NCBI GenBank assembly: GCA_022710725.1
Contig: JAKLGK010000005.1
Location: forward strand, 156,347 to 220,346
From: Verrucomicrobiota bacterium
Lineage (GTDB): Bacteria; Verrucomicrobiota; Kiritimatiellia; CAIQIC01; JAGNIJ01
DNA: 64,000 nucleotides
Direction: 5' to 3'
In this document: positions 1 through 64,000 of the stretch, in pieces
How the letters are laid out: each line of letters opens with the position of its first letter
Numbering within the stretch: position 1 is the first letter of the stretch
Position numbers and translations under genes: made by a program
Notes under the pieces: generated by a model
What the model was told of the DNA's origin: nothing
What the model saw: only the letters and a program-made list of their open reading frames with translations
The model's database searches: none

Positions 1-86
1 AATGAGATCGTTGAACAGAAGGCGCAAGGTTCGCAGAGAAGATCAGGCTTGGCGTCCTTTGCGCCTCCTGGTCCAAGGGAGATGCC

Positions 87-1742
87 ATGATTAAGGACAT
101 CGCGGTGGTCGGCATGGGGTACTGGGGCAAGAACCTGGCCCGTAACTTCCACGAGCTGGGCGCGCTGCACACGATCTGCGACACCAGCCCGGCAGTGGAG
201 AAGGAGTGGAAGGCCAAGTTCCCGGACGTGCGGTTCACGCGGGATTTCGGCCGCGTCCTGGCCGATCCCGGCATCCGCGCCGTGGCCCTCGCCACGCCGG
301 CGGTGACGCATTACGGGATGGCCCGCACGGCGATGGAGGCCGGCAAGGACGTGTTCGTGGAGAAGCCGCTCGCCATCAAGGTGGAGGAAGGCCGCGCGCT
401 GGTGGACCTCGCGGGCCGGCTCGGGCGCGTTCTGATGGTCGGCCACATTCTCCGCTTTCATCCCGCCGTGATTGCGCTGGGCCGCCTGATCTCGACGGGC
501 GACCTCGGCCAGATCCAGTACCTCTACTCCAACCGGCTGAACATCGGCAAGATCCGCACGGAGGAAAACATCCTCTGGAGCTTCGCGCCCCACGACATCT
601 CCGTGATGCTTGCGCTGCTGGGCGAAATGCCCATGTCCGTGGCCTGCCAGGGCGGCGGCTACCTGAACCCGCTGGTGATGGACGTGACGACGAGCGAGTT
701 CGCGTTCCCCAGCGGCGTGCGCGCCCACATCTTCGTCAACTGGCTGCACCCCTTCAAGGAGCAGCGCCTGGTCGTCGTCGGCTCGCAGAAGATGGCGGTG
801 TTCGACGACACGGCCAAGAACAAGCTGGTCCTCTACCCGCACAAGGTCGAGTGGAAGGACCGCGTGCCGACGGCGGTCAAGGCCGAGGCCGAGGTGGTAC
901 CGCTCGACGCGTCCGAGCCGCTGAAGGAGGAGTGCCGCCACTTCATCGCCTGCCTCGATTCCCGCGCCGCGCCGGTGACGGACGGGGCCGAGGGGCTGCG
1001 CGTGCTGACGGTCCTGGACGCCTGCCAGCGGTCGCTGGCCTCCGGCGGCGGCGCGGTGGCGCCGGCCGCCGCGTCCGGGCCCGCTCGCGAGTACTTCGTC
1101 CACGAGACGGCCTGCGTGGACCAGCCCTGCGAGATCGGGGCGGGGACGAAGATCTGGCACTTCAGCCACGTCCTGCCGCGGGTGAAGATCGGCAAAAAGT
1201 GCATCCTGGGCCAGAACGTCCACATCGCGGACGGCGTGGTGATGGGGAACAACGTCAAGATCCAGAACAACGTCTCGGTCTACACCGGCACGGTGATCGA
1301 AGACGACGTGTTTCTCGGCCCGTCCTGCGTGCTGACGAACGTCACCAACCCGCGTTCGCAGGTCAACCGGCACGCCCTCTACGAGAAGACGCGCTTCAAG
1401 CGCGGCTGCAGCGTCGGCGCCAATGCGACGATCGTCTGCGGCGTCACCGTCGGCCGCTACGCCTTCGTCGCGGCGGGCTCCGTGGTGACGAAGGACGTTC
1501 CTGACTACGCGCTCGTGATGGGCAACCCCGCGCGGCAGAAGAGCTGGATGAGCCGGCACGGCCACCGGCTCGGCGCGCCGGACAAGGACGGGGTCATGCG
1601 CTGCCCCGAGAGCGGCTTCCGCTACAAGGAGGTCGAGCCCGGCGTGCTGAAATGCCTGGACCTCGATGAGGAGGCCCCGTTGCCGGCGGAGCTGGCGAAG
1701 GGCGAGAAGACGTACGATGAGTTCAAAGGTGGGAAGGTGTGA
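87..1742 (+). CDS. Fused Gfo/Idh/MocA NAD-dependent sugar 3-dehydrogenase (WbpB-like) and left-handed beta-helix N-acetyltransferase (WbpD-like)
   Basis: The N-terminus has a Rossmann motif (VVGMGYWGKN) and a Gfo/Idh/MocA-type fold. The C-terminal roughly 200 aa carries hexapeptide repeats (IGAGTKIWHFSHV..., VVMGNNVKIQNNVSVYTGTVIED) typical of WbpD/PglD-type acetyltransferases. An RBS (aagggag) precedes the ATG. Confidence 0.8.
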   Translation: MIKDIAVVGMGYWGKNLARNFHELGALHTICDTSPAVEKEWKAKFPDVRFTRDFGRVLADPGIRAVALATPAVTHYGMARTAMEAGKDVFVEKPLAIKVEEGRALVDLAGRLGRVLMVGHILRFHPAVIALGRLISTGDLGQIQYLYSNRLNIGKIRTEENILWSFAPHDISVMLALLGEMPMSVACQGGGYLNPLVMDVTTSEFAFPSGVRAHIFVNWLHPFKEQRLVVVGSQKMAVFDDTAKNKLVLYPHKVEWKDRVPTAVKAEAEVVPLDASEPLKEECRHFIACLDSRAAPVTDGAEGLRVLTVLDACQRSLASGGGAVAPAAASGPAREYFVHETACVDQPCEIGAGTKIWHFSHVLPRVKIGKKCILGQNVHIADGVVMGNNVKIQNNVSVYTGTVIEDDVFLGPSCVLTNVTNPRSQVNRHALYEKTRFKRGCSVGANATIVCGVTVGRYAFVAAGSVVTKDVPDYALVMGNPARQKSWMSRHGHRLGAPDKDGVMRCPESGFRYKEVEPGVLKCLDLDEEAPLPAELAKGEKTYDEFKGGKV

Positions 1743-1791
1743 AGGTGGGAAAGTGTGAAAGTGTGAAGGTGGGAAGGTGGGAAGGTGGGAA
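1728..1791. repeat. Tandem array of about 8 degenerate 8-bp units (RGTGKGAA) overlapping the last codons of the preceding CDS
   Basis: The sequence reads ggtgggaa ggtgtgaa ggtgggaa agtgtgaa agtgtgaa ggtgggaa ggtgggaa ggtgggaa. A related array occurs in inverted orientation at 2204-2240. Confidence 0.7.
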
Positions 1792-1820
1792 GAGGTGCAA
1801 TATCAAGGCCGTGAAAGGAG

Positions 1821-2204
1821 TTGCGCGTGTCGTTAGCCAAGTCTTTTGAGGAGTTGCGAATATGGCAGGAGGCCAGAGTTCTTGTGGTGGATGTGTATTC
1901 CGTCTTTGGGAAAGGAACGCCTGCGCAGCGAGACCTTGAATTCAGAACACAGGCACAAGCCGCGGTATTGTCCGCGATGAGTAATATTGCCGAAGGGTTT
2001 GAGCGAAAAACCCGTGTCGAGTTCGCGCGCTTCCTGGATATCGCGAAAGCCTCTGCCGGAGAATTGCGAAGTCTGCTTTACGTCGCGGAAGACCTTGGTT
2101 ACTTGAACTCCGAAAACGCGGAGGCCTTAAGAAACAAAACAGCAACGCTGTCACGCGGAATCGCCGCCCTGACTCGCAGCCTGCGTAAACGGGCAGCTTT
2201 TTAA
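1821..2204 (+). CDS. Four-helix-bundle protein of the 23S rRNA intervening-sequence (IVS) type
   Basis: A 127-aa ORF shows family hallmarks (IWQEAR..., AEGF.R....F..FL.IA.AS..EL...L). The region is about 52% GC against roughly 68% for its surroundings. Confidence 0.75.
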   Translation: MRVSLAKSFEELRIWQEARVLVVDVYSVFGKGTPAQRDLEFRTQAQAAVLSAMSNIAEGFERKTRVEFARFLDIAKASAGELRSLLYVAEDLGYLNSENAEALRNKTATLSRGIAALTRSLRKRAAF

Positions 2205-2240
2205 CTCTTTTCCACCTTCGCACCTTCACACTTTCATACC
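2204..2240. repeat. Inverted copy of the octamer array
   Basis: The sequence actcttttccaccttcgcaccttcacactttcatacc is the reverse complement of ggtatgaaagtgtgaaggtgcgaaggtggaaaag, giving the GTGNGAA units seen at 1728-1791. Confidence 0.6.
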
Positions 2241-2259
2241 ATCCAACTAAAGGAGACCC

Positions 2260-3372
2260 ATGAACGTACCCCTGCTGGACCTCAAAGCGCAGTACGCCGG
2301 GATCAAGGCCGAGATCGAGCCTGTCCTGCGCGAAGTCGTTGAGTCGCAATATTTTATCCTCGGGCCGAAGGTCCAGGAGTGCGAGAAGGCCATTGCGGCC
2401 TACTGCTCGTGCGCCCGCGCGGTCGGCGTGACGTCGGGCACGGACGCGCTGCTCGTGTCGCTGATGGCCGAGGGCATCGGGCCGGGCGACGAGGTGATCA
2501 CGACGCCCTACACGTTCTTCGCCACCGCGGGCTCGATCGCCCGGACGGGCGCGCGGCCGGTGTTCGTGGACATCGACCCCGCGACGTACAACATCGACCC
2601 CGCACGGATCGAGGCGAAGATCACCGCGAAGACGCGCGCGATCATGCCGGTGCATTTGTACGGGCAGATGGCGGACATGGACCCGATCATGGAGATGGCG
2701 AACCGCCGCGGCCTGGTTGTGATCGAAGACGCCGCGCAGGCGATCGGGTCGGAGTACAAGGGCCGGCGCGCGGGCTCGATCGGCCACTACGGTTGCTTCT
2801 CGTTCTTCCCCTCGAAGAACCTCGGCTGCTTCGGCGACGGCGGCATCGTGACGACTAACGACGCGGCGCGGGCGGACAAGCTGGCTATCCTGCGCGCGCA
2901 CGGATCGAAGCCGAAGTACTACCACAAAATCATCGGCGGCAACTTCCGGCTCGACGCGCTCCAGGCGGCGGTGGTGCTGGTCAAGCTCCGCCACCTCGAT
3001 GCGTGGACGCTGGGCCGGCAGGCCAACGCGAAGCGATACGACAAGCTGTTCGCCGCCGCGGGGTTGACGGACAAGGTCGCGCTGCCCAGGGTGGTGGCCA
3101 ACCGGCACATCTTCAACCAGTACGTCCTCCGCGTGCCGCGGCGCGATGAACTGCAGAACTTCCTGAAGGACAAAGGGATCGGCACAGAAGTGTACTACCC
3201 GGTGCCCATGCATCTTCAGGAGTGCTTCGCGTATCTTGGGCACAAGAAGGGCGACTTCCCGGAAAGCGAAAAGGCCGCGCTCGAGACGGTGGCGCTGCCG
3301 GTTTATCCCGAACTGGCGGACGCGCAGGCGGCGTACGTGGTGGACAGCATCAAGGAATTCCTGTCGGCATGA
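2260..3372 (+). CDS. DegT/DnrJ/EryC1-family PLP sugar aminotransferase (WbpE-like)
   Basis: It carries family motifs (AYCSCARAVGVTSGTDAL, the SFFPSKNLG lysine region, YYPVPMHLQ). An RBS (aaaggag) is present. Confidence 0.85.
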   Translation: MNVPLLDLKAQYAGIKAEIEPVLREVVESQYFILGPKVQECEKAIAAYCSCARAVGVTSGTDALLVSLMAEGIGPGDEVITTPYTFFATAGSIARTGARPVFVDIDPATYNIDPARIEAKITAKTRAIMPVHLYGQMADMDPIMEMANRRGLVVIEDAAQAIGSEYKGRRAGSIGHYGCFSFFPSKNLGCFGDGGIVTTNDAARADKLAILRAHGSKPKYYHKIIGGNFRLDALQAAVVLVKLRHLDAWTLGRQANAKRYDKLFAAAGLTDKVALPRVVANRHIFNQYVLRVPRRDELQNFLKDKGIGTEVYYPVPMHLQECFAYLGHKKGDFPESEKAALETVALPVYPELADAQAAYVVDSIKEFLSA

Positions 3373-3466
3373 GGTGGGGCGCGCTCGCCGGGCGCGCCGC
3401 GGCGGCTTCGGCGCAGCCGCCCTACCCGGGCCTGCACATCGAAGAAGACTATCAACGGAGGACTAC

Positions 3467-4456
3467 ATGGACATCAAGGGCAAGAAGATCATGGTGATCG
3501 GCGGAGCGGGGCTGATCGGCAGCCACATCGTGGACCAGCTCCTGCAGACCGACGTCAAGGAAGTGGTCGTGTACGACAACTTCGTGCGCGGCCGGATGGA
3601 GAACCTGGCCAGGGCGCTGAAGGATCCGCGGTGCAGCGTGTTCCCGCTGGGCGGCGACGTGCTGCAGCCGGACGTCCTGGACACGGCGATAAAGGGCGTG
3701 GACGGCGTGTTCCACCTGGCGGCCCTGTGGCTGCTGCACTGCCACGAGTACCCGCAGTCGGCCTTCGAGGTGAACATCCGCGGGACGTTCAACGTGCTCG
3801 AGGCCTGCCGGCGGCACCACATCCAGCGGCTGGTCTACTCCTCCAGCGCGAGCGTCTACGGCGACGCGGTCGAGGAGCCGATGACGGAGAGCCACCCGTT
3901 CAACTGCTGGACGTTCTACGGCGCGACGAAGATCGCCGGCGAAGCGATGATGAAGGCCTACCACAAGCGCTACGGCGTCAAGGGCGTGGGCCTGCGCTAC
4001 ATGAACGTCTACGGCCCGCGCCAGGACTACAAGGGCGCGTACATCGCGGTGATGATGAAGGCCCTGGACTGCATCGACCGCAACGAGCAGCCCCTCGTGT
4101 ACGGGGACGGCTCGCAGGCCTACGATTTCATCCACGTCGAGGACGTGGCGCGGGCGAACCTGTGCGCGATGACGTCGGAGTGCCCGGTCGGGTTCTTCAA
4201 CGTCGGGCGCGGCGTGAAGACGTCGGTGAAGGAGCTGATCGAGGTGCTGCTGAAGCTGACCGGCAAGCAGTCGCTCGGCATCAACTTCAAGCCGGCGACG
4301 GAATATTTCGTGACGAACCGGGTCGGCTGCCCGAAGGCCGCGCGCGAGAAGCTCGGCTTCACGTGGAAGATCGACCTGGAGGAGGGCCTGAAGTCGCTGA
4401 TCGACTGGCGCAAGGCCCACATCGCCGAGGTCGAGGCGCGGCGCCGCCTGGTTTGA
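3467..4456 (+). CDS. NAD-dependent epimerase/dehydratase (extended SDR, UDP-sugar 4-epimerase-like)
   Basis: The N-terminus has GGAGLIGSH, and the SDR catalytic YxxxK lies in YGATKIAGE. The start at 3467 (MDIKGKK) is chosen inside the longer track ORF 3236-4456 because a ggag RBS precedes it. Confidence 0.8.
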   Translation: MDIKGKKIMVIGGAGLIGSHIVDQLLQTDVKEVVVYDNFVRGRMENLARALKDPRCSVFPLGGDVLQPDVLDTAIKGVDGVFHLAALWLLHCHEYPQSAFEVNIRGTFNVLEACRRHHIQRLVYSSSASVYGDAVEEPMTESHPFNCWTFYGATKIAGEAMMKAYHKRYGVKGVGLRYMNVYGPRQDYKGAYIAVMMKALDCIDRNEQPLVYGDGSQAYDFIHVEDVARANLCAMTSECPVGFFNVGRGVKTSVKELIEVLLKLTGKQSLGINFKPATEYFVTNRVGCPKAAREKLGFTWKIDLEEGLKSLIDWRKAHIAEVEARRRLV

Positions 4457-4464
4457 AGGTGACC

Positions 4465-5598
4465 ATGCACAAGATCCCCCTGATCAAGCCCTACATCACC
4501 GACGAGGTGAAGGCCAAGGTCTGCCAGGTGCTCGACGGCGGGCAGCTGACCGAGGGCGCCACCACGCGGGAGTTCGAGGCGCTGTGCCGGCAGCACATCG
4601 GGTGCGCCCACGCGCTGGCCGCGTGCAACTGCACGGTCGGCATGGAGATGGCCCTGCGCCTGTTCGGCGTCGGCCCCGGCGACGAGGTGATCGTCCCCGA
4701 CTACACCTATTCCGCCACGGCCGCCGTCGCGCGCTTCGTCGGCGCGACGATGGTGCTGGTGGACGTGGATCCGGCCACGATGCTGATCGACTACGACGCC
4801 CTCGAGGCGGCCGTCACCCCGAAAACAAAGGCGATCATTCCGGTGTCAATGTTCGGCAACCCGCTGGACTATAATCGGTTGCGCGAGATCCAGGGGCGCG
4901 GCCAGTTCAAGATCATCGAGGACTCCGCCTGCTCGATCGGCGCGTCGTGGAACGGGAAGAAGGTCGGCAACTGGGCGGACATCAGCGTCTTCAGCTTCCA
5001 CCCGCGCAAGTTCATCACGACGGGCGAGGGCGGGCTGGTGACGACGAACCGGGACGACTGGGCGGCCTGGATGGATTCCTACAAGCACTTCGGCATGATG
5101 CGCATGGCCGAGCGCGAGGATATCCAGTTCGGAATGATCGGCACGAACTTCAAGATGAGCAACATCCTCGCCGCGGTCGGCGCGGTGCAGATGAAGCATA
5201 TCGAGGAACTGCTCGCGAAGCGCGAGTCGCTGGCGCTGCGGTACCGGGAAAAACTGGGCGGCGTCGAGGGGATCACCCTGCCGGCGGTCACGCCGGGCGG
5301 GCGGCATTCGTGGCAGACCTGCTGCGTGTTCGTCGAGGACCGGAATCCCATCATGAAGCGGATGCGGGCGGACGGGATCGAGGTGCAGGTCGGTAATTAC
5401 GCCCTGCACATGCACCCGGCCTTCCAGCCGTCGGCCTGGTGCCGGCATGCCGGCTCCCTGGCCGACAGCCGGCGCGTGTTTGACCGCGCGCTGGCGCTGC
5501 CGCTGTACTACGACCTGACGGAGAGCGACCAGGACATCGTGATCGAGCGGCTGATCCGCGAGGTCCGGGCGGAGCGGTCTAAGGGAGGCGCGACGTGA
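4465..5598 (+). CDS. Second DegT-family PLP sugar aminotransferase
   Basis: The protein MHKIPLIKPYITDEV... carries motifs of the PseC/ArnB type. It lies in the frame of track ORF 3631-5598, and the stop overlaps the next start. Confidence 0.8.
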   Translation: MHKIPLIKPYITDEVKAKVCQVLDGGQLTEGATTREFEALCRQHIGCAHALAACNCTVGMEMALRLFGVGPGDEVIVPDYTYSATAAVARFVGATMVLVDVDPATMLIDYDALEAAVTPKTKAIIPVSMFGNPLDYNRLREIQGRGQFKIIEDSACSIGASWNGKKVGNWADISVFSFHPRKFITTGEGGLVTTNRDDWAAWMDSYKHFGMMRMAEREDIQFGMIGTNFKMSNILAAVGAVQMKHIEELLAKRESLALRYREKLGGVEGITLPAVTPGGRHSWQTCCVFVEDRNPIMKRMRADGIEVQVGNYALHMHPAFQPSAWCRHAGSLADSRRVFDRALALPLYYDLTESDQDIVIERLIREVRAERSKGGAT

Positions 5599-6623
5599 AC
5601 AAGGCCCTGTGCGCGCTGCTCCGCGACCCCGTGGCGCGCGGCCCGCTGACGTGGGACGAGGCGGCGGGCGAATTGGCGTCGGCCGGAGGCGGACGCTATC
5701 CCGTGCGCAACGGGATTCCCCGCTTCGTGCTGACCGAGGACGCCGGGCAGATCCAGACTCGGGACGCGTTCGGCTTCAAGTGGGCGAAGCGGGACACGTA
5801 CGACACGCCGGAGTTCCGGGCCTTCGCGGCGGAGTGGTATTCCCGGAAGTACGGGTTCGGCGACGAGGCGGCGATGGCGCGTTTCTTCGCCGGGCGCGGG
5901 CGCATTCTCGACGTCGGCTGCGGCAGCGCGTTTTCCTCCGCGCTGTACCTCCGCCATCCGGCCTGGTCGGGCCGGGCGATGTGGGTGGGGGCGGACATCT
6001 CCAGCGCGGTGGACGTGGCGCAGGAGCGGCTGCGCGATGTCGCGAACACGCACTTCGTGCAGGCGGACGCCCTGCAGCTCCCGTTCGCGGACGGCGCTTT
6101 CGACACGGTCTTCTCGGAGGGCGTCCTGCACCATACGCCCTCGACGCGGGCGGCGCTGCTCTCGGCGGCGCGGGTGGTGGCGCGCGGCGGGGAGTTCCTG
6201 TTCTACGTGTACCGCAAGAAGGCCCCGCTGCGGGAGTACGCGGACGACTACATCCGCGGGCAGATCGCGCCGCTGACGGACGAGCAGGCCTGGGAGGCCA
6301 TGCGCTCGCTGACGCGGTTCGGGCAGGCGCTGGCGGAGCTGAAGGCGAGCGTGACCGTGCCGGAGGACGTGCCGCTGCTGGGCATCCGGGCCGGCGCGTA
6401 CGACATCCAGCGGCTGCTGTACTACGACGTGGTCAAGATGTACTGGAACGCGAAGCTGTCGTTCGAGGAGAACGTGCACGTCAACTTCGACTGGTACCGG
6501 CCCCGGTACGCGCACCGGCAGACGGCGGAGGAGGTGCGGGCCTGGTGCGCGGAGGCGGGGCTGGAGATCGCGCGGTTCCACGAGGAGGAGAGCGGGTTTT
6601 CAGTGCGGGCGGTTCGTCGCTGA
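5595..6623 (+). CDS. Class I SAM-dependent methyltransferase with a degenerate Trm112-like N-terminus
   Basis: It has the ILDVGCGSA SAM motif and the acidic FADGAFD motif. The N-terminus (LCALLRDPVARGPL...YPVRNGIPRF) resembles the Trm112/DUF343 fold but lacks the cysteines. Confidence 0.7.
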   Translation: MNKALCALLRDPVARGPLTWDEAAGELASAGGGRYPVRNGIPRFVLTEDAGQIQTRDAFGFKWAKRDTYDTPEFRAFAAEWYSRKYGFGDEAAMARFFAGRGRILDVGCGSAFSSALYLRHPAWSGRAMWVGADISSAVDVAQERLRDVANTHFVQADALQLPFADGAFDTVFSEGVLHHTPSTRAALLSAARVVARGGEFLFYVYRKKAPLREYADDYIRGQIAPLTDEQAWEAMRSLTRFGQALAELKASVTVPEDVPLLGIRAGAYDIQRLLYYDVVKMYWNAKLSFEENVHVNFDWYRPRYAHRQTAEEVRAWCAEAGLEIARFHEEESGFSVRAVRR

Positions 6624-6636
6624 CGGGGGTTTCACC

Positions 6637-8505
6637 ATGTGCGGCATCGCAGGCATTTTGCATCGGAACGGCGCGCCCGCGTCGCCGGCCATCCTGCAGC
6701 GGATGACCGACGCGCTCGCGCATCGCGGGCCGGACGGCGAGGGGCACTGGATCGAGGGGGGCGTCGGCCTCGGCCACCGCCGGCTGGCGATCATCGACCT
6801 CTCCCCGGCCGGCCACCAGCCGATGATCTCCGCCGACCAGCGGCACGTGCTGATCTACAACGGCGAGGTGTACAACTTCCGCGAGCTGCGCGCGGAGCTG
6901 GAGTCCGCCGGCTACTGGTTCCGCTCGCGGACGGACGGCGAGGTGGTGCTGCTGGCCCTGGCGGCGTGGGGCGTCAAGGCCTTCGACCGGTTCAACGGGA
7001 TGTTCGCCCTGGCGTTCTGGGACCGGAAGGAACGGACGCTGCTGCTCGCGCGCGACCGGTTCGGCATCAAGCCCCTCTACTACGCCGAGCAGGGCGGCGT
7101 CTTCGCGTTCGGCTCCGAGCAGAAGGCGATCCTGGCGAACCCGGCCTTCGAGCGGCGGCTGGACAAGGCCGCGCTGCTGGAATACTTCACGTTCCAGAAC
7201 ATCTTCACCGACCGCACGCTGCTGGAGGACATCCGGCTCCTGCCCGCGGGGCACTATGCGACGCTGGACTTCAAGGATCCCGCGGCGCCGCTCCGGCTGA
7301 CCCGCTTCTGGGACTTCCATTTCCAGGAGCCGGCGGAGCAGGCGTCCGACGAGGAGTACCGCGAGGAGCTGGACCGGCTGTTCCGGCAGGCGGTCAGCCG
7401 GCAGCTCGTGACGGACGTCGAACTGGGCAGCTACCTGAGCGGCGGCATGGACTCGGGCTCGATCACCGCGATCGCCGCGCAGACCTACCCGTACATGAAG
7501 ACCTTCACGTGCGGGTTCGACCTGCACTCGGCCTCGGGCATGGAGCTGTCGTTCGACGAGCGGGAGAAGGCCGAGCTGATGTCGTACACCTTCAAGACCG
7601 AGCACTACGAGATGGTCCTGAAGGCGGGCGACATGGAGCGCATCTTCCCGAAGTTCGCCTGGCACCTCGAGGAGCCGCGCGTCGGCCAGAGCTACCCGAA
7701 CTACTACGCCGCGCAGCTCGCGGGCAAGTTCGTCAAGGTGGTCCTGTCGGGCGGCGGCGGCGACGAGCTGTTCGGCGGCTACCCGTGGCGGTACTACCGC
7801 GCCGTCGGCGGGTCCGGGTTCGAGGATTACGTCGACAAGTACTACCTCTACTGGCAGCGGCTGATCGACAACTCCACGCTGTGGGCCCTGTTCGCCCCGA
7901 TCAAGGACCAGGTCCGGGACGTCTGGACGAGGGACATCTTCCGCGACGTGTTCCGCAAGCACGAGCACAAGCTCGAGGCGCCCGAGGACTACATCAACCA
8001 CTCGCTCTGCTTCGAGGCGCGCACGTTCCTGCACGGGCTCCTGGTGGTGGAGGACAAGTTGAGCATGGCGCACAGCCTGGAGACCCGCGTGCCGTTCCTC
8101 GACAACGACCTGGTGGACTTCGCCATGCGGCTGCCGATCCGCCTCAAGCTGGCCAACCTGGACAACGTCCTGCGGGCCGACGAGAACGACCTGGCGCGCT
8201 ACTACCGCCGGACCAGCGACGGGAAGGTGCTGCTGCGGCAGGTGATGAAGCGTCACATCCCGACGGAGATCGCGGAGGCGGAGAAGCAGGGCTTCTCGGC
8301 GCCCGACGCGAGCTGGTTCAAGGGCGAGAGCATCGAGTACGTGAAAAAACTGCTCCTCAGCCCCCGCGCAAGGATTTACGACCTGTTCGACCCGGCGGTG
8401 GCGCGCGCGCTGATCGAGGAGCACCTGGCCGGCCACGTGAACCGGCGGCTGTTCATCTGGTCGCTGTTGAGCCTCGAGCACTTCCTGCGGGCCTACCTGC
8501 CCTGA
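6637..8505 (+). CDS. Asparagine synthase (glutamine-hydrolysing) family amidotransferase (WbpS/AsnB-like)
   Basis: The Ntn start is MCGIAG, and the PP-loop is SGGMDSGS. Confidence 0.85.
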   Translation: MCGIAGILHRNGAPASPAILQRMTDALAHRGPDGEGHWIEGGVGLGHRRLAIIDLSPAGHQPMISADQRHVLIYNGEVYNFRELRAELESAGYWFRSRTDGEVVLLALAAWGVKAFDRFNGMFALAFWDRKERTLLLARDRFGIKPLYYAEQGGVFAFGSEQKAILANPAFERRLDKAALLEYFTFQNIFTDRTLLEDIRLLPAGHYATLDFKDPAAPLRLTRFWDFHFQEPAEQASDEEYREELDRLFRQAVSRQLVTDVELGSYLSGGMDSGSITAIAAQTYPYMKTFTCGFDLHSASGMELSFDEREKAELMSYTFKTEHYEMVLKAGDMERIFPKFAWHLEEPRVGQSYPNYYAAQLAGKFVKVVLSGGGGDELFGGYPWRYYRAVGGSGFEDYVDKYYLYWQRLIDNSTLWALFAPIKDQVRDVWTRDIFRDVFRKHEHKLEAPEDYINHSLCFEARTFLHGLLVVEDKLSMAHSLETRVPFLDNDLVDFAMRLPIRLKLANLDNVLRADENDLARYYRRTSDGKVLLRQVMKRHIPTEIAEAEKQGFSAPDASWFKGESIEYVKKLLLSPRARIYDLFDPAVARALIEEHLAGHVNRRLFIWSLLSLEHFLRAYLP

Positions 8506-8522
8506 TCCCGCGGCCGCCCCCG

Positions 8523-9695
8523 ATGACCCTCACCCTGAAAGGCACGGACCTGTCCGCCCGCAAGGTCTGCGCGCGCTGCATCTACGACGAGGGCGTGCGG
8601 GGGATCGAATTCGACGCCGGCGGCGTCTGCTCGTTCTGCCGCATGGTGGACGGCCTGAAGGCGCAGTACGAGACCGGCACGCCGGCGGGCGAGCGCCGGC
8701 TGATGGCCATCGTCGAGGAGATCCGGCGGGCGGGGAAGGGGAAGCCCTACGACTGCGTCGTCGGCGTGAGCGGCGGCACGGACTCCTCCTACCTGGTCGC
8801 CAAGGCCCTCGAGTGGGGCCTGCGCCCGCTGGCGGCGCACTACGACAACACCTGGAACACCGCGATCGCGACCGAGAACATCCGCAAGGTGCTCGGCCGG
8901 CTCAAGGTGGACCTGTACACGCACGTCATCGACAACAAGGAGGCGGACGACATCATCCGCTCCTTCTTCCTCGCGAGCGTGCCGGACCTCGATTCCGCGA
9001 CCGACATCGCGCTGGCGGAGACGCTGTACCGCGCGGCGTCGAAGTACGGGGTCCGGTATATCCTCGAGGGGCATTCCTTCGTCGCCGAGGGCGTTTCGCC
9101 GCTGGGCGCGCTGTACATGGACGGGCAGTACATCGCCTCGGTGCACCGCCGGTTCGGCCGGCTGCCGATGCGGACCTATCCGAACATGCCCTTCGCCGCC
9201 TTCATGAAATGGACGCTCTTCAAGCGCATCCGGAAGGTCCGGCCGCTGTGGTACATCGCCTATTCCAAGTCGGACGCGCGCGAATTCCTCGAGCGCGAGT
9301 TCGACTGGCAGTACTACGGCGGGCACCACCTGGAGAACCGCATCACGGCCTTCCACCACAGCTACTACAACCCCGTCAAGTTCGGGATCGACAACCGGAA
9401 CAACAGCCTGTCCGCCTCGGTGCGCGCGGGGATCATGAGCCGGGACGAGGCCCTGCGCATCTACGCGGCGCCGCCGTACATGGAGCCGGACCTGCTGCCC
9501 TACTTCAAGAAGCGGCTGGAACTGACGGACGCGGAATTCGACCGGGTCATGGCCCTGCCGCCGAAGACGTTCCGCGACTACCCGACCTACAAGAGGCGCT
9601 TCGAGCGGCTGCGCCCGCTGTTCTACCTGCTGGCGAAGTCGAACCTCGTGCCGATGAGCTTCTACCTGAAGTACTGCCGGAAAAGCACGGCCTGA
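8523..9695 (+). CDS. N-acetyl sugar amidotransferase (WbpG/PseA/LfnA-like PP-loop ATPase)
   Basis: An N-terminal Cys cluster (CARCIYDE...CSFC) is followed by the PP-loop GVSGGTDSS. The protein is about 390 aa, and the start is taken inside track ORF 6639-9695. Confidence 0.8.
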   Translation: MTLTLKGTDLSARKVCARCIYDEGVRGIEFDAGGVCSFCRMVDGLKAQYETGTPAGERRLMAIVEEIRRAGKGKPYDCVVGVSGGTDSSYLVAKALEWGLRPLAAHYDNTWNTAIATENIRKVLGRLKVDLYTHVIDNKEADDIIRSFFLASVPDLDSATDIALAETLYRAASKYGVRYILEGHSFVAEGVSPLGALYMDGQYIASVHRRFGRLPMRTYPNMPFAAFMKWTLFKRIRKVRPLWYIAYSKSDAREFLEREFDWQYYGGHHLENRITAFHHSYYNPVKFGIDNRNNSLSASVRAGIMSRDEALRIYAAPPYMEPDLLPYFKKRLELTDAEFDRVMALPPKTFRDYPTYKRRFERLRPLFYLLAKSNLVPMSFYLKYCRKSTA

Positions 9696-10306
9696 TGATC
9701 ACGATCGTCAACTACGGGCTCGGCAACCTCGGCTCGATCGCGAACATGCTGAAGCGCATCGGCGTGCCGTCGGAGATCGCGTCCGAGCCGGGCGCGGTCG
9801 CCCGCGCGAAGAAGCTGATCCTGCCCGGCGTCGGGCATTTCGACCGCGCGATGGAGCGCCTGCAGGGCACGGAACTGCGGCGCGTGCTGGACGAGAAGGC
9901 GCTGGGCGAGCGCGTGCCCGTGCTGGGCATCTGCCTCGGGATGCAGCTCCTGACGCGGTCGAGCGAGGAGGGGACCCTGCCGGGCCTTGGGTGGGTGCCT
10001 GCCGTGACCGTCCGTTTCCGCCCGCCGGAGGGATCGCCGCTGAAAATCCCGCACATGGGCTGGAACGCCGTGCGGGTCTCCACGCCGAGCCCGCTGACGG
10101 AGGGCTTCGACGGCGACGAGCGGTTCTACTTCGTCCACTCCTACCACGCCGTCGTGGACGCGCCGGAGCACTCGATCCTGAAGGCCCGGCATGGCGTGGA
10201 GTTCGACGCCGCGATCCGAAGCGGCAACGTGTACGGCGTGCAGTTCCACCCCGAGAAGAGCCACCGCTTCGGCATGAAGCTGCTGGCGAACTTCGCCCGG
10301 ATTTGA
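9695..10306 (+). CDS. hisH: HisH-like class I glutamine amidotransferase subunit (polysaccharide paralog)
   Basis: The protein starts MITIVNYGLGNL and has the catalytic Cys in GICLGMQ and the HPEKS motif. Its ATGA start overlaps the stop of the preceding amidotransferase. Confidence 0.85.
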   Translation: MITIVNYGLGNLGSIANMLKRIGVPSEIASEPGAVARAKKLILPGVGHFDRAMERLQGTELRRVLDEKALGERVPVLGICLGMQLLTRSSEEGTLPGLGWVPAVTVRFRPPEGSPLKIPHMGWNAVRVSTPSPLTEGFDGDERFYFVHSYHAVVDAPEHSILKARHGVEFDAAIRSGNVYGVQFHPEKSHRFGMKLLANFARI

Positions 10307-10310
10307 CCCC

Positions 10311-11081
10311 ATGCTTCGCACCCGCGTCATCCCCTGCCTGCTGCTGCGCGGCGAGTCGCTCGTCAAGACCGTGAAGTTCGACCAGTTCGGCTACATCGGC
10401 GACCCGCTGAACACCTGCCGCATCTTCAACGAGCTCGAGGTGGACGAGATGACGTTCCTCGACATCACCGCCAGCCGCGAGGGGCGGGGGCCGAACTACA
10501 AGATCCTGCAGGAGATCACCAACGAATGCTTCATGCCGCTGGCGTACGGAGGCGGCCTCCGGGACACGGCGGCCGCGGAGCGGATCTTCCAGATCGGGTT
10601 CGAGAAGGTCGTGCTGAACACCGCCCCGTTCGAGCGGCCCGCCCTCGTCACGGAGCTCTCCCGCGCCTTCGGGAGCCAGAGCGTGATCGTCGCGGTCGAC
10701 GTGCGCCGCCGCTTGCTGGGCCGGTACCACGTCTGCGGGAAGTCCGGGACCGAGGAGCACCGGCGCGACCCGGTGGACTGGGCCCGCGAGGTCGAGGGGC
10801 TCGGCGCCGGGGAAATCCTGCTGACGGCGATCGACCGCGAGGGCACGTGGAACGGCTTCGACGTCGACCTGGTCCGCCGGGTCGCGGACGCCGTAAGCAT
10901 CCCGGTGATCGCGCACGGCGGGGCGGGGAGCGTGGCGGACATCGGGGCCGTGGTGCGCGAGGGCCACGCCTCGGCGGTGGCGCTGGGCAGCCTGGTGGTC
11001 TACCAGAAAAAGGGGCTGGGCGTGCTGGTGAATTTTCCGGACCGCGCCGAACTGGGCCGGGCGCTGGAGGGGGCCGCTTGA
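10311..11081 (+). CDS. hisF: HisF-like cyclase subunit (polysaccharide paralog)
   Basis: The protein starts RVIPCLLL with the motif V.K.V.F, and it has the TIM-barrel motifs DEM.FLDI and IAHGGAG. Confidence 0.85.
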   Translation: MLRTRVIPCLLLRGESLVKTVKFDQFGYIGDPLNTCRIFNELEVDEMTFLDITASREGRGPNYKILQEITNECFMPLAYGGGLRDTAAAERIFQIGFEKVVLNTAPFERPALVTELSRAFGSQSVIVAVDVRRRLLGRYHVCGKSGTEEHRRDPVDWAREVEGLGAGEILLTAIDREGTWNGFDVDLVRRVADAVSIPVIAHGGAGSVADIGAVVREGHASAVALGSLVVYQKKGLGVLVNFPDRAELGRALEGAA

Positions 11082-12631
11082 CCTGGGGCGGCGTCCTGTG
11101 GCTGACGCTCGGCCTGGCGGCCTATTTCGCCTGGCAGAGCTTCATCGTGCATCGCATGGCGGGGACCGGGAGCGACCACCATTTCTACGTCTATTACGTG
11201 GACCTGCTGCGCCGGGGCGGTCGCCGGCTCCTGTACGACTTCCCGAACTTCCTGAACCGCACGCCGACGGTCGACCCCCAGTATTTTCACTGGGTGCTTT
11301 CGTGGGCCGGCGGGCCCGGGATGCTCGCGCTGCTCTCGCGGATCCTGAACCCCCTGTTCAGCGCGCTGTCGCTGGCCGTGTTCGCGGTCTTCCTGGCGTC
11401 CGAGTCGGCCGGTTCCCCGGTCCCGTGGGGCGCCAACATCCTGCTGCTGGCCTTCACGCCGCAGTTCCAGCATTCGACCAACGTCCGTAACTACGGGCTC
11501 AACACGCGCGGGCTCGGCCTGCTGCTGTTCCTGCTCTTTTCCATCGCCTGCTACCAGGCCGGGCAGGCCGCGTCCTGGGCTTGGTTCGCGGCGGCCGCGG
11601 GCCTTGCCTGGCTGATCATCGGCTGCAACATCTTCGCCTTTCAATCGCTCCTGCTCTTCGCCGCCGTTTTCCTGGCGCTGTTCCGGTCGCCGGTCATGGC
11701 GGGCGCGGGCCTCGCGGGCCTGTTGCTGTTCACCGCGCTCCACCCCCGGTACGCGGGCCATTATTTCCGTCAGCTTCTCGGGTTCTGGTCCCTGTACGCG
11801 GACACGCTGGCGGAGCGCTTCATCCTCCTGCGCCGGCCCAGCCTGTGGGGCGACTGGGTGCGGGAGATCCCTTCGAAGTGGAGGGAGAAACGCTCGCGGG
11901 CCGCCTGGTACGCCTATGAAAATTCGGTGGCGATCCTCGTTGTCTTCCAGCCCCTGGCCCTTTGCGCGGGCGCAGCCTGGGCGATGCTGCCGGGCGGAGC
12001 GACCGCCCTGGACCTGTTCTCGGGCCGGATGGCGGCCGCCTCGCTGATCCTGTTCCTGGCGACGTCCTTCCGGCGTACCCGGTTCCTGGGCTCGCCCGAG
12101 CGATACGTGGAGATGGCCATGCCGTTCGCCACGGCGCTGGGCGCGGACTTCCTGTACCGCGTCGGCGGCTTCGCGCTGGTCGCCGTCTGCGCCGCGGGAC
12201 AGGTGGCCCTGTCCAACCTGCAGCCGTACATGAATGTCTTCCGGAAGAAGAAGGCGGCGGCGACGGACGAGCTCCAGGAGTTTCTCCGCGGCGTCCGCGC
12301 GCGCGTGGAGCAGGACGCCGGCGGGCGGCCCGTGCGCTTCACGAGCAACAACGGCGAGTGGGGCAAGTACCTGCTCAACGCGGACTGGCGGTTCGTCTTC
12401 TTCTGGCCGACGGTCCGGGAGATCGGCGGCATTCCGATCGCCGAGTTGATGGAGGATTACCCGTTCATCAAGACGGACGCGGTCGAACGCCTCGTGCGGC
12501 GCTACGGCGTGAACTACTGCCTCATCGACCGGCACGCCGGCGGGACGCTGGGGGGCGGGCTGGAGGCCGCGGTGCTGCAGGAGTCGCCGCGCCACGTCCT
12601 CTACCGCGTGGCGCCTCGGGAGGCCGCGTGA
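11078..12631 (+). CDS. Polytopic membrane protein, candidate Wzy-type polymerase
   Basis: Roughly 517 aa with at least 10 hydrophobic segments and a soluble C-terminal domain. The start is uncertain: TTG at 11078 overlaps the hisF stop, with an in-frame ATG 25 codons later. The function is not supported by motifs. Confidence 0.5.
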   Translation: MTWGGVLWLTLGLAAYFAWQSFIVHRMAGTGSDHHFYVYYVDLLRRGGRRLLYDFPNFLNRTPTVDPQYFHWVLSWAGGPGMLALLSRILNPLFSALSLAVFAVFLASESAGSPVPWGANILLLAFTPQFQHSTNVRNYGLNTRGLGLLLFLLFSIACYQAGQAASWAWFAAAAGLAWLIIGCNIFAFQSLLLFAAVFLALFRSPVMAGAGLAGLLLFTALHPRYAGHYFRQLLGFWSLYADTLAERFILLRRPSLWGDWVREIPSKWREKRSRAAWYAYENSVAILVVFQPLALCAGAAWAMLPGGATALDLFSGRMAAASLILFLATSFRRTRFLGSPERYVEMAMPFATALGADFLYRVGGFALVAVCAAGQVALSNLQPYMNVFRKKKAAATDELQEFLRGVRARVEQDAGGRPVRFTSNNGEWGKYLLNADWRFVFFWPTVREIGGIPIAELMEDYPFIKTDAVERLVRRYGVNYCLIDRHAGGTLGGGLEAAVLQESPRHVLYRVAPREAA

Positions 12632-12642
12632 TCCTGCGCCGG

Positions 12643-14088
12643 ATGTTCCGCGACACGTTCGTCTACGGCCTGTCCGGCGTGGTCAGCCGGTTCATCGGTT
12701 TCCTGCTGGTGCCCATCTACACGCGGATGCTGGCGCCGGCGGACTTCGGTCTGCTGGACCTGCTGACGATCGCGTCCTCCATCATGGTGCTGCTCGGCGG
12801 GATGCAGGTGGAGTCGGGGATCGCGCGCGGCTACTACGAGGCCCGGAAGGCGGGGACGCTGGCGACCCTCGTGGGCACGGGGATCCGCCTCTACACGCTG
12901 GGCGTGGCCGTCGTGGGCGTGCTGGGCCTGGCGGCGTTCCAATTCTGGTTCGTCGGCCGGGGCGGGCTGACCTGGCGCGAGGCGGCGCCCCTCTTCGTCG
13001 GGCTGCTGCCGAGCCAGTGGCTGGTGCTGTGGCTGCTGCTCCTGCGGTACGAGGGGCGGCCCTACCAGTACGCGGTCATGGCGCTCGGCGACGTGCTGTG
13101 CACGACCGCGTTCAGCGTGACCGGCGTCTGCGTCCTGCGCCTCGGCGTCCGGGGCATCCTCTGGGGCATGGCGCTCTCGAAGATCCTCTGGGCGACGGTG
13201 GGCCTGGTGACGCGCTTCTCGGGGAGCTTCCGCGGCTGGAGCCGAGCCGAGGCCGGCCGCATCCTGGTCTACTCGGTGCCGACGGTCCCCAACACGCTGG
13301 TCAACTGGATCCAGAACTACGGGAACCGGTTCATCCTCCTCGGCGCGCTCTCCCTGGCCGGCGTCGGCGTCTACGGGCTGGCCAACCGGCTGGCCTCGCC
13401 GCTGATGGTCGCCATCTGGGCCCTGCGGCTTGCGTGGGACCCGCTGGCGACGGAGCTGATCGGCAAGCCGGAGGCGCCCGGCGTGTACGCCCGGGCCCTG
13501 GACGCCTACCTGCTGGGCATGACGCTGGCCTGCGGGTTGCTCGGCGCGCTGGGCGACCTGTTCGTGCGCGTGCTCGCGCCCGCGAGCTATGCCGAGGCCG
13601 GGCGGCTGGTGGCCGGTATCGCCATGGCCAACCTCTGGCTCGGTTCGCTGCAGGTGCTGATGATGGGGATGAACGTCGTGCGCCAGACCTACTGGGGCGT
13701 GATCGCGTTCGTCGCCGGGCTCGCCGCCAACCTGCTGCCGCTGTGGCTCTGGATCGGCGCGGGCGGCCTGCCGACCGCGGCCTGGACGCTGCTGGCCGGT
13801 TCGCTCGTGACGGCGGAAATCGCGCTGGCCCTGTCCCAACGCTGCTTCCGGATCCCTTACCACTACGGCGTGCTGCGCGGCTCGATGGCCTTCTCGATCC
13901 TGGCGTCGATCCTCTTCTCGGCCTGGCCGGGCCTTGTGCCGGCCGGGCTGGGCGGGGCGGCGGACACGCTCCTGCGCCTGGCGGCCGCCGGGGCGGGCTG
14001 GTACCTGCTGGTATACCTGTTCGTCCCGCGCGAGATGCGCGCCGAGCTCGTGCGGCGGGTCCGCCACCGCTTGTGGAAGACAGCATGA
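12643..14088 (+). CDS. wzx: Wzx-type oligosaccharide flippase (MOP/polysaccharide biosynthesis protein family)
   Basis: Roughly 480 aa with 12 hydrophobic segments, and its N-terminus (FRDTFVYGLSGVVSRFIGFLLVPIYTR) is typical of the family. An alternative GTG start lies at 12628. Confidence 0.7.
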   Translation: MFRDTFVYGLSGVVSRFIGFLLVPIYTRMLAPADFGLLDLLTIASSIMVLLGGMQVESGIARGYYEARKAGTLATLVGTGIRLYTLGVAVVGVLGLAAFQFWFVGRGGLTWREAAPLFVGLLPSQWLVLWLLLLRYEGRPYQYAVMALGDVLCTTAFSVTGVCVLRLGVRGILWGMALSKILWATVGLVTRFSGSFRGWSRAEAGRILVYSVPTVPNTLVNWIQNYGNRFILLGALSLAGVGVYGLANRLASPLMVAIWALRLAWDPLATELIGKPEAPGVYARALDAYLLGMTLACGLLGALGDLFVRVLAPASYAEAGRLVAGIAMANLWLGSLQVLMMGMNVVRQTYWGVIAFVAGLAANLLPLWLWIGAGGLPTAAWTLLAGSLVTAEIALALSQRCFRIPYHYGVLRGSMAFSILASILFSAWPGLVPAGLGGAADTLLRLAAAGAGWYLLVYLFVPREMRAELVRRVRHRLWKTA

Positions 14089-15272
14089 CAAAGCAACGTC
14101 CCCTACACGTGGTCCTGGTGGCGGCCTTTCCGCTCCAGGGCGCCGTGCCGCCCGAGGCGATACGGCCGTCCTGCCGCGACCGGCCGGAACACCCGGCGGG
14201 CTGGGTGCGCCGCCTGGCCGTGGCGCTGGCCGGGATGGAGGGCGTGCGCGTCGAGGTGGTCGCGGAGAGCCGCCGGCTGGTCCGGGATTACCACGCCCGC
14301 GTGGACGGTCTGGACGTGACCTACCTCCGCAAGGCCGAGCCCGGCCGCACCGATCCCTGGCACCTGTTCCTGCCCGGCATCCGCCGGCTGCGCCGGGTGC
14401 TCGCGGCCCTGCGCCCCGACGTCGTGCACGGGTTCGGCACGGAGCAGGCGCACGGCCTGATCGCCGTCGGAGCCTTCGCCCCCGCCGTGCTGAAGATCCA
14501 GGGCATCGTGGACCAGCTGCAGCCGTACGTGCCCTGGCCGCCGTGGAAGACGGCCCTGTGGCGGGCGCTGGAGCGGCGCGCCGTCCGCCGCGCTGCGGGG
14601 ATCGTCGCCAACACCGCTTTCTCGGAGCGGTGGGCGCGGAAGGTGAGCCCCGGCGGACGCATCGCCGTGATCCCGAACATCTGCCCGCCGGCCTTTTTCG
14701 ACGTCCGCCCCACGCATGCGGAAAAACTGGTCCTCTGCCCCGGCGCGTTGAGCCGGATCAAGGGCACGGAGACGGTGCTGAAGGCCTTCGCCGCGCTGGG
14801 CGATCCGGAGGCCCGCCTCGTGATGTCGGGCTGGATCGGCGACGCGGACGACTACCCGGGCCTCGCGCGCCGGCTGGGCGTGGCCGACCGCGTGGAATTT
14901 CCCGGCCATCTTCCGGCGGAGCGAATCCGCGAACTGATGGGGCGGGCGCGGCTCGTCGTCGTGGGGTCCCGCATGGACACCTCGCCCAACGTGATCATGG
15001 AAGCGCACGCCGCCGGGCTGCCGGTGGCGGGCACCCGCACCGGCGGCATCCCGGACATGATTGCCGACGGGGTGGACGGGTTTCTGTCGGGCGTGGACGA
15101 CGCCGCCGGCCTGGCGGACGCCATGCGGAAACTGCTGGACAACGCCGAACTGTGCCGGCGGTTCGGCGCCGCCGGCCGCGAGAAAGTGGCCCGGCTCAAC
15201 GAGCCCGCGGCCGTGGCCCGGGCGCACCTGGACCTGTACGAGCAGGTCCTCGGGTGGGGAGAAAAGCCATGA
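14085..15272 (+). CDS. Glycosyltransferase family 4 (GT-B, group 1)
   Basis: It has the E-x7-E region (VVVGSRMDTSPNVIMEAHAAGLPV). The ATGA start overlaps the wzx stop. Confidence 0.8.
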   Translation: MTKQRPLHVVLVAAFPLQGAVPPEAIRPSCRDRPEHPAGWVRRLAVALAGMEGVRVEVVAESRRLVRDYHARVDGLDVTYLRKAEPGRTDPWHLFLPGIRRLRRVLAALRPDVVHGFGTEQAHGLIAVGAFAPAVLKIQGIVDQLQPYVPWPPWKTALWRALERRAVRRAAGIVANTAFSERWARKVSPGGRIAVIPNICPPAFFDVRPTHAEKLVLCPGALSRIKGTETVLKAFAALGDPEARLVMSGWIGDADDYPGLARRLGVADRVEFPGHLPAERIRELMGRARLVVVGSRMDTSPNVIMEAHAAGLPVAGTRTGGIPDMIADGVDGFLSGVDDAAGLADAMRKLLDNAELCRRFGAAGREKVARLNEPAAVARAHLDLYEQVLGWGEKP

Positions 15273-16372
15273 ATGCCGCGAAGAAAATCGCGCTGCTCTA
15301 CGGGGCCCGGCCGAACTACATGAAGGTCTTCCCGCTGTGGCGGGAGATGAAAGCGCCGGGCTCGGTCCTGCGCCCGCTGCTGATCCATACGGGCCAGCAC
15401 TACGACGCCAGCATGTCCGACGTGTTCTTCCGGAACCTCGCGATGGACCCGCCGGACCATGCGCTCGGCGTCGGCGCCGGCTCGCACGCGGCCCAGACCG
15501 GCCGGATCATGCAGGCGTTGGAACCGGTCCTCGGGCGGGAGCGCCCCGCGGCGCTCGTGGTGGTCGGCGACGTCAATTCCACGATGGCGGGCGCGCTGGT
15601 GGCGGTCAAGATGGGCATCCCGGTGGCCCACGTCGAGGCCGGCCTGCGCAGCGGCGACCGCGCGATGCCCGAGGAAATCAACCGGGTCGTGACCGACGCC
15701 GTGGCGGACTGCCTCCTGGCCAGCTGCCGCGACGCGGTCGACAACCTCCGGCGCGAAGGCATCCCGGAGGAGCGGATCCATTTTGTCGGCAACGTGATGA
15801 TGGACAGCCTGGAGGCCGCGCTGCCGCGGCTTCCGGAGTCGAAGATCGTGGAGACGCTGGGGCTGGCCCCGCGAGCCTACGTCCTGGTCACGCTGCATCG
15901 CCCGAGCAACGTGGACGATCCCGGCCCTCTCCGGGCGATTCTCGGGGCGCTGGAGGCGCTCTCCGCCGACCGCCCGGTCGTGTTCCCGGTGCATCCGCGG
16001 ACCCGCAAGGTCATGGAGTCAAACGGCGTCGCCCCCGCCCGCGCGGGATTCCGCTGCCTGGATCCGCTGGGATACCTGGATTTCCTGCGCCTCGAGACGG
16101 AAGCCGGCCTGGTCGTCACCGACTCGGGCGGCATCCAGGAGGAGACCAGCTACCTTGGCATTCCGTGTCTGACGCTGCGCGAGAACACGGAGCGACCGGT
16201 CACGATCACCGCCGGCACGAACCGGCTGGTTCCTCCCCGCGGCGGACGGCTGCTGGAGGAGGCGCGCCGCGCCCTCGCGCAGCCGCCCGGCCCCCGCCCG
16301 CGCATCGAGGGCTGGGACGGGCGCGCGGCCTCGCGCATCATCCCCGTGCTGCAAGGCCTGGTGACCGCATGA
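15269..16372 (+). CDS. UDP-N-acetylglucosamine (or UDP-GlcNAc3NAcA) 2-epimerase, non-hydrolysing (WecB/WbpI family)
   Basis: It has HTGQHYD, the HVEAGLRS motif, and DSGGIQEE. Confidence 0.85.
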   Translation: MNAAKKIALLYGARPNYMKVFPLWREMKAPGSVLRPLLIHTGQHYDASMSDVFFRNLAMDPPDHALGVGAGSHAAQTGRIMQALEPVLGRERPAALVVVGDVNSTMAGALVAVKMGIPVAHVEAGLRSGDRAMPEEINRVVTDAVADCLLASCRDAVDNLRREGIPEERIHFVGNVMMDSLEAALPRLPESKIVETLGLAPRAYVLVTLHRPSNVDDPGPLRAILGALEALSADRPVVFPVHPRTRKVMESNGVAPARAGFRCLDPLGYLDFLRLETEAGLVVTDSGGIQEETSYLGIPCLTLRENTERPVTITAGTNRLVPPRGGRLLEEARRALAQPPGPRPRIEGWDGRAASRIIPVLQGLVTA

Positions 16373-17760
16373 AGGGAAGCCCGGCCGTTCGCGAGTTCCT
16401 GTCGCGCCTGTACAGCCTGGTGCCGGCGCGGCGGCGTTGGCCCGCCGCCTTCTGGAAGTGGTACGCGTTCTACGAGGACGCGGAGACCTGGCCCGTCGAG
16501 CGGATGGAGGCGTACCAGCTCGAGCGCATCCGCCGCCTGCTGTCGAGCGCCAGGGCCGGCAGCCCGTTCTACGCGGAAAAGCTCAAGGATGTCCGGCCGG
16601 ACGACATCCGCTCGCTCGCCGATTTCTCCGCCGCGGTGCCGGCGACGACCCGCCGCGAGCTGCGCGAGAACATGGATCGCTGGCCCTGCCGCGACCGGGC
16701 GGCGAAGGCCGAGCGCGGCTGCACTTCCGGGACGACGGGCATGGCGCTGCAATTCCTGCATCCGCCCGGCGACCGTTGGCGCGAGTGGGCGAGCATCTGC
16801 CACCAGTGGAAGCGCGTCGGCTACGATCCGGCGCACAGCGTCCGGGCCACCTTCCGGGGGCTGACGCTGGACCCCGCCGGCGTGGATCGCCGCCCGCACT
16901 CCAACACGGTGCGGTTCGCCATCCTGGGGTTCGACCGCGCGCGCCTGGAGCGCTACGCCGCGGAGATCCGCCGGTGCCGCGCCGAGTTCTTCCACGGCTA
17001 CCCGAGCGCCTTGAGCCTGCTGGCCTCGACGATCCGCCACGAGGCGCTGGATTTCCCGCAACCCCGCGCCATCCTGCTCGCCTCCGAGGTGGTGTATGAC
17101 TGGCAGCTGGCCGCGATCCGCGAGGCGTTCCCCGACGCCCGGCTCTTTGCGCACTACGGTTGCGCGGAGCGCGCCATCCTGGCCGGCTGGTGCGAGCGCC
17201 GGCCCGCGTACCACGTCCTGTCGCCCTACGGCTTCCTCGAGGTCTCGCCGGACACCGGCGAGGTGATGGCCACCAACCTGCACAACGACGTGTCGCCCTT
17301 CATCCGCTACCGCATGACCGATACCGTGCGCGGCGTGTCCGCCGACGCCTGCCCGGATTGCCGCCGCCCGTACCGGCCGCTGGTCGAGGAACTGGTCGGG
17401 CGGCAGGAGGATTACGTGTACAGCCCGGCGCGGGGTTGGATCGGGCCGGCCATCATCACGTACCCGTTCAAGGGCCTGAAGGCGATCCGCGAAACGCGCA
17501 TCGTGCAGACCGCCCCCGGCGAGCTTGTCCTGCAGTTCACCTCCGCGCCCGGCGCGGCGACGGAGGACCTCCGCCGGGAGCAGGAGCATCTCCGCCACGG
17601 CATGCACAAGCTGCTGGGCGAGGAGATGCGGGTCTCCTTCGAGGCCTGCCGGGACCTGGAGCGCGACCGCTCCGGGAAATTCAAATGGATCGTGTCGCGC
17701 CTGCCGCCGCCGGGCGACCACCCGGACGGCCGCCGCGGGAGCCGCCCATGCCCCTCGTAG
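16369..17760 (+). CDS. CapK / coenzyme F390 synthetase-like adenylate-forming enzyme (PaaK family)
   Basis: It has the AMP-binding-like motif TSGTTG and the PaaK-family architecture. It is coupled by an ATGA overlap. Confidence 0.7.
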   Translation: MKGSPAVREFLSRLYSLVPARRRWPAAFWKWYAFYEDAETWPVERMEAYQLERIRRLLSSARAGSPFYAEKLKDVRPDDIRSLADFSAAVPATTRRELRENMDRWPCRDRAAKAERGCTSGTTGMALQFLHPPGDRWREWASICHQWKRVGYDPAHSVRATFRGLTLDPAGVDRRPHSNTVRFAILGFDRARLERYAAEIRRCRAEFFHGYPSALSLLASTIRHEALDFPQPRAILLASEVVYDWQLAAIREAFPDARLFAHYGCAERAILAGWCERRPAYHVLSPYGFLEVSPDTGEVMATNLHNDVSPFIRYRMTDTVRGVSADACPDCRRPYRPLVEELVGRQEDYVYSPARGWIGPAIITYPFKGLKAIRETRIVQTAPGELVLQFTSAPGAATEDLRREQEHLRHGMHKLLGEEMRVSFEACRDLERDRSGKFKWIVSRLPPPGDHPDGRRGSRPCPS

Positions 17761-19244
17761 CCGTCGAACAGACGACGCCCTCCTACCCGGACGAGCCGCC
17801 CTTCCATCCCGGCGAGCGGTATCCGGAAGCGCCCTTCCCGGACACGGCGGGGCCGAACCCGGTGTACGCGGCGGTGCGCCGGCTGCTGATGCGGCTGGGG
17901 ATGGACGAGGCCCACGCGGGCTCGCCGGATTGGAATCCGCTGGGGGCGATCGTCCGGCCGGGCGACACGGTGGTCCTCAAGCCGAATTTCGTGATCAGCC
18001 GGAACCTCGGGGGGGGCGATCTCTTCGCCGTCGTCACGCATCCCTCCGTCCTGCGGGCCCTCGCGGACTACTGCTTCATCGCCCTGCGCGGCCGGGGCCG
18101 CCTGGTGATCGCGGACGCGCCGGAGATGGGCTGCGACTGGGACGAACTCATGCGGGCCCTGCGCCTGGACGCCGTCGCGGATTTCTACCGCCGGGCGGCG
18201 GGCTTCCCGCTCGAGATCTGCGATCTTCGGAATTTCGCCCTGGTGGACAACCGGAAGCCTGCCTACGCGCACAACCGCAAGCCGCTCCCCGGCGATCCGG
18301 CGGGCAGCACCGTCATCAACCTCGGCCGGGAAAGCGCGTTCTACGGGATGGACAGCGCGCGGTACTACGGCGCCGATTACGACCGGCGGGAAACCATCCG
18401 CCACCACCACGGCGAGACCCACGAGTACTGCATTTCCAACACCGTCCTCCGGGCCGACGCGCTGATCTCCGTGCCGAAGCTCAAGACGCACAAGAAGGTG
18501 GGCGTCACCCTGAACCTCAAGGGGCTCGTGGGAATCAACACGAACAAGAACTACCTGATCCATTACCGGCTGGGCACGCCGCGCACCGGGGGCGACCAGG
18601 CGCCCGACGCCCTGGCGGCCGGCGTCCGGCTGAAGGTGCGCGTCCAGCGCTGGCTCTTCGACCGGGCGCTGGCGCGGCAGACCGCGTGGGGCGACGCGGT
18701 CTACGCCGCCGCGCGCGGGGTCTGGCGCCGCCTCTTTCGGCCCTTCGTGGGCGCGACGGCCGGCGAGCCGATCGTGGACGCCGGGAACTGGCACCGGAAC
18801 GATTCGGCCTGGCGCATGACCTCGGACATGGCCCGGATCCTCTTCTTCGCGGACCGCGACGGCGTGCTGCGGGATCGCGTCCAGCGCCGGATGTTCTGCC
18901 TGGTGGACGGGATCGTCGGAGGGGAAGGCGACGGGCCGCTGGCGCCGACCGCCCGGCCCAGCGGGTGCCTCGTGGGCGGGGAGAATCCGCTGGCCGTGGA
19001 CCTGGTCGCCAGCCGGCTCATGGGCTTCGACCCGGCCCGGATACGGCAGTTCGACGTGCTGAAAGACCGCCGCCGGAACTTCGGTTTTTCCGCGCCGGAG
19101 GAAATTCGCGTCGCGCAAGGAGAGCGGGTTGCGCCGGGCGCGGAGTACTTCAGCGCGCGGGACATCGATCCGCGCCTGAATTTCCAGCCTCACTCGGAAT
19201 GGAAAGGCCACATAGAGATAGCGTCCAACGCGGAGGCCCCATGA
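17748..19244 (+). CDS. DUF362-domain protein
   Basis: Roughly 498 aa. Its central region (VLKPNFV...HPSV..., ISVPKLKTHKKVGVTLNLKGLVGIN) matches the DUF362 family. The start is taken inside track ORF 17160-19244. Confidence 0.55.
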   Translation: MPLVAVEQTTPSYPDEPPFHPGERYPEAPFPDTAGPNPVYAAVRRLLMRLGMDEAHAGSPDWNPLGAIVRPGDTVVLKPNFVISRNLGGGDLFAVVTHPSVLRALADYCFIALRGRGRLVIADAPEMGCDWDELMRALRLDAVADFYRRAAGFPLEICDLRNFALVDNRKPAYAHNRKPLPGDPAGSTVINLGRESAFYGMDSARYYGADYDRRETIRHHHGETHEYCISNTVLRADALISVPKLKTHKKVGVTLNLKGLVGINTNKNYLIHYRLGTPRTGGDQAPDALAAGVRLKVRVQRWLFDRALARQTAWGDAVYAAARGVWRRLFRPFVGATAGEPIVDAGNWHRNDSAWRMTSDMARILFFADRDGVLRDRVQRRMFCLVDGIVGGEGDGPLAPTARPSGCLVGGENPLAVDLVASRLMGFDPARIRQFDVLKDRRRNFGFSAPEEIRVAQGERVAPGAEYFSARDIDPRLNFQPHSEWKGHIEIASNAEAP

Positions 19245-21415
19245 AACAGGTGCTGCAGGACCTGACGCAAGCGGCGGTGACGGTGGTCGAGGTGCCCGTG
19301 CCGGAGGCGCCGTCCGGCTTCGTGCTCGTGCGCAACGCGGCATCCATCATCAGCGCCGGCACGGAGAGCGCGCAACTGGCGGCGGCCCAGGCCGGGGCGC
19401 TGCAGAAGGTCTCGGAACGGCCGGAGCTCATCGGCCGCGCCTTTCGGATGCTCCGCGATCAGGGGCTGTCCGCGCTGATGAAAAAGGTCGGCGCGAAGAA
19501 GACCGGTTACGCGCCGCTGGGTTACAGCTGCGCGGGCGTCGTGGAGCGGGCGGGCGCCGGCGTGGACCGCTTCCCGCCGGGCGCCCCGGTGGCCTGCGCG
19601 GGCGTGGGCTACGCGGTGCATGCGGAGTACGCCTGCGTCCCGCAGAATCTCTGCGCGCCCGTGCCGGAGGGCGTGTCGCTGGAAGCCGCGGCCTACACGA
19701 CGCTCGGCGCCATCGCGATGCAGGGCGTGCGGCAGGCCGCCGTGGCGCTCGGCGAGGGCGTGACCGTGATCGGGCTGGGCTTGGTCGGCCTGCTCACCGT
19801 CCAGCTGCTCAAGGCCGCGGGCTGCCGGGTCGCCGGCGTGGACCCGGCCGAGAACGCGCGGAAGTGGGGCCGGACGGCGGGCTGCGACGAGACGGCCGAC
19901 CCGGCCGGGGCGGGCCAGGCCGTGTTGCGCATGACGCGCGGGCTGGGCGCGGACGCGGTCATCATCGCCGCCGCCGCGTCCGGCAGCGAGCCGGTCCAAC
20001 TGGCCGGCCGGCTGGCCCGTTCGCGCGGGCGCGTCGTCATGGTCGGCTCCACGGGGATGGACATCCCGCGCCAGCTCTTTTTTGAAAAGGAGCTGTCCTT
20101 TTGCCTGTCGCGCTCCTACGGTCCCGGCCGCTACGACCCGACCTACGAGGAGGGCGGGCTCGACTATCCGGCGGAGTACGTCCGCTTCACCGAGCAGCGC
20201 AACATGGAAGCCTTCCTCCAGCTCGCGCAGGAGGGAAAAATCCGGCCGGAAAACCTGACCACGCACCGGTTCGCCTTCGCCGACGCCCTGCGCGCCTACG
20301 ACGCGCTGAAGAACAGGGCGGAAGAGCGGGTGGGGATCGTGCTCCAGTATCCCGAGGCGCCCGCTCCCCGCGCGCCGAGGGTGGACCGGCCCGCGGCGCC
20401 CCGCGCGGCGCCGGGCGCGCTGGGCGTCGGCTTCATCGGGGCCGGCTCCTACGCGAGGGCCATGCTCCTCCCGGTCGTCAGCCGGAACGGAAACGCGCGG
20501 TTGCGCGGCGTGGCCGACCAGCGCGTCGACGCGAGCGCCGCCGCGGCCCGGGACTTCGGTTTCGCCTTCGCGGCGGCCGGCGCCGCGGAGGTCCTCGGCG
20601 ATGCCGACACGCAGGTCGTGTTCATCACGACGCGGCACGATTCCCATGCCTCGCTCGTCCTCGAAGGCCTGAAGGCGGGCAAGCAGGTCTGGGTGGAGAA
20701 ACCCCTCGCGCTGACCGTCGAGGAATTGCGCGCGGTGGCGGCCGCCGTGCGCGCGGGCCCGGAAGCCCGCCTGGTGGTCGGGTTCAACCGGCGCTTCAGC
20801 CCGCTCACGCAGTTCATCCGGGCGCGCCTCGGCGAGGCCGGGCCGGTCATGATCCAGTGCCGGGTGAACGCCGGCCCGGCGCCGGCCCGCCACTGGACGC
20901 AGGATCCGAAGATCGGCGGCGGGCGGCTCGTGGGCGAGGGCTGCCACTTCTTCGACCTGGCCTGCTGCCTGGCCGGCGGCCGGCCGGTCTCCGTGGTCAC
21001 GCGCGCGCTGAAGGGCGATCGCGCCGACCTGCTGCCCACCGCGAATTTCGCCGCCCTCGTGAGCTTCGACAACGGCAGCGTCGCCTCCCTCGCATACAGC
21101 GCGCAGGGCTCGCCGCTGCTGCCGAAGGAGCACCTCGAGATCCTGGCCGGCCCGGGCGTCGCGCGGCTCGACGATTTCCGCCGGGCGGAGTGGTACGGGC
21201 CGGCCCGGGCGCTCCGCGAAAAGCTCCCGCAGCAGGACAAGGGGCAGGCGGCCCTGGTGCAGGCGTTCCTGGATTCCGCGCGCCGGGGCGGGCCGCCGCC
21301 GATCTCCTTCGAAGACCTGCTCTATTCGTCCGCCCTGACCCTGGCCGCGCAGCAGAGCCTTGAATCCGGCCGCGAGGCGCGGGTGCGGGACGTGCTGGAC
21401 GCCGCGCAGGCATGA
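19241..21415 (+). CDS. Bi-domain oxidoreductase: N-terminal MDR zinc-type dehydrogenase fused to a C-terminal Gfo/Idh/MocA oxidoreductase
   Basis: The N-terminal half has a GroES-like fold followed by a Rossmann fold (VIGLGLVGLL). The C-terminal half has GVGFIGAGSYA...EKPLAL. Confidence 0.7.
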   Translation: MKQVLQDLTQAAVTVVEVPVPEAPSGFVLVRNAASIISAGTESAQLAAAQAGALQKVSERPELIGRAFRMLRDQGLSALMKKVGAKKTGYAPLGYSCAGVVERAGAGVDRFPPGAPVACAGVGYAVHAEYACVPQNLCAPVPEGVSLEAAAYTTLGAIAMQGVRQAAVALGEGVTVIGLGLVGLLTVQLLKAAGCRVAGVDPAENARKWGRTAGCDETADPAGAGQAVLRMTRGLGADAVIIAAAASGSEPVQLAGRLARSRGRVVMVGSTGMDIPRQLFFEKELSFCLSRSYGPGRYDPTYEEGGLDYPAEYVRFTEQRNMEAFLQLAQEGKIRPENLTTHRFAFADALRAYDALKNRAEERVGIVLQYPEAPAPRAPRVDRPAAPRAAPGALGVGFIGAGSYARAMLLPVVSRNGNARLRGVADQRVDASAAAARDFGFAFAAAGAAEVLGDADTQVVFITTRHDSHASLVLEGLKAGKQVWVEKPLALTVEELRAVAAAVRAGPEARLVVGFNRRFSPLTQFIRARLGEAGPVMIQCRVNAGPAPARHWTQDPKIGGGRLVGEGCHFFDLACCLAGGRPVSVVTRALKGDRADLLPTANFAALVSFDNGSVASLAYSAQGSPLLPKEHLEILAGPGVARLDDFRRAEWYGPARALREKLPQQDKGQAALVQAFLDSARRGGPPPISFEDLLYSSALTLAAQQSLESGREARVRDVLDAAQA

Positions 21416-22716
21416 AGAAGGTCCTCGTCAGCGCGTACTTCTTCATGGGCGGGAGTTCCATGGGGGACATCCGCGTCCGCCGCGCGCTGCGCAATCTGCA
21501 CCGGCACGGCTATAAGCCCGTCATCGTCACCCACGACCGGAACCGCGACCAGTGGCCGGCGTCGGACGACTACGAACTCGTGCCCGTCCGGGGGCTTGAC
21601 CTGGCGAAGGCGTACCGCCGGCTGCGCGGCCGCGAGGGCTCGTTCGCGCCGGCCCCGGCGGCCGGGCCGAAGGACCTGGTGTCGATGCGGACGGGTTTCA
21701 GCACGTGGATCAAGCAGTGGCTGCTTGTGCCCGACCCGCAGATGCTCTGGGGCCCGGCCGCGCTCCGGGCGGCGCGCGAGGTCCTGCGGCGCGAACGCGT
21801 GGACGCCGTGTACGCATCGCTCGCGCCGCGCACGGACATGCGGGTGGCCACGCGGGTCGCGGCGGAGTTCGGGCTTCCCTGCGTCGTGGAGTACCGGGAC
21901 CTCTGGACGTCCAATTTCTACGACAACCTGAAGGCGCCCACGCCGCTGCACCGGTGGCTGCACGCCCGGATGGAGCGGACGGCGATCCGGCGCGCGACCC
22001 GGATCACGTGCGTCAGCACGGGCCTGGCCGACTATCTCCGCGCACGGTACGCCGATCTGCGTCCCGAGATCAGCGTGGATTACGGGTTCTTCGATCCGGC
22101 CGAGTACCCGCCCCGCCCGCCGCGCGAGCCCGGTCGGCCGCTGACCGTCAGCTACGTCGGCAAGTTCTACTTCAGCCGGCAGCCCGGCGTCTTTCTCGAG
22201 GGGCTCCGGCGCTTCGTGGAGCGGACCGGGATACGGCCGGGGCAGTTCCGGTTCCAGTGGCTCGGCGAGATCATCGGTGTGGATCGCCTGCGGGAGACGG
22301 TGGAGGCCATGGGGCTGGGCCCGTTTGTCGAGTACTACGGCCACGTGCCGCATCGGCAGGCGATCGAAACGCTGACGCGCAGCGATGTCGCGCTGATCGT
22401 CCAGGCGCCGCAGGACACAATCCATATCCCCGGCAAGATCTACGAGGCCATGGGCGCGCGGACGCCGATCCTGTACATCTCGCCGCCCTTCGAGGGCACG
22501 GAGATCGTTGAGCGGACCGGCGCCGGCCTGTGCTGCCCGCACGACGCGGAGGCGGTGGGCGAGACGCTGGCCCGCTTCCGGGCGCACCGCGAGCAGGGCG
22601 GCCCGTGGCCGTTCCGCGAGGACGAGGTGCGCCGCTTCGACAAGGACGTCTTTCTCGCCCGTCTGGCGGTCCTGTTCGACCAGGCCATCGCGGACCATGC
22701 GACCTTGCCTGCTTAA
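21412..22716 (+). CDS. Glycosyltransferase family 4
   Basis: It has the GT-B fold and the EGMP-like motif region (IPGKIYEAMGARTPIL). Confidence 0.75.
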   Translation: MKKVLVSAYFFMGGSSMGDIRVRRALRNLHRHGYKPVIVTHDRNRDQWPASDDYELVPVRGLDLAKAYRRLRGREGSFAPAPAAGPKDLVSMRTGFSTWIKQWLLVPDPQMLWGPAALRAAREVLRRERVDAVYASLAPRTDMRVATRVAAEFGLPCVVEYRDLWTSNFYDNLKAPTPLHRWLHARMERTAIRRATRITCVSTGLADYLRARYADLRPEISVDYGFFDPAEYPPRPPREPGRPLTVSYVGKFYFSRQPGVFLEGLRRFVERTGIRPGQFRFQWLGEIIGVDRLRETVEAMGLGPFVEYYGHVPHRQAIETLTRSDVALIVQAPQDTIHIPGKIYEAMGARTPILYISPPFEGTEIVERTGAGLCCPHDAEAVGETLARFRAHREQGGPWPFREDEVRRFDKDVFLARLAVLFDQAIADHATLPA

Positions 22717-24508
22717 AGCCCTCTGGTTGAGCCCCTGGTCCCGGCACCCGGCCTTCCTGTGGCGGAAGATCCGGTCGAAGCTGGGAGCGGAGCCTCCGCT
22801 TGTCGTCCGGCCCCGGCCGCCGGGCGAGGGCCGGTGTGCGGCCCTGCCGGTGGACGGGCTGCGCCGGTGGTTCGAAGCCTGCGAATGGCAGGCGGAGCCG
22901 TACCCGTGGACGCGCGTGTTCCACCGGGATTTCTCCGAGGAGTTCCTGCTTGGACGCTGCCACTCCGGCGGGCCGTTGAATCCGGAGGACCTCGCCAGCC
23001 TGGCCGCCGCCTCGGGGCCGAACGGCGCGCGCGATCTGACCGGCGACATCAAGCTGCCGTGGGAGTTCAGCCGCGGGTACGCCTTCGTGCTGCAGGCGGC
23101 GGGGACGCCTTCGGGGCGCCGCGAGACGGCGGCCGCCGAGATCGCGGAAAAAATCGTCCTCTGGGAAGAGCACAACCGCGATCTCGGCGGGCCCAACTGG
23201 ATCTGCGCCATGGAGGTGGCCCTGCGCGCGGTCAACTGGGCCTGCGCGGACGCCCTCCTCGAGGGCGGCGTCAGCGAGCGGGTGGGCCGCGACCGCTGGC
23301 TGGACGGGCTCTGGACGGCGGGACAGGTGGTGGAGCAGCGGATCGAGGCGCGGAAGGTGTCGTCCAATCATTATCTGGCCGACCTCCTGGGTCTCGCCGT
23401 GATCGGGCTGCATTTTCCGGCCACGGCGGATGGGCGTCGGTGGCGCCGCTTCGGCGTCGCGGAGATGCAGAAGGCCCTGCTGCGCCAGACCTACCGGGAC
23501 GGGGGATTGTACGAATCCTCGCTGCCCTACCACGCGCTGGTCACGGAGATGGCGCTGCTGCTGGCGCTGTTCGCGCGGGAATCGCTGCGCCCGGCCTTCC
23601 TCCGGCGTCTGGAGCGGATGGCCCGCGTGGTCGCGGCGTGCCTGGATGCCGGCGGCGATGTCTTCCCGATCGGCGACGAGGACGGGGGGCGCGTGATCCC
23701 GCTGGATTTCATCTCGCGCCGGGGCCGCGGCGAGATCCTGCTCCAGCTGGCGGAACAGGTTTTTCCAGGGGCCGATTTCAGCCGGCCGTCGGAGGCCTTC
23801 TTTCCCCGCAGCGGCTGGTGGGTGCGGCGGCGCGGCGACTTCGAGGTCTGCCTGGAATTCGGCGGCTACGGGCCATGCGGCTACGGGAGCCACGCGCACA
23901 ACGATACGCTCTCGGTGGTCATCAACTTCCGGGGCAGCCGCTTGTTCGTCGACCCCGGGACGTACCTCTACACGCCGGATCCGGAGGCGCGCAATCGTTT
24001 CCGCTCGGCGGCGGCGCACAACGCGCTGACGCGCGGCGGCCGGGAGCCGTGGCCCCTTCCGACGGACATGCCCGGCCTGTTCCGCCTGCCCGGCCCCGAT
24101 CGACCGGGCCGCGTCACGGAACAGGATCGCTCCGGGATCCGGGTCGAAACGACGACCGGCGGAACTTTCCGCTGTAGCCGTCGCGTCCAGGTGGAGGCGG
24201 ACCGGGTAATCCTGGACGACCGATGGTCGAAGGCGGGGGGCGAACCGCTGACCTGGAACTTCACGCTGGCGCCGGGCGTTCTCGCGGAGAGGGACGGGGC
24301 GGCCGGCTTCCGCCTGGTCGCGCCTTCCGGCGTCCTCCGGCTCGCCTGTTCGCGGCCCGAGGCGGAAGGCCGGGTGGAGGACGGCGAGATGTCCCCCGGG
24401 TACGGCCGCCGCGAGAAAGTCCAGCGGCTCCGAGTCCGCCTGGCCGGCGGGATGCCGGAAGAATGCCTTTGGACCTTGAGCCCGGAACAGCCGCCGAGGC
24501 CGGGCTGA
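22697..24508 (+). CDS. Heparinase II/III-like protein (alpha/alpha toroid followed by a beta-sandwich)
   Basis: The region around NHYLADLLGL, YHALV and HAHNDTLS fits the heparinase II/III family that is common in polysaccharide loci. Confidence 0.6.
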   Translation: MRPCLLKALWLSPWSRHPAFLWRKIRSKLGAEPPLVVRPRPPGEGRCAALPVDGLRRWFEACEWQAEPYPWTRVFHRDFSEEFLLGRCHSGGPLNPEDLASLAAASGPNGARDLTGDIKLPWEFSRGYAFVLQAAGTPSGRRETAAAEIAEKIVLWEEHNRDLGGPNWICAMEVALRAVNWACADALLEGGVSERVGRDRWLDGLWTAGQVVEQRIEARKVSSNHYLADLLGLAVIGLHFPATADGRRWRRFGVAEMQKALLRQTYRDGGLYESSLPYHALVTEMALLLALFARESLRPAFLRRLERMARVVAACLDAGGDVFPIGDEDGGRVIPLDFISRRGRGEILLQLAEQVFPGADFSRPSEAFFPRSGWWVRRRGDFEVCLEFGGYGPCGYGSHAHNDTLSVVINFRGSRLFVDPGTYLYTPDPEARNRFRSAAAHNALTRGGREPWPLPTDMPGLFRLPGPDRPGRVTEQDRSGIRVETTTGGTFRCSRRVQVEADRVILDDRWSKAGGEPLTWNFTLAPGVLAERDGAAGFRLVAPSGVLRLACSRPEAEGRVEDGEMSPGYGRREKVQRLRVRLAGGMPEECLWTLSPEQPPRPG

Positions 24509-24622
24509 ACGGGGGGCGGAAGCCGGCGATGGATTGCGATTTGTATTGGCGCGCGGCCCGGCCGGGTCCTATTTTCTCCACCGGCCGCGCGCCGGGGCGG
24601 GGCAGCGTGAAGAGGCGGAGTC

Positions 24623-26143
24623 ATGGCTGAACTGGAAAGAAGGAATCTGCTGATCCTGCTGCCCGACGCCCTGCGGCCGGATCAACTGGGCTGCTACGGA
24701 TCGACGCGCGGCAACTCCCCGGTCGTGGACCGGCTGGCGGCGGAAGGGATCGTTTTCGAGAACGCCTTCACCGTCTCGCCCGTGACCAACGTGTCCGTGA
24801 GCACCCTGTTCACCGGCTGCCTCCCGAAAGTCCATGGCGTGCGGCTGCACACCTCCGTGCTCGCCCGCGGCGTGCCGACGCTGGCGGAGCGGCTCCGGGC
24901 GGAAGGCTACCAGACCGGCGCCGTGATCAGCTGCGCCACGATGGACCGGTCGCGCGGCCTGGACCGCGGCTTCGATTTCTACGACGACGCCTTCGGCCCC
25001 GAGGAGCCCAAGGGAATCAAGGGCGCCGACCCGGACGAGCGCACGATCTCGCGCCATGCCGGGACGGCCGTAAGCCTCGCGTTGCAATGGCTGCGCGGCC
25101 TCGATCCCGGCCGCCCGTTCTTCCTGTTCCTGCACCTGTTCGACACGCACTCGCCCTACGATCCCCCGCGCGACTGGCGCGAAAGCCATCCGACCGCCTA
25201 CGCCGGGCGCGCGGACGGATCGGAAAAGGAAGGCCTAGCTATCAAGCTGGGCGAGTTCGTTCCCGGCCCGGAGGACATCGCGCACCTGAATTACCTGTAC
25301 GGCGGGGAACTGAACCATACCGACCGGCAGGTGGCCCGCCTGTTGTCCGCGTTGAGCGATCTCGGGCGGGCGGAGAACCTGCTGACGGTCTTCACGGCGG
25401 ATCACGGGGTGCACCTGGGCGAGCGCGGCGTGTGGGGGTCCGGCCGGCGGCTCTACGACCGTGAGCTTCGCGTCCCCCTGGTGCTGCACGGCCTGCCGGG
25501 TCTCGCCGGGCGGCGGGTTTCCACGCTTGTTCCCAACACCGACGTGATGCCCACGCTCCTCGAGGCGCTCGGATGCGCCGCGCCGGCCGGCCTCAACGGC
25601 CGGTCGCGCCTGGCTGAGGCGCGGAATCCGGACGCGGCGGACGACACTGTGATCTACGCCGAGACCTTCATGCCGGCCGCGCCGGAGAACCAGCGCCTCG
25701 CTGTGCGCAACCGCCGGTGGAAGCTCATCACCCCCGTGCCCCCGGAGGAGCGGGCTGTCCTGCTCTCGCGTCCTCCCGGCGAGACGTGGCAGCGCATCCG
25801 CCGCCTGCTCTATCGTTTGTGGCACAATCGCAAGGGCCGGAAGGAGCAGTTCCGGCGGGCCCTGGACGTCCTGTTCGGCGGGCGCGAGAAGGACGCCTAC
25901 CGGCGGATCGAGGATCGCGACCGCCAGCTGCTCGGATCGGAGCCGGAACTGTACGACGTGCGGAACGATCCGGGGGAGGAGAAGAACGTCTACGCCGCGC
26001 GGCCCCGCGTGGCGCGGCTGATGGCGAACGAACTGGCCTTCTTTTCCAGCCGGTACATCCGCAGGAGCTCCGCGGCGGAACAATTGTCGCCCGAGCAGCT
26101 TCGCGAGGCGAACGAAGTGCTCCGCCAACTGGGATACAAATGA
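24623..26143 (+). CDS. Sulfatase-fold (alkaline phosphatase superfamily) protein with Thr in place of the formylglycine Cys
   Basis: The N-terminus matches sulfatases (LLILLPDALRPDQLGCYG...DRLAAEGIVFENAF). The catalytic block reads SPVTNVSVSTLFTG instead of SPVCSPSRASLLTG, so Thr/Val/Val replace Cys/Pro/Arg. Confidence 0.7.
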   Translation: MAELERRNLLILLPDALRPDQLGCYGSTRGNSPVVDRLAAEGIVFENAFTVSPVTNVSVSTLFTGCLPKVHGVRLHTSVLARGVPTLAERLRAEGYQTGAVISCATMDRSRGLDRGFDFYDDAFGPEEPKGIKGADPDERTISRHAGTAVSLALQWLRGLDPGRPFFLFLHLFDTHSPYDPPRDWRESHPTAYAGRADGSEKEGLAIKLGEFVPGPEDIAHLNYLYGGELNHTDRQVARLLSALSDLGRAENLLTVFTADHGVHLGERGVWGSGRRLYDRELRVPLVLHGLPGLAGRRVSTLVPNTDVMPTLLEALGCAAPAGLNGRSRLAEARNPDAADDTVIYAETFMPAAPENQRLAVRNRRWKLITPVPPEERAVLLSRPPGETWQRIRRLLYRLWHNRKGRKEQFRRALDVLFGGREKDAYRRIEDRDRQLLGSEPELYDVRNDPGEEKNVYAARPRVARLMANELAFFSSRYIRRSSAAEQLSPEQLREANEVLRQLGYK

Positions 26144-27282
26144 CCGCCCCTCGGCAGATCGTGTTGATCCTGCTCGACGGCCTGCGCGCAGACGCGCTGG
26201 ACGCGCACCCCGTGTTTGACGGCCTCAAGCGGCGCGGCCTTTTCTGCGGGAACATGGTCACGTACGCGCCGTACACCACGGCCTCCATGCACGCGATCCT
26301 CACGGGCGTCTACGGCCCGCGCAACGGCGTGGACTCCTACTTCTCCGCCGCGAAGTTCCGTGCGGACGCCTGCCGCACCCTGGCGCAGTATCTCCGCGCC
26401 GCCGGCTATGAAACCGCCGTGGACATCAACAACCGGAACACGATTCCCGGCCAGGGGTACGAACGGGTGACGGAGTACGACGAGTTTCATCCCGACCACC
26501 GCGGCCGGCTGTTCGAGCGGCACCGCGCTCTGCTGGCCGAAGCGCGGGCGCCCGGCCGGCCGTACCTGCTCTCGCTGCACAATCTCAAGACGCATACCGA
26601 GCTGATCCAGAAGTTCCGCGAAGTCTATCCCGGGGAGAAGGAATCGCTCTACTACGCCGACCCCGCCCGCAACGAGCGGGAATACCGCGGGTACGCGCGC
26701 GAGATGGGCGACTACGTGGCGGCGCTCCTGGACGACCTGGACCGCGCGCGGTTCTTCCGCGACGGCTTGCTGGTCGTGTTTTCCGACCACGGCTGCAGCT
26801 ACGGCGAGCGGCCGGGCGAGCGCATGTACGGGACCTACCTGAACGACTACACCCTCCGGACCTTCGCCTTTTTCCTCGGCGCCGGATTCGCGCCGGGCGC
26901 CCGTCGCGCCGGGCTGCTGCGCACGGTGGACCTCCTGCCGACCGTGCTGGACGCCTGCGGCCTCGAACCGGCGGGCGACGCGCTGGAGCCGGACGGCCGG
27001 TCGTTTTTCCGCGAGGAGGCCGGGGACCGGTGGGCGTTCGTCGAAACCGCCCCGCTGGCGGGAGCCCACCCGTCGCCGTACGCGCCCAACTACCACGGCG
27101 TGGTTTCGGAATCGCGGAAAGTGCTCTATCATTCGGAAACGGACGCGCTGGAATACCTGGCGCGGGAGGGCGGGGCCTGGCGCGCCGCGCCGGCGGACGC
27201 GCCCGGGGCCGAGGAATGGCTGATGCGGCTGTGCGCGTGTTCGCCGCGCGTCAACCGGAAGTGGCTGAACAAGGCATCGTGA
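26140..27282 (+). CDS. Second sulfatase-fold protein, also with a Thr nucleophile
   Basis: The N-terminal core reads [14 protein letters not shown] and the nucleophile block [14 protein letters not shown]. There is no CxPxR motif and no N-terminal membrane segment. Confidence 0.65.
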
Positions 27283-27302
27283 AGGCCGGGAAGGGAGTCG
27301 AG

Positions 27303-28604
27303 ATGAAACAAGTTTATGTCGGGATGTGCGCCGACCTGATTCATCACGGGCACATCAACATCATCCGCGAGGCCCGGAAGCTCGGCGAGGTGACCGTCGG
27401 CCTGCTGGCCGACAAGGCCATCGCGTCCTACAAGCGTGTCCCGCTGCTTTCGTACGAACAGCGCAAGCAGATCATCGAGAACATCCAGGGCGTCGCGCGC
27501 GTGGTGCCGCAGGAGACCTTGGACTACGTCCCGAATCTCCGGGCCCTGAAGCCCGACATCGTCGTGCACGGCACCGACTGGCGCGAGGGCGTCCAGCGGG
27601 AGACCCGCGCGCGCGTGATGGCCGCGCTGAAGGAGTGGGGAGGGGAGCTCGTGGAGCCGGAATACACGCCGGACGTCAGCTCGACGGCGCTGATCCGGGA
27701 GGTGCTGCAGGTCGGCTCCGCGCCGGACGTCCGCCGCCGCAAGCTGCGGCGGCTGCTCGACCTCAAGCCCCTGGTCCGCGTGCTGGAGGTCCATAACGGG
27801 CTCACGGCGCGGCTGGTGGAGCAGGTCTCGGTCGGCGAGGGCACGGCCGCGCGCTCGTTCGATGCGATGTGGGAAAGCAGCCTGACCGACTCCGCCTCGA
27901 AGGGCAAGCCCGACACCGGCGTCGTGGACTTCACCTCGCGCCTCCAGACCATCGAGCAGATCCTGGACGTCACGACCAAGCCCATGCTCGTGGACGCGGA
28001 CAACGGCGGCTTCGCCGAGCACTTCGTCTACCTCGTGCGCACCCTGGAGAGGCAGGGCGTGTCGGCCGTGGTGATCGAGGACAAGACCGGCCCGAAGCGC
28101 AACTCGCTCTTAGGCACGGACGTGGCCCAGGAGCAGGAATCCGCGGAGATGTTCGCCGGGAAGATCACGGCGGGCAAGCGGGCGCAGGCGACGGACGATT
28201 TCATGATCATCGCCCGCATCGAGAGCCTGATCCTGAAAAAAGGCATGGAGGACGCCTTGCGCCGCGCCCGGGCGTACCTGGAGGCGGGCGCCGACGGCCT
28301 GCTCATTCACAGCAAGGAGAAGACGCCGGACGAGATCCTGCGCTTCTGCGAGGGCTATCGGGCCATGGGCGCGCCCGCGCCGCTGGCCGTCGTGCCCACC
28401 ACGTACGCCGACACGCCCGAGGACCGGCTCGCGGAGGCCGGCGTCCGGATCGTGATCTACGCCAACCACCTGCTCCGCGCCGCCTACCCGGCCATGCGGA
28501 AGGCCGCGGAATCCATCCTGCGCCATCACCGCTGCCGCGAGGCCGACGAGGTCTGCATGCCCATCAAGCAGGTGCTGACGCTGATCCCGGGGGCGGAAGG
28601 ATGA
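27303..28604 (+). CDS. Fusion of a TagD-like HxGH cytidylyltransferase and phosphoenolpyruvate mutase (PepM)
   Basis: The N-terminus ([19 protein letters not shown]) belongs to the cytidylyltransferase-like family. The C-terminus has the PEP mutase / isocitrate lyase-family motifs ([19 protein letters not shown]). Confidence 0.8.
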
Positions 28605-29728
28605 CCTGCGAAGAACTTTGGGCGGCGTTCCGGGCCGAGGGGCTCGATTTCTTCACCGGCGTTCCGGACAGCACGTTCGCGCCGTGGATGGCTTTCCTGT
28701 CCGCGAACAACGGGCAGGGGCTGACGGACCTCGCGGCCTCGAACGAGGGCGAGGCCGTGGCCCTCGCGGCCGGGTACCACCTGGCGACGGGGAAGGTCGG
28801 GGTCGTCTACATGCAGAACGCCGGCCTGGGCAACACGGTCAACCCGCTGACCTCGCTGGCGGATCCCGAGGTTTATGCCATCCCCATGATCCTGATGATC
28901 GGCTGGCGCGGCCAGCCCGGGCGCAAGGACGAGCCGCAGCACGTCAAAATGGGGCGGGTGATGAGGCCGCTGCTCGACGCCCTGGAGATCCCGTGGCGCG
29001 ATCTGCCCGCGGCGGCGGATCCCGCCGCCGCGGTGATCGCCGAGCTGCGCGCCCTGGCCCTGCGTGCCAGCGCCCCGGTCGCCCTGATCGTCCGTAGCGG
29101 AATCGTGGAAGGCCGCGCGGTGGCCCCCGCTTCCGACCGCTCGCTGACGCGGGAGCAGGCGCTGGAATGGCTCCTGGAACTCCTGCCGGCGGCGGCCGTC
29201 TCCGTGGCGACCACGGGCAAGACCTCGCGCGAGGTGTTCGAGATCCGCGAGCGGCGCGGGGAGGGCCACGAGAGGGATTTCCTGACCGTCGGGTCCATGG
29301 GGCTGGCTTCCGCGATCGCGCTGGGCGTGGCCCTGCAGAAACCGGGCGCGAAGGTCGTCATCCTCGACGGCGACGGGGCGATGCTGATGCATACCGGAAA
29401 CCTGGCGGCCATCGGCCGCGCCGCGCCGGCGAACCTCTACCACGTGGTCTTCGACAACGGGGTCCACGATTCGACCGGGGGGCAGCGCCTCGCGTCCGCG
29501 TCCGTGGATTTCGGCCGGGTGGCCGAGGCCTTCGGGTATGCCGGCGGCGCCGCGGCCGAAACCGAGGATGAACTCAAGGCGGCCGCCCGGAGCATGCTGG
29601 CGGGCCGGGGGCCGTTCCTGCTGACGGTGCGGGTGCGGCCCGGCGCGCGCAAGGATCTCGGGCGCCCGACCACCACGCCGGTACGGAACAAGACCGAGTT
29701 GATGAAGTTTCTGGGCGCCCTGAAGTGA
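28601..29728 (+). CDS. Phosphonopyruvate decarboxylase (ThDP-dependent, Ppd/AepY-like)
   Basis: It has the ThDP-binding GDGAMLM...N motif, and the two-domain ThDP architecture directly follows PepM. Confidence 0.8.
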
Positions 29729-29732
29729 TCCC

Positions 29733-30872
29733 GTGAGCGCGCAAACGGAATATCTCGGCGCCGGCTCGGTGGCCTGCCTGGGCGAGGTGCTGCAACGGCA
29801 CGCGCCGCGCCGGGTGTTCCTGGTCACCGGGCGGGCCTCCTACGAGGCCTCCGGCGCGCGGGCGGCGATCGAGCCGCTCCTCGGCGCGACGCCGTTCGTC
29901 CGGTTCCACGACTTCGAAAGCAATCCGCGGCTGGAGGACGTCGAGCGCGGAATCCGCCTGTTCCGCGAGTCGGCCTGCGACCTCGTCGTCGCCGCCGGCG
30001 GCGGCAGCGTGATGGACATGGCCAAGTCGGTGCGCTTCCTGGCCGCCCAGGAAGCGGGGGCGCGGGATTGCCTGCGGGATGCGGGCGGCCCGCGGCGGCG
30101 CGGCGCGCCGCTGGCGGCGATCCCGACCACGGCCGGCTCCGGCAGCGAGGCGACGCGCTTTGCGGTGCTGTACGTGGACCGGGAGAAGGAGTCGCTCGAG
30201 CACGAGTTCGTCCTGCCGGACTACGCTATCGTGGATCCCGGCCTGACGGCGCGCCTCTCCCCGCGGCAGACGGCCATTTCCGGGCTGGACGCTCTGTGCC
30301 AGGCGACGGAGTCCTTCTGGTCCGTGCTCTCTACGCCCGAATCGCAGGGTTACGCGCGCCGCGCGCTGGGCCTGGTGCTGGAGCACCTGGACCGTGCCGT
30401 GAACAGGCCCGACGCCGCCGCCCGGGCCGGCATGGCCGAGGCCGCGCACGTCGCGGGCAAGGCGATCTGCATCTCCAAGACAACGGCCTGCCACGCGGTG
30501 TCGTATCCGCTGACGTCGTATTTCGGCGTCCCGCATGGCCTGGCCGCGGCCCTGACGCTGCCGTCCATGCTGGCGTTCAACGCGGGCGTGACGGTCGCGG
30601 ACTGCCAGGATGCGCGCGGGGCGGCATGGGTGGGGCGCATTCTCGGGGAACTGATGGCCCTTATCGGCGCCGATTCCCCGGCGGGCGCCGCGGCGGCGCT
30701 CACCGATTTGATGCGGAACGTGGGGATGCCCGTTCGGCTCGGTGAAGCGGGCATCCGGCCCGCGGACATTCCGCTGATACTCGATCACGGATTCAATCCC
30801 GGCCGCGTAAAGAACAATCCGCGCCGGCTGACACGGGAAGAACTGAAGGCTCTCTTGGACGCTATGGCCTAG
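29733..30872 (+). CDS. Iron-containing (group III) alcohol dehydrogenase, candidate phosphonoacetaldehyde reductase
   Basis: It has the GGGSVMD motif and the Fe-ADH histidine motifs. Its position right after ppd mirrors the PhpC/FomC/Pdh position. Confidence 0.75.
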   Translation: MSAQTEYLGAGSVACLGEVLQRHAPRRVFLVTGRASYEASGARAAIEPLLGATPFVRFHDFESNPRLEDVERGIRLFRESACDLVVAAGGGSVMDMAKSVRFLAAQEAGARDCLRDAGGPRRRGAPLAAIPTTAGSGSEATRFAVLYVDREKESLEHEFVLPDYAIVDPGLTARLSPRQTAISGLDALCQATESFWSVLSTPESQGYARRALGLVLEHLDRAVNRPDAAARAGMAEAAHVAGKAICISKTTACHAVSYPLTSYFGVPHGLAAALTLPSMLAFNAGVTVADCQDARGAAWVGRILGELMALIGADSPAGAAAALTDLMRNVGMPVRLGEAGIRPADIPLILDHGFNPGRVKNNPRRLTREELKALLDAMA

Positions 30873-30935
30873 GTGCGGGGATCCTCTCCCCCATCGGGAC
30901 TTTCGGGCGGAAACCCTCCATTATGCATGCCGGAT

Positions 30936-30963
30936 CGCCGCGAATGTCGCGGCGTTTTTTTTA
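30936..30963 (+). terminator. Rho-independent terminator closing the roughly 31-kb plus-strand operon
   Basis: The hairpin cgccgcga-atg-tcgcggcg (8-bp GC stem) is followed by a T9 run. Confidence 0.65.
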
Positions 30964-31083
30964 TTGAAAACGAGTTGGGAACGAGTATGTTTTGCGCACT
31001 ATTTTTTTCTGTGAAGAGAACGGCTTTCGAGTCATCGAAATAAACGACACCCGAGCCCTCCTAATCTCCCCAGAGATTTCACG

Positions 31084-33681
31084 ATGATTCGTCAGCACCT
31101 CTATTTGCACGCCCTGTTTGGTAAAGCGCTTTACCCGTTTGTCGTTTTCATGGGGGTGCTTGCCGCGCGGGCGGAAGTTCCTTTTTCCCTCATCATCCTG
31201 CCCGATACGCAATACTACACCGATAGCACGACCAATCGTTCGGCGATGTTCTCGGCTCAAACGGACTGGATTCTGGCCAACCGGACGAACCTGAACATCC
31301 GTTTTGTCCTGCACGAGGGCGACATCACCGAACACACATACAGCTATCGCGGAACGAACACGCTGGAGTGGCAGCGCGCGAGCCAGTGCATGGCGCCGCT
31401 GGACGGGAAGGTTCCGTACTTGGTCACCTACGGCAATCACGATTTCTTCTACAACGCCGGAATCTTCTCGAGGAACACGGACCGCTTCAACGAGTACTTC
31501 CCGCTAAGCCGGTTCCAGGCGACAGCTTCTGTTGTAGACAGTTTCCCGGCGGGGCGGTCTGACAACATCGGTGCCGTGTTCACGGCGGGCGGGGTGGACT
31601 GGCTGGTCGTGTCCCTGGAGTGGGGGCCGGGCGACGCCACGCTGGCCTGGGCGGACCAGCTGCTCAACCGCTATCCCCGCCACCGGGCGATCGTGCTGAC
31701 GCACTCCTATCTCTACCTGGACGGCCTGTGGCAGGGAAGGCTGGCCAGTCACAATTCCGATCCGCACGAGGGCTATGGCCCCGTGAACAACGGTCTGGAG
31801 ATGTGGGATAAGTTCGTTCGGAAGCACTCCAATATCGCGTTCGTGTTCAATGGGCACGCGGCGACATCGCCCTGGGAAACAGGCGCCCGGCGCGTGGACC
31901 AGGGAGACTTCAGCAACACGGTGCACGCGGTGGTGGCCAATTACCAGATGATGACCAATGGCGGCGCAGGGTACCTTCGCATCCTGCAGTTCACGCCGGA
32001 CACCGGCCGCCTGAATGTCACCACGTACTCCCCGCACCTGGGGAATTATAAAACCGACACGAACAACCAGTTCGCCTGCACCAACCGGGCGCTGTTCGAT
32101 GCCTCGCCCCCCGGATCGCCGTCGGGCCTCCGGGTGGAGGCGGTGGATGGTTCGACGTGCCGGCTGACGTGGGAGCCCGCCGCGGACGGGGAGAGCGGCC
32201 TGCTGGGCTACGCTGTCTTCCGGGACACGCAGCAGGTGGCGTTCGTGCAGGGCGCGGAATGCACCGACTGGTCCGCGCCGCCGGACACGCTGTGCTCCTA
32301 CCGGGTGGTCGCCATCAACGGCGCGGGGTGCTGGTCCGAGGGGGCGGCTTCGGCGGTGGTGGTGACGCCGCGGGAGGTCCGGGCGCCCGCGGTCGACAAC
32401 GTATGGGCCGCGGCATCGAACGAGGTGCGTGTGTCCTTCGACAAGGCGGTGGACAGCCGCGACGCGATGGCTCCCACCAACTACAGTTTCGGGGAGGCCC
32501 TGGCCCTGGAGGGCGTGACCCTGGCCCCGGGCGCCCGCGAGGTGATCCTGACGACCGAGCCCATGGAGGACGGGTCCTGCTATCCCCTGCTCATCAAGGG
32601 GTGGGAATCTCATCATCCGGACGGCGACCGGTCGGCGGGGGAATGGCTGTTCGATCATTCCACCCCGGTGCTGCAGGAGGGCTTCGCGGACGGGGACCTG
32701 GCCGGCTGGGCCGCGATGGACGAGGGAACCCTCAACGCCCCGTCGCTCTGGTCCGTGCAATCCAACCGGGTCAAGCAGGCTTCCTTCATCGGCGGGCCTG
32801 CCTGGAACTCCCTGTTCAACCGGCAGGGCGCCTTCCTGCTGTGGACCGCGGAGGTCGCCGCGGCCTGGAGCGACTACGCCATGGAGGCGGATATCACGAC
32901 GGGGTACGGTGGTGGTATCGGCTTGGTCTTCCGATACCAGAATCCTTCCAACTACTACCGCTTCGAGATGGACCAGACAAACAGGTGCCGACGGTTATAT
33001 CGGCAGCGGAACGGGACCAACGAGATGCTGGCTTGGAACTGGCACGGTTACACGGTGAACAGCAATCAGCACATCCGGATCGAGGTGCTGGCGGATACAG
33101 TGCGGGTTTTTGTGAACGGGGCGGACGTGTTCGGCCGGACAATCGTGGATGCCTTGCCGCTGGCCTCGGGTACGGTCGGCCTGTGGACGTGGCGTTCGCG
33201 GCCGACCTGGTTCGACAACATCACCGTCAGGCCCATCCAGATCGCGGCGTCCACGGCGGAATACAACCGCTATATCCTGGAATACTGGGACGAGGCGGGC
33301 AACGGATGGCAGGGCCGGGGCGGCGGGAAACCCAGGCCCTCGCTGAACCCCCATGCCGACGCGGACGGGGACGGGATGACGAACTACAAGGAATACGTGT
33401 CCATGACGCATCCCATGAACCGCGACAGCGTGTTCCGGGTGAGCCTGGTCGCGACGAATCCCGGCCGCGTGAGCATTTCCTTCCCCTCGAGCACGAACCG
33501 CCTGTACCGGGTGTACGCCCGCCGGACCTCGACCGGGGGGACGTGGTGGCCGCTGCAGTCCGCCGCCTTCCGGGGGGATCCGGTTCAGACCATGCGGGAG
33601 GACTTGCTGCGGTCCTCGCCGCCCCCGCTCATGCCGGCGGACCGGCGGTATTATCGGGTGGATGTCCAGCGGCCCCGCTGA
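31084..33681 (+). CDS. Secreted calcineurin-like metallophosphoesterase with FN3 and LamG/DUF1080-like jelly-roll domains
   Basis: It has a signal peptide (…VVFMGVLAARAEVP) and the metallophosphoesterase motifs (HEGDITEH, GNHD). An FN3-like segment precedes a C-terminal DUF1080-like domain (IGLVFRYQNPSNYYRFEMD). Confidence 0.7.
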   Translation: MIRQHLYLHALFGKALYPFVVFMGVLAARAEVPFSLIILPDTQYYTDSTTNRSAMFSAQTDWILANRTNLNIRFVLHEGDITEHTYSYRGTNTLEWQRASQCMAPLDGKVPYLVTYGNHDFFYNAGIFSRNTDRFNEYFPLSRFQATASVVDSFPAGRSDNIGAVFTAGGVDWLVVSLEWGPGDATLAWADQLLNRYPRHRAIVLTHSYLYLDGLWQGRLASHNSDPHEGYGPVNNGLEMWDKFVRKHSNIAFVFNGHAATSPWETGARRVDQGDFSNTVHAVVANYQMMTNGGAGYLRILQFTPDTGRLNVTTYSPHLGNYKTDTNNQFACTNRALFDASPPGSPSGLRVEAVDGSTCRLTWEPAADGESGLLGYAVFRDTQQVAFVQGAECTDWSAPPDTLCSYRVVAINGAGCWSEGAASAVVVTPREVRAPAVDNVWAAASNEVRVSFDKAVDSRDAMAPTNYSFGEALALEGVTLAPGAREVILTTEPMEDGSCYPLLIKGWESHHPDGDRSAGEWLFDHSTPVLQEGFADGDLAGWAAMDEGTLNAPSLWSVQSNRVKQASFIGGPAWNSLFNRQGAFLLWTAEVAAAWSDYAMEADITTGYGGGIGLVFRYQNPSNYYRFEMDQTNRCRRLYRQRNGTNEMLAWNWHGYTVNSNQHIRIEVLADTVRVFVNGADVFGRTIVDALPLASGTVGLWTWRSRPTWFDNITVRPIQIAASTAEYNRYILEYWDEAGNGWQGRGGGKPRPSLNPHADADGDGMTNYKEYVSMTHPMNRDSVFRVSLVATNPGRVSISFPSSTNRLYRVYARRTSTGGTWWPLQSAAFRGDPVQTMREDLLRSSPPPLMPADRRYYRVDVQRPR

Positions 33682-34807
33682 CGACGGTCTCGAAGACGTC
33701 CCGGTATGCCCGCCCCGTCTGCTCCCACGAGAAGGCGCGGCAGCGTTCCCGTCCCCTGCGCGCCAGTTCCTCGCGCAGGCCCGGCTCACGCTCCAGGCGG
33801 AGCAGGGCTTCCAGCAGCGCGTCCGCATTGCCTGCGGGCACCACCAGGGCGGCATCGCCGGCCACTTCCGGCAGCGAGCCCGCGTCGGAACAGATCACCG
33901 GTACGCCTCGTTCCATGGCCTCGAGGACGGGGAACCCGAATCCCTCCGTGCGCGATGGCAGGATCAAGGCCCGGCTGATGGCGTAGAGCGCCTCCATGCA
34001 GGCGTCGCTGACGCGGCCCGGCCAGACAGCCGATCCCTCGAGGCCCAGGTCGTGGATGTCCTTCAGCACGGAATCGTGAAACTCGCCCGGCGGCCCGGGG
34101 AGGACCAGCGGCAGGGGGGCCGGCGCGCGCCGCCGGTACTCGGCATAGGCGCGGAGCAGGATGTCCCGGCCCTTGCCCCTGTAGTCCGTGCGGGCGGGCG
34201 AGAACAGGATGTGTTTAAGCGAAAGGCCTGTTTCCTCGCGGATCACCGTCCGGGGATCTGCGAGCCGGGCGGACGTCGCGCGCGGGGACGGCCCCAGGTG
34301 GATGACGCGCGGGGTTCGGGCTCCCGGGAACAGGCGAACCAGATCGTCGGCCGTGGCCTGCGAGATACTGGTCAGGGCCGCGGCCCGGCGCAGCGTGCGC
34401 GGTGTGGACCAGTATCGGCAGTATAGCGTGCGGCTGCGGCGGAAGCGGTTCTTCACCAGGAATCCGCCCATGTCCAGGAAGGTCCCCACGGTCGGGACCT
34501 CCCACGGCCCCGGAAAACTCGCGCTGCCGCTGGGCACCCAGAAGACATCGAAGGCCTGACGGGTGACGACGCGCGGCGCGCGCCATTCGAGCCAGACCGC
34601 CTTCTTCCACTGCCGGTCCAGCCACGGCACGTACTCGGCCTTCACGCCGGGCAGCCGCTCCCGGAGCGCGTCGCGGGCCTGGGCGTTGCAGAAGACCGTG
34701 ATGGACCAGTCCGGGACCTGCCGCCCGAGTTCCTCCAGGGTCCGCTCGACGAAGAGTTCCGCGCCGGCTCGCCGGCCGTACAAGGTGTATATCGCCGCCA
34801 GCCTCAT
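33629..34807 (-). CDS. Glycosyltransferase family 4
   Basis: It has the GT-B fold and the ILPSRTEGFGFPVLEAMERGVPVI E-x7-E motif. Confidence 0.75.
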   Translation of the reverse strand: MRLAAIYTLYGRRAGAELFVERTLEELGRQVPDWSITVFCNAQARDALRERLPGVKAEYVPWLDRQWKKAVWLEWRAPRVVTRQAFDVFWVPSGSASFPGPWEVPTVGTFLDMGGFLVKNRFRRSRTLYCRYWSTPRTLRRAAALTSISQATADDLVRLFPGARTPRVIHLGPSPRATSARLADPRTVIREETGLSLKHILFSPARTDYRGKGRDILLRAYAEYRRRAPAPLPLVLPGPPGEFHDSVLKDIHDLGLEGSAVWPGRVSDACMEALYAISRALILPSRTEGFGFPVLEAMERGVPVICSDAGSLPEVAGDAALVVPAGNADALLEALLRLEREPGLREELARRGRERCRAFSWEQTGRAYRDVFETVVSGAAGHPPDNTAGPPA

Positions 34808-34867
34808 GATTCGGGCTCACCATACGCTATCCGGCGGGCGGGCGGAAGCGCGAAGGAGAAGCGCGTC

Positions 34868-37207
34868 CTACTCCGGCCGCAGGACGTAGTATGGCCAGAC
34901 CAGGCGGAAAAAGTTCCGCGGCCCGAACGCGTCCAGGTCGAGTTCAACGACGCGCTGGGTAGTCTCCGCGCTGGAGAGCTGCCAGGCCTCCCAGCGCGAC
35001 AGCAGGTTGGTGTTGAGTTCGATCGAGTAGGTGCGGTGCTGCTCGCCCTCGAAGCCCAGCCACATCCGGTTCGTTGCCGGGCCGTCGATGGCCAGCGGTG
35101 GCGGCTCCGGCCACGCGGCGGCATTCGTGCTGTCCAGCCGCCAGACGTCGTGCATGCAGAAGAGGTCGTTGCTGCTGCCAGCCGTGATCCAGAGCGCCGC
35201 CTCCGTCAGGTAAAGGCTGTGGGCATGCCGGGGCGGCCAGGGCGTTCCGGCCAGTTGAAGCCATGAGGCCCCGTCGGCGGAGAACCAGACATCGTTGAGG
35301 TTCTGATCGTATGCGCCGCCGGTGATCCACAGACGGTTGGCGTAGACGCCGACGCGGTGATACAGGCGCGCCTGCCAGGGGCTCCCGGGCGTCGCGCAGG
35401 TCCAGTTGGAGCCGTCCGCCGTGCTCCAGACGTCGTTGAAATACTGCCGGTCGGGCGCGTTGGGCGTCTGGTAGGTGCCCCCGCCGACCAGCCAGAGCTG
35501 GTTGCTCAATACGGCCCGGCCCGAGATCATGCCGCGGGGCGACCACGGGGCGTGGTCAAGCACCCGGACCCAGTCCGCGCCGTTGGTGGAGCGCCAGACG
35601 TCGTTGTAGAATACGGCGTTGGTCGGCGTCCCGGGCACGAGCTGGGGCAGTTCCTGGCCGCCCATGACCCACAGGCAGCCGTTGAACTCGGTCGCGTAAT
35701 GCAGGACCCGGTTGCTCCAGGGCACGGTCGCCGCGACCTGCACCCAGTCGGCTCCGTTGGTGGAGGACCAGACGTCGTTCTGGTAGTGCCCGCGGTTCGC
35801 GTCGCCGCCGAGGACCCACATCTTCCCGTCGTGCACGGCGTAGCCCGCGGTATGCCGGGGTTCCCACGGCGCGTTGGTCACCCACGCCCAGTCCGCGCCG
35901 TTGCTGGAAACCCACACTTCGTTCAGGGTGTACGGGTCGGGCTCCGTCTCGGGCGCCCACCCGCCGAGCAGCCACAGGCGGCCGTCGAACACCAGGTCGC
36001 CGGCCCCGTCGCGGGATGAAAAGGCGGCCGCGTGCTGGACCTGCGTCCAACGCCAGGGCGCCTCGGGCAGGCGGTCGTCGGACAACGCGAGGACTTCCGC
36101 CTCCGAAAGGGCGCGGTTCCACAGGCCCACGTCGTCGATCTCGCCGTACCAGAAGGCGGACGTGGAGGAACTGCAGCCGAGAAGCAGCGGGCCGGATGCG
36201 CCGATCGCGCCGGCCTGCGCGGCTGTTTCCCGCAGGATGCCGTCCGAGTACACCCGGACCTCGGCGCCGCTGCGGCAGACCGCCACGTGGTGCCACAGGC
36301 CGTCCGTGAACTCGTAGGTGTCGGCGCGCTTGGAAATATGGACGTTGTCGAGTTTGAATCGGCACTGGTTGGTCCACTTGGCCTGAATGCAAATCCGCGT
36401 GTCCGCGGCGCCGTCGATCAGGTCCAGGGTCTGCCGGGTCATGATGTCGGGCGCGGTGATCTCGCCGCCCGCGAGCTGGAACGGCGCGCCGTTGGTGGAC
36501 ATCAGGACCTGGATGACCGCCGTGTCGGAGGTCCATCGGACCAGGTCGAAGAGCAGCCGAGACCGGCCCAGGTCCGCGTCCAGGTCCAGCGAGGGGGTGG
36601 TCAGGCTGCCGTGAGCGGCGGACGAGCCCAGCTTGGCCCTCCCCCCGTCGGAAAACACCTTGGACCCGGTCCAGCCCGTCGTGGAAAGGTAGGCATTGAG
36701 GTTGGAGCCCAGATCGAGCGTGCTGTTGGTGACGGCGAACCCGGAAAAATCCTCGACCAGGTTCGTGACGCGGCTCTCGATGCGGATGCCCGTGCTGCCC
36801 CCGCCGTTCCAGTAGGCCCAGAGGCTGCTCTCGTCGTTCACTTCCAGGTCCAGGTTGGCCCCGCCCGGCGCGCCCAGCCCGAACACATACATCTTCTGGC
36901 GGCCGATGGATCGCGCCCAGAAGGCGATGGAGAAGTCGCCGCCCACCGCCAGGCCGGTGTCGGGCACCGCGACGTAGTCGTTCTGGCCGTCGAAGCGGAG
37001 CGCCTGGTCCCGGAAGGCGAATCGGTCGGCGGCCGCCGCGGCGCCCCGGATCTCGCCGTCCCGACTGTTCCCGCTGCCGTCCGTCGCGTCGCCGTCGAAG
37101 GGGTAGTAGGCGATTCGAGCCGCCTCCTGCCCCCCGGCCGGAAGCGCCAGCGCGCCGAGCAGCAGGGCGGCGCCGAGGCGGCCCGGCCGCTGGCCAAACA
37201 AAACCAT
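34868..37207 (-). CDS. Secreted LamG/concanavalin-like lectin domains followed by a Kelch/galactose-oxidase-type beta-propeller
   Basis: It has a signal peptide and two LamG-like segments. Repeated blades (NDVW.S.DG..W) fill the C-terminal half. Confidence 0.6.
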   Translation of the reverse strand: MVLFGQRPGRLGAALLLGALALPAGGQEAARIAYYPFDGDATDGSGNSRDGEIRGAAAAADRFAFRDQALRFDGQNDYVAVPDTGLAVGGDFSIAFWARSIGRQKMYVFGLGAPGGANLDLEVNDESSLWAYWNGGGSTGIRIESRVTNLVEDFSGFAVTNSTLDLGSNLNAYLSTTGWTGSKVFSDGGRAKLGSSAAHGSLTTPSLDLDADLGRSRLLFDLVRWTSDTAVIQVLMSTNGAPFQLAGGEITAPDIMTRQTLDLIDGAADTRICIQAKWTNQCRFKLDNVHISKRADTYEFTDGLWHHVAVCRSGAEVRVYSDGILRETAAQAGAIGASGPLLLGCSSSTSAFWYGEIDDVGLWNRALSEAEVLALSDDRLPEAPWRWTQVQHAAAFSSRDGAGDLVFDGRLWLLGGWAPETEPDPYTLNEVWVSSNGADWAWVTNAPWEPRHTAGYAVHDGKMWVLGGDANRGHYQNDVWSSTNGADWVQVAATVPWSNRVLHYATEFNGCLWVMGGQELPQLVPGTPTNAVFYNDVWRSTNGADWVRVLDHAPWSPRGMISGRAVLSNQLWLVGGGTYQTPNAPDRQYFNDVWSTADGSNWTCATPGSPWQARLYHRVGVYANRLWITGGAYDQNLNDVWFSADGASWLQLAGTPWPPRHAHSLYLTEAALWITAGSSNDLFCMHDVWRLDSTNAAAWPEPPPLAIDGPATNRMWLGFEGEQHRTYSIELNTNLLSRWEAWQLSSAETTQRVVELDLDAFGPRNFFRLVWPYYVLRPE

Positions 37208-37346
37208 GATTTCATACTGTCAGGCCTTCGTGTTTTTGCAACCCCGGACGTGCGGCCGGGATGCGGATAACTCTTGCCCGACTTGCGGGATGTGATAGGG
37301 TTTACGCCGCTTTCGGCCCGTTTTCTGCGCGTGCCGGGCGGCAACC

Positions 37347-38870
37347 ATGGCTTCAGATAAAATAGTCCGCGTCCCCATTGCCCTGCTGGGCATCGCGGGA
37401 TTCGTGATAGGGCTGGTGGCCTCGTACTGGGTGGCCGGCTTTTTCGGGTTCTCGCCCGCCCTCATGTGGTCGGTGCTGGTCATTCTGTTCGTGGTCGGCG
37501 TCTTCTTCCTGGAACACCCGAAACTGTACCTCTACTTCGTCTTCTTCTACCACGCCGTGTCGTTCAACGGCCTGTTCTTCGGGTGCCTGTATGTCCCCAT
37601 CCCGTTCATCGGCATCCTCGACGAGGCCCTGCTGGCGGTCCCCATGGCGATCATCGTGATGAAGGCGATCCATCGCCAACTGCCCCGCGGCGCGACGTTC
37701 TTTCCCCTCCTGTACCTGGGCCTGGCGCTGTTGAGCTGGAAGGTCAACCACGTCCCGACCCTCAACTTCATCCGCGTGACCCTTTCGTACGGCAAGTTCT
37801 ACATCTTCTGGTTCTATGCCCGCGCCATCGGGCCCTGGTCGCCGCGGGAAAAGAAGCTGTGGTTCATCATGCTCCTGGCCCTGGCGTTCCTTCAGCTCCC
37901 CTTCAATGTAGTCTGGCAGAAAGGCTTGTCGATCCGCCTCACGGCGGATGACAGCCGGGGATCGATCGGCAGCGCGCACATCGTGGGGTACATGTCCGTC
38001 ATCGCCCTCTTCCTGCTCGGGGGCTGGCTGTTCTCGCTGAAGCCGCCGGTCCCGCGGAAGCGTGTGGCGCTCGCGCTGTTCATGGCGCTGCTGATCGCGT
38101 ATGACCTCATTTTCCTGACCGATACGAAGCATGTGCTGCTGATGGTCCCCCTCGCGGCGGCGCCCATGTTCCTGTTCCCGCGCATCGGGATACGGAACCG
38201 GGTGCTGTTCGGGCTGGCTATGCTGGTCTTCCTTGTGGCGAGCTGGGTCTACCTGTCGTTTGCCACGAAGTCCTGGGAGAATCGCCCGGCCATGGTGATG
38301 CACTCTATGAAGTACTCGGGCAAGGGCGCCGTGTTCCGAACGATCACCCGCGACCTGGCCGGCGAGGTGCCCCTGCTGGGCCTGCTGGGCGCCGGCCCCG
38401 GCAATTTCTGCAGCACGGTGGGCACGTACAGCATGCGGCCGTTGGCCAACAAGTACGTGCTGCCCTACGTCCTGACCGCGTTCCGGAGCCGCGGGCAAGC
38501 CGCCGAAACCTCGGTGATCGGGAGCGCCATGAGCTCGCTCTACACGCTGTGGGGCGAGTTCGGGCCGATCTCCATGGCCTTCTACTTCTGGTTCTGGTTC
38601 GCCGCCATGCGCCATCTCTGGAGGCTCTGCCTCCAGGATCCCGGGTTCTCGTTCGAAACCGGGCAGCGGCTCGGCATCATCGGAGGCGTCATCACGGTCT
38701 TTCTCGTCGGGATGCTGATCGAAACCTTCAACTTGAGCATGCTGATGCTTCCGCTCTGGAGCCTGGTGGGTATCCATTGGGTGTCCGGGCCGGAGGCGCC
38801 CACGCAACGGAAGGAGGATGAACTGGCCCTGCAGGTCGGCTCGTCCTTCCGGATGCCGTTCCGGTTCTGA
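37347..38870 (+). CDS. O-antigen ligase/polymerase-like membrane protein (Wzy_C family)
   Basis: A polytopic membrane protein with one large periplasmic loop, but no diagnostic motif. Confidence 0.6.
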   Translation: MASDKIVRVPIALLGIAGFVIGLVASYWVAGFFGFSPALMWSVLVILFVVGVFFLEHPKLYLYFVFFYHAVSFNGLFFGCLYVPIPFIGILDEALLAVPMAIIVMKAIHRQLPRGATFFPLLYLGLALLSWKVNHVPTLNFIRVTLSYGKFYIFWFYARAIGPWSPREKKLWFIMLLALAFLQLPFNVVWQKGLSIRLTADDSRGSIGSAHIVGYMSVIALFLLGGWLFSLKPPVPRKRVALALFMALLIAYDLIFLTDTKHVLLMVPLAAAPMFLFPRIGIRNRVLFGLAMLVFLVASWVYLSFATKSWENRPAMVMHSMKYSGKGAVFRTITRDLAGEVPLLGLLGAGPGNFCSTVGTYSMRPLANKYVLPYVLTAFRSRGQAAETSVIGSAMSSLYTLWGEFGPISMAFYFWFWFAAMRHLWRLCLQDPGFSFETGQRLGIIGGVITVFLVGMLIETFNLSMLMLPLWSLVGIHWVSGPEAPTQRKEDELALQVGSSFRMPFRF

Positions 38871-38893
38871 TGCCCGGCGTCCGGCCGGTCCCG

Positions 38894-39895
38894 TCACGGG
38901 GCCCGGCGCGGGGGCCGAAACAGCGGCCAGCCCCGGGCGCGGGCCACGCGCGCCAGCCCCAGCGGAAGCAGCAGGCCCGCCGCCACCCCGGCCACCTCGT
39001 GGGGCCAGAACAGCGAAACGTGCAGGCCCCGCTGGAGGACCACCCGCGTGCCGGCGGAGAAGATCACGTGCGCGCAATAAACCTCGAGCGAATAACGCCC
39101 CAGGCTGCTCCACCCGTTCAGGGAGGGCGCGGCGGCCAGCAGGGATGACAGCCCCAGGGTCCCCGCCACGCCCGCGAGCGTGGCGGCGGGGAGCAGCAGC
39201 GCGGAGCACGCCGCCCGGTGCGCGTGCAGGAAATAGAGCCCCGCGAATCCCGCGACGGCCAGCGCGATCGCCTGTCTCCGGGGCAGCGCTTCGAAGCAGC
39301 GCTCCGGGGCCAGCGCGCCGAGGGCCAGAAAAAGATAGTGCTGGCAGGCCAGCCGGACCGGGGCGCCGAACCAGTCGGGGCGCATCGCCGCCGCGCCGTC
39401 GAGGAGCAGCGCAACCGCCAGGCGTCCGAAGCGCCCGACGCGCATGCCGCGGAGCAGCAGGTCGAGGGCGTAGATCAGCATCAGCGCGTGGAGGAACCAG
39501 AACTGCATCCAGCCGCGCAGCAGCAGGCCCGGGACTTCCACCCAGGCCACGTGCCGGTTGCCGGCGCCGGTCAGGATCATCAGCGCGGCCTGCAGGAGCG
39601 TCCACACGACGTAGGGGTAGAGCAGCGTCCCCGGGAGACTCGCGGCCACGCCTTTCAGGCCCCGGCGCCGGATCGAGGCTTCCAGGAAGTGACCGGACAG
39701 CACGAAGAACACCGGCACCATGAACGTGTAGCACAGCGCCTCGAAGGCCGGCCAGAAGGCGGGGACGCCCGCAATCCCGGCCCTTCCGAGCCCCTGCTCG
39801 ACGTGGCAGATGACCACGAGCGCGATGGCGATCCCCTTGGCGTGATCGGCCTGAAGCAGCCGGGCTGCGCTCGTGGAGGGAGGTTCGGCTTTCAT
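38894..39895 (-). CDS. Acyltransferase family 3 membrane O-acyltransferase (OatA/OafA-like)
   Basis: The start (MKAEPP...) was derived by arithmetic from the ORF-track end. The protein is polytopic, and its N-terminal region has the family His (VICHVEQG). Confidence 0.7.
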   Translation of the reverse strand: MKAEPPSTSAARLLQADHAKGIAIALVVICHVEQGLGRAGIAGVPAFWPAFEALCYTFMVPVFFVLSGHFLEASIRRRGLKGVAASLPGTLLYPYVVWTLLQAALMILTGAGNRHVAWVEVPGLLLRGWMQFWFLHALMLIYALDLLLRGMRVGRFGRLAVALLLDGAAAMRPDWFGAPVRLACQHYLFLALGALAPERCFEALPRRQAIALAVAGFAGLYFLHAHRAACSALLLPAATLAGVAGTLGLSSLLAAAPSLNGWSSLGRYSLEVYCAHVIFSAGTRVVLQRGLHVSLFWPHEVAGVAAGLLLPLGLARVARARGWPLFRPPRRAP

Positions 39896-39897
39896 GG

Positions 39898-42759
39898 CTA
39901 GTCGGGCAGCGCGACGCGGACCCGGTACAGGCGCTGGGTGACGTCCTCCGGCGGCGGCTCGGTCTCGCTGCCGTCGTCCAGCCAGTTGGTCAGCCCGCCG
40001 CTCCCTGCGAAGGGGGCCGGGGATGCGACCAGCCATCCGTTGAAATTGGTCAGGTAGTCCGAATTGTAACGCACCTCGTAGAGCCGGCCGGTGTCGGCGA
40101 AGAAGGAAAGCAGCGGGCGGCGGTTGGTGTCCGAGCCGCTGGCGACCCGGAAGACGCTGTTGGAGTCGCCCGGGTCCGTGGCCGCGACGTATTCCTGCCA
40201 GTTCCCGGCCTTGTCGCCGTCGCCATCGGCCGCGGCGTCGTTGTTGGTAGGGTTCAGCGCGTGCGCCTGCTCGAAGTGGTTCGGCATGCCGTCGCTGTCC
40301 GGGTCGTTCGTGGCCGCGTAGACGTACAGCCCTCCGAAGTACTGCTGCTCCCAGGAGTCCGGCAGCGCGTCGCTGTCCGTGTCCAGCGTGGGCGAGCGCT
40401 GGATCGCGATCCAGGAGGCCGGCGACACGGCCCGGGTCCCGCCGCTGTCCCACGCCAGGGCCTTCACCGACACCGCGCCGACGCCGGCGTCGGCCGTGTC
40501 GAACGCCGACACCCACGGGGCGTTCGTCAGCACGGAGCAGGGCTTGTCCTCCACGTAGAAGACCACCTGTGTGACGACGCCGGGCGCGTTGGTGACCTCG
40601 GCCTGGAGAAACACATTGCTGCCCAGAACGAACGGCTCGCCGTTGGTCGGCGAAAGCAGCCGGGCCGCGAAGGCCGAGTTGCTGACCAGCACGGGCGTCA
40701 CGCTGTGCCCCTGGGCCTCGGGGCCGGTCCCGAGCCGGCCGGCGGCGCGGATCGTGTGCGGGCCGTTGGGCCAGGCCGTCGTGTCCCACGCCCACGAGGT
40801 GTCCAGCGGGGACCGTCCGCACCAGAAGAGCACGTTGCCGCGCGCCGTCAGGTCGCTTTCGTTGTCGTTGAAAAAGTCCGAGAACGAATCGGCCGGGTAC
40901 AGGCCCGAGCCCGGGATGGCGGGGACGATCGTGTAGGCCACGTGCAGGCGGATGCCCTCCGGCCCGGGGCGGCGCGCCTCGAGCGGGAAGCTGGACACCT
41001 CCTGGTAGGTGTGCGTGTTCGCCCAGGCTCCATTCGTGCCCTGCAGGACGGCGTGGCTGTTGATGGCCGCCACGAGCCGCGTGACGACCTGCTTGGGCGT
41101 CTCGTTCTGGGCGGCGATGATCCGGTTCGTGGCCGCGACCCCGTTCGTCAGCGTGATGACGCAGGTCACCGTGTCGCCCGTGTTGGCCTTCCCGTTGTAG
41201 GCCTGGAGCTGGACGAATTCCCGCGCGGCGTACGCGCTCTCGAGCAGGTTGGAGCCGAGCGCCTGCGCGAAGACCGTCAACTCGGCGGCCGCGCCCGTCT
41301 CCGTCCCCGCCGAGTACGTCACGCCCGTCCCGAAGTACCCGTAGTTGGTGTACACCAGTTCCAGCCGGTCGCCGCGGGCCGCGGCCCGCACGGCGAGGTT
41401 GCTCGCGTTCACCCGGCCGGCGAGGCTGGTGACGGCGCTGTACAGCGTGTCGCCGGCCGCGACCTGGTAGGCCACGGGCTGCCCGGAGATCGTCACCTGC
41501 AGCACGTTGCCCGGCCGCGGGGGGACGTTGGTGGGCGTCCCCGCGTACAGGTCGTCCACGAACACGTCCACCCGGGCGGCCGGCCGGCCCGCGGCGTTGG
41601 TCCGCGCCTGGATGTCCACGGCGACGGTCCCCGACACGACCTGGTTCGAGGCGAGGGACGCGACGGCGACCGCCGGCGGGTCGGCATAGGGCGCGGCGAG
41701 CGGGTCGCCGATGAAGAGGCCCTGGTAGGGGTTGGCGACGCTCATCCAGTAGCTCTCGCCCAGGCTGAACCCGCGCGCGTACCAGAAGAAAACAAGGGGA
41801 TCGGGGAATTTCTCGATGTAGGCGCAGGGCTCGTTCACGGCGCCGTAGCTGGCGGACGCGCCCTGCCGGATCCAGTTCCAGATCTTCCCCTGGTTGTACG
41901 GGTCGGTGGGGAACCGCGCGCCGAAGGACGTCATGTGGTCGGCCATGCAGCCCGGCAGGTACCGGTTCGTGGCGCCCCAGTAGTCGTTGATCTGCGACGA
42001 GCCCCACTGGAAGCCCAGCACGTTCGTCTCCTGGTTCAGGGGGCCGTACCCCGTGATCTCGTGGGCGGGGAAGCCCGACAGGAAACGCGCGTGAAAATCG
42101 AAGTTGTTGTTGAGCGGGTAGCGGACGTTGCGCTCCGCGTCGCTGCTCTCGACAAGATAGAAGCAACCCCCCGGCCTCGTCCCGTCGGACCGGACACTGA
42201 CGTCCACGTTGCTCTTCGCGATGGAGAGGCGGTCGCCGATCAGCATGAAGCTCAAGTAGTAATTCGTCCCCGCGTATTTGTCCGCGTGGCGGAACCCGCG
42301 CTCGGCCTTGTAGTAGCCGCTCGCCGTATTGGTGGGCATGCTGCAGGAAGCGACGATCTTGGGGGCGTTCTTGAACCCGTAGAAAAGGACGGCCGTGGCC
42401 CCCTCGTTATCGCTGACGCGCGTGGGTAGGTCCTGGCAGAGGACCAGGGTGTCGATCTGGTTGCTCAACCCGTACAGCCCGATGTGCTGCGAGATGCGGT
42501 CCACGATCGAGGTCTGGAAGGCGGTGTTGGTCATGTCGTGGAACCCCGCCGCCGCGGAGGCCGGCGGGACGGAGACGTGCAGCACGTTGCGTTCCGGGAT
42601 GCCCCGCAACTGCCGGTAGTACAGGCCGGTTTCCTGCGATTCGATGCTCTGGTCGTTGAGGATGACCAGGACGTTCTGGGGGCCGCCGCCGGCCCGGCCC
42701 GGGAGAGGGGACAGCAGGGCCGCCGCCGCGGCCAGCAAGGCTGAAACCCTGATCCTCAT
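39898..42759 (-). CDS. Large secreted protein A with a conserved N-terminal domain of unknown function (shared with 42828-45170), Ig-like domains and a Ca-binding-like Asp-rich C-terminus
   Basis: It begins with the signal peptide MRIRVSALLAAAAALLSPLPGRAGG. A domain of roughly 450 aa carries GGGPQNVLVILND...YYRQLRGIPERNV, LFYGFKNAP, FDFHARF and EPCAYIEKFPDPLVFFWYARGFSLGESYW...PYQGLFIGDPLAAPYA. The C-terminus has DTDSDALPD, NDPDSDGMPN and DGDGD repeats. Confidence 0.65.
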   Translation of the reverse strand: MRIRVSALLAAAAALLSPLPGRAGGGPQNVLVILNDQSIESQETGLYYRQLRGIPERNVLHVSVPPASAAAGFHDMTNTAFQTSIVDRISQHIGLYGLSNQIDTLVLCQDLPTRVSDNEGATAVLFYGFKNAPKIVASCSMPTNTASGYYKAERGFRHADKYAGTNYYLSFMLIGDRLSIAKSNVDVSVRSDGTRPGGCFYLVESSDAERNVRYPLNNNFDFHARFLSGFPAHEITGYGPLNQETNVLGFQWGSSQINDYWGATNRYLPGCMADHMTSFGARFPTDPYNQGKIWNWIRQGASASYGAVNEPCAYIEKFPDPLVFFWYARGFSLGESYWMSVANPYQGLFIGDPLAAPYADPPAVAVASLASNQVVSGTVAVDIQARTNAAGRPAARVDVFVDDLYAGTPTNVPPRPGNVLQVTISGQPVAYQVAAGDTLYSAVTSLAGRVNASNLAVRAAARGDRLELVYTNYGYFGTGVTYSAGTETGAAAELTVFAQALGSNLLESAYAAREFVQLQAYNGKANTGDTVTCVITLTNGVAATNRIIAAQNETPKQVVTRLVAAINSHAVLQGTNGAWANTHTYQEVSSFPLEARRPGPEGIRLHVAYTIVPAIPGSGLYPADSFSDFFNDNESDLTARGNVLFWCGRSPLDTSWAWDTTAWPNGPHTIRAAGRLGTGPEAQGHSVTPVLVSNSAFAARLLSPTNGEPFVLGSNVFLQAEVTNAPGVVTQVVFYVEDKPCSVLTNAPWVSAFDTADAGVGAVSVKALAWDSGGTRAVSPASWIAIQRSPTLDTDSDALPDSWEQQYFGGLYVYAATNDPDSDGMPNHFEQAHALNPTNNDAAADGDGDKAGNWQEYVAATDPGDSNSVFRVASGSDTNRRPLLSFFADTGRLYEVRYNSDYLTNFNGWLVASPAPFAGSGGLTNWLDDGSETEPPPEDVTQRLYRVRVALPD

Positions 42760-42827
42760 GATCGCACCTTTTATAAACATACCCCGGGGAAACCCGCGAG
42801 GGAAGCCCCGAAGGAGGCGGCGCGGGT

Positions 42828-45170
42828 TCAGCGGGGCACGCTGATCCAGACGGGGTCGGACAGCGTCTGGCGGCCGTCCGCGTCCGCGACCCGGACCTGC
42901 ACGCTCACCCTGCCGCCGCGGTAGGGGGCGGTGTCCACCGTGCCGTGAAAAGGCGCTTTCCCCGCGCGATCCGCGATCTTTCCCTCGACGAGGAAGTCCA
43001 CCGCGCCGACAGGGAAGTCGGCGGGCTCGCACTCCACGCCGAGCGAAAGCCGGGCGCCGGCCCGGACAACCTGGCCGGACTCCACTCCGGTCAGCCGACA
43101 GCGCCGGTCCGTGTTGCGCACGACGACGGGGACAAACGCGTGGCCCTGGGTCTGCACCGCGGTGCCGTCGCGGGCCACAAGGCGCAGCACGTGGGGCCCG
43201 TCCGGGATGCCGGAAGTGTCCCATGGAAACTCCGCGGCCAGGGTCTCGCGGCCGCAATGGAACAGCAACATGCCCCGCGAACTCATCAGGTCCATGTTGT
43301 CCGAGAGCCGCCCCTCGTAGGCGACCGGCGGAGCCAGCCCGGCGCCCGGGGTCTTCGGCAGGATGGCATAGCGGAGAAGGATGGCCACGCCCGGCGGGCC
43401 GGCCGTCCTCGACTCGAGGGCGAAGTCCGCGCGATCGGCTTTGGCCTTCAGGTCCGCGATCCGTATTCCGTCCGGGCCGGCCAGGACGGGATGACTGTCG
43501 AGGGCCGCCTTCAGGCGTTTCGCCACGTCGAGCGCCGCCTCGCCCTCGGCGGCCTCCACGCGCGCCGTCGCGATCAGGCCGTTGCCCAGCGTCACCCGGC
43601 ACTCAACGGCGTCCCCGGCGGCGGCCGCGCCCTGGAGCATGACATATTTCCTCGCCGCGTAGGTTCCGTCGAGCAGGGCCGGGGTCAGGTTGCGCGCGCC
43701 GAACCCGGGCGGCGGCCCGAGCCCCTGTTCGACGCGCGCGCCGTAGGGCGTGGTGGAGCCGCGTTTCCCGATGCGCCCGTCCATCAGCATCAGCCGGTCG
43801 CCGAAGGGGACGGCGTTAAGCATGGGGTTTTTCCGGGCCTCCCGCGCCAGGCCGCGGACGGCCGCCGGGAGGTCGTCGGATTCACCGAGGATATAGCTGT
43901 ATTCCTGGCCGTCGAACTCCAGGTAGACTTCATTCCAGGCTTGCGGCCGTATGTTGGTCACGGTGCCGACCCGGAGGTCGTCCAGGTAGAAGTCCAGGGC
44001 CGCGCAGGGACACTCGGGGGTGCCCGCGGCACTGACCCGCACGGTGACCGTTCCCGACACGGTCTGCCCGGCCGCCGGCGCGGCGACGGTGACGCGCGGG
44101 GGTCGGGCATACGGCGCGGCGAGCGGATCGCCCACGAAGAGGCCCTGGTAGGGGTGCGCGACGCCCATCCAGTAGCTCTCGGCCAGGTTGAAGCCCCGCG
44201 CGTACCAGAACAGAACCATCGGAGACGGGAATTTTTCGAGGAAGTTGCACGGCTCGCTGACCGTCCCGTAACTGGCCGTGGCGCCGGCGCCGATCCACTG
44301 GAGCATCGAGCCCTGGCCCATGGGCGGCACCGGCAGGAGGCCGCTGAAGGACGTCAACTGGTCGGCGATCGCGCCCGGCAGGTACTGGTTCGCGGTCCAG
44401 AAGGTCTCGGGATGGTTGGGGCCCCCCGTGAGGTAGCCGAGGATATCCGTCAGGCCCGTGAGCGTGTTCTCCTCCGAGAACACGCGTCGCGGGAACCCCG
44501 GCATGAAGCGCGCGTGGAAATCCAGCTCGTCGAAGAGCCGGTACCGGATGTTCCGATCCGGGTCGCCCGGCGGCTTGACGAGGTAGAACGTGCCGGTGGG
44601 CGCGGTGCCGTCGCAGGCCGCGCCGCGATCCACGAGGGCCCGGGCGTCCCGCGGCGCGGGGCCGGTCAGCATCATGGCCAGGTAGTGGGGGTTTTCCCGT
44701 CCCGCCAGGTCGTGGGTGAAGGCGCGCTCGGCGTTGAAATAGAAGCTCAACGTTGAGGGCGACAACTGGCAGGGCGGGGCCGGCGGGGCGTTCTTGAAGC
44801 CGTAGAACAGGGCGGCGGTGATGCTCTCGCTGTCGTTGATCCGGGTCGGTGTGTCCATGCAGAGCGCGAGGAAGTCGATCTGGTCGGACAGTTTCTCGTC
44901 CCGGATATGCGCCAGGATCGGGTCCCGGATGGATTTCTCGAAGATATCGAGGAAGGTGTTATGCAGCGGGGCGGACAGGTTCAGGTGGCAGACATTCCGC
45001 TCGGGGATGCCGCGCGCTTCCCGGTAGTAGCGGCCCAGTTCCTGCGAGTCCGGATCGCCGTCGTTGACCACGATCAGCACGTTCTGCGGCCCGCCGCCGG
45101 AGCGCGCCACCGCGGGCAGGAGCGCCAGCAGAAGGGCCAGGCCGCGCCGGATTCGCCCAAACCTTTTCAT
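42828..45170 (-). CDS. Large secreted protein B, tandem paralog of protein A
   Basis: It shares the same N-terminal motifs (GGGPQNVLIVVNDGDPDSQELGRYYREARGIPERNV, LFYGFKNAP, EPCNFLEKFPSPMVLFWYARGFNLAESYW, GDPLAAPYA) and has a different C-terminal half. Confidence 0.65.
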   Translation of the reverse strand: MKRFGRIRRGLALLLALLPAVARSGGGPQNVLIVVNDGDPDSQELGRYYREARGIPERNVCHLNLSAPLHNTFLDIFEKSIRDPILAHIRDEKLSDQIDFLALCMDTPTRINDSESITAALFYGFKNAPPAPPCQLSPSTLSFYFNAERAFTHDLAGRENPHYLAMMLTGPAPRDARALVDRGAACDGTAPTGTFYLVKPPGDPDRNIRYRLFDELDFHARFMPGFPRRVFSEENTLTGLTDILGYLTGGPNHPETFWTANQYLPGAIADQLTSFSGLLPVPPMGQGSMLQWIGAGATASYGTVSEPCNFLEKFPSPMVLFWYARGFNLAESYWMGVAHPYQGLFVGDPLAAPYARPPRVTVAAPAAGQTVSGTVTVRVSAAGTPECPCAALDFYLDDLRVGTVTNIRPQAWNEVYLEFDGQEYSYILGESDDLPAAVRGLAREARKNPMLNAVPFGDRLMLMDGRIGKRGSTTPYGARVEQGLGPPPGFGARNLTPALLDGTYAARKYVMLQGAAAAGDAVECRVTLGNGLIATARVEAAEGEAALDVAKRLKAALDSHPVLAGPDGIRIADLKAKADRADFALESRTAGPPGVAILLRYAILPKTPGAGLAPPVAYEGRLSDNMDLMSSRGMLLFHCGRETLAAEFPWDTSGIPDGPHVLRLVARDGTAVQTQGHAFVPVVVRNTDRRCRLTGVESGQVVRAGARLSLGVECEPADFPVGAVDFLVEGKIADRAGKAPFHGTVDTAPYRGGRVSVQVRVADADGRQTLSDPVWISVPR

Positions 45171-45230
45171 AGCGTATTGATCCATGATGCACACGATTCA
45201 CGTAAAAAACGATGCCGAAATGCCCGCGCT

Positions 45231-45264
45231 CCGATTTCCACACTTTGCAAAGTGTGGAAATCGG
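45231..45264. promoter_or_regulatory. 34-bp perfect palindrome ccgatttccacactttgcaaagtgtggaaatcgg
   Basis: It is an exact inverted repeat in the 100-bp gap between the GT4 stop (45274, minus) and the start of secreted protein B (45170). Confidence 0.5.
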
Positions 45265-45273
45265 GCCGGGGCG

Positions 45274-46398
45274 TCAAACGCGGGCCGCCAGGGAGCGATA
45301 CACTTCTTCCGTGGCGTCCGTGATGCGGTCCCAGTCGTAGGTGCGGGCCACGTAGGCCGCCGCCTGCGCGGCGCGGGCGCGCGCGGCTTCGGGCGCCGAT
45401 AGAAACGGCGGGAGCGCAGCCCGCAGGGCGTCGGCCGAGCCGGCCGGGAAAAGAGCGGCGAGTGCGGAGCCCGGCGCGCCGTCCGGCCGGACCACCTCGA
45501 GGTTCTCGGGGATGTCGCTGCAGAGCACCGGGCAGCCGAGGGCCATCGCCTCCAGCAGCACCAGCGGCATGCCCTCCAGCGTGGAGGGGAACACCAGGGC
45601 GCGCGCGTTGCTGTAGGCCTCTTCCTTTTCCTCCCCGTACAGCGGCCCGGCGAAGACGATGCGCGGGTCGCCTTCCGCCAGGGCGCGGAGCCGGGCAAGG
45701 TAATCCTCGCTGTGGCTGGCGCCGCCCACGATCAGCAGCTTCAGGTCGCCCGGCACGGCCCGGAACGCCTCGATCAGGAGGTGGCCGCCTTTTTCGGGCA
45801 CGAGCCGGCCGAGGTAGAGCAGGTACTCGTCCGGCCGCACCCCGAACCGGCGCAAGCGGTCGAGCGGCCGCCGGACGCCCGGCGTGACACCGTTGGGAAT
45901 AGGCACGGTCTCGCGGCCGTAGCGCTCGCGGTAGAAGCGCTGCAATTCGCGGGACACGACGATCGTGCGGTGCGGGAACGCCCCGGCGGTCCAGGCCCCG
46001 AGCCGGAGAAAGAGCCGCGCGCCCGCACCCCATTTTTCGCGCTTCCAGTCCAGGCCGTGCACCGTGACGACCGTCCGACGCCCCGCGAGACGCGGCAGGA
46101 ATGCCAGCATGGAAGGCCCCGTAGCGTGGATGTGCACGAGGTCATAACCGGCCAGCGCCCGGCACGCGGCCAGGAACGTGTGCGTGATCGCCTCGAGGTG
46201 CTTCGTATAAACGGCGGGCAGGTTGACCAGGCGGACGCCCTCGAACTCCTTGGCGCAGGCGGAATTATACCTGGCGCGGCAGAACACCGTGACGGCGTGG
46301 CCGCGGGCCGCCAGGCGCCGGGCGATTTCCTCGACGGCCTTCTCCACCCCGCCCGAGCCCTGTCCGATGGCCCGGAGGCCCATCATGGCGATGCGCAT
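45274..46398 (-). CDS. Glycosyltransferase family 4
   Basis: It has the GT-B fold and the STLEGMPLVLLEAMALGCPVL motif. Confidence 0.8.
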   Translation of the reverse strand: MRIAMMGLRAIGQGSGGVEKAVEEIARRLAARGHAVTVFCRARYNSACAKEFEGVRLVNLPAVYTKHLEAITHTFLAACRALAGYDLVHIHATGPSMLAFLPRLAGRRTVVTVHGLDWKREKWGAGARLFLRLGAWTAGAFPHRTIVVSRELQRFYRERYGRETVPIPNGVTPGVRRPLDRLRRFGVRPDEYLLYLGRLVPEKGGHLLIEAFRAVPGDLKLLIVGGASHSEDYLARLRALAEGDPRIVFAGPLYGEEKEEAYSNARALVFPSTLEGMPLVLLEAMALGCPVLCSDIPENLEVVRPDGAPGSALAALFPAGSADALRAALPPFLSAPEAARARAAQAAAYVARTYDWDRITDATEEVYRSLAARV

Positions 46399-46497
46399 GG
46401 TTCATCCCGCCCAAAGAAGCATTGAAAAACGCAATCCCATGCGCCATTATGCACGTTCATCGCCCGCGGGTGAGTCTTTTTTTGCGGGCGGTCGGGC

Positions 46498-47907
46498 ATG
46501 CTCTACAGGACATCCCAGTTCCGGTCCCAGCTGGCCCAGTTGCTCGACGCGCTGGTGACGGCCGCGGCCTTCACCTTCGCCCTGGCGTCGCGGCGCTGGC
46601 TGACCATGTGGCGGCCGGACACCTTCCCGCCGTTCGACGCCCTCTGGCAGCACGCGTGGCTGTACCTGCTGCTGCTGCCGCTGTGGATCATCATCCTGGA
46701 GTCCAACGGCTACTACCAGCACCAGTTCGCGCATTCGCGCCTGGATTCCCTCAAGATCCTGGCGCGCGCCAACGTGATCGGCGTGGTCACCCTGTTCTTC
46801 CTGCTCTACCTGCTCAAGGTCAAGCATATCCCGCGCGTGCTGGTGATCATCTTCGGGGTGATGGACGTCATCCTGCTGTGGATCAAGGACGCGATCATGA
46901 GCAAGCTGGTTCCCCTGTGGAGTTCGCCGGCCTCGATCCTCCTCGTGGGCGGGCAGGCGGACCGGGAGTCGGTCCAGCGCTACCTGCAGCAGCAGCCGGC
47001 CTGGCAGGTCCGGCTGCTCGGCGTGCTGACGCCGGCAGGCGAACCCGCGGGCGACGGGGCTGGGCTGCCGATCCTCGGCGCGGTCCAGGACCTGTCCCGT
47101 ATCCTGCACGAGCATTCTGTGGATTCCGTCCTGCTGGCCCCCGGCCGGCAGAACTTCGAGGAGATCCAGCAACTCATCCAGACGTGCGAAACGGAGGGCG
47201 TGGAGGCGTGGCTGCTCGCCGACTTCTTCCGGACCAGCATCGCGACCGCCCACATGGACCAGTTCCAGAACCGGCCCGTCCTGGTCTTCCGCAGCACGCC
47301 GGCGCTGTCGTGGGCGCTGGTGGCGAAGCGGATCATGGACATGGCCGGGGCCCTGGTCCTGGTGGCCCTGCTGTCGCCCCTGCTCCTGGCCATCGCCCTG
47401 GCGGTGAAGCTGACCAGCCCGGGCCCGGTGTTCTTCCGCCAGAAGCGCTGCACCCTGCACGGCCGCGTCTTCACGATGATCAAGTTCCGCACGATGGTGG
47501 CCGACGCGGAGCAGCAGCGCGCGGGCCTCGAGGCGCAAAACGAGGTCAGCGGCCCCGTCTTCAAGATCCGGGCCGACCCGCGGGTGACCCCGGTCGGCCG
47601 TTTCCTGCGCCGCCACTCGCTGGACGAGCTGCCCCAGCTGTTCAACGTCCTGGCCGGCGACATGAGCCTCGTGGGGCCCCGGCCGCCGATCCCCGCCGAG
47701 GTGGCGAAATACGAGAACTGGCAGCGGCGGCGCCTGAGCATGCGGGCCGGGATCACCTGCCTCTGGCAGGTCAGCGGCCGCAACGCCCTGTCGTTCGAGG
47801 ACTGGATGCGGCTGGACCTGGAGTACATCGACCACTGGTCGCTGGGCCTCGACCTGGCCATCCTGGTCAAGACGCCCCTGGCCGTGATCCGGGGAACCGG
47901 ATTCTAA
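46498..47907 (+). CDS. Polyprenyl-phosphate hexose-1-phosphate transferase (WbaP/EpsL/PssA-type bacterial sugar transferase), the priming enzyme
   Basis: N-terminal TM segments and a central Rossmann-like region precede the C-terminal catalytic motifs (KRIMD..., PVFF.Q.R, KFRTM, DELPQL.NVL.GDMSLVGPRP). Confidence 0.85.
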   Translation: MLYRTSQFRSQLAQLLDALVTAAAFTFALASRRWLTMWRPDTFPPFDALWQHAWLYLLLLPLWIIILESNGYYQHQFAHSRLDSLKILARANVIGVVTLFFLLYLLKVKHIPRVLVIIFGVMDVILLWIKDAIMSKLVPLWSSPASILLVGGQADRESVQRYLQQQPAWQVRLLGVLTPAGEPAGDGAGLPILGAVQDLSRILHEHSVDSVLLAPGRQNFEEIQQLIQTCETEGVEAWLLADFFRTSIATAHMDQFQNRPVLVFRSTPALSWALVAKRIMDMAGALVLVALLSPLLLAIALAVKLTSPGPVFFRQKRCTLHGRVFTMIKFRTMVADAEQQRAGLEAQNEVSGPVFKIRADPRVTPVGRFLRRHSLDELPQLFNVLAGDMSLVGPRPPIPAEVAKYENWQRRRLSMRAGITCLWQVSGRNALSFEDWMRLDLEYIDHWSLGLDLAILVKTPLAVIRGTGF

Positions 47908-47963
47908 CCGCGCGGCCCCGGTCATTGACCCGCTGAACAAAACGGGGTAGGGTACTGACCAAG

Positions 47964-48956
47964 TTGTTCCCGGCGATGTCCTACACTCGAACATCCTCGC
48001 AGTTATGGAGCGAACGCTGGCGCCTGGCGGCCCTGCCGCCCGACGCGCTGCGGCGGGCGGGGCTCGCTTCCATCCTGGTCGGCCTGCTCTACCTGCTGTT
48101 CCATCTCCAGGGCAACACCACGGACATCCGGATGTTCGGCCGCTCGGCCATTCTGTGGATGGTCAGCTACTGGCACGACGACCTGTCGTACAGCTGGCTG
48201 ATCCCGTTCATCTCGGCCGGCGTGATCTGGTGCCAGCGCAAGCAGATCGCGGCCGCCCCGCAGCGGACGAACCGGTGGGGGCTCGCGCTGGTCGTGCTGG
48301 CCCTGCTGGTGCACTGGATGGGCGCCAAGGCCCAGCAGGTGCGCGTGTCCCTCTTCGCCCTGGTCCTGCTGCTCTGGGGCGCGCCGCTCTACCTGTACGG
48401 CTGGCAGGTGATGAAGCACCTCGTGTTTCCCGTGGCGTTCCTGTTCTTCTGCATTCCCCTGAACTTCCTGGACGAGCTGACGGCGCCCTTGAGCCTTCTG
48501 GCGACGACCGCCTCCACGCACCTCCTGAACGGCCTGGGCATCGCCGTGCAGCAGGTGGGCACGCGGATGACGGTCAACGACGGGCCGGACATGGTGCGCT
48601 GGACGCTGGAGGTGGCGGCGCCGTGCAGCGGGCTCCGCTCCATCATGGCGCTGACCATCCTGTCCGCCGTCTATGCCTACTTCACGCAGAAGACCCTGGT
48701 CCGGAAGTGGATCCTTTTCCTGGCGTCCGTTCCGCTGGCCATCGTCGGCAACGTCATGCGGATCATCACCATCAGCCTCATGGCCCAGGCCTTCGGGCAG
48801 GACGTCGCCGTCGGCCTCTACCACGACTATTCCGGCTTCATTTTCTTCCCCGTCTCGCTCGGCCTGCTGATCGGCCTGGGCGGCCTGCTGAACCACCACC
48901 CGCGGGAGATCTGGCTCCGATGGAAAAGCGAACTCTTAAGCCCTATTTCGTCCTGA
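47964..48956 (+). CDS. Exosortase (EpsH/XrtA-type)
   Basis: It is polytopic, and has the signature Cys motif APCSGLRS with a conserved downstream Arg (VMRI). Confidence 0.8.
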   Translation: MFPAMSYTRTSSQLWSERWRLAALPPDALRRAGLASILVGLLYLLFHLQGNTTDIRMFGRSAILWMVSYWHDDLSYSWLIPFISAGVIWCQRKQIAAAPQRTNRWGLALVVLALLVHWMGAKAQQVRVSLFALVLLLWGAPLYLYGWQVMKHLVFPVAFLFFCIPLNFLDELTAPLSLLATTASTHLLNGLGIAVQQVGTRMTVNDGPDMVRWTLEVAAPCSGLRSIMALTILSAVYAYFTQKTLVRKWILFLASVPLAIVGNVMRIITISLMAQAFGQDVAVGLYHDYSGFIFFPVSLGLLIGLGGLLNHHPREIWLRWKSELLSPISS

Positions 48957-49681
48957 TCGCCCTCTTCGTGGCGATGTCGGTGGCGCTGGCGCTGACGGTG
49001 GACGTCAATATCACCGACGAGGCCGGCATCAGCGTGGCGTTGCCCGACCAAGTCGGGGCGTGGCGCGGCGAGGAAATCCGCTACTGCCAGGGCCCGACCT
49101 GCGAGAAGGAGTTTGTGCGGAGCGCCCTCGAGAATCCCGATGTCTGCCCCCTGTGCGGCAGCCCGCTGGCCCCGATGAGCCTCGGCGAAAAGACCCTGTT
49201 GCCTCCGGACACCATCGTCCTGAAGAAGAAGTACACCCACCCGATGGGCCAGGCCGTGTTCGTGTCCATCGTGTTGAGCGGCAAGGAGCGGGCCAGCATC
49301 CATCGGCCCGAGGTCTGCCTGCGCGGGCAGGGCAACAAGCAGCTGGGGAGCCGCGTGCTGGAGGTGCCGATCGCGAACCGGGCGGCCCTCCGGGTCATGG
49401 TCATCGACATGCTCCGCCAGTACATGACCGCGGACCAGCGGGTGGTCGAGTATCCCTCGTACTACGCGTACTGGTTCGTCGGGAAGGGGCGGGAGACCCC
49501 GCACCATTGGCAGCGGATGATGTGGATGGCCACCGACCGCATCTTGCACAGCGTATCCCACCGGTGGGCGTACATCGCGGTGACCGGGATCCGGACGCCC
49601 GACTCCGATGAATACCGGGAGCAGATCCGGAACTTCGTGAGCCAGCTCTACCCCTTGATGGCCATCGAGCCGCACGGATGA
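48920..49681 (+). CDS. EpsI-family exosortase-associated protein
   Basis: A signal/TM N-terminus, its position immediately after the exosortase, and the conserved core (KTLLPPDT...K.Y....G..V.VSIV.SG.ERASIHRPE.C) support the call. It overlaps the exosortase 3' end by about 37 nt. Confidence 0.7.
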   Translation: MEKRTLKPYFVLIALFVAMSVALALTVDVNITDEAGISVALPDQVGAWRGEEIRYCQGPTCEKEFVRSALENPDVCPLCGSPLAPMSLGEKTLLPPDTIVLKKKYTHPMGQAVFVSIVLSGKERASIHRPEVCLRGQGNKQLGSRVLEVPIANRAALRVMVIDMLRQYMTADQRVVEYPSYYAYWFVGKGRETPHHWQRMMWMATDRILHSVSHRWAYIAVTGIRTPDSDEYREQIRNFVSQLYPLMAIEPHG

Positions 49682-49802
49682 GCGCTTTCTCATCCCGCGG
49701 CGCAACGTTTTTCCCGGCCGGCTGTCCAATCACGACGGGGCTTGACGGGCGGGCGCAAAAAACCTTAACGTTTGCGGCGTTTTTCACCGGGGACGGGAAC
49801 AC

Positions 49803-52800
49803 GTGACATCATCGGAATGGAACCAGCAGCAGGGCGGCGCGGCCCCCGGCGCGCCGGCCGGCGCCGCGCCGGAACAGAACCGCCCGGATTTCCTCGACCA
49901 GCAGGAGGGCCGCTTCTTCCGGCGGGCGGACTGGAGCGCATTCTGGACCGTGCTCCTGGTGACGCTGGGCGTCTACGTGTACACCCTGGCCCCCACGGTG
50001 ACGCTGGAGGACTCCGGCGAGCTGGCCGTCGCTTCCGATTACCTGGGCGTGCCCCACCCGCCGGGCTATCCCATCTGGGCGCTCCTGACCTGGTTCTTCC
50101 AGTGGATCTTCCACTGGGTCACGTACTACGGCTTCCCGAATCCCGCCTGGAGCGTCGGCCTCTTCTCCGCCGCGTCCGGCGCGCTGGCCTGCGCCCTGCT
50201 GGCCATGCTCGTCAGCCGGTCCGGCAGCGACATCATCCGCACCTGGAAGCGCGCCACCGAGGTCCTCGGCTACCGCACGGAAACCGTGCTGTGCTGGGCG
50301 GCGGGCGTGTCCAGCGGGCTGCTGCTGGCCTTCAGCCCGGTCATGTGGTCGCAGTCCGTCATCGTCGAGGTGTACAGCCTCAACGCCCTCTTCCAGACGC
50401 TCCTCCTGCTGCTGATGTACCGCTGGATGTGCCGGCCGAAGGAAGACCACACGCTGTACATCACCGCGTTCATCTTCGGGCTGGGCCTGACCAACCACCA
50501 AACCCTGCTCTTCATGGTGCTGGGCCTGATGGCCGCCCTCTGGTTCCGCGACCGGGCCCTGTTCCGCGACTGCCTGGCCGGCCTGTTCCTGTGCATCTCC
50601 GCGTACCTCTTCTTCGCCGCGTACGGCATGAACCCCGGCCCCAACGCGCCCGCCGAGGTCCTGAAGCAGAAGCACCTGACGCTGACCTTCGCCCTCCTCT
50701 TCCTGTTCGCGCCCGTCGGCCTGTTCCTCATCCAGCGGCAGCTGATGACGGAATGGAAGCGCGTGCTCATCCTCGTCGCCCTCGTCGGCGCCGGCCTCTC
50801 GTTCTACGCCTACATGCCCTTCGCCTCGGAGCAGAACCCGCCCATGAACTGGGGCTACCCGCGGACCTGGGAGGGCTTCAAGCACGCGATCAGCCGCGGC
50901 CAGTACGAACGCATCACGCCGACGGATATCTTCAGCAGGAAGTTCCTGGAGCAGATCCTGTCCTACATCACGGACCTGCGCGAGCAGTTCTCCTCGCCGA
51001 TCTCCCTGCTGGCCGTGCTGCCCTTCGTGTTCTTCATCAAGCTCGACCGCCGCGCCCGCACGTGGCTGATCACCGCCCTGATCTCCTTCTTCTCCGTCAG
51101 CATCATCCTCGTCATCTTCCAGAACCCGGCGCTGGACATCCAGACGCTCTTCATCGGCCGCGTGCAGTTCATCCAGTCCCACGCGGTGTACGCCATCTGG
51201 CTCGGGTACGGGCTCATCTTTGTCCTCGCCTGGCTGGAGACCCTCCTCGGCGGCATGGGCATCGCGCGGTTCCTCGGCCCGGTGTTCGCCGTGCTCCTGC
51301 CGCTCGTGCTCGTCTACCAGAACGGCTACGACGACAACCAGCTCCTGATCCTCGGCGGCGCCGAGCAGAACGGGCACGACTTCGGCTGGCAGTTCGGCCA
51401 CTGGCAGCTGCGCGGCGTCAACGGCATCCGCGACGACCTTCACTTCAAGCGCTCGGACGCGGAATTCGAGGAGATCTGGAAGAGCTACCCGACCCCCGAC
51501 TACCCGCCCGAGATGGGCACCAACGCGATCTTCTTCGGCGGCACGGATCCCGGCCGCTTCGTGCCGACCTACATGATCTACTCCGCCAAGTGCCGCAGCG
51601 ACGTCTACCTCATCACCCAGAACGCGCTCGCCGACAATACGTACATGAACGTCATGCGCGACCTCTACGGCGACACGATCTGGATCCCGTCCCAGCAGGA
51701 CAGCAACCTCGCCTTCCAGCGCTACGTGGACGACGTCCAGGCCGGCCGCGTCCCCGCCGGCGCCGCCGTGACCGTCGAGAACGGACGCGTCAGCGTCCAG
51801 GGCGTCGCCGGCGTGATGATGATCAACGGCATCCTCGCCCAAATGATCTTCGAGCAGAACAAGTACAAGCACGAGTTCTACGTCGAGGAAAGCTACGTCA
51901 TCCCCTGGATGTACCCCTACCTGACGCCGCACGGCCTGATCATGAAGATCAACGCCGAGCCGATGAAGGAGCTGCCGCCCGACCTCGTGCAGAAGGACCA
52001 CGATTTCTGGACCTGGTACTGCGACTACCTGCTCAAGAACCCGAAATTCGACCGCGACGTCGTCGCGCGCAAGACCTTCTCCAAGCTCCGCAGCGCCATC
52101 GCCGGCCTGTACGCCTTCCGCGGCGCCCAGGACACCCCGCGCCGCGAGGAGATGTACCGGGAGGCCGAGTACGCCTTCCGCCAGGCCATCGACCTCTACG
52201 ACTTGAGCCCCGAGGCCAACTACCGGCTGGCCGACATCCTGATGCAGCAGCGCCGCTTCGCCGAGGCGCGGGAGCTGATCGAGAACTTCCTCAAGAAGGA
52301 CAAGGGCAACGACAAGCTGCAGGATTTCCTCAACCAGATCTCCAGCACGGACAAGGACGACGCCCGGCGCAACGAGCTCGAGGCCTCCTTCAACCAGGGG
52401 CGCGGCGACCTGCAATCCGCTCTCGAACTGGCGCAGTTGTACCGCCGCCTCAACCTCGACCAGCAGTTCGTCGGCCTGACCATGCAGTTGCTCAACGACG
52501 GGAGCGTGCCCCCCGCCTTCTACCTCGAGATCGCCCGGATCTTCGCCGAGGCGCGCCGCGCGGACCTCCTGGCCGTCGCCCTCCAGCGCTACGTCGCGCG
52601 CGATCCGTCCCAGCCGGCCGTGTGGATGGACCTCGCCGCCGTCCAGCTGGCCCTGCAGCAGACGGACCCGTGCCTCGAGTCCATCCGGCAGGCCATCACC
52701 GTCGGCGGCGACGCCGCCCGCGACGCCATCCGGAAAGACCAGCGGTTCAACGGGCTGCGCGCGAACGCGCAGTTCCAGCAGTTGGTCCCGCCGGTGCAGA

Positions 52801-52841
52801 CCCGGCTCCCGGCCGCGCTACCCAACCTGCCGGTTTTCTGA
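49803..52841 (+). CDS. DUF2723 (PMT-like GT-C fold) membrane protein with C-terminal TPR repeats
   Basis: The N-terminal roughly 550 aa is polytopic and PMT/DUF2723-like (EDSGELA...YLGVPHPPGYP). The C-terminal roughly 300 aa consists of TPR-like helices. Confidence 0.6.
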   Translation: MTSSEWNQQQGGAAPGAPAGAAPEQNRPDFLDQQEGRFFRRADWSAFWTVLLVTLGVYVYTLAPTVTLEDSGELAVASDYLGVPHPPGYPIWALLTWFFQWIFHWVTYYGFPNPAWSVGLFSAASGALACALLAMLVSRSGSDIIRTWKRATEVLGYRTETVLCWAAGVSSGLLLAFSPVMWSQSVIVEVYSLNALFQTLLLLLMYRWMCRPKEDHTLYITAFIFGLGLTNHQTLLFMVLGLMAALWFRDRALFRDCLAGLFLCISAYLFFAAYGMNPGPNAPAEVLKQKHLTLTFALLFLFAPVGLFLIQRQLMTEWKRVLILVALVGAGLSFYAYMPFASEQNPPMNWGYPRTWEGFKHAISRGQYERITPTDIFSRKFLEQILSYITDLREQFSSPISLLAVLPFVFFIKLDRRARTWLITALISFFSVSIILVIFQNPALDIQTLFIGRVQFIQSHAVYAIWLGYGLIFVLAWLETLLGGMGIARFLGPVFAVLLPLVLVYQNGYDDNQLLILGGAEQNGHDFGWQFGHWQLRGVNGIRDDLHFKRSDAEFEEIWKSYPTPDYPPEMGTNAIFFGGTDPGRFVPTYMIYSAKCRSDVYLITQNALADNTYMNVMRDLYGDTIWIPSQQDSNLAFQRYVDDVQAGRVPAGAAVTVENGRVSVQGVAGVMMINGILAQMIFEQNKYKHEFYVEESYVIPWMYPYLTPHGLIMKINAEPMKELPPDLVQKDHDFWTWYCDYLLKNPKFDRDVVARKTFSKLRSAIAGLYAFRGAQDTPRREEMYREAEYAFRQAIDLYDLSPEANYRLADILMQQRRFAEARELIENFLKKDKGNDKLQDFLNQISSTDKDDARRNELEASFNQGRGDLQSALELAQLYRRLNLDQQFVGLTMQLLNDGSVPPAFYLEIARIFAEARRADLLAVALQRYVARDPSQPAVWMDLAAVQLALQQTDPCLESIRQAITVGGDAARDAIRKDQRFNGLRANAQFQQLVPPVQTRLPAALPNLPVF

Positions 52842-52908
52842 TCGCCCTCGGCGGGCGGAACTCCGCGACGCCGTAGCCGTCCCGGGCGCGGGATGGTATG
52901 GTGCCCCC

Positions 52909-53772
52909 GTGGAATCGGTCGTTCAAACTCTTCTCCTTTTTGTGGACGGGCTCGGCCTCGGCCCGGAAAGCGAGCACAACCCGCTCTTCTCCGGCGCGTG
53001 CCCCCGCCTGGCCCGCCTGCTCCGGGAGGAAGCCGCGCCCATCGACGCCGGCCTCGGCGTGCCGGGCCTGCCCCAGAGCGCTACCGGCCAGACCGCCCTG
53101 CTCACCGGCGTCAACGCGCCCGCCGTCATGGGCCGGCACATCGAGGGCCTGCCGGGGCCGCGCCTGAAGGAAATCATCCGGGAGCACAACCTGCTCTCCG
53201 CCCTCGCCGCGCGCGGCTACCGGGCGACCTTCGCCAACGCCTACTACACCCGCGATATCGAGGAGGTCCGCTCGCGCCGCTTCCAGTCCGTGACCACCGT
53301 GGCCACGCTGGCGGCCTTCGGCGCGGTGCGGGACACGGCGGACCTGCTCGCCGGGCGGGCGGTGTACCAGGACCTGACGCGCGCTAGCCTGCGCGAGCGC
53401 GGATACGACGGCCCCTTCGTCACGCCCGCCCAGGCCGGCCGCGACCTGGCCGCGCTCGCCACGGAGCACGACTTCACGCTCTTCGAGTACTTCCAGACCG
53501 ACCGCGCCGGCCACAAGGGGGACGCGGAGAGGACCCGCCGCGTGCTGGGGGAATTCGACGAGTTTCTCGGCGGCGTTCTTGCCTTTGCGGAAGGCGAGCG
53601 CCGCCTGCTCCTGCTCACCAGCGACCACGGGAACATCGAGGACGCCGCCACGCGGACGCACACGGGCAATCCGGTCCCGTTCGTCGCCCTCGGGGCGGGA
53701 GCGGGGGCGTTGAAGATCCGCGTGCGCGCCCTGACCGACATCGCGCCGGCGCTGCTCGATCTCTACCCGTGA
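52909..53772 (+). CDS. Cofactor-independent phosphoglycerate mutase / phosphopentomutase-like metalloenzyme (alkaline phosphatase superfamily)
   Basis: It has an N-terminal FVDGLG motif and the C-terminal TSDHGN motif. The GTG start is taken from the ORF track. Confidence 0.55.
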   Translation: MESVVQTLLLFVDGLGLGPESEHNPLFSGACPRLARLLREEAAPIDAGLGVPGLPQSATGQTALLTGVNAPAVMGRHIEGLPGPRLKEIIREHNLLSALAARGYRATFANAYYTRDIEEVRSRRFQSVTTVATLAAFGAVRDTADLLAGRAVYQDLTRASLRERGYDGPFVTPAQAGRDLAALATEHDFTLFEYFQTDRAGHKGDAERTRRVLGEFDEFLGGVLAFAEGERRLLLLTSDHGNIEDAATRTHTGNPVPFVALGAGAGALKIRVRALTDIAPALLDLYP

Positions 53773-53836
53773 ACCGGCCTCCGCCGTTCGCGCTCCGGTC
53801 CCGTTGGTCTCCCGCGCCTCGCCGATAACAAATTGA

Positions 53837-53870
53837 TTCACGGATGTGAAGCAATTTGTTGCGCAGTGAA
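53837..53870. promoter_or_regulatory. 34-bp near-perfect AT-rich palindrome AACAAATTGATTCAC-GGAT-GTGAAGCAATTTGTT
   Basis: The 15-bp arms have one mismatch. It lies in the convergent intergenic region between 52909-53772(+) and 53898-54257(-), in GC-rich surroundings. Confidence 0.5.
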
Positions 53871-53897
53871 AAGCCCCGCCCGCGGCGGACAGGGGCG

Positions 53898-54257
53898 CTA
53901 CTCCGCGGCCTTCTTCTTGCGCGTCTTCTTCTTCGGTTCCGGCGCCGGTTCGGGCGCGGGCGCGGCCTTCCGCGCTTCGTACAGCGCCGCCCGCTCCGCG
54001 ACGGACGCGCCTTCCAGGATGTTCGAGAACGTGATGCGGTAGGATTCCTGGAGGCGGAAGCGGGTGCCGGCCGACAGCGTTTCCCACGTCAGCACCCGCG
54101 GCCCGGTCGGGGTGCTGATCTCCAGGCCTTCCGGCTTCGCCTGGACGAGCGTGCCGGGCACGGGCATCCCGTTCGCCAGCCGGATGTCCTGACCCCGGGC
54201 TGCGCCGGCAACCACCAGCGCCAGCGTGACGGCCATGACGGCTCGCTGAAAAAACAT
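53898..54257 (-). CDS. Small secreted protein with a Lys/Pro/Ala-rich C-terminal tail
   Basis: The signal peptide MFFQRAVMAVTLALVVAGAARGQ begins at the Met at 54257 inside the longer track ORF. The C-terminus reads PAPEPAPEPKKKTRKKK. Confidence 0.45.
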   Translation of the reverse strand: MFFQRAVMAVTLALVVAGAARGQDIRLANGMPVPGTLVQAKPEGLEISTPTGPRVLTWETLSAGTRFRLQESYRITFSNILEGASVAERAALYEARKAAPAPEPAPEPKKKTRKKKAAE

Positions 54258-54371
54258 GGGCGCGCGTCCTTGTTTCCGGTCATCCATCATAACCAATCGG
54301 GCGGACATTGACAAGGCGGCCGGGATATGCGACGTAAAGAAAGCCTGCCAGCCGTCTGACGGGTTTCCCTT

Positions 54372-54464
54372 GGAAGGGTGGCTGAGTGGTTAAAGGCACC
54401 CGACTCGAAATCGGGAGAGCGCCCAAAAAGTGCTCCGTGGGTTCGAATCCCACCCCTTCCGCCA
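54372..54464 (+). tRNA. tRNA-Ser (anticodon CGA)
   Basis: The cloverleaf folds by eye: acceptor GGAAGGG/CCCTTCC, D-arm GCTGAGTGGTTAAAGGC, anticodon loop CT-CGA-AA, a long variable arm, T-arm GTGGGTTCGAATCCCAC, and a 3' CCA encoded. Confidence 0.85.
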
Positions 54465-54536
54465 ATCTCCGCCCTCGTTCCGCCGCGGGGCGCCGGAACT
54501 CGTGGCTGCGATTGGCTTCGCAGGAGAGGAGGGGGC

Positions 54537-54803
54537 GTGAAGGAGCAGTATTTTGTCTATGTTCTGCGAAGTCTGGTGGCTCCGGAAAAGACCTACGTGG
54601 GATTCAGCACGCGACCGGACGAACGGCTGGTTGAGCATAACACTTTCACGCAAACGTACTCCAGTCGCTCCGCGCCGTGGGAACGGATCGCGTGCATTGC
54701 TTTTGCCCGGCGGTCCGTGGCCCTGGCTTTTGAGAGGTACTTGAAGACCCCGTCCGGCAAGGCGTTTCTCAAGAAGCATGTCCTGGAGGGGTTCGAATCG
54801 TGA
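54537..54803 (+). CDS. Small GIY-YIG nuclease-domain protein
   Basis: The 88-aa ORF (QYFVYVLRSLVAPEKTYVGFSTRPDERLVEHN) carries the GIY-YIG core (YVY...YVG...R...H). A strong RBS (ggagaggaggggg) precedes the GTG. Confidence 0.7.
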   Translation: MKEQYFVYVLRSLVAPEKTYVGFSTRPDERLVEHNTFTQTYSSRSAPWERIACIAFARRSVALAFERYLKTPSGKAFLKKHVLEGFES

Positions 54804-54856
54804 CCATCGAAGCCAACGCGCCGCGCGAGGCGTAGATGGTCCCACCCCTTCCGCCA
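54790..54856 (+). repeat. Partial duplicate of the tRNA-Ser 3' half (attR-like)
   Basis: The segment ggggttcgaatc (54790-54801) and tcccaccccttccgcca (54840-54856) repeat the T-arm and the acceptor 3' end of the tRNA at 54438-54464, with about 38 nt inserted between them. Confidence 0.6.
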
Positions 54857-54972
54857 GCCTTCGCGCTCCGCCCCTCGCCGGGCTCGGGGCTTGAGCGGCG
54901 GCGAAAACCAGGCTGGCCTTTTTCCCCGTGTTTGGAAAAAATGGCGGCGGTTTTTCCAGGCATTGGAAACGT

Positions 54973-56922
54973 ATGAACACTTCCTTTCCAACCATCGGAA
55001 AAACAGCGGTCGCGCTGCTCCTGTTCTCGGGCGGGGCGCCGGGCGCCGAAATGATGCCGTTTGCTTTCAGCGACCTATCCGTCACGGTCGCCGCCGAAGG
55101 GCGGGATCTCTATCGCCTCACGGTCCGGCCCCGGGGTGAGGACCCGGCGCCCGAACAGGAGGCGCCGGCCGGCGTGCGCGTGGCGGACGGCTGGCTGGAA
55201 TTCCGGCGGCCGGACGCGCCCGGCGCCGCTCCGCTGTGGCGCGGGCGGCTGTCTTCGCTTGAAGCCTATGGCCGCGCCCATGTGCCGGGCTCGAGGCTGG
55301 AGTGGGTGGCGCGGCCGGGCGAGGCGCTCTACGGGCTCGGTCAGCGGTTCGGCGGGCTCGATGTCGCCGGAAAAGTTGTGGACATGTGGATCCGCGACGT
55401 CCCGGGGCAGGGCGAGGCGAGCTACTACTGCGCGCCCGTGCTGTTCAGTAGTTCCGGGTATGCGCTGTTTGCCGCCGACAACCCCGAGGGCGAGTTCTCC
55501 CTCAACCCGCTGGGCGAGGGATGGAACCGGTATTCGCGAGCCGGTCGGGAATGGACGTTCTACCTCGCCTTCGCCCCGACGCTGAAGGAGCTCGTGCTCA
55601 AGCGCGCGTCCATTCAAGGCCCGTTCCGCGGCGTGCCGGACTGGGCGTGGGGGCCGTGGATCAGCCGCAACAGCTACGAGAACCAGGGCGAGGCCGAGGA
55701 GGCCATTCGCGGCATGACGGACCGCGGCCTGCCCGTGGCCGCCATCGTCCTGGAGGCCTGGAAGGGCCGGTACGAAACGGGGGAATTCAACCGCTTCGCG
55801 CATGGCGGCTGGAACGTCGACGAGTACTTCGCGTTCTGCCGCGAGCACGGCATCCGCAACGTGCTCTGGCAGGTTCCCGTCATTCCCCCCTCGCATCCCG
55901 GCCTGAAGGAGTTGGCCGGGTCCGGGTACTTCGTCCGCGCGCCGGACGGTTCGGTCCGTTGGCGCCGCGAGTGGCTGGAGGGCATGGCCAACGTGGATTT
56001 CACGAGGCCGGAAGCGGTGGTCTGGTGGAAGGACCAGATGCGGGACGCCGTGCGGCTCGGCGCGCGAGGGTTCAAGGCGGACGACGGGGAGGACATCAAG
56101 GCCGACGATGTCTTTGCCGACGGCCGGCGCGGCTGGCAGTTGCACAACGAGTACACGACGCTGTACGCGCAGGCCCTCTACAGCCTGTTCGACGAGGAGG
56201 GCGTGGACGGGATGTTGTGGTGCCGCAGCGCCAGCCTGGGCTGCGAACGCGCGCCCGGGCTCTGGGCAGGCGACCAGTACGCCAACTGGGAGCAGTATCG
56301 TTCGTTGCTTCCCGCGGGCTTGAGCGCGGGCTTGAGCGGCGCGCCGTTTTGGAGCCACGACATCGGGGGCTACATCGGCGACCCCTCGCCCGAACTCTAC
56401 ATCCGCTGGCTCCAGTTCGGCGCGTTCAGCCCGTTCATGCAGTACCACGGCATCAAGCCGCGCGAGCCGTGGCTGTTCGGGCACGAAGCGGAGGCCGCGT
56501 ACAGGCTGCTGGCTCATCTCCGGATGAACCTCAAGCCGATGCTGATCGAACTCGGCCGGGAGGCGGCGGCGACCGGCCTGCCGATCATGCGCCCGATGAT
56601 CCTGGAATTCCCCGGCGATTCGCGTTTCCTCACGGAGGATTCCCAGTACATGCTGGGCCCCGACCTGCTCGTCGCGCCGATCTTCCAGGAAGGCGCGACG
56701 AAACGGGTCGTCAAGTTCCCGGCGGGCCGCTGGCGGCGCCTGCTGTCGCCGACGATCCACGAGGGGCCCGCGGACGTCGAGATCGCGTGCGGCCTCATGG
56801 ATGCCCCGGTCTTCGTCCGCGAGGGCGCGCGGCTCAAGGTTCAGCTGGCCCGCGGCGCCGCGCTGGGAACGTGGTCGCCCGACGCGCCGGTCCGGGAGCT
56901 GCGCTACGGGCGCGGCCGATAG
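54973..56922 (+). CDS. Glycoside hydrolase family 31 alpha-glycosidase, secreted
   Basis: The signal peptide is MNTSFPTIGKTAVALLLFSGGAPGAEM. The GH31 motifs are present (GFKADDGE resembling FKTDFGE, and LSGAPFWSHDIGGY). Confidence 0.75.
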   Translation: MNTSFPTIGKTAVALLLFSGGAPGAEMMPFAFSDLSVTVAAEGRDLYRLTVRPRGEDPAPEQEAPAGVRVADGWLEFRRPDAPGAAPLWRGRLSSLEAYGRAHVPGSRLEWVARPGEALYGLGQRFGGLDVAGKVVDMWIRDVPGQGEASYYCAPVLFSSSGYALFAADNPEGEFSLNPLGEGWNRYSRAGREWTFYLAFAPTLKELVLKRASIQGPFRGVPDWAWGPWISRNSYENQGEAEEAIRGMTDRGLPVAAIVLEAWKGRYETGEFNRFAHGGWNVDEYFAFCREHGIRNVLWQVPVIPPSHPGLKELAGSGYFVRAPDGSVRWRREWLEGMANVDFTRPEAVVWWKDQMRDAVRLGARGFKADDGEDIKADDVFADGRRGWQLHNEYTTLYAQALYSLFDEEGVDGMLWCRSASLGCERAPGLWAGDQYANWEQYRSLLPAGLSAGLSGAPFWSHDIGGYIGDPSPELYIRWLQFGAFSPFMQYHGIKPREPWLFGHEAEAAYRLLAHLRMNLKPMLIELGREAAATGLPIMRPMILEFPGDSRFLTEDSQYMLGPDLLVAPIFQEGATKRVVKFPAGRWRRLLSPTIHEGPADVEIACGLMDAPVFVREGARLKVQLARGAALGTWSPDAPVRELRYGRGR

Positions 56923-56934
56923 AGGGGTTTCCAA

Positions 56935-56961
56935 ATGTATCACAGTTTATAAACTGTGATA
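56935..56961. repeat. Palindromic element, copy 1: aTGTATCACAGTTTATAAACTGTGATA
   Basis: A perfect 24-bp palindrome TATCACAGTTTA|TAAACTGTGATA. It overlaps the rsmE stop codon and lies 13 nt after the GH31 stop. A 27-nt stretch is identical in copy 2 at 61633-61662. Confidence 0.7.
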
Positions 56962-57699
56962 TCCTGCTTCCCGGCGCTGTTTCGCATGCGCCAACGCCAG
57001 CAAGGCCAGGCAGGCTGTGTCCGTGCGCAGCGGACGCGTGCCCATGGATACGGGAAGAAAACCGTGGGCGGTCAGCAACTCCTCCTCGTACGGGATCCAT
57101 CCGCCCTCGGGGCCGACGGCGAGCAGCACCCTGCCGGACCGCGCCGCCGGGACTGCGTCCAGGACGGATGATCCCTCGCCGGGCCGCGCGAGCAGGCGCA
57201 AGCCGTCCGGGAATAAGCCGTCTAACTCGTCTTCGATCAGGATCTTGAACTGCTTGAACACGTGGACGTCCGGCAGCCGCGTGTCGCCGGCCTGCTGGAG
57301 TCCCTCGATGAGCGGGGGGCGGTACCCCTCGGGCCGGAGGACGTGCGAGTCGAAGTACATCTTCTCGACCTTCCACGCGTTGGTCAGGATGATCCGGCCG
57401 ACGCCCATCGCCGCCAGTTGCGCCCACAGCCGCCGCATGACTTTCGGCCGGGGCAGGGCGAGCAGCAGGTCCACTCGCGGCGGCGGCGGCGCGGGTTCGT
57501 CGAACCGGCAGTCCAGCTCGACGGCGCCTTTTTCGATCGCGATTACGGCGGCCCGGCCCCGGTTGCCGTTGAGCAGGCCGACGCGAATCTCGTCGCCCAG
57601 CCGCGCCTTGAGGACGGCGGTAATGTGTTCGGCGCGCGCGTCCGAAAGATGGACCCGGTCGCCGCGCAGTTCCGGGGATTCGATGAGGATGAGATTCAT
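56947..57699 (-). CDS. rsmE: 16S rRNA (uracil1498-N3)-methyltransferase RsmE
   Basis: The start MNLILIE was derived inside the longer track ORF. It has the PUA-like N-terminus and the SPOUT motifs (LLLALPRPK, LAVGPEGGW). Confidence 0.8.
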   Translation of the reverse strand: MNLILIESPELRGDRVHLSDARAEHITAVLKARLGDEIRVGLLNGNRGRAAVIAIEKGAVELDCRFDEPAPPPPRVDLLLALPRPKVMRRLWAQLAAMGVGRIILTNAWKVEKMYFDSHVLRPEGYRPPLIEGLQQAGDTRLPDVHVFKQFKILIEDELDGLFPDGLRLLARPGEGSSVLDAVPAARSGRVLLAVGPEGGWIPYEEELLTAHGFLPVSMGTRPLRTDTACLALLALAHAKQRREAGYHSL

Positions 57700-58544
57700 G
57701 TCGGCCGGGACGGCAGGTCTTCGTTCAGGCTTCCGGTCCGGTAACCCTGCAGGTCGAGCGCCACGAAGCGGAATCCCGCGGCCTTTACGCGCCGCGCGAT
57801 CTCCGAGCGCAAGGGCTCGCGGGCCGCGCGCTCGATGTCGCCGGGCGCCAGCTCGATCCGCGCAAACTTCCCGTGCGCGCGCACGCGCACCACGTTGAAC
57901 CCGAGTTCGTGAAGCGCGCCCTCCGCCCGCTCTACGGTGGATAGTATCTCCCTGGTGATAGCTGTTCCGTACGGGACCCGCGAGGCGAGGCATGCCGAGG
58001 CGGGCTTATCCGCCGTCGGCAGGCCCAGCAGGCGCGAGGCCTGCCGGATGTCCGCCTTGCTCCAGCCGGTCTCCAGCAGGGGGCTGCGGACCTTCAGGTT
58101 CCCGGCTGCCGCGCGGCCCGGCCGGTAATCGCCGAGGTCGTCCGTGTTCACCCCGTCCACGACCGCCCTCCTCTCATTTTCCTTCGCCAGGTGGCCGAGC
58201 AGCGTGAACAGCTCGGTCTTGCAGTGGAAGCAGCGGTCCGGGGCGTTTTTCAGGTAGGCCGGGTTGTCCATTTCCCGTGTCGTGATGACGCGGTGGCGGA
58301 TCCCGATCCGCGCGGCCAGTTCGCGCGCCGCCTCGAGTTCCTTCCGCGGCAGCGAAGGGGAGTCCGCCGTCACCGCTTCCGCCTGTTCGCCCAGCACGCC
58401 GTGCGCCGCGGCGGCGAGAAAGGCGCTGTCCGTACCGCCGCTGTACGCGACGACGACAGAGCCCATGTCCCGGAGCGCGCGCTCCAGCTCCGCGGCCTTC
58501 CCGGCAAGTTCCGCAGGCCATGCCATATTTGTCCACGACGTCAT
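57696..58544 (-). CDS. LarE-family PP-loop ATP pyrophosphatase (putative sulfur transferase)
   Basis: It has the PP-loop VVAYSGGTDSA, the conserved PASACLASR Cys motif, and a CFHCK motif. Confidence 0.7.
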   Translation of the reverse strand: MTSWTNMAWPAELAGKAAELERALRDMGSVVVAYSGGTDSAFLAAAAHGVLGEQAEAVTADSPSLPRKELEAARELAARIGIRHRVITTREMDNPAYLKNAPDRCFHCKTELFTLLGHLAKENERRAVVDGVNTDDLGDYRPGRAAAGNLKVRSPLLETGWSKADIRQASRLLGLPTADKPASACLASRVPYGTAITREILSTVERAEGALHELGFNVVRVRAHGKFARIELAPGDIERAAREPLRSEIARRVKAAGFRFVALDLQGYRTGSLNEDLPSRPT

Positions 58545-59614
58545 GGAGTCCTTTCCGCGACGATCCAGCCGCCGCCCAGCACGTCGTCCCCGTCGTAAAA
58601 CACCGCGGCCTGGCCGGGCGTGACGGCGAACTGCGGTTCGGTGAAGTCCACCTGCGCGCCGCCGTCGCCGGTCGGCCGGACCGTCGCCCGCGCGCCCGCG
58701 TGGCGGTAGCGGAGTTGCACGGCGCACTCGATCGGTCCGCGCGGCGCTTCCCGGATCCAGTGGACGTCGGCAAGGCGGCAGCCGGGAGCCAGCGTTTCCC
58801 CGAGCGGGGCGACGACGACCGTGTTCGTGTCGGCGTGGAGTTCCTTGACGTAGAGCCGCTGCGCGGCGGCGACGCCCAGCCCTTCGCGCTGGCCGATGGT
58901 GAAGTGATAATAACCTTCGTGACGGCCCAGGACGCGCCCGGCCGTGTCCACGATCGGGCCGGGCTGATGGAGATTCGGGCGCTGCTTTTCGATGAACTCG
59001 GCGTAGCCATCGGCGTTCACGAAGCAGAGGTCCTGGCTTTCGGAATCGTGGATCACGGGCAGATTCTTTGCGCGCGCGAGGTCGGCGACTTCCGGCTTGG
59101 TCAGGTCGCCGAGCGGGAACAGGACATGCGCCAACTGGCTCTGGTCCAGGCGGTGGAGAAAATAGGACTGGTCCTTCCGCCGGTCGCGCCCGCGGGAGAG
59201 GTGCCATCCATCCTCCCGGCGGGCCAGGCGCGCGTAGTGGCCGGTGGCGAGGTGGGTGCAGCCGAGGGCCAGCGCCTCCCGCAGGAGCAGGCCGAACTTG
59301 ACCACCTCGTTGCAGCGGACGCAGGGGGAGGGCGTGCGGCCCTCGGCGTATTCCTGCACGAAAGGCGCGACGATGCGTTCGCCGAAGAAGCCGAGGGCAT
59401 TCACGAGGTAGTGGGGGATGTCGAGGAACTCCGCGACCTGCCGCGCCCGGCGGGCGTCGTCGAGCGAGCAGCAGCGGGAGCCCTCGCGCCACAGGTGGGC
59501 GGTCAGGCCGATTACTTCGTGACCCTGCTCGGCCAGCAGGGCCGCCGTGACGGAGCTGTCCAGCCCGCCGCTCATGCCGACGGCAACCCGGAGTCTGGAA
59601 GGGGCGGACATCAT
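58541..59614 (-). CDS. mnmA: tRNA-specific 2-thiouridylase MnmA
   Basis: It has the PP-loop VAVGMSGGLDSS, and the catalytic cysteines lie in SPCVRCN and DLCF. Confidence 0.85.
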   Translation of the reverse strand: MMSAPSRLRVAVGMSGGLDSSVTAALLAEQGHEVIGLTAHLWREGSRCCSLDDARRARQVAEFLDIPHYLVNALGFFGERIVAPFVQEYAEGRTPSPCVRCNEVVKFGLLLREALALGCTHLATGHYARLARREDGWHLSRGRDRRKDQSYFLHRLDQSQLAHVLFPLGDLTKPEVADLARAKNLPVIHDSESQDLCFVNADGYAEFIEKQRPNLHQPGPIVDTAGRVLGRHEGYYHFTIGQREGLGVAAAQRLYVKELHADTNTVVVAPLGETLAPGCRLADVHWIREAPRGPIECAVQLRYRHAGARATVRPTGDGGAQVDFTEPQFAVTPGQAAVFYDGDDVLGGGWIVAERTP

Positions 59615-59670
59615 GACATCTGTATCAAGATTGCCCACCGGCGGGGTCTTGGCAAGCTTTCGGCGGCCGT

Positions 59671-60819
59671 TTAGAAGGAGCCGGTTCCCAGCGCCTGCCG
59701 CAGGTCGGCCTCGAGGTCGTCGGCGTGTTCGAGGCCGACGGACAGGCGGACCAGGCCGTCGCCGATCCCGCGCCGACGACGTTCGGCAGGCGGAATGGAA
59801 CTGTGCGTCATCTTCGGGGGATAACACACCAGCGACTCCACGCCGCCGAGGCTTTCCGCGAGGATGAAGAGCTGGAGCCCGGCCGTGAATTTCTCGACGG
59901 CCGGGAAGCCGCCCTTCAGGTCCAGGCTGATCATGCCGCCGAACCCGGACATCTGTTGTTTGGCCAACTCGTGTTGCGGATGCGCCGGGAGCCCGGGGTA
60001 GTACACGCGCTCGACGGCGGGGTGGCCTTGGAGGAAGCGGGCCAGGCGCAGGGCATTCTGCTCGTGGGCCCGCATGCGGAGCGCGAGCGTCTTGAGGCCG
60101 CGCAGCACGAGCCAGCAATCCCACGGGCCGGGCACGGCGCCGGTGGCGTTCTGGTAGGTCTTGAGATCCTGGTGCAACGCATCATCTGAAACGATCACCG
60201 CGCCGCCGATCACGTCGCTGTGGCCGCCGAGGTACTTCGTGGTGCTGTGGACCACGATATCCGCGCCGAGTTCGAGCGGGCGCTGGAAGTAGGGGCTGGC
60301 GAACGTGTTGTCCACGGCGACCCAGGCCTTGCGCGCGCGGGCGATTTCCGCCAGCGCTTGAAGGTCGGCCAGCCGCAGCAGGGGATTCGTCGGGGTTTCC
60401 AGCCAGAGCAGCCGCGTGCGCTCCGTGAAGGCCGCGGCGACCTGCGCCGGGTCCGCCGCATTGGCGTAGGTGGTTTTCACGCCCCAGCGCCCGAAGTATT
60501 TTTCGAGCAGGCGGTACGTCCCCCCGTAAAGATCTTCGCCGGCGACGACGTGGTCGCCGGGCCCGAGCAGGTTCAGCACGGCGGTGGTCGCCGCGACGCC
60601 GGACGCGAAGGCCAGCCCGTGCCTCCCGCTTTCCAGCGAGGCGAGGGCTGCCTCCAGCGCGGCGCGCGTGGGATTGCCCGAGCGCGAGTACTCGAACGCG
60701 CGGGGCCGGCCGATGCCGTCCTGCTGAAAGGTGGAGGTCTGGTAGACGGGGGTCATCACCGCGCCCGTGACGGGGTCGGGCGGCTGGCCGTCGTGAATGG
60801 CGCGGGTCTCAAATCGCAT
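59671..60819 (-). CDS. Cys/Met-metabolism PLP enzyme (cystathionine gamma-synthase / beta-lyase / gamma-lyase family)
   Basis: It has the PLP lysine motif VVHSTTKYLGGHSD and the fold-type I trans-sulfuration architecture. Confidence 0.8.
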   Translation of the reverse strand: MRFETRAIHDGQPPDPVTGAVMTPVYQTSTFQQDGIGRPRAFEYSRSGNPTRAALEAALASLESGRHGLAFASGVAATTAVLNLLGPGDHVVAGEDLYGGTYRLLEKYFGRWGVKTTYANAADPAQVAAAFTERTRLLWLETPTNPLLRLADLQALAEIARARKAWVAVDNTFASPYFQRPLELGADIVVHSTTKYLGGHSDVIGGAVIVSDDALHQDLKTYQNATGAVPGPWDCWLVLRGLKTLALRMRAHEQNALRLARFLQGHPAVERVYYPGLPAHPQHELAKQQMSGFGGMISLDLKGGFPAVEKFTAGLQLFILAESLGGVESLVCYPPKMTHSSIPPAERRRRGIGDGLVRLSVGLEHADDLEADLRQALGTGSF

Positions 60820-61609
60820 AGGAACTGCTCCTGGGTTGATCGGCTTCGGCGCCTCGGGGCGCGGTCCACGAGGAAATCAGGTCGGCCCGGGTCACGACGC
60901 CCGTGGGGCGCCCGTCGCGGGTTGCGACAATGCCGGGCGCGCCGCCGAGCAGGATCCGGTAGGCCTCGGAGATTTCGGCCTTCTCGTCCAGCGAGGGCAG
61001 GGGCCTGGCCATGACCGCGGAGATCTCCTGGTTGGCGAGGTCCAGCCCGTCGTGCAGCAGCTTCATGACCGTGCCCTCGCTCAAGCTGCCGACCACGCGG
61101 GCGTCTTCGATCACAGGGATCTGCGAAATGTTGTACGCCTGCATCAGGTTCACGGCGTGCCGCAGCTTGTCGCGGGGCGACACGCTGATCAGGGCGCGGA
61201 GGTTCAGCTTGGCGCCCAGGACCCGACCGACGGTGACCGACGACCGAGCGCGGTCCTCCCAGAACCCGTTTTCCTGCATCCACCCGTCGTGGTAGATCTT
61301 GGTCATGTAATTCCGGCCCGTGTCCGGCATGACCACGATGAGCCGGTATCCCTTGACCGCCGCGGCCAGCGCGAGGCCCGCCCCGGTGTTGCCCGCGGTG
61401 GCCTCGACGATCGTGCCGCCCGGCGGCAGCAGGCCTTCGCGCTCCGCCGCCTCGATCATGGCGACGGCAATTCGGTCCTTGATGCTGCCGCCGGGATTGA
61501 GGAATTCCGCCTTGATGTAGATGGGCGAGGCGACACCCGCCGCAACCCGGTTCAGCCGGATCAGCGGCGTTCGCCCGATGGCCTGAAGGATGTTGCCGTA
61601 GGAGGCCAT
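60809..61609 (-). pseudogene. Cystathionine beta-synthase / cysteine synthase-like gene with a roughly 200-aa in-frame internal deletion of the PLP core, retaining the tandem CBS domains
   Basis: The first roughly 105 aa match the CysK/CBS N-terminus, including the PLP Lys (NPGGSIKDRIA). The sequence then jumps at IVVMPDTG|RNYMTKIYHDGWMQENGF to the C-terminal MPDTGERYLS-type motif and the CBS pair. The reading frame is intact. Confidence 0.5.
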
Positions 61610-61632
61610 GCCCGTAGTCCTTGCCGAACCCC

Positions 61633-61662
61633 ATGTATCACAGTTTATAAACTGTGATACAT
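61633..61662. repeat. Palindromic element, copy 2: ATGTATCACAGTTTATAAACTGTGATACAT (30-bp perfect palindrome)
   Basis: It lies in the 74-nt gap between the metY stop (61684) and the start of the CBS-like gene (61609), roughly 24 nt upstream of that start codon. Confidence 0.7.
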
Positions 61663-61683
61663 GGCCCCGACGCCGGCCCGACG

Positions 61684-63128
<1,445 letters not shown>

Positions 63129-63204
63129 TGGTGGCGGGGACCGGGATCGAACCGGTGACCTTAGGCTTATGAGTCCTCTGCTCTGCCAACTGAGCTACCC
63201 CGCC
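63129..63204 (-). tRNA. tRNA with a CAT anticodon (Met or Ile2)
   Basis: The reverse complement GGCGGGGTAGCTCAGTTGGCAGAGCAGAGGACTCATAAGCCTAAGGTCACCGGTTCGATCCCGGTCCCCGCCACCA has perfect acceptor, D and T arms. The anticodon loop is CTCATAA and the anticodon stem is imperfect. CCA is encoded. Confidence 0.75.
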
Positions 63205-63262
63205 GACCATGCCACGTTAACCTACTTTACTACCGGCGGCCCTGTCAATATGCTCCCACGGC

Positions 63263-64000
63263 ATGCGTCGCCATGCATGGCTGATTCCAGCGATCGGACT
63301 GCTCCTCTCGGCTTGCCGCCGGCGCGAATCCGTCCCGCCCGCCCCGTCTCCGATCCTCCCGTTCGACGGCGCGGCGGCGTTCGACGAGGTCCGCCGCTTC
63401 GTCGCGATCCGCCCGCGCGATGCCGCCACGCCCGGCGCGGAGCGCGCGGCCCTCTACCTGCGCGACCGCCTGCGGGAACTCGGGGTCGAGGCCGAGGTGG
63501 ATGCCTTCGCGGACCTCTGTCCCGTCGGCACGGCGACGTTCCGGAACGTCATCGGCCGGATCCCCGGACAGGGGAAAGGACTCGTCATCCTCGGCAGCCA
63601 CTACGACACGCAGGCCGGCATCGGCGCGGAGTTCGAGGGGGCGAACGACGGGGGCTCGAGCACGGGCGTCCTGCTGGAACTCGCCCGTTGCCTGGCGGCG
63701 GGGCCGGCTCGATCCTGGGAGACGTGGCTGGTCTTCTTCGACGGCGAGGAGGCCATGCGGCGCTACGGGCCGGCCGACGGCCTCCACGGGAGCCGGCACA
63801 TGGCGCGTCAGCTCGCAGAATCCGGCCGCGCCGCGGACGTGAAGGCCGTGATCGTGCTGGACATGATCGGCGACCGCGACCTGACCGTGACGGTGCCCCG
63901 CAACGGCGCCTCCTGGCTGATCAGCGAGGTGTTCGAGTCGGCGCGGCTGGAGGGCGCGCGCGACAAGTTCTCGCTTTATCCCTACGAAATCGGCGATGAC
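63263..64000 (+). CDS. M28-family metallo-aminopeptidase, lipoprotein (5' part; continues past the window end)
   Basis: I translated this frame by hand because it is absent from the ORF track, presumably for lack of a stop. It reads MRRHAWLIPAIGLLLSAC (a lipobox) and continues to ...ILGSHYDT...NDGGSSTGVLLELAR...LVFFDGEE, the M28 metal-binding motifs. Confidence 0.7.
   Translation, partial: MRRHAWLIPAIGLLLSACRRRESVPPAPSPILPFDGAAAFDEVRRFVAIRPRDAATPGAERAALYLRDRLRELGVEAEVDAFADLCPVGTATFRNVIGRIPGQGKGLVILGSHYDTQAGIGAEFEGANDGGSSTGVLLELARCLAAGPARSWETWLVFFDGEEAMRRYGPADGLHGSRHMARQLAESGRAADVKAVIVLDMIGDRDLTVTVPRNGASWLISEVFESARLEGARDKFSLYPYEIGDD

Follow-up and report, generated by a model that had tools for sequence, protein, structure and literature searches.

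A putative phosphonate-decoration cassette with a candidate pair of alkaline-phosphatase-superfamily transferases in a Kiritimatiellia polysaccharide operon

Introduction

The LicC/PntC and LicD enzymes embody a simple logic for decorating surface glycans: a phospho- or phosphono-headgroup is activated by cytidylylation and then transferred to the glycan (PMC6697681). Formation of CMP-2-hydroxyethylphosphonate (CMP-HEP) by a fusion of a PF01467 domain to a PEP mutase (PepM) is the characterised reaction of Fom1, and such PF01467 fusions account for 23.6% of PEP mutases (PMC6697681). HEP glycans, for their part, have been described in two actinomycetes (Yu et al. 2014, via PMC8942020 and PMC13576164); these 2-HEP phosphonoglycans, which include that of Glycomyces sp., are the only HEP glycans reported as of 2026 (PMC13576164; PMC8942020).

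Here, we analyse a stretch of 64,000 nucleotides (hereinafter the window) from an uncultured Kiritimatiellia bacterium; it contains a polysaccharide operon of the Wzx/Wzy type. We consider it probable, if by no means firmly so, that the last five genes of this operon constitute a phosphonate-decoration cassette, in which the first two products (G1 and G2) function as transferases using CMP-HEP.

Results

Organization of the operon

GC3-based gene calling places five + strand genes (G1-G5) at 24623-30872, with coordinates matching those of the initial annotation. They form the 3' end of a glycan operon of 23 genes and are tightly coupled, each overlapping the next by 4 bp or lying 5-21 bp from it. 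The principal features are:

2260-24508, + strand: upstream section of the same gene run, 18 genes with gaps of at most 115 bp
11078-12631, + strand: Wzy-like membrane protein, in the upstream part of the operon
12628-14088, + strand: Wzx, in the upstream part of the operon
24623-26143, + strand: G1, soluble PF00884 sulfatase-fold protein, 506 aa
26140-27282, + strand: G2, soluble PF00884 sulfatase-fold protein, 380 aa; 4-bp overlap between its start and the stop of G1
27303-28604, + strand: G3, cytidylyltransferase::PEP mutase, 433 aa
28601-29728, + strand: G4, ThDP-dependent phosphonopyruvate decarboxylase (Ppd), 375 aa; 4-bp overlap between its start and the stop of G3
29733-30872, + strand: G5, Fe alcohol dehydrogenase (Fe-ADH), 379 aa
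30936-30963, + strand: intrinsic terminator closing the operon (stem at 30936-30954 with 8 pairs, 7 of them G-C, then T8)

The upstream genes further include two DegT aminotransferases, an epimerase, a methyltransferase, an AsnB-like gene, a WbuX/HisH/HisF-like trio, two GT4-type glycosyltransferases, a UDP-GlcNAc 2-epimerase, a PaaK-like ligase, DUF362, a fused dehydrogenase and a heparinase II/III-like protein. A search of the + strand inside the operon detected no terminator that stood out from chance. The gene calls and family scans thus bear out the glycan context (wzx, wzy and glycosyltransferase genes) claimed in the initial annotation, and profile searches confirm its five-gene order with the cytidylyltransferase::PepM fusion, Ppd and Fe-ADH. 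Its description of the operon as terminator-bounded holds at the 3' end, where the terminator is strong; at the 5' end, the boundary lies near 2179-2194 and is a weak one.

The HEP triad

The following elements were recognized in G3:

27303-27722, + strand: N-terminal Fom1-type cytidylyltransferase (CyTase) domain (PF01467, E 1.9e-14, residues 9-132)
27735-28604, + strand: C-terminal PEP mutase domain (PEP_mutase match, residues 149-406)
28077-28106, + strand: PEP mutase signature EDK(x)5NS (residues 259-268)

The CyTase domain, with an HHGH motif at residues 14-17 (27342-27353), matches that of Fom1 (PDB 5x3d) with an E-value of 1.2e-52 and 84 of 132 residues identical (64%). The C-terminal domain scores 392 bits against TIGR02320 (cut-off 320), matches PEP mutases and phosphonopyruvate hydrolase in the PDB at E 1e-46 to 1e-50, and retains the EDK(x)5NS motif as defined in PMC6697681, in line with the PepM assignment of the initial annotation. 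G4 scores 451 bits against TIGR03297, the phosphonopyruvate decarboxylase profile (cut-off 312), and matches the Ppd subunits of PDB 9iz3. G5, an Fe-ADH by PF00465 and PF25137 (Pfam, E 1.4e-41), is a predicted phosphonoacetaldehyde reductase making 2-hydroxyethylphosphonate. Its best NCBIfam match is TIGR03405 (Phn_Fe-ADH) at 193 bits; this lies below the curated phosphonate-ADH cut-off of 424 and counts against the decoration scheme proposed here.

Among 37 related metagenome loci with a length of 8 kb or more, 28-35 share the CyTase::PepM-Ppd-FeADH triad, and in 28 of the 37 the Fe-ADH keeps its place after Ppd. Pfam scans covering nearly all genes of the window recovered neither an MpnS/HepD-type oxygenase nor an AEP transaminase, and likewise no LicD, TagF or CDP-alcohol transferase. 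G3-G5 correspond to a known, widespread module matching Fom1/Fom2/FomC, which should yield CMP-HEP, and the cassette very probably makes this activated phosphonate. The HEP branch originally proposed gains support from the coupling of the Fe-ADH to Ppd, the want of an AEP transaminase in the window and the Fom1-like CyTase; the CMP-phosphonate donor is likewise supported on sequence evidence, and the remark that no MpnS/HepD-type oxygenase is visible holds for the window. The further contention that the chemistry is not assignable to a known enzyme survives for the transfer step only, since CMP-HEP formation is the characterised reaction of Fom1.

The sulfatase-fold pair

G1 and G2, both named sulfatases in public records, match PF00884 with E-values of 1.6e-38 and 1.7e-20, respectively; the N-terminus of G2 also matches PF01663. 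Alignment to formylglycine (fGly) sulfatases locates the predicted nucleophiles:

24785-24787, + strand: Thr55 codon (ACC) of G1, predicted nucleophile
26275-26277, + strand: Thr46 codon (ACC) of G2, predicted nucleophile

T-N-V-S-V of G1 aligns with C-G-S-S-R of SpAS2 (4upl), placing T55 on the fGly-sulfatase Cys, and T-T-A-S-M of G2 aligns with C-A-P-A-R of choline sulfatase, with T46 also falling on the Cys of 6hr5. A TYAPYT motif is invariant in G2, with Thr46 in the formylglycine position. An Asp/Thr/Asp-His metal site is kept in both proteins: D15, T55, H176, D260 and H261 are invariant for G1, whose orthologues make up only about 12 clusters (44-100% identity), as are D13, T46, D216 and H217 across 23 G2 sequences. 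In 45 G2 representatives at 50% identity, the nucleophile column has Thr in 39, Ser in three, Ala in one and Cys in none. These domain identities, motifs and patterns of conservation are direct observations. The sulfatase motif [CS]x[PA]xR is absent from the whole of both sequences, so no shift of register can restore it. Judged by these residues, the "sulfatase" label of G1 and G2 is a mislabel, and the two look like active phosphoryl-transfer enzymes. The Thr nucleophile claimed for both in the initial annotation is thus upheld; its Thr/Val/Val applies to G1 alone, G2 having Thr/Ala/Met, and "Cys-less" is true of the active-site position but not overall, with four Cys elsewhere in G1 and six in G2. 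Neither protein has a predicted signal peptide or transmembrane segment, consistent with its being described as soluble.

The structure models of G1 (pLDDT 86) and G2 (pLDDT 93.5) find their nearest folds among the S1 sulfatases and phosphonate monoester hydrolases (PMHs); an insertion of about 70 aa, basic and helical, is confined to the orthologue group of G1. In both sequence and fold the pair is nearer to the hydrolytic S1 sulfatases and PMHs than to the characterised Thr-nucleophile transferases (LtaS, EptA, OpgB), which speaks against a transferase role.

Gene neighborhoods and fusions

The G2 family is small and scattered over bacterial and archaeal phyla. Among 25 distinct loci, the surrounding 10 kb include a second AP-superfamily gene in at least 22 cases, a nucleotidyltransferase in at least 18 and PepM in nine; no PepM shows up in this range in the other 16, so the family is not phosphonate-specific. 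One locus (L001) reproduces the order G1-G2-CyTase::PepM-Ppd-FeADH even though its G1 is only 47% identical, and L002/L006 have the same gene set. G2-like genes directly adjoin the HEP triad in Omnitrophota (L003, L011) and Methanosarcinales (L015, L023), and PepM/Ppd in L005, L014 and a Thaumarchaeota locus (L017). The two paralogues are always adjacent, in a fixed order, and their neighbors in many phyla are biosynthetic genes (Wzx, glycosyltransferases and methyltransferases). G2-like domains are also fused to NTP_transf_3, a LicC/PntC-type nucleotidyltransferase (P0175, P0179), and to methyltransferase and APS-kinase-like domains. Together, comparative genomics and domain fusions strongly back the functional link of the pair to the phosphonate pathway surmised from this one locus. 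Approached from the PepM side, all 37 CyTase::PepM loci examined are devoid of G1/G2-like genes; as most relatives of the triad thus lack the pair, it is not required for the use of CMP-HEP. Further, a G2-motif scan of species-representative genomes returned no actinomycetes, implying that the actinomycete producers of HEP glycans may use a different transferase.

Discussion

Proposed mechanism and alternatives

We advance the following plausible scheme. The PEP mutase domain of G3 would convert PEP to phosphonopyruvate, which Ppd would decarboxylate to phosphonoacetaldehyde and the Fe-ADH would reduce to HEP; the Fom1-type domain of G3 would then combine HEP with CTP to give CMP-HEP. G1 and G2 would act as cytoplasmic phosphonyl transferases, whose metal-activated Thr (T55 or T46) attacks the phosphonate phosphorus of CMP-HEP, such that CMP departs and a covalent Thr-O-phosphonyl enzyme results. 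Prior to flipping of the lipid-linked repeat unit by Wzx, one of its hydroxyls might then accept the HEP group; alternatively, the acceptor might be a hydroxyl of a glycerol or HEP that the unit already carries. The two proteins could form a complex, serve two acceptor positions or catalyze two successive steps. We infer the first four steps from characterised homologues, and the role of G1 and G2, which are good candidates for enzymes attaching phosphonates to sugars, from fold, active-site residues, gene neighborhoods and domain fusions.

A rather unlikely alternative, albeit one with several points in its favor, is that G1 and G2 are hydrolases, either a CMP-HEP pyrophosphatase, as FomD is in fosfomycin biosynthesis, or phosphodiesterases acting on phosphonate esters to edit, trim or recycle the decoration, with the transferase being another operon protein or encoded elsewhere. 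Consistent with this, the pair comes closest in sequence and fold to S1 sulfatases, choline sulfatase and PMHs, soluble Thr-nucleophile NPP-type enzymes of the superfamily hydrolyse nucleotide pyrophosphates, and the pair is missing from most CMP-HEP modules, while a TagF-like (PF04464) transferase directly follows the Fe-ADH in other CMP-HEP loci and directly precedes the pair in L001. However, a hydrolase fused to the very nucleotidyltransferase that makes its substrate would run a futile cycle; moreover, the pair is translationally coupled to biosynthetic genes and keeps biosynthetic company across many phyla, and Pfam scans of the window reveal no other recognisable phospho-headgroup transferase. 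Hence, the context and fusions of the G2 family favor a cytoplasmic transferase with a nucleotide donor over a hydrolase.

The co-occurrence of the TagF-like gene and the pair in L001 suggests that the latter may do something other than primary transfer there. We also weighed, as an improbable option, that the pair acts after another enzyme has made the first attachment, extending or cross-linking it, e.g., into teichoic-acid-like HEP-HEP or glycerol-HEP phosphonodiester chains via the free 2-hydroxyl. HEP bears two reactive groups, as does glycerol phosphate, two paralogues in fixed order would suit such a role, and in 2014 Yu and colleagues reportedly described HEP glycerol esters from actinomycete phosphonoglycans. 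Against this, Pfam scans found no TagF-like or other first transferase in the window, and poly-HEP is without direct support anywhere.

That G1 and G2 have no connection with the phosphonate genes and are degenerate or specialised sulfatase-family proteins (phosphatases or sulfatases) acting on the glycan and merely sharing the operon would accord with their public names and the sulfatase-rich genomes of Kiritimatiellia; but a Thr cannot be converted to formylglycine, the C/SxPxR motif is lacking, and the fusions and the repeated association with phosphonate and nucleotidyltransferase genes in bacterial and archaeal phyla render this very improbable. Least credible is a diffusible fosfomycin-type product with G1 and G2 in tailoring or self-resistance: homologues of Fom1, Fom2 and FomC do cover the first three fosfomycin steps (PMC6697681; PMC8942020), but Pfam scans of the window turned up no B12 radical-SAM methyltransferase (Fom3), HppE-type epoxidase, FomD, resistance kinase or exporter, the cassette ends a glycan operon with Wzx and glycosyltransferases, and the related loci are likewise glycan loci.

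Relationship to known systems

Like LtaS, EptA/MCR-1 and OpgB, G1 and G2 possess the AP-superfamily core, a Thr nucleophile and Asp/Glu, Asp and His ligands; those enzymes move a phospho-alcohol headgroup onto a glycan or lipid via a covalent Thr intermediate, as proposed for our pair. To our knowledge, all characterised Thr-nucleophile PF00884 transferases (LtaS, EptA, OpgB) are membrane-anchored, extracytoplasmic and use lipid donors. In contrast to their N-terminal membrane domains and phospholipid donors, G1 and G2 are soluble, without an export signal, and would use a nucleotide donor. The nearest solved folds, those of the PMHs (RlPMH, BcPMH, SpPMH), which act on phosphonate esters, and of the S1 sulfatases, agree with the pair at a TM-score of about 0.65-0.75, C-terminal subdomain included; however, identity is at most 22%, and they employ formylglycine from C/SxPxR where G1 and G2 have Thr.

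The activation-transfer logic is shared with LicC/PntC-LicD, which handle phosphocholine and 2-aminoethylphosphonate, but the nucleotidyltransferase is PF12804 there and PF01467 here, and the proposed transferase is of the AP superfamily rather than LicD; PF12804 does occur elsewhere, though, as a fusion partner of G2-like proteins. Locus L017, from a Thaumarchaeota MAG, combines PepM::NTP_transf_3, a split Ppd, Fe-ADH, a G2-like gene, a PF01663 gene, GT2 and Wzx; its nucleotidyltransferase is of the PF12804 type, and the G2 partner is the PF01663 protein, not a G1-type one. Metcalf and colleagues reportedly noted, in 2012, sulfatase-like genes in the methylphosphonate cluster of N. maritimus; Nitrosopumilus-type clusters are expected to include an MpnS step, unlike this window.

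As in Fom1/Fom2/FomC of Streptomyces, an N-terminal PF01467 CyTase on the PEP mutase is followed by Ppd and an Fe-ADH reductase, with CMP-HEP the expected product in both. Fosfomycin biosynthesis differs in having Fom3, Fom4/HppE and FomD, all absent from the window, and in belonging to an antibiotic cluster rather than a glycan operon; there cytidylylation is transient, whereas here the CMP conjugate probably serves as the decorating donor. The Glycomyces sp. phosphonoglycan is an exopolysaccharide with 2-hydroxyethylphosphonate esters whose pepM cluster lies inside polysaccharide genes, as in our locus, though its producers are Actinobacteria and our locus comes from a MAG of the Kiritimatiellia, within the PVC group. 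With HEP glycans and the Fom1-type fusion already known, the new part is the candidate transferase pair.

Operon organization and the predicted glycan

At a G+C content of about 69%, raw ORF lists of the window are full of spurious frames; hence, the gene map was taken from third-position GC. On this map, 23 genes run uninterrupted on the forward strand between 2260 and 30872; neighboring genes overlap or lie no more than 115 bp apart. The gene map, Pfam and NCBIfam together bear out the five-gene cassette of the initial annotation (24623-30872): two soluble sulfatase-fold proteins (G1 and G2; henceforth the pair), a cytidylyltransferase (CyTase) fused to a PEP mutase (PepM; G3), a phosphonopyruvate decarboxylase (Ppd; G4) and an iron-dependent alcohol dehydrogenase (Fe-ADH; G5), the last three forming a triad. 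These five genes are translationally coupled, with ATGA overlaps joining G1 to G2 and G3 to G4. The operon closes with a strong terminator, no comparable one was found inside it, and its 5' boundary is weakly marked. The principal features are:

11078-12631, + strand, multi-spanning 517-aa protein without a Pfam match (Pfam and membrane-segment scans), putative Wzy
12628-14088, + strand, Wzx (PF01943, by Pfam)
starting at 14109, + strand, GT4-type glycosyltransferase (by Pfam)
starting at 21412, + strand, GT4-type glycosyltransferase (by Pfam)
24623-26143, + strand, G1
26140-27282, + strand, G2
30936-30954, + strand, terminator 3' of G5 (8 pairs, then T8)
46498-47907, Bac_transf (priming phosphoglycosyl transferase), outside the operon

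A flippase, a polymerase-like membrane protein, glycosyltransferases and a priming transferase, the last outside the operon, together mark a Wzx/Wzy-dependent polysaccharide locus. We consider it probable that the glycan is the target of the phosphonate. As for its sugars, the repeat unit is predicted to include an acetamidino sugar, on the grounds of a WbuX-type N-acetyl sugar amidotransferase accompanied by HisH-like and HisF-like proteins (8523-11081); the operon further encodes two DegT aminotransferases, a UDP-GlcNAc 2-epimerase and a WbpB/WbpD-like fusion.

Directly past the terminator (31084-33681) lies a gene for an 865-aa protein with a signal peptide and calcineurin-like metallophosphoesterase, fn3 and 3-keto-disaccharide-hydrolase (LamG-like) domains. 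Metallophosphoesterases are also present in a related locus (L004), beside a phosphonate-binding transporter, and have been noted in archaeal ppm clusters (PMC8942020). Further downstream, an exosortase-type EPS region is apparent at 46498-53772: the priming Bac_transf is followed by the exosortase EpsH (47964-48956), a DUF3485 protein (48920-49681), a 1012-aa TMEM260-like O-mannosyltransferase with TPR repeats (49803-52841) and a 276-aa PF01676 metalloenzyme (52942-53772), a further member of the alkaline-phosphatase superfamily. The phosphonate-decorated glycan might end on PEP-CTERM proteins instead of forming free EPS.

A conserved module for the predicted synthesis of CMP-hydroxyethylphosphonate

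The N-terminal domain of G3 (433 aa; PF01467 at residues 9-132) bears the nucleotidyltransferase HxGH motif as HHGH (residues 14-17) and matches the crystal structure of the Fom1 CyTase (5x3d) with E 1.2e-52 and 84/132 identical residues (64%). Its PEP mutase domain scores 392 bits with TIGR02320 (equivalog cut-off 320) and retains, at residues 259-268, the EDK(x)5NS motif on which the initial annotation had staked its assignment. G4 exceeds its equivalog cut-off (TIGR03297, 451 bits against 312), with both the N- and C-terminal ThDP domains matched (PF02776, PF02775). G5, a candidate phosphonoacetaldehyde reductase of the PhpC/FomC/DhpG type, is clearly an Fe-ADH by PF00465 and PF25137, its best NCBIfam match being the phosphonate-linked Fe-ADH family TIGR03405 at 193 bits, under the cut-off of 424. 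Nearly all genes of the 64-kb window were scanned with Pfam; this revealed no AEP transaminase, no MpnS/HepD-type oxygenase, in line with the earlier reading, and no 2OG oxygenase.

Fom1 converts 2-hydroxyethylphosphonate (HEP) and CTP to CMP-HEP, and 23.6% of PEP mutases are PF01467::Ppm fusions (PMC6697681); such fusions occur in AEP clusters too, and PhpC-type Fe-ADHs reduce phosphonoacetaldehyde to HEP (PMC8942020). Given the identity to Fom1 and an Fe-ADH in place of an AEP transaminase, we predict that G3 makes CMP-HEP from HEP and CTP and favors HEP over AEP as its substrate. Scanning metagenomes with G3 recovered 69 loci at 53-65% identity. Among the 37 of at least 8 kb, the order CyTase::PepM, Ppd, Fe-ADH is kept in 28-35 wherever the contig allows, the Fe-ADH slot after Ppd itself being kept in 28; hence, the triad is a common, conserved module, predicted to make CMP-HEP. 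This module, with its Fom1-like CyTase, gives good support to the HEP branch proposed earlier, and formation of CMP-HEP by the cassette is highly probable.

G1 and G2 are threonine-type members of the sulfatase fold

Both G1 (506 aa) and G2 (380 aa) match PF00884 and are identical to proteins of a Kiritimatiellia metagenome-assembled genome that carry the name sulfatase at NCBI. In pairwise and profile alignments the catalytic Cys of formylglycine sulfatases falls on Thr55 of G1 and Thr46 of G2 (TNVSV against CGSSR in G1; TTASM against CAPAR and, with the profile, YAPYT against TTPIC in G2). The threonine reported at first inspection thus holds: a register shift is excluded, as no [CS]x[PA]xR occurs anywhere in either protein. 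With neither the C/S-x-P/A-x-R motif nor a Cys at that position, an S1 formylglycine sulfatase identity is ruled out, and the nucleotide pyrophosphatase/phosphodiesterase class (PF01663) fails because there is no full-length match to its core: PF01663 covers the first ~60 residues alone (29 and 38 bits), whereas PF00884 spans the whole core.

The metal ligands (D15/T55/D260/H261 in G1; D13/T46/D216/H217 in G2) are invariant or nearly so. Across 45 representatives of the G2 family sharing at most 50% mutual identity, the nucleophile column holds Thr in 39, Ser in three, Ala in one and Cys in none, with D216 in all 45 and H217 in 44. G1 and G2 are paralogues with 30% identity, and a basic helical insertion of ~70 residues sets the G1 orthologues apart from their relatives, which lack it. 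AlphaFold models are confident (pLDDT 93.5 for G2, 86.3 for G1); their closest folds are S1 sulfatases, choline sulfatase and phosphonate monoester hydrolases (TM ~0.65-0.75, identity at most 22%), and LtaS and EptA are not among the best structural matches. LtaS/EptA-type transferases share with the pair the Thr nucleophile and the acidic and Asp-His metal ligands, but have an N-terminal multi-helix membrane domain and an extracytoplasmic catalytic domain, both of which G1 and G2 lack: neither has a hydrophobic or membrane segment or a signal peptide, and the catalytic domain begins at residue 5-8.

The G1 orthologues are few, with 12 clusters at 44-100% identity, below which the matches belong to exported sulfatase-TPR proteins, a very large family that likewise has Thr at this site. 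These nearest relatives outside the orthologue group (P0013-P0120; PF00884 plus TPR), from Acidobacteria, Planctomycetes and others, are named arylsulfatase or choline sulfatase in their sources; the Thr in the formylglycine column rules them out as formylglycine sulfatases. The G2 family is small as well. When 1.84 billion representatives were searched exhaustively with a profile, ~60 sequences scored above 230 bits, of which ~45 are close to full length; lower scores belong to short fragments and, from ~170 bits, to generic sulfatases.

Genomic neighborhoods and domain fusions

A scan of species-representative genomes, run with a reduced G2 alignment, found 25 G2-family loci. All are from metagenome-assembled genomes, and no cultured organism with the G1-G2 pair was found. 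The bacterial sources are Verrucomicrobiota, Planctomycetes, Omnitrophota, Hydrogenedentota and one anammox bacterium, and the archaeal ones Nanoarchaeota, Woesearchaeota, Iainarchaeum, Methanosarcinales and one Thaumarchaeote. In at least 22 of the 25 distinct loci, the G2-like gene has another alkaline-phosphatase-superfamily gene nearby, either G1-like or coding for a ~580-aa PF01663 protein; a G1-like partner, if present, is almost always directly upstream. A nucleotidyltransferase lies within 10 kb of the G2-like gene in at least 18 of these loci and PepM is present in nine.

The window's order, G1-G2-CyTase::PepM-Ppd-FeADH, recurs exactly in one locus (L001), though G1 there is only 47% identical, with a TagF-like gene before it. 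Triad and pair also co-occur 6 kb apart (L002/L006), and two Omnitrophota loci (L003, L011) read PF01663 protein-CyTase::PepM-Ppd-FeADH-G2-like-Wzx. Other G2-like genes accompany PepM, a split Ppd and PF12804 nucleotidyltransferases (L005, L014 and the thaumarchaeal L017). Elsewhere the pair is accompanied by a phosphonate-binding ABC transporter and two nucleotidyltransferases, without PepM (L004), or lies close to a gene that joins a nucleotidyltransferase and a kinase-like domain (L013). In L017, a 249-aa ORF without a Pfam match (8792-9541) sits between the Fe-ADH and G2-like genes, at a place in which one might look for a methylphosphonate synthase; its length falls short of a full MpnS.

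In Methanosarcinales (L015 8626-15966; L023 8536-19116), G1-like and G2-like genes adjoin a triad 66-71% identical to that of the window, and the window's CyTase::PepM is closer to these than to Verrucomicrobiota or Omnitrophota loci (54-58%). The archaeal pair is only 25-34% identical to the window's. This disparity suggests that the triad was transferred between domains and that the pair may have had a separate history.

The G2 family further shows fusions to a PF12804 nucleotidyltransferase (P0175, P0179), a SAM methyltransferase (P0177, P0185, P0196) and an APS-kinase-like domain (P0199). Separate methyltransferase genes follow G2-like genes in L002, L005 and L008; together with the methyltransferase fusions, these hint at O-methylation of either the group transferred or its sugar. 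The APS-kinase fusion had raised a sulfuryl-transfer reading, which we dropped since in this fold a sulfate ester on Ser/Thr leads no further and APS-kinase-like genes also follow Fe-ADH in five CMP-HEP loci without G2. In the phosphoramidate pathway of Campylobacter, the APS-kinase homologue Cj1415 3'-phosphorylates the cytidine diphosphoramidate donor, and the APS-kinase-like genes beside CMP-HEP modules recall this 3'-kinase.

CMP-HEP loci without the pair

We had expected a search from the PepM side to find the pair, an expectation that was dropped: not one of the 37 loci that reach 8 kb has G1- or G2-like genes. The pair is therefore accessory to the HEP module and outside its core. Five of these 37 have a TagF-like CDP-glycerol-type transferase (PF04464) close downstream of Fe-ADH (immediately after it in L071, L092 and L056); as CMP-HEP is a close structural analogue of CDP-glycerol, the TagF-like protein is a plausible alternative transferase for it. 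This shows the pair to be an accessory, not a universal, solution for transfer. No LicD, TagF-like or CDP-alcohol transferase was found by Pfam in almost every gene of the 64-kb window; lacking a TagF-like gene, the window has G1 and G2 as its only transferase candidates.

Other associations were seen in the metagenome loci. A TPR plus Alginate_lyase (PF05426) protein of ~730-820 aa occurs in ten (L033, L034, L036, L040, L041, L052, L055, L064, L066, L068), directly upstream of CyTase::PepM in six (L033, L034, L040, L052, L066, L068). The window's heparinase II/III-like gene upstream of G1 has no detectable similarity to it and was rejected as a member of the HEP module. Many triads adjoin genes for NeuB-type nonulosonic acid synthase and CMP-nonulosonate synthetase-like proteins (L048/L049 4017-9998, L031, L042, L046, L056, L061, L076), and HEP may sit on sialic-acid-like sugars in those organisms.

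A proposed mechanism for phosphonate transfer

Briefly, we advance the following mechanism. PEP would be converted via phosphonopyruvate and phosphonoacetaldehyde to HEP, these four compounds following from characterized homologues, and then to CMP-HEP. The metal-activated Thr of G1 and G2 would displace CMP from CMP-HEP with formation of a Thr-phosphonyl enzyme intermediate, and HEP would then be passed in the cytoplasm to a hydroxyl of the lipid-linked repeat unit, ahead of flipping by Wzx. The steps beyond CMP-HEP are our inference. That G1 and G2 are the transferases we rate at about even chances. Somewhat less assured is the wider proposal that they represent a new class of the alkaline-phosphatase superfamily: soluble cytoplasmic transferases of a nucleotide-activated phosphonate or phospho-alcohol (here CMP-HEP), acting through a covalent Thr-phosphonyl and esterifying a sugar of the nascent glycan.

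The main competing explanation is that the pair hydrolyzes CMP-HEP or phosphonate esters. Against it stand the G2 domains fused to a nucleotidyltransferase: a hydrolase joined to the maker of its substrate would run a futile cycle, so a G2 domain in that setting should use the nucleotide-activated headgroup productively. Next in standing is the possibility that G1 and G2 act after the first attachment of HEP.

Relationship to known phosphonate systems

The overall reading of the initial annotation was largely right, in that the cassette is real and combines an HEP module with a Thr-type sulfatase-fold pair. Its statement that the chemistry is not assignable to a known enzyme stands for the attachment step and is overstated for the remainder, as the HEP module and HEP glycans were already known. 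What is new is a specific candidate enzyme family for attachment, lying under the annotation "sulfatase" and common to bacteria and archaea. Under their public names, G1 and G2 would be counted as glycan-degrading in sulfatase-rich lineages such as Kiritimatiellia. Our search of the literature linking sulfatases with PEP mutase or pepM yielded a single passing mention, of Selenomonas clusters with multiple sulfatases.

Thaumarchaeota-type phosphonate clusters are thought to feed the marine phosphonate pool. Should the new-class proposal be true, the family would span Bacteria and Archaea, including clusters of this type, and G1 and G2 would fill the long-vacant place of the "phosphonyl tailoring" transferase in phosphonoglycan synthesis. 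[quoted passage not shown] For the attachment step, this locus and its relatives offer a concrete and testable candidate: a small family whose catalytic residues are conserved, whose genes keep to a fixed two-gene layout and whose domain fusions are informative. As of 2026, the exopolysaccharides of Glycomyces and Stackebrandtia are still the sole cited examples of HEP esters (PMC8942020, PMC13576164). With this locus, the range of hydroxyethylphosphonate glycans would widen from these two actinomycetes to include the PVC group, Omnitrophota and a number of archaeal lineages.

Follow-up and report, generated by a model that had tools for sequence, protein, structure and literature searches.

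A tandem pair of probably exported TIGR03790 proteins beside an exosortase operon: candidate enzymes on a predicted clan CD peptidase-like fold

The PEP-CTERM/exosortase system occurs widely among environmental bacteria that form biofilms and flocs, and its biochemistry is still poorly understood. In a 64-kb stretch of Kiritimatiellia DNA (the window, meaning the whole stretch analysed), two adjacent genes facing an exosortase operon, here called A and B, encode members of the catalogued TIGR03790 family. Their shared N-terminal domain is predicted from structural models to adopt a gingipain/separase-like fold, with clan CD peptidases as its neighbours, and its residue conservation suggests that the usual Cys-His catalytic pair of those enzymes is probably not at work. 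The explanation that we favour, with our judgement about evenly poised between acceptance and doubt, is that A and B are extracytoplasmic enzymes of the exosortase/EPS pathway which act on a peptide-type bond from a protease-like scaffold.

Results

Two collinear paralogues in an EPS locus

Gene A (42828..45170, minus strand, 780 aa) encodes a signal peptide, a TIGR03790 domain, a Big_7 Ig domain and further beta-sandwich and alpha+beta modules, and gene B (39898..42759, minus strand, 953 aa) encodes a paralogue of A with an added C-terminal tail. The start sites MKRFGRI... (45170) and MRIRVSALL... (42759) give products of these lengths, the public gene calls on the identical contig agree, and an NCBI protein (P0121, "TIGR03790 family protein") matches B at 100% identity. 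The two adjacent minus-strand genes with signal peptides described in an earlier note on this DNA are therefore supported by both the ORFs and the public calls, and the proteins that it termed giant are large only. Both N-termini were read as Sec signal peptides, with a basic n-region, a Leu/Ala h-region and cleavage between AVA and RS or between GRA and GG. That of A covers aa 1-23 (45102..45170, minus strand; MKRFGRIRRGLALLLALLPAVA followed by RS, read from the sequence), and the TIGR03790 consensus opens with AGGGP directly behind it. The full-length model of B shows a helix and coil of low confidence at residues 1-23. From the sequence of these N-termini we infer that A and B are exported.

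Comparison of the two proteins by blastp gave 576 bits (E = 0.0), a similarity well above chance, and the pairwise alignment showed 43% identity over 772 aa, with 51% in residues 24-357 and 38% in residues 358-780. All of the conserved blocks quoted in the earlier note were found in this alignment. As A and B are collinear and still 38% identical in 358-780, their C-terminal halves, which the earlier note had described as diverged, are still recognisably related: homology extends over the whole 780 aa, and beyond the A-homologous part B merely has an extra tail of ~165 aa, which contains three TSP3-like motifs. The conserved unit is also shorter than the roughly 450 aa first suggested, covering ~330 aa (residues ~24-357) and being followed by a separate Big_7 Ig domain.

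Both genes lie in a run with the order GT4, A, B, Acyl_transf_3. The run opens with a GT4 glycosyltransferase (45274..46398, minus strand; NCBIfam and Pfam GT4), separated from A by a gap of 103 nt, and ends with an Acyl_transf_3 membrane acyltransferase (38894..39895, minus strand; PF01757 on the public gene call), which begins 2 nt past the B stop. Divergent from this run is an operon whose first gene encodes an EPS priming polyprenyl glycosylphosphotransferase (TIGR03025; 46498..47907, plus strand; 412.6 bits, cut-off 295.55), followed by an XrtA-like exosortase (TIGR02602; 47964..48956, plus strand; 162.6 bits, cut-off 105.55; PF09721), which scores below the XrtA cut-off, and by an EpsI-family exosortase-associated protein (48920..49681, plus strand; PF11984 on the public gene call; TIGR02914 E = 5.7e-9, below cut-off). 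Profile matches and public gene calls confirm in this way the exosortase, EpsI, priming transferase, GT4 and acyltransferase-3 neighbours that had been read from the sequence. The exosortase lies 2.8 kb from A, which agrees with TIGR03790 being described in TIGRFAMs as a family not known outside genomes that encode an exosortase. The large EPS locus around them also has Wzx-like, GT4, heparinase II/III-like and phosphonate genes.

No PEP-CTERM protein is encoded in the window, according to a regular-expression scan over all its ORFs that was positive in 9 of 80 related loci. A and B were themselves considered as PEP-CTERM substrates (TIGR02595) and rejected, since neither has the C-terminal Pro-Glu-Pro motif, hydrophobic helix and basic tail; A ends in ...VWISVPR and B in ...YRVRVALPD.

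Assignment to a large catalogued family

Membership of TIGR03790 was judged by the curated whole-protein cut-off of 67 bits together with near-full coverage of the model. A scored 159.2 bits over model positions 1-310 of 316 and B 126.1 bits over positions 1-311, and both are members of the family. The domain occupies aa 24-357 of A (44100..45101, minus strand), with C134, R206, R209, Q271 (His in relatives), T273-S274, E306, C308, K313 and E331, and aa 24-361 of B (41677..42690, minus strand), with C139, R210, H275, T277-S278, E310, C312, K317 and E335. The earlier note had been unable to place the domain in a family, and the check that it proposed against TIGRFAM models of PEP-CTERM-associated families gave this direct match. 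NCBI and JGI already apply the name TIGR03790 to the identical proteins and their relatives. As both genes bear the family name in public databases, the result is mainly an annotation refinement for this window.

The earlier note's view of the domain as uncharacterised holds in another respect, as no Pfam family covers the shared N-domain, no PDB sequence matches it, and TIGR03790 is catalogued without an assigned function; a literature search for TIGR03790, CHP03790 and IPR022265 found no paper containing these names. Of three papers that bring together PEP-CTERM, exosortase and cysteine protease, two appear to deal with myxosortases. An exhaustive profile search returned 7,079 cluster representatives at 50% identity, distributed over Verrucomicrobiota, Kiritimatiellia, Proteobacteria, Cyanobacteria, Acidobacteria and Planctomycetes, and none of the best 150 strong matches listed led to a characterised family. 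Members are typically 330-580 aa long, many of them a bare domain of 330-420 aa with no stalk, whereas A and B are long forms of 780-960 aa with extra Ig-like modules, from a lineage found in MAGs of Kiritimatiellia and related Verrucomicrobiota. The tandem of an A-type and a B-type gene is conserved in this lineage and occurs in only 1 of 80 other loci.

Predicted fold of the N-domain

The AF2 model of the N-domain (pLDDT 93, pTM 0.92) and the full-length model of B (pLDDT 89.5), read together with Pfam, describe two alpha/beta/alpha subdomains followed by an Ig domain. All high-probability Foldseek matches of the N-domain model in the PDB belong to clan CD. The protease domain of separase (5fby) gave the best E-value, 1.8e-6, with human separase at 1e-4 to 7e-4, and gingipain K (6i9a, 4rbm) the best coverage, with E ~3e-5 and a TM-score of 0.49 over ~410 columns. 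Matches to CHAT/Craspase were weaker (E ~4e-3 and above) and that to PorU (6za2) marginal (E 0.11, Foldseek probability 0.12). TM-scores against clan CD structures were modest (0.39-0.49). The finding of clan CD peptidases as nearest solved neighbours of the predicted TIGR03790 fold is new here.

Searches at the sequence level linked the domain to no peptidase family. A profile built from 64 N-domains found nothing relevant among PDB sequences up to E = 10, and a Pfam scan of the 64 members with the same limit yielded nothing but Big_7, BiPBP_C and noise, with no Peptidase_C25, C11, C13, C14, C50 or CHAT. Carbohydrate-active enzymes were absent from the Foldseek neighbours of the N-domain and gave no signal in the Pfam and NCBIfam scans. 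The earlier note had held that its reading would fall with a confident match to a well-characterised family that also conserved the catalytic residues; a match to a peptidase fold was found, and conservation of the catalytic residues was not.

Residue conservation and the candidate active centre

The clan CD caspase-haemoglobinase fold is built on a six-stranded sheet of order 2-1-3-4-5-6 with helices on its flanks, and the catalytic His and Cys lie at the C-terminal ends of the consecutive strands beta3 and beta4. Were A and B canonical clan CD cysteine endopeptidases, the dyad would be His275-Cys312 in B and would correspond to Gln271 and Cys308 of A, with B active and A its weakened or inactive partner. 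That all fold neighbours belong to clan CD speaks for this arrangement, as does the position of the candidate His, which is the last residue of strand 263-271 (A numbering), with the Cys 37 residues further on, in the loop that follows the next strand, a spacing within the gingipain and legumain range. Column statistics over 431 diverse TIGR03790 relatives from several phyla (A numbering) lend it some further support: His and Cys occur together in 304 of the 431, and the Cys is absent in 29 of the 113 sequences without the His versus 14 of the 318 with it.

The same statistics nevertheless make the canonical dyad improbable. The His271 column holds His in 74% of relatives, and its mutual-information partners correspond to a signature of the Verrucomicrobial subfamily and not to a specific contact. 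Whole clades have Ser, Asn or Thr in place of His271, or lack both His and Cys, and keep S274, E306, K313 and R206 intact. The Cys, five residues past the strand end, is not directly at it. Every clan CD family conserves a Gly beside the catalytic His (PMC4357240); this Gly is missing here, where the local sequence is A-D-H/Q-L-T-S and the nearest conserved Gly lies 6 residues downstream. Cys308 itself, the Cys of the EPC block, is conserved in 90% of relatives and covaries almost perfectly with Cys134: 384-388 sequences have the two together, 42 have neither, and 1-5 have a single one. Covariation of this kind would be expected if the two formed a disulfide in a secreted protein, and it suggests a Cys134-Cys308 bond, so that Cys308 is probably structural and not a free nucleophile; a second pair, Cys275/Cys283, covaries in a similar manner.

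The residues that are truly invariant are of another kind. S274 and E306 are conserved in 100% of the 431 relatives, and K313, R206, T273, S42 and E331 in at least 99%. The earlier suggestion that invariant Cys- and His-containing blocks are catalytic mostly fails on this broader sample: the EPC Cys is lost only together with Cys134, and the His of FDFHARF, considered as a catalytic residue, was rejected because its position varies or is gapped among family members. What the comparison adds is that the canonical dyad is doubtful and that T273-S274, E306, K313, R206 and E331 constitute the invariant set.

C-terminal modules

The C-terminal region of A (aa 358-780; 42831..44099, minus strand), collinear with B 362-788, consists of the Big_7 Ig domain and more beta-rich modules, and the middle region of B (aa 362-790; 40390..41676, minus strand) is, judging by the secondary structure of the model, a string of Ig-like beta-sandwiches with two small alpha+beta modules. 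Big_7 (PF17957; Pfam gathering threshold 24.1 bits) matched A with 34.8 bits at aa 358-406 and B with 46.7 bits over two stretches, the best at aa 700-766. In 41 of the 80 related loci searched by tblastn, such a C-terminal half adjoins the N-domain, and ten relatives checked carried Ig, cadherin, He_PIG or fn3 modules, with one CBM60, as N-terminal fusion partners. Foldseek with full-length B returned generic tandem arrays of Ig, FN3 and macroglobulin domains (C3, A2M, CD109), which were uninformative on function.

The tail of B contains Asp-rich TSP3-like repeats of the calcium-binding type (aa 793-856; 40192..40383, minus strand), where a regular expression matched the pattern DxDxDxxxDxxE three times, at residues 793, 819 and 845; the model has a low-confidence linker at 827-849. 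The match to the TSP3-type model NF047639 was weak (E = 2e-4), and B falls under the Pfam reporting threshold for TSP3_bac, a domain that its homologues P0123 and P0165 carry. The thrombospondin-type Asp-rich repeats of the earlier note are thus recognisable as three tandem motifs with a weak profile match. A C-terminal beta-sandwich follows (aa 870-953; 39901..40152, minus strand; model strands at 872-950), and the last TSP3 motif together with this sandwich is shared with the tail of a Metallophos protein encoded at 31084-33681 (blastp, 37% identity over 119 aa).

From these features A and B could be read as adhesins or scaffolds, surface or matrix proteins without catalytic activity, that bind through a pseudoenzyme of protease-like fold and attach to the matrix through the Ig stalk and TSP3 repeats. 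The long Ig-like stalks, the tail of B, part of which recurs in a second secreted protein of the locus, and the loss of the classical dyad fit such proteins. We consider this explanation very improbable: invariance of S274, E306, K313, R206 and E331 in 431 sequences is typical of catalysis and not of binding, and the many relatives that are bare domains have no stalk.

Gene context of relatives

Pairs of A-type and B-type genes with GT4 and acyltransferase genes, opposite a priming transferase-exosortase-EpsI operon, recur in related Kiritimatiellia MAGs. Such a pair lies next to exosortase and EpsI in loci L083 and L084, and among EPS genes in L001. Outside this lineage an exosortase was detected within 10 kb in 0 of 80 loci by tblastn and in 1 of 80 by phmmer (L077), and adjacency to exosortase was rejected as a family-wide rule. 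The context of relatives is heterogeneous: polysaccharide export and chain-length genes are near some of them, many lie amid housekeeping genes and not EPS genes, a PEP-CTERM protein gene is directly upstream in 8 of 80 loci, and an S8 protease gene directly downstream in 15 of 80. The relatives beside PEP-CTERM genes are exactly those that lack both His and Cys.

This context bears on whether the domain could be a carbohydrate-active enzyme, an esterase, lyase or hydrolase that trims or modifies the exopolysaccharide of the locus, its invariant Glu, Glu, Arg, Lys and Ser acting on an acidic glycan. The shared operon with genes for GT4 and Acyl_transf_3, the large EPS locus around it, the same embedding in L001, L083 and L084, the export and chain-length genes near some relatives, the CBM60 fusion and the two invariant glutamates with invariant basic residues are all consistent with it. 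Against it, no such enzyme appeared among the structural neighbours or in the profile scans, many relatives sit among housekeeping genes, and the conserved neighbours elsewhere are PEP-CTERM proteins and the S8 protease. A glycan-active domain constitutes, in our opinion, a possibility to be taken seriously but a rather unlikely one. The extracellular role in glycan processing or the matrix that the earlier note drew from the gene neighbourhood is likewise a possible one: its setting in an exosortase/EPS locus is borne out, whereas structural comparison gave no likeness to a carbohydrate-active enzyme in its favour.

Discussion

In the explanation that we favour, A and B would be Sec-exported multidomain proteins that carry the TIGR03790 domain, a candidate enzyme, on an Ig-like stalk. 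Its active centre would be formed by loops at the C-terminal sheet edge of the second subdomain and would be made of T273-S274, E306, K313, R206 and E331, with the putative Cys134-Cys308 disulfide stapling the E306 loop. As the pair appears co-expressed with GT4 and the membrane acyltransferase and faces the priming transferase-exosortase-EpsI operon, it would most likely perform an extracytoplasmic processing step in the exosortase/EPS matrix pathway. Given the protease-like scaffold, we prefer a reaction at a peptide-type bond, either hydrolysis or transfer, with matrix or PEP-CTERM proteins as substrates, over glycan cleavage. Several observations weigh against this explanation: no peptidase family was linked at the sequence level (Pfam, 64 members; PDB profile search), the immediate operon partners are glycan enzymes, so that a glycan substrate fits equally well, the fold TM-scores are modest, the context is heterogeneous, and the window has no PEP-CTERM protein.

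The combination of a protease-like predicted fold, a probably structural Cys and invariant Thr-Ser, Glu, Lys and Arg residues turns a "conserved hypothetical" into a testable enzyme candidate, in a very large family whose conservation is of enzyme grade and for which the residues to mutate are specified. The Kiritimatiellia A/B tandem beside the exosortase offers a natural genetic handle.

Among known systems, gingipains K and R (MEROPS C25, clan CD; PDB 4rbm, 6i9a, 1cvr) resemble A and B in architecture. The layout of Kgp, NSD + CSD + IgSF (PMC6426963), has the same three parts as A and B (N-subdomain, C-subdomain, Ig); gingipains are secreted, as A and B appear to be, and both groups have conserved residues at the C-terminal sheet edge. 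However, there is no detectable sequence similarity between them, and A and B lack the T9SS C-terminal domain and the prodomain. Gingipains use His and Cys, whereas the invariant residues of TIGR03790 are Ser, Thr, Glu, Lys and Arg, the candidate His has no Gly and the candidate Cys is probably disulfide-bonded. Separase (C50) and CHAT/Craspase have the caspase-haemoglobinase core, which the N-domain, judging by its model, may share (TM 0.28-0.39), but they are cytoplasmic regulators with intact His/Cys dyads and an unrelated biological context.

A more conceptual parallel is provided by PorU (the T9SS sortase, C25-like) and the GPI8 transamidase (C13). Both are clan CD enzymes, and each cuts off a sorting signal at the C-terminus of its substrate and attaches a glycolipid. 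The exosortase itself is the presumed transpeptidase of PEP-CTERM proteins. It is conceivable, if speculative and in our estimate improbable, that TIGR03790 proteins are missing extracytoplasmic partner enzymes of exosortase, in which a Ser/Glu/Lys centre replaces the Cys-His dyad and which, after exosortase cleavage, trim PEP-CTERM proteins or transfer them onto exopolysaccharide in the manner of PorU or GPI8, the Kiritimatiellia A and B being a two-subunit machine. The fold match to PorU is not significant (6za2, E 0.11), and the relatives adjoining PEP-CTERM genes lack both His and Cys. What the systems would have in common is an extracytoplasmic protein of clan CD fold tied to the sorting of C-terminal signals, here those of the PEP-CTERM/exosortase system, with PEP-CTERM genes directly upstream of TIGR03790 relatives in those 8 loci.

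A tandem pair of predicted secreted TIGR03790 family proteins

Two adjacent minus-strand genes, A (42828-45170, 780 aa) and B (39898-42759, 953 aa), were read as open reading frames, and their lengths are the same in public gene calls on an identical contig of the Kiritimatiellia MAG GCA_035913195.1. Both N-termini have the look of Sec-type signal peptides: a basic n-region leads into a core rich in Leu and Ala, and small residues mark the cleavage site, predicted between AVA and RS in A and between GRA and GG in B; in a model of B, aa 1-23 formed helix and coil of low confidence. The paralogy of the two proteins is beyond doubt: their pairwise alignment gave 576 bits (E = 0.0), with 43% identity over 772 aa. 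All the sequence blocks quoted in an earlier note were found in A and B. Its statement that the C-terminal halves had diverged was overstated, as the homology spans the full 780 aa of A; identity is 51% in the N-terminal domain (aa 24-357; residue numbers follow A unless stated) and 38% in aa 358-780. B has an extra tail of ~165 aa with three TSP3-like DxDxDxxxDxxE motifs (at aa 793, 819 and 845 of B) and, after them, a terminal beta-sandwich. The end of this tail (39901-40290, minus strand) shares 37% identity over 119 aa with the C-terminus of a Metallophos-domain protein encoded at 31084-33681 on the plus strand, the common part being the last TSP3 motif and the beta-sandwich with its SVFRV, RLYxVR and YRVxV strands. 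The shared part may serve the secreted proteins of the locus in common, as a module for anchoring or sorting.

The N-terminal domains of A and B matched TIGR03790 (cut-off 67 bits) with near-full coverage of the model, at 159.2 and 126.1 bits, respectively. No Pfam model exists for this domain, and the only Pfam matches in the two proteins were Big_7 Ig domains. In public databases, where 100% identical NCBI and JGI proteins are named "TIGR03790 family protein", A and B already carry the label of this catalogued family. They are ordinary representatives of it, so that the finding in this window is a refinement of annotation and not a new kind of protein. TIGR03790 has a very large membership: 2,676 matches in a word-indexed search, and 7,079 cluster representatives (50% identity) with E <= 1e-3 in an exhaustive profile search, 4,216 of them with E <= 1e-10. 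It ranges over Verrucomicrobiota, Kiritimatiellia, beta- and gammaproteobacteria, picocyanobacteria, Acidobacteria and Planctomycetes, and the domain is fused in relatives to Ig, cadherin, He_PIG or fn3 modules and, once, to CBM60. A literature search found no paper mentioning TIGR03790.

Predicted fold of the N-terminal domain

An AlphaFold2 model of A aa 24-360, generated with 64 homologues as input (pLDDT 93, pTM 0.92), consisted of an N-terminal subdomain of three or four parallel strands and a larger alpha/beta/alpha C-terminal subdomain. When this model was compared with the PDB by Foldseek, all high-probability matches were clan CD cysteine peptidases, the group of caspases, gingipains and separases. 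The separase protease domain 5fby was matched with E = 1.8e-6, gingipain K (6i9a, 4rbm) with E about 3e-5 and TM 0.49 over about 410 columns, and human separase with E from about 1e-4 to 7e-4. CHAT/Craspase had about 4e-3 and a lower probability, the match to PorU was marginal (E = 0.11), and generic periplasmic-binding-protein folds ranked later, with a probability < 0.2.

Conserved residues and the candidate catalytic centre

Column conservation was counted in 431 N-terminal domains aligned to the family profile. Among these relatives S274, E306, G302 and G326 were 100% conserved, K313, R206, T273, P307, S42 and E331 at least 99%, and N36 98%. The blocks with Cys and His, which the earlier note took as invariant and as looking catalytic, mostly did not sustain that reading: His219 of the FDFHARF block is not conserved, its column being variable or gapped, and Cys308 of the EPC block is 90% conserved and covaries almost perfectly with Cys134 (both in 384-388 sequences, neither in 42, one alone in 1-5), Cys134 being lost across the family whenever Cys308 is lost. 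Such covariation in a secreted domain is the signature of a disulfide, and on this basis Cys308 is most likely structural, stapling the loop with the invariant Glu306. A second pair, Cys275 and Cys283 of the TSCGGxxPDPC segment adjoining the invariant T273-S274, also covaries (both in 101, neither in 324, single in 6); it marks a subfamily of about a quarter of the family, and probably forms a disulfide specific to it.

The sole candidate for the clan CD His is His271, flanked by Asp and Leu at the end of strand 263-271; the Gly that every clan CD family conserves beside its catalytic His (PMC4357240) is absent here. His271 is present in 74% of the 431 relatives, the others having Ser, Asn, Thr or Gln. 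In A itself codon 271 (44358-44360) encodes Gln, and His occupies this site in every other A-type orthologue and in all the B-type orthologues examined except P0128 (Leu); Gln271 is, judging from these sequences, a lineage-specific substitution. Whole clades lack the His, or the His together with the Cys pair, and keep every invariant polar residue. The conserved chemistry thus most likely resides in T273-S274, E306, K313, R206 and E331, which the model puts on loops along the sheet's C-terminal edge, where the active site of clan CD enzymes is also placed. The same clades, together with the incomplete conservation of His271 and the probable pairing of Cys308 with Cys134, make a canonical peptidase with a Cys-His dyad less likely than a non-thiol mechanism, which we favour. 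An adhesin devoid of catalysis is also less likely, since polar residues of such invariance point to catalysis more than to binding.

Genomic context of A and B

Positions 0-53 kb of the window constitute one large polysaccharide locus. One plus-strand gene run encodes a heparinase II/III-like protein (22760-24508), a sulfatase-family protein (24623-26143) and a Wzx-like flippase (12634-14088). Phosphonate decoration of the polysaccharide is suggested by a fusion of PEP mutase with a cytidylyltransferase-like domain (27285-28604) and an Fe-alcohol dehydrogenase nearby (29733-30872), both encoded on the plus strand. Between the acyltransferase and a LamG/Kelch protein, a plus-strand gene (37347-38870) encodes a polytopic membrane protein of 507 aa without a Pfam or NCBIfam match, possibly, from its position, a Wzy or O-antigen-ligase-like polymerase.

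A and B lie within a four-gene minus-strand run, GT4-A-B-Acyl_transf_3, which starts with GT4 (45274-46398), ends with Acyl_transf_3 (38894-39895) and has gaps of 103, 68 and 2 nt. These operon partners make an activity directed at glycans a serious rival to the peptide-type substrate that we favour. The run diverges from four plus-strand genes encoding an EPS priming transferase (46498-47907), an exosortase (47964-48956), EpsI after it and, directly following EpsI, a TMEM260_N/TPR protein of 1,012 aa (49803-52841). The gene combining TMEM260_N (DUF2723, GT-C-like) and TPR is kept after EpsI in the related locus L083 (1-1124). Eukaryotic TMEM260 O-mannosylates Ig-like (IPT) domains; Ig-like domains are abundant in A and B.

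The tandem of A-type and B-type genes is kept in three further loci: L001, among EPS genes (66% identity to A and 56% to B); L083, next to GT4, MBOAT and a divergent priming transferase-exosortase-EpsI operon (60% and 56%); and L084, next to GT4, Metallophos and the same divergent operon (47% and 49%). The pair thus stems from an old duplication, of which each copy has been maintained. In L083 the exosortase operon is separated from the pair by a GT4 gene and two radical SAM genes, of which one has a SPASM domain (4498-7745); these genes are absent from the window.

Neighbourhoods were heterogeneous among 80 more distant loci, with an exosortase within 10 kb only in L077, a locus from Methylophilaceae. 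Fifteen of the 80, all Verrucomicrobial, have a secreted subtilisin-like S8 protease gene directly downstream of the TIGR03790 gene (gene +1 in L008, L009, L011-L013, L017-L019, L021, L024, L026, L027, L032, L038 and L039), and in all 15 copies Ser, Asn or Thr replaces His271. Eight others of the 80 (L037, L040, L042, L043, L063, L067, L069 and L074) have, upstream of the TIGR03790 gene and in its orientation, genes for one or two paralogous PEP-CTERM proteins with a length of about 290 aa. These are genes -1 and -2, except in L069, where the clustered paralogues are -3 and -4, and they directly adjoin the TIGR03790 gene in seven of the eight loci; the TIGR03790 product there has about 1,000 aa. 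The one upstream PEP-CTERM protein scanned passed TIGR02595, and all eight TIGR03790 copies lack both His271 and Cys308. Since peptidases are the only specific relatives in fold, and the conserved neighbours elsewhere are proteins, we favour a peptide-type substrate, namely matrix or PEP-CTERM proteins.

Proposed role and comparison with known systems

We propose that A and B would be exported enzymes on a gingipain-like scaffold, with a stalk of Ig-like modules displaying the predicted catalytic domain and, in B, an extra segment of calcium-binding type plus the terminal sandwich. They would be expressed together with the EPS/exosortase machinery, whose extracytoplasmic products they would act on. 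That they serve the exosortase pathway as a PorU- or GPI8-like partner enzyme with non-thiol chemistry is a long shot, though important if true. With respect to the searchable literature, the predicted protease-like fold with a probable disulfide in place of the nucleophile appears to be new, as do the invariant Thr-Ser/Glu/Lys/Arg set and the A/B pair kept beside an exosortase; together they open the family to experiment. A parallel in layout is gingipain K, where a four-stranded N-terminal subdomain and a six-stranded C-terminal subdomain are followed by an IgSF domain (PMC6426963), the same arrangement as modelled here, with a Big_7 Ig domain directly after the N-terminal domain.

Follow-up and report, generated by a model that had tools for sequence, protein, structure and literature searches.

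The palindromes and their surroundings

The question raised by this locus is why identical palindromes should stand at both ends of a block of sulfur and tRNA-thiolation genes. The window, a 64,000-nucleotide stretch of Kiritimatiellia DNA, contains an exact 27-nt repeat, ATGTATCACAGTTTATAAACTGTGATA, at 56935–56961 and 61633–61659, which had no match in 100 dinucleotide-preserving shuffles. The initial annotation had noticed this identity, and offered operators of a sulfur/methionine-regulon factor, RNA hairpins acting as attenuators or terminators, and boundaries of a translocated segment as explanations. Copy 1 (56935–56961, no strand) includes a perfect 24-bp palindrome at 56938–56961 and lies at the convergent junction of rsmE (minus strand) and a GH31 gene (plus strand). 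Copy 2 had been described as a 30-bp palindrome (61633–61662). This was correct, and the symmetry in fact extends to a perfect 34-bp palindrome of the form CCATG...CATGG (61631–61664, no strand). The GC content around the palindromes is 65–69%, consistent with the earlier estimate of about 68%. No further copy was found in the 64-kb window, even when up to 7 mismatches in 24 were allowed or when ATCAC-N12-GTGAT was used as the pattern.

Pfam agreed with the gene identities that had been proposed. On the minus strand, metY (O-acetylhomoserine sulfhydrylase, 61684–62979; Pfam Cys_Met_Meta_PP and source-given names) lies upstream of copy 2, and the first gene downstream is a CBS-like gene encoding a 266-aa protein with PALP and CBS domains (60809–61609). 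This is followed by genes for a metB-like or cystathionine gamma-lyase-like PLP enzyme (Pfam Cys/Met PLP enzyme, 59671–60819), MnmA (tRNA 2-thiouridylase, 58541–59575), a LarE-like PP-loop ATPase (57696–58526) and RsmE (16S rRNA methyltransferase, 56947–57699). The GH31 glycoside hydrolase gene, also identified by Pfam, is at 54973–56922 on the plus strand. The CBS-like gene, previously called deleted, does carry an in-frame internal deletion of about 198 aa relative to its 464-aa orthologues.

The metY stop (61684) and the CBS-like ATG (61609) are separated by 74 nt, and copy 2 lies between them. It is 22 nt past the former and 23–24 nt before the latter, where approximately 24 nt had been estimated. 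At the other end, copy 1 begins 12 nt past the GH31 stop (56922) and, as had been recognized, overlaps the rsmE stop, whose TAA is the reverse complement of 56947–56949. The last 15 nt of rsmE are inside copy 1, so that its last five codons (GYHSL*) consist of palindrome sequence, and the C-terminus departs from that of its orthologue exactly at copy 1. A promoter-like site for metY, TTTACA-16-TATTGT (63027–63054, minus strand), falls outside the palindrome family. The half-sites reported in the metY leader do exist, at 62992–63000 and 63022–63030, but are not conserved in relatives. An Rfam search of the window detected two tRNAs only, and no RNA family matching the palindromes.

We compared the locus with those of two relatives, L107 and L108. 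The metY-CBS site is kept in L108 as CCTCACAGTTTATAAACTGCGAGG, with differing flanks and a MetY that is 89% identical. In the close relative L107 this site is missing and the same operon is kept. The site at the end of rsmE is not conserved; it is missing in L108, and L107 has neither palindrome.

A dispersed family of identical intergenic sites

Species-representative genomes were scanned with an exact 18-mer. Most matches in low-GC taxa were hairpins with A-run/T-run flanks, and, given that only 9 positions are free in a palindromic 18-mer, were taken for terminators that match by chance. A copy upstream of ppk2 in Sphingomonadaceae (L002, L010) was also set aside, as the regulator gene described below is not nearby. 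Plasmids, phages and viral contigs gave no meaningful match. Literature searches on the palindrome sequence, on Akkermansia REP elements and on tandem ArsR proteins yielded nothing relevant.

With the exact 18-mer scan, which included metagenomes, we identified 15 further copies of the 24-mer TATCACAGTTTATAAACTGTGATA on other high-GC contigs. All 15 also bear TAT/ATA flanks that the 18-mer query did not demand, and one is proven to be part of the window's Kiritimatiellia MAG (GCA_035913195.1). The contigs of the window's lineage thus harbour a repeat family of 17 identical copies, every one of them intergenic, with CATG-TATCACAGTTTATAAACTGTGATA-CATG as the consensus of the site. The neighbours of the further copies include genes for glycosyltransferases, epimerases and a P-type ATPase, as well as gatC, argH, rtcB/polX and T2SS-F. 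Palindrome-bearing contigs have roughly one copy in every 100 kb, and no degenerate copies were present in approximately 190 kb of the window's lineage. This all-or-none pattern resembles copied repeats more than an evolving regulon. Most copies are found shortly (0–50 nt) after stop codons. Convergent junctions devoid of promoters account for 3 or 4 of about 14 loci (window copy 1, L056, L057), a placement uncommon in regulons. The L038 copy has no gene upstream and lies in a divergent promoter region.

Some copies are paired, 78, 88 or 133–136 bp apart, and the spacers of these pairs show neither relatedness nor self-complementarity. A single 135-bp unit distinguishes the paralogous sites L005 and L009. 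We rejected a CRISPR-like reading of the 135-bp arrays, since their spacers have a central motif in common and are homologous from strain to strain. The two arms of one site share site-specific variants beyond what is seen with shuffled arms (p = 0.013 in Kiritimatiellia; 0/5000 shuffles in Verrucomicrobia). A protein that binds duplex DNA does not need such covariation, and a hairpin or some mechanism of copying may therefore be involved. Eight verrucomicrobial loci have diverged in the spacers that separate the palindromes, whereas the palindromes show no variation. Together with the retention of the metY-CBS site in L108, this indicates that the palindromes themselves are under purifying selection.

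A fused double ArsR/SmtB protein linked to the palindrome

In 19 loci from at least four lineages, the same core adjoins a gene for a protein of about 190 aa that consists of two fused ArsR/SmtB domains. These independently retrieved loci were identified by a tblastn search of loci that had been collected with the 18-mer alone, and the identity of the protein among them is 30–36%. In the MAG assigned to the window (GCA_035913195.1), the protein, designated P0001, is encoded on JAMIJE010000065.1. Its gene is preceded by two perfect copies, 81 nt and 1–3 nt before the ATG. A predicted promoter before this gene consists of TTGACG 16 bp upstream of TAAACT, and TAAACT is within the proximal copy. 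A self-contained bidirectional sigma-70 promoter was also considered for the palindrome in general and rejected: a -35-like hexamer is present at this proximal site only and is missing in 31 other arm directions.

When nine regulator loci were scanned, seven had a copy 3–33 nt before the ATG, and L062 and L083 had none upstream, the promoter and transcription start site being predicted. Homologues retrieved by protein alone (L110, L111 and L112) have ATCAC-N12-GTGAT palindromes 22–33 nt before the ATG and more copies nearby; the centres of these palindromes vary, reading TTAATTAA or TTATTATAATAA. In several lineages the regulator gene is bracketed by copies. The candidate operators of the regulator itself deviate from perfect symmetry by an A·C or A·A mismatch, which is conserved within lineages and would make a hairpin less stable.

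The primary structure of the fused protein contains Pfam HTH_5/HTH_20/MarR_2 twice and NCBIfam NF033788 twice. An AlphaFold model, for which the alignment comprised database proteins only, displayed a pLDDT of 94 and a pTM of 0.88, and each half of it matches HlyU as well as CzrA, SmtB and SqrR, with a TM of about 0.7 of target for the latter three. Cys14, His117 and His151 are nearly invariant in the family. We found at least 494 homologues; those with a named source organism are from Kiritimatiellia or Verrucomicrobia. Copies in Akkermansia were obtained among the loci retrieved by DNA.

Alternative explanations

One proposal of the initial annotation was a regulator dedicated to methionine/cysteine metabolism, with the palindromes as its operators. 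Both copies in the window flank sulfur and tRNA-thiolation genes, and the structural neighbours SqrR and BigR belong to the ArsR-family members that sense persulfide or sulfite. On the other hand, Met/Cys genes are absent from 13 other loci, 6 of which carry glycan-synthesis genes, while the metY promoter has no site, its half-sites are not conserved, and L107 has the same operon without a site. Judged by the distribution of copies and the Rfam search, the palindromes also differ from the known elements of Met/Cys regulons (MetJ, SahR, CymR and McbR boxes, and SAM riboswitches). The 15 identical copies beside unrelated genes represent the very scatter that the initial annotation had named beforehand as refuting. 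The distribution thus largely refutes a sulfur regulon, which we regard as very improbable. The operator part of that proposal fared differently and is the best supported of those made, with a regulator gene in the same MAG and two copies before it. We give hardly any credence to the further proposal that a 4.7-kb segment was translocated, with the palindromes as its boundaries in recombination or transposition. Identical repeats do bracket the block, and the regulator gene is likewise bracketed in several lineages. However, the order peptidase M28, metY, CBS, metB, mnmA, larE (and rsmE) continues unbroken through both boundaries in L108, which lacks one palindrome, and in L107, which lacks both, contradicting the claim. 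Gene order is independent of the palindromes, and no integrase or transposase is present in or beside the block.

Two further explanations concern the hairpin that a palindrome can form. The copies could be attenuators, terminators or 5′/3′ stabilizers in the transcript running from metY to rsmE, and likewise at the ends of other genes. The predicted folds are stable (copy 2, -29.8 kcal/mol, z -7.7; copy 1, -15.7 to -16.7 kcal/mol), outer stem positions covary, and the majority of copies come soon after stop codons. Nevertheless, the U-tract that defines a terminator follows neither copy on either strand, a terminator scan called neither, and no Rfam family matched. In addition, a mere hairpin would not preserve an identical 18–24-nt sequence across phyla, nor does the L038 copy, in a divergent promoter region, have an upstream gene to terminate. 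We consider an RNA function, including the attenuator or terminator proposed earlier, improbable. Somewhat less doubtful, and still unlikely, is that the palindromes are REP-like selfish or structural hairpin repeats that spread between genes, especially after stops, with no specific role for the sulfur genes and with the fused ArsR protein as a secondary binder or tamer. The perfect, all-or-none copies, their density, their positions after stops and at convergent junctions, the covarying arms and the 135-bp difference between L005 and L009 all agree with this; the presence of sites differs among close relatives, and copy 1 resembles an insertion that replaced the C-terminus of RsmE. However, the loci examined showed no RAYT/Y1 transposase, and the gene flanked by copies encodes a winged-helix protein. 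That the core is conserved between phyla, and also where the site is orthologous, argues for selection rather than recent spread, and the lineage-conserved mismatches in the regulator's own operators would make for poorer hairpins. Moreover, plasmids carry no copies, and viral contigs gave just one chance match.

A candidate operator and its putative regulator

The explanation that we favour, and consider probable, is that both palindromes in the window are members of a dispersed, near-invariant 24–30-bp candidate operator of the fused ArsR/SmtB protein of about 190 aa. They belong to a family found across the intergenic DNA of the Kiritimatiellia genome and of other PVC bacteria, with a REP-like dispersal, and the sulfur genes are not its specific home. 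We infer binding and repression by this protein, as well as any effect on the sulfur genes. The putative regulator, whose gene is on a different contig of this genome, would most likely repress its own leaderless gene by way of the copy spanning the -10 region, besides occupying some tens of further intergenic sites. Copy 2 is placed such that it may block or modulate transcription from metY into the CBS-like, metB-like, mnmA, larE-like and rsmE genes. Copy 1 would mark the far end of this metY-to-rsmE unit, at a convergent junction with no promoter to control. It might provide a second anchor, for a loop or a roadblock, or it might be functionally silent and have arisen simply as the element spread.

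An extension of the operator reading, which is speculative and rather unlikely, is that the palindrome is a self-propagating mobile operator, copied like REP elements in a hairpin-dependent manner and bound by the dedicated fused ArsR protein, forming a PVC-wide architectural or silencing system. If so, it would bracket transcription units such as the regulator's gene and the 4.7-kb sulfur block and build phased 135-bp arrays, in a repeat-protein partnership like that of REP and RAYT but without a transposase. A widespread, uncharacterized protein family is tied to a precise DNA site, providing a testable candidate regulator-operator pair in little-studied PVC bacteria. Bacterial transcription factors seldom have near-perfect, multi-copy, promoter-independent sites and fixed-period arrays, which here blur the line between regulon and REP-like repeat. 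The bracket around the sulfur genes is evidence for neither a sulfur regulon nor a translocated island.

Comparison with known systems

Intrinsic bidirectional terminators also place hairpins between convergent genes or just past stops. Here, in contrast, the stem is AT-rich rather than G+C-rich, the flanks are GGGGTT, TCCTGC or TTTGGA without a U-tract, and it is the sequence rather than the structure that is conserved. With the REP/BIME/REPIN-RAYT systems, the palindromes share their short extragenic form, their many copies, single or paired and often just 3′ of genes, and the presence of one protein gene per genome that is flanked by copies. The verrucomicrobial pairs, with a conserved central motif in the spacer, recall BIME-1 with its central IHF site. 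The differences are that the flanked gene encodes a winged-helix DNA-binding type of protein without the HUH/Y1 nuclease domain, that the palindromes are perfect, AT-rich and present in tens rather than hundreds of copies, and that the spacers of doublets, unlike those of REPINs, are not self-complementary and do not allow a single long hairpin.

Typical binding sites of ArsR/SmtB repressors are 12-2-12 inverted repeats of comparable size. The winged-helix fold of these repressors (SmtB, CzrA, CadC and ArsR; SqrR, BigR and HlyU) is found in each half of the protein described here. Their operators are inverted repeats of 24–30 bp with an AT-rich centre, as are the 24–34-bp palindromes, and a copy would, by its position, overlap the predicted core promoter of the regulator's own gene, as in autoregulated ArsR-type repressors. 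On the other hand, two domains are fused in one chain of about 190 aa instead of forming a homodimer, and many identical copies of a perfect palindrome occur, some of them at promoter-less convergent junctions and in phased arrays.

Two palindromes in a minus-strand sulfur gene cluster

The 27-nt repeat ATGTATCACAGTTTATAAACTGTGATA occurs exactly twice in the window, at 56935-56961 (copy 1) and 61633-61659 (copy 2), and was matched in none of 100 dinucleotide-preserving shuffles. Copy 1 is a perfect palindrome across 24 bp (56938-56961) and supplies the last five codons of rsmE and its TAA stop. Copy 2, a 30-bp palindrome according to the initial annotation, is actually perfect over 34 bp (61631-61664) and lies between metY and a CBS-like gene, 22 nt from the metY stop and 23-24 nt from the next ATG. 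No third copy was found in the window, even when allowing 7 mismatches in 24 or the pattern ATCAC-N12-GTGAT. The same MetY is encoded by JAMIJE010000268.1, a contig of the source MAG (GCA_035913195.1), and by several digester assemblies of JGI and ENA, and both palindromes are unchanged in all of these where the contig reaches (L033 ends before copy 1); they are therefore not assembly artefacts. NCBI attributes an identical protein of this MAG to a Kiritimatiellia bacterium, and close MetY homologues carry the names Kiritimatiellia, Verrucomicrobia or Lentisphaerae; the organism is thus a member of the PVC group.

Pfam matches agreed with the sulfur and tRNA-thiolation gene content initially proposed for the minus strand. 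With coordinates taken from six public assemblies in which this locus has gene calls, the strand carries metY (61684-62979), the CBS-like gene for a 266-aa PALP+CBS protein (60809-61609), a Cys/Met PLP enzyme gene (59671-60819), mnmA (58541-59575), a larE-like PP-loop ATPase gene (57696-58526) and rsmE (56947-57699). A plus-strand GH31 gene runs convergently towards rsmE and has its stop at 56922. The CBS-like gene has indeed suffered a deletion, which is in-frame and internal; about 198 aa are missing, equivalent to residues 97-294 in the 464-aa orthologues at the metY loci of two relatives (L107 and L108). The deletion is bounded by the near-identical motifs IVVMPD and IVVVTPD and takes out most of the PLP domain; the two CBS domains are kept, and the shortened ORF is intact in all assemblies holding it. 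In the metY leader (62980-63060, minus strand), a promoter-like TTTACA-16-TATTGT is accompanied by a block, ATGTCTATAGATTAAATAGAG, that is conserved in L107 and L108. The element that really controls metY may lie here; a SAM riboswitch was not detected. Two tRNA genes flank the region (63132-63204, minus strand; 54372-54461, plus strand), one of them about 150 nt ahead of the metY start. Elsewhere, positions 1710-1816 and 2201-2248 hold an 8-bp tandem repeat of about 10 units (AAGGTGGG / AAAGTGTG) and its inverted partner, about 430 nt downstream.

A dispersed palindrome family

Species-representative genomes and metagenome contigs were scanned for the exact 18-mer core CACAGTTTATAAACTGTG. Matches in the former were mostly low-GC hairpins with A-run and T-run flanks, regarded as chance terminators because only 9 positions of a palindromic 18-mer are free; Akkermansia and other Verrucomicrobia contributed a coherent set. 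The metagenome contigs gave 15 further copies, all on high-GC (66-72%) contigs, several from the same samples as the window's contig; one locus matched another source-MAG contig with 100% identity across 9.3 kb. TAT/ATA flanks, which the search did not require, were present in all 15, defining an invariant 24-mer, and the outer triplets were CAT-like in most. All palindrome copies are intergenic, many of them 0-50 nt 3' of a stop codon, at convergent (3 or 4), divergent (1) or, for the rest, co-directional junctions. Glycan-synthesis genes are touched by 6 of 13 loci. The neighbouring genes are those for glycosyltransferases (GT4, GT2 and GT1), NAD-dependent epimerases, a sugar transferase, a pyruvyl transferase, an argH-like lyase, T2SS protein F, a thioesterase and a P-type ATPase, together with gatC, rtcB and polX.

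The P-type ATPase gene adjoins its palindrome in the Kiritimatiellia lineage (L060 566-589), and in a verrucomicrobial MAG the gene immediately upstream of the fused-ArsR gene described below encodes a heavy-metal ATPase with an HMA domain (L110 3910-7140). These neighbours hint that the role may be connected with metals in some lineages. Two Sphingomonadaceae genomes have TCACAGTTTATAAACTGTGA preceding a polyphosphate kinase 2 gene by about 12 nt (L002 4096-4117; L010 4248-4269). As no fused-ArsR gene is near these sites, this is possibly an unrelated operator sharing the same core.

Linkage to a fused ArsR-type protein

In three unrelated groups of hits, the clustered palindromes adjoin an ORF of about 190-200 aa with two ArsR-type winged-helix domains, and the three proteins are homologous (36% and 30% identity). 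A tblastn search of all loci retrieved solely by the DNA 18-mer revealed the gene in 19. The window does not encode it; the source MAG encodes the identical Kiritimatiellia protein (P0001) on JAMIJE010000065.1, with three GT4 genes beginning 25 nt later. Two perfect 24-mers precede P0001, the proximal one ending one base before the ATG and containing the TAAACT that follows a TTGACG hexamer by 16 bp, an arrangement from which a leaderless promoter under autorepression is predicted. The verrucomicrobial genes have a slightly imperfect copy upstream, 12-13 nt from the ATG, and 2-4 perfect ones beyond the stop. Reciprocally, three homologues (49-51% identity) were fetched by protein alone, and all three had palindromes built on the same plan, 22-33 nt ahead of the ATG, accompanied either by a second copy 68-99 bp farther upstream or by others in the gene's surroundings. 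The central sequence of these palindromes varies (GGATCACAGTTAATTAACTGTGATCC or CTATCACTTATTATAATAAGTGATAG). The first recognition helix is strongly conserved (RASQELRRLQ in Kiritimatiellia, SQYLR in Verrucomicrobia), going with the invariant outer ATCAC/GTGAT.

A confident AlphaFold model built from 60 homologues (pLDDT 94, pTM 0.88) predicts two complete ArsR/SmtB units (alpha1-alpha5 plus wing) per chain, each matching the monomers of CzrA, SmtB, SqrR, HlyU and CadC. The classical targets of ArsR/SmtB dimers are 12-2-12 inverted repeats.

Variant sites were also seen. A gut/rumen lineage has GATGTCCACAGTTTATAAACTGTGGACATC on both sides of the fused-ArsR gene with conserved flanks (L062 11055-11751; also L041, L053, L066, L074, L076, L077, L089 and L091) and TATAAT 16 nt downstream of the upstream copy. 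Three palindromes of a different kind, TTTTCCAC-N4-GTGGAAAA, lie between the fused-ArsR and isocitrate dehydrogenase genes at two protein-fetched loci (L111 10556-10680; L112 10547-10650).

Conservation of the sites in relatives

Eight verrucomicrobial loci, with 78-89% identity between their regulator genes, have invariant palindromes 3' of the gene and poorly conserved spacers of about 107 nt. In L108 (MetY 89% identical), a palindrome, CCTCACAGTTTATAAACTGCGAGG, likewise separates metY from a CBS gene, here full-length, in the equivalent position; its outer triplets are altered on both arms. L107, whose MetY is 96% identical and whose upstream synteny is the same, lacks a palindrome at this position. 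L108 in turn lacks the copy at the rsmE end, its rsmE overlapping the convergent gene; the source rsmE C-terminus departs exactly at the palindrome start. The 2-4 verrucomicrobial copies recur with a fixed 133-136-bp period (L007 2724-3149; also L016, L027, L063, L064, L079, L090 and L093), and their spacers diverge between strains except for a central motif close to GCCTTTATTTGCAGGG. Of two paralogous sites, that of L005 has two copies and that of L009 one, the difference being a single 135-bp unit.

Interpretation of the palindromes

The initial annotation had considered operators of a sulfur or methionine regulon, RNA attenuators or terminators, and recombination boundaries. Recombination boundaries are very unlikely, as the order metY, CBS, metB, mnmA, larE (and rsmE) is the same in L107 and L108 with or without palindromes, and the repeats thus do not delimit a translocated segment. 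Very unlikely, too, is a sulfur regulon; the other copies adjoin genes unrelated to sulfur metabolism, ruling out a Met/Cys-specific operator. The palindromes are predicted to fold strongly as RNA, but they have no U-tract, were not called in a terminator scan and match no Rfam family, making an RNA-hairpin role improbable. What stands of the initial proposal is the transcription-factor operator: copies 1 and 2 are probably binding sites of the fused ArsR-type protein, the best-supported reading. Copy 2 would then sit where it could gate the transcription that runs on from metY into the genes after it, and copy 1 may be a second, or silent, site at the end of the metY-to-rsmE unit. Searchable literature, which omits some journals, gave no account of this site or of PVC bacteria having a fused ArsR regulator.

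Some features are left unexplained by a plain operator. Copies are either perfect or absent, several occupy promoter-less positions, and a -35-like hexamer occurs only at the regulator's own site. Site-specific variants are shared between arms more often than in shuffled arms (Kiritimatiellia, p = 0.013; at positions next to the core in Verrucomicrobia, reached in 0 of 5000 shuffles). Moreover, identical sites of 24-30 bp cannot repeatedly arise via point mutation and must have been copied. Taken as a whole, these features lend the family a REP-like character, and a REP-like element without a local regulatory role is the main rival to ArsR binding sites, albeit an unlikely one. At the loci examined, the palindromes have no associated RAYT-type gene; unlike REPINs, their pairs form no long hairpins; and the autoregulatory copies bear arm mismatches that would weaken a hairpin.
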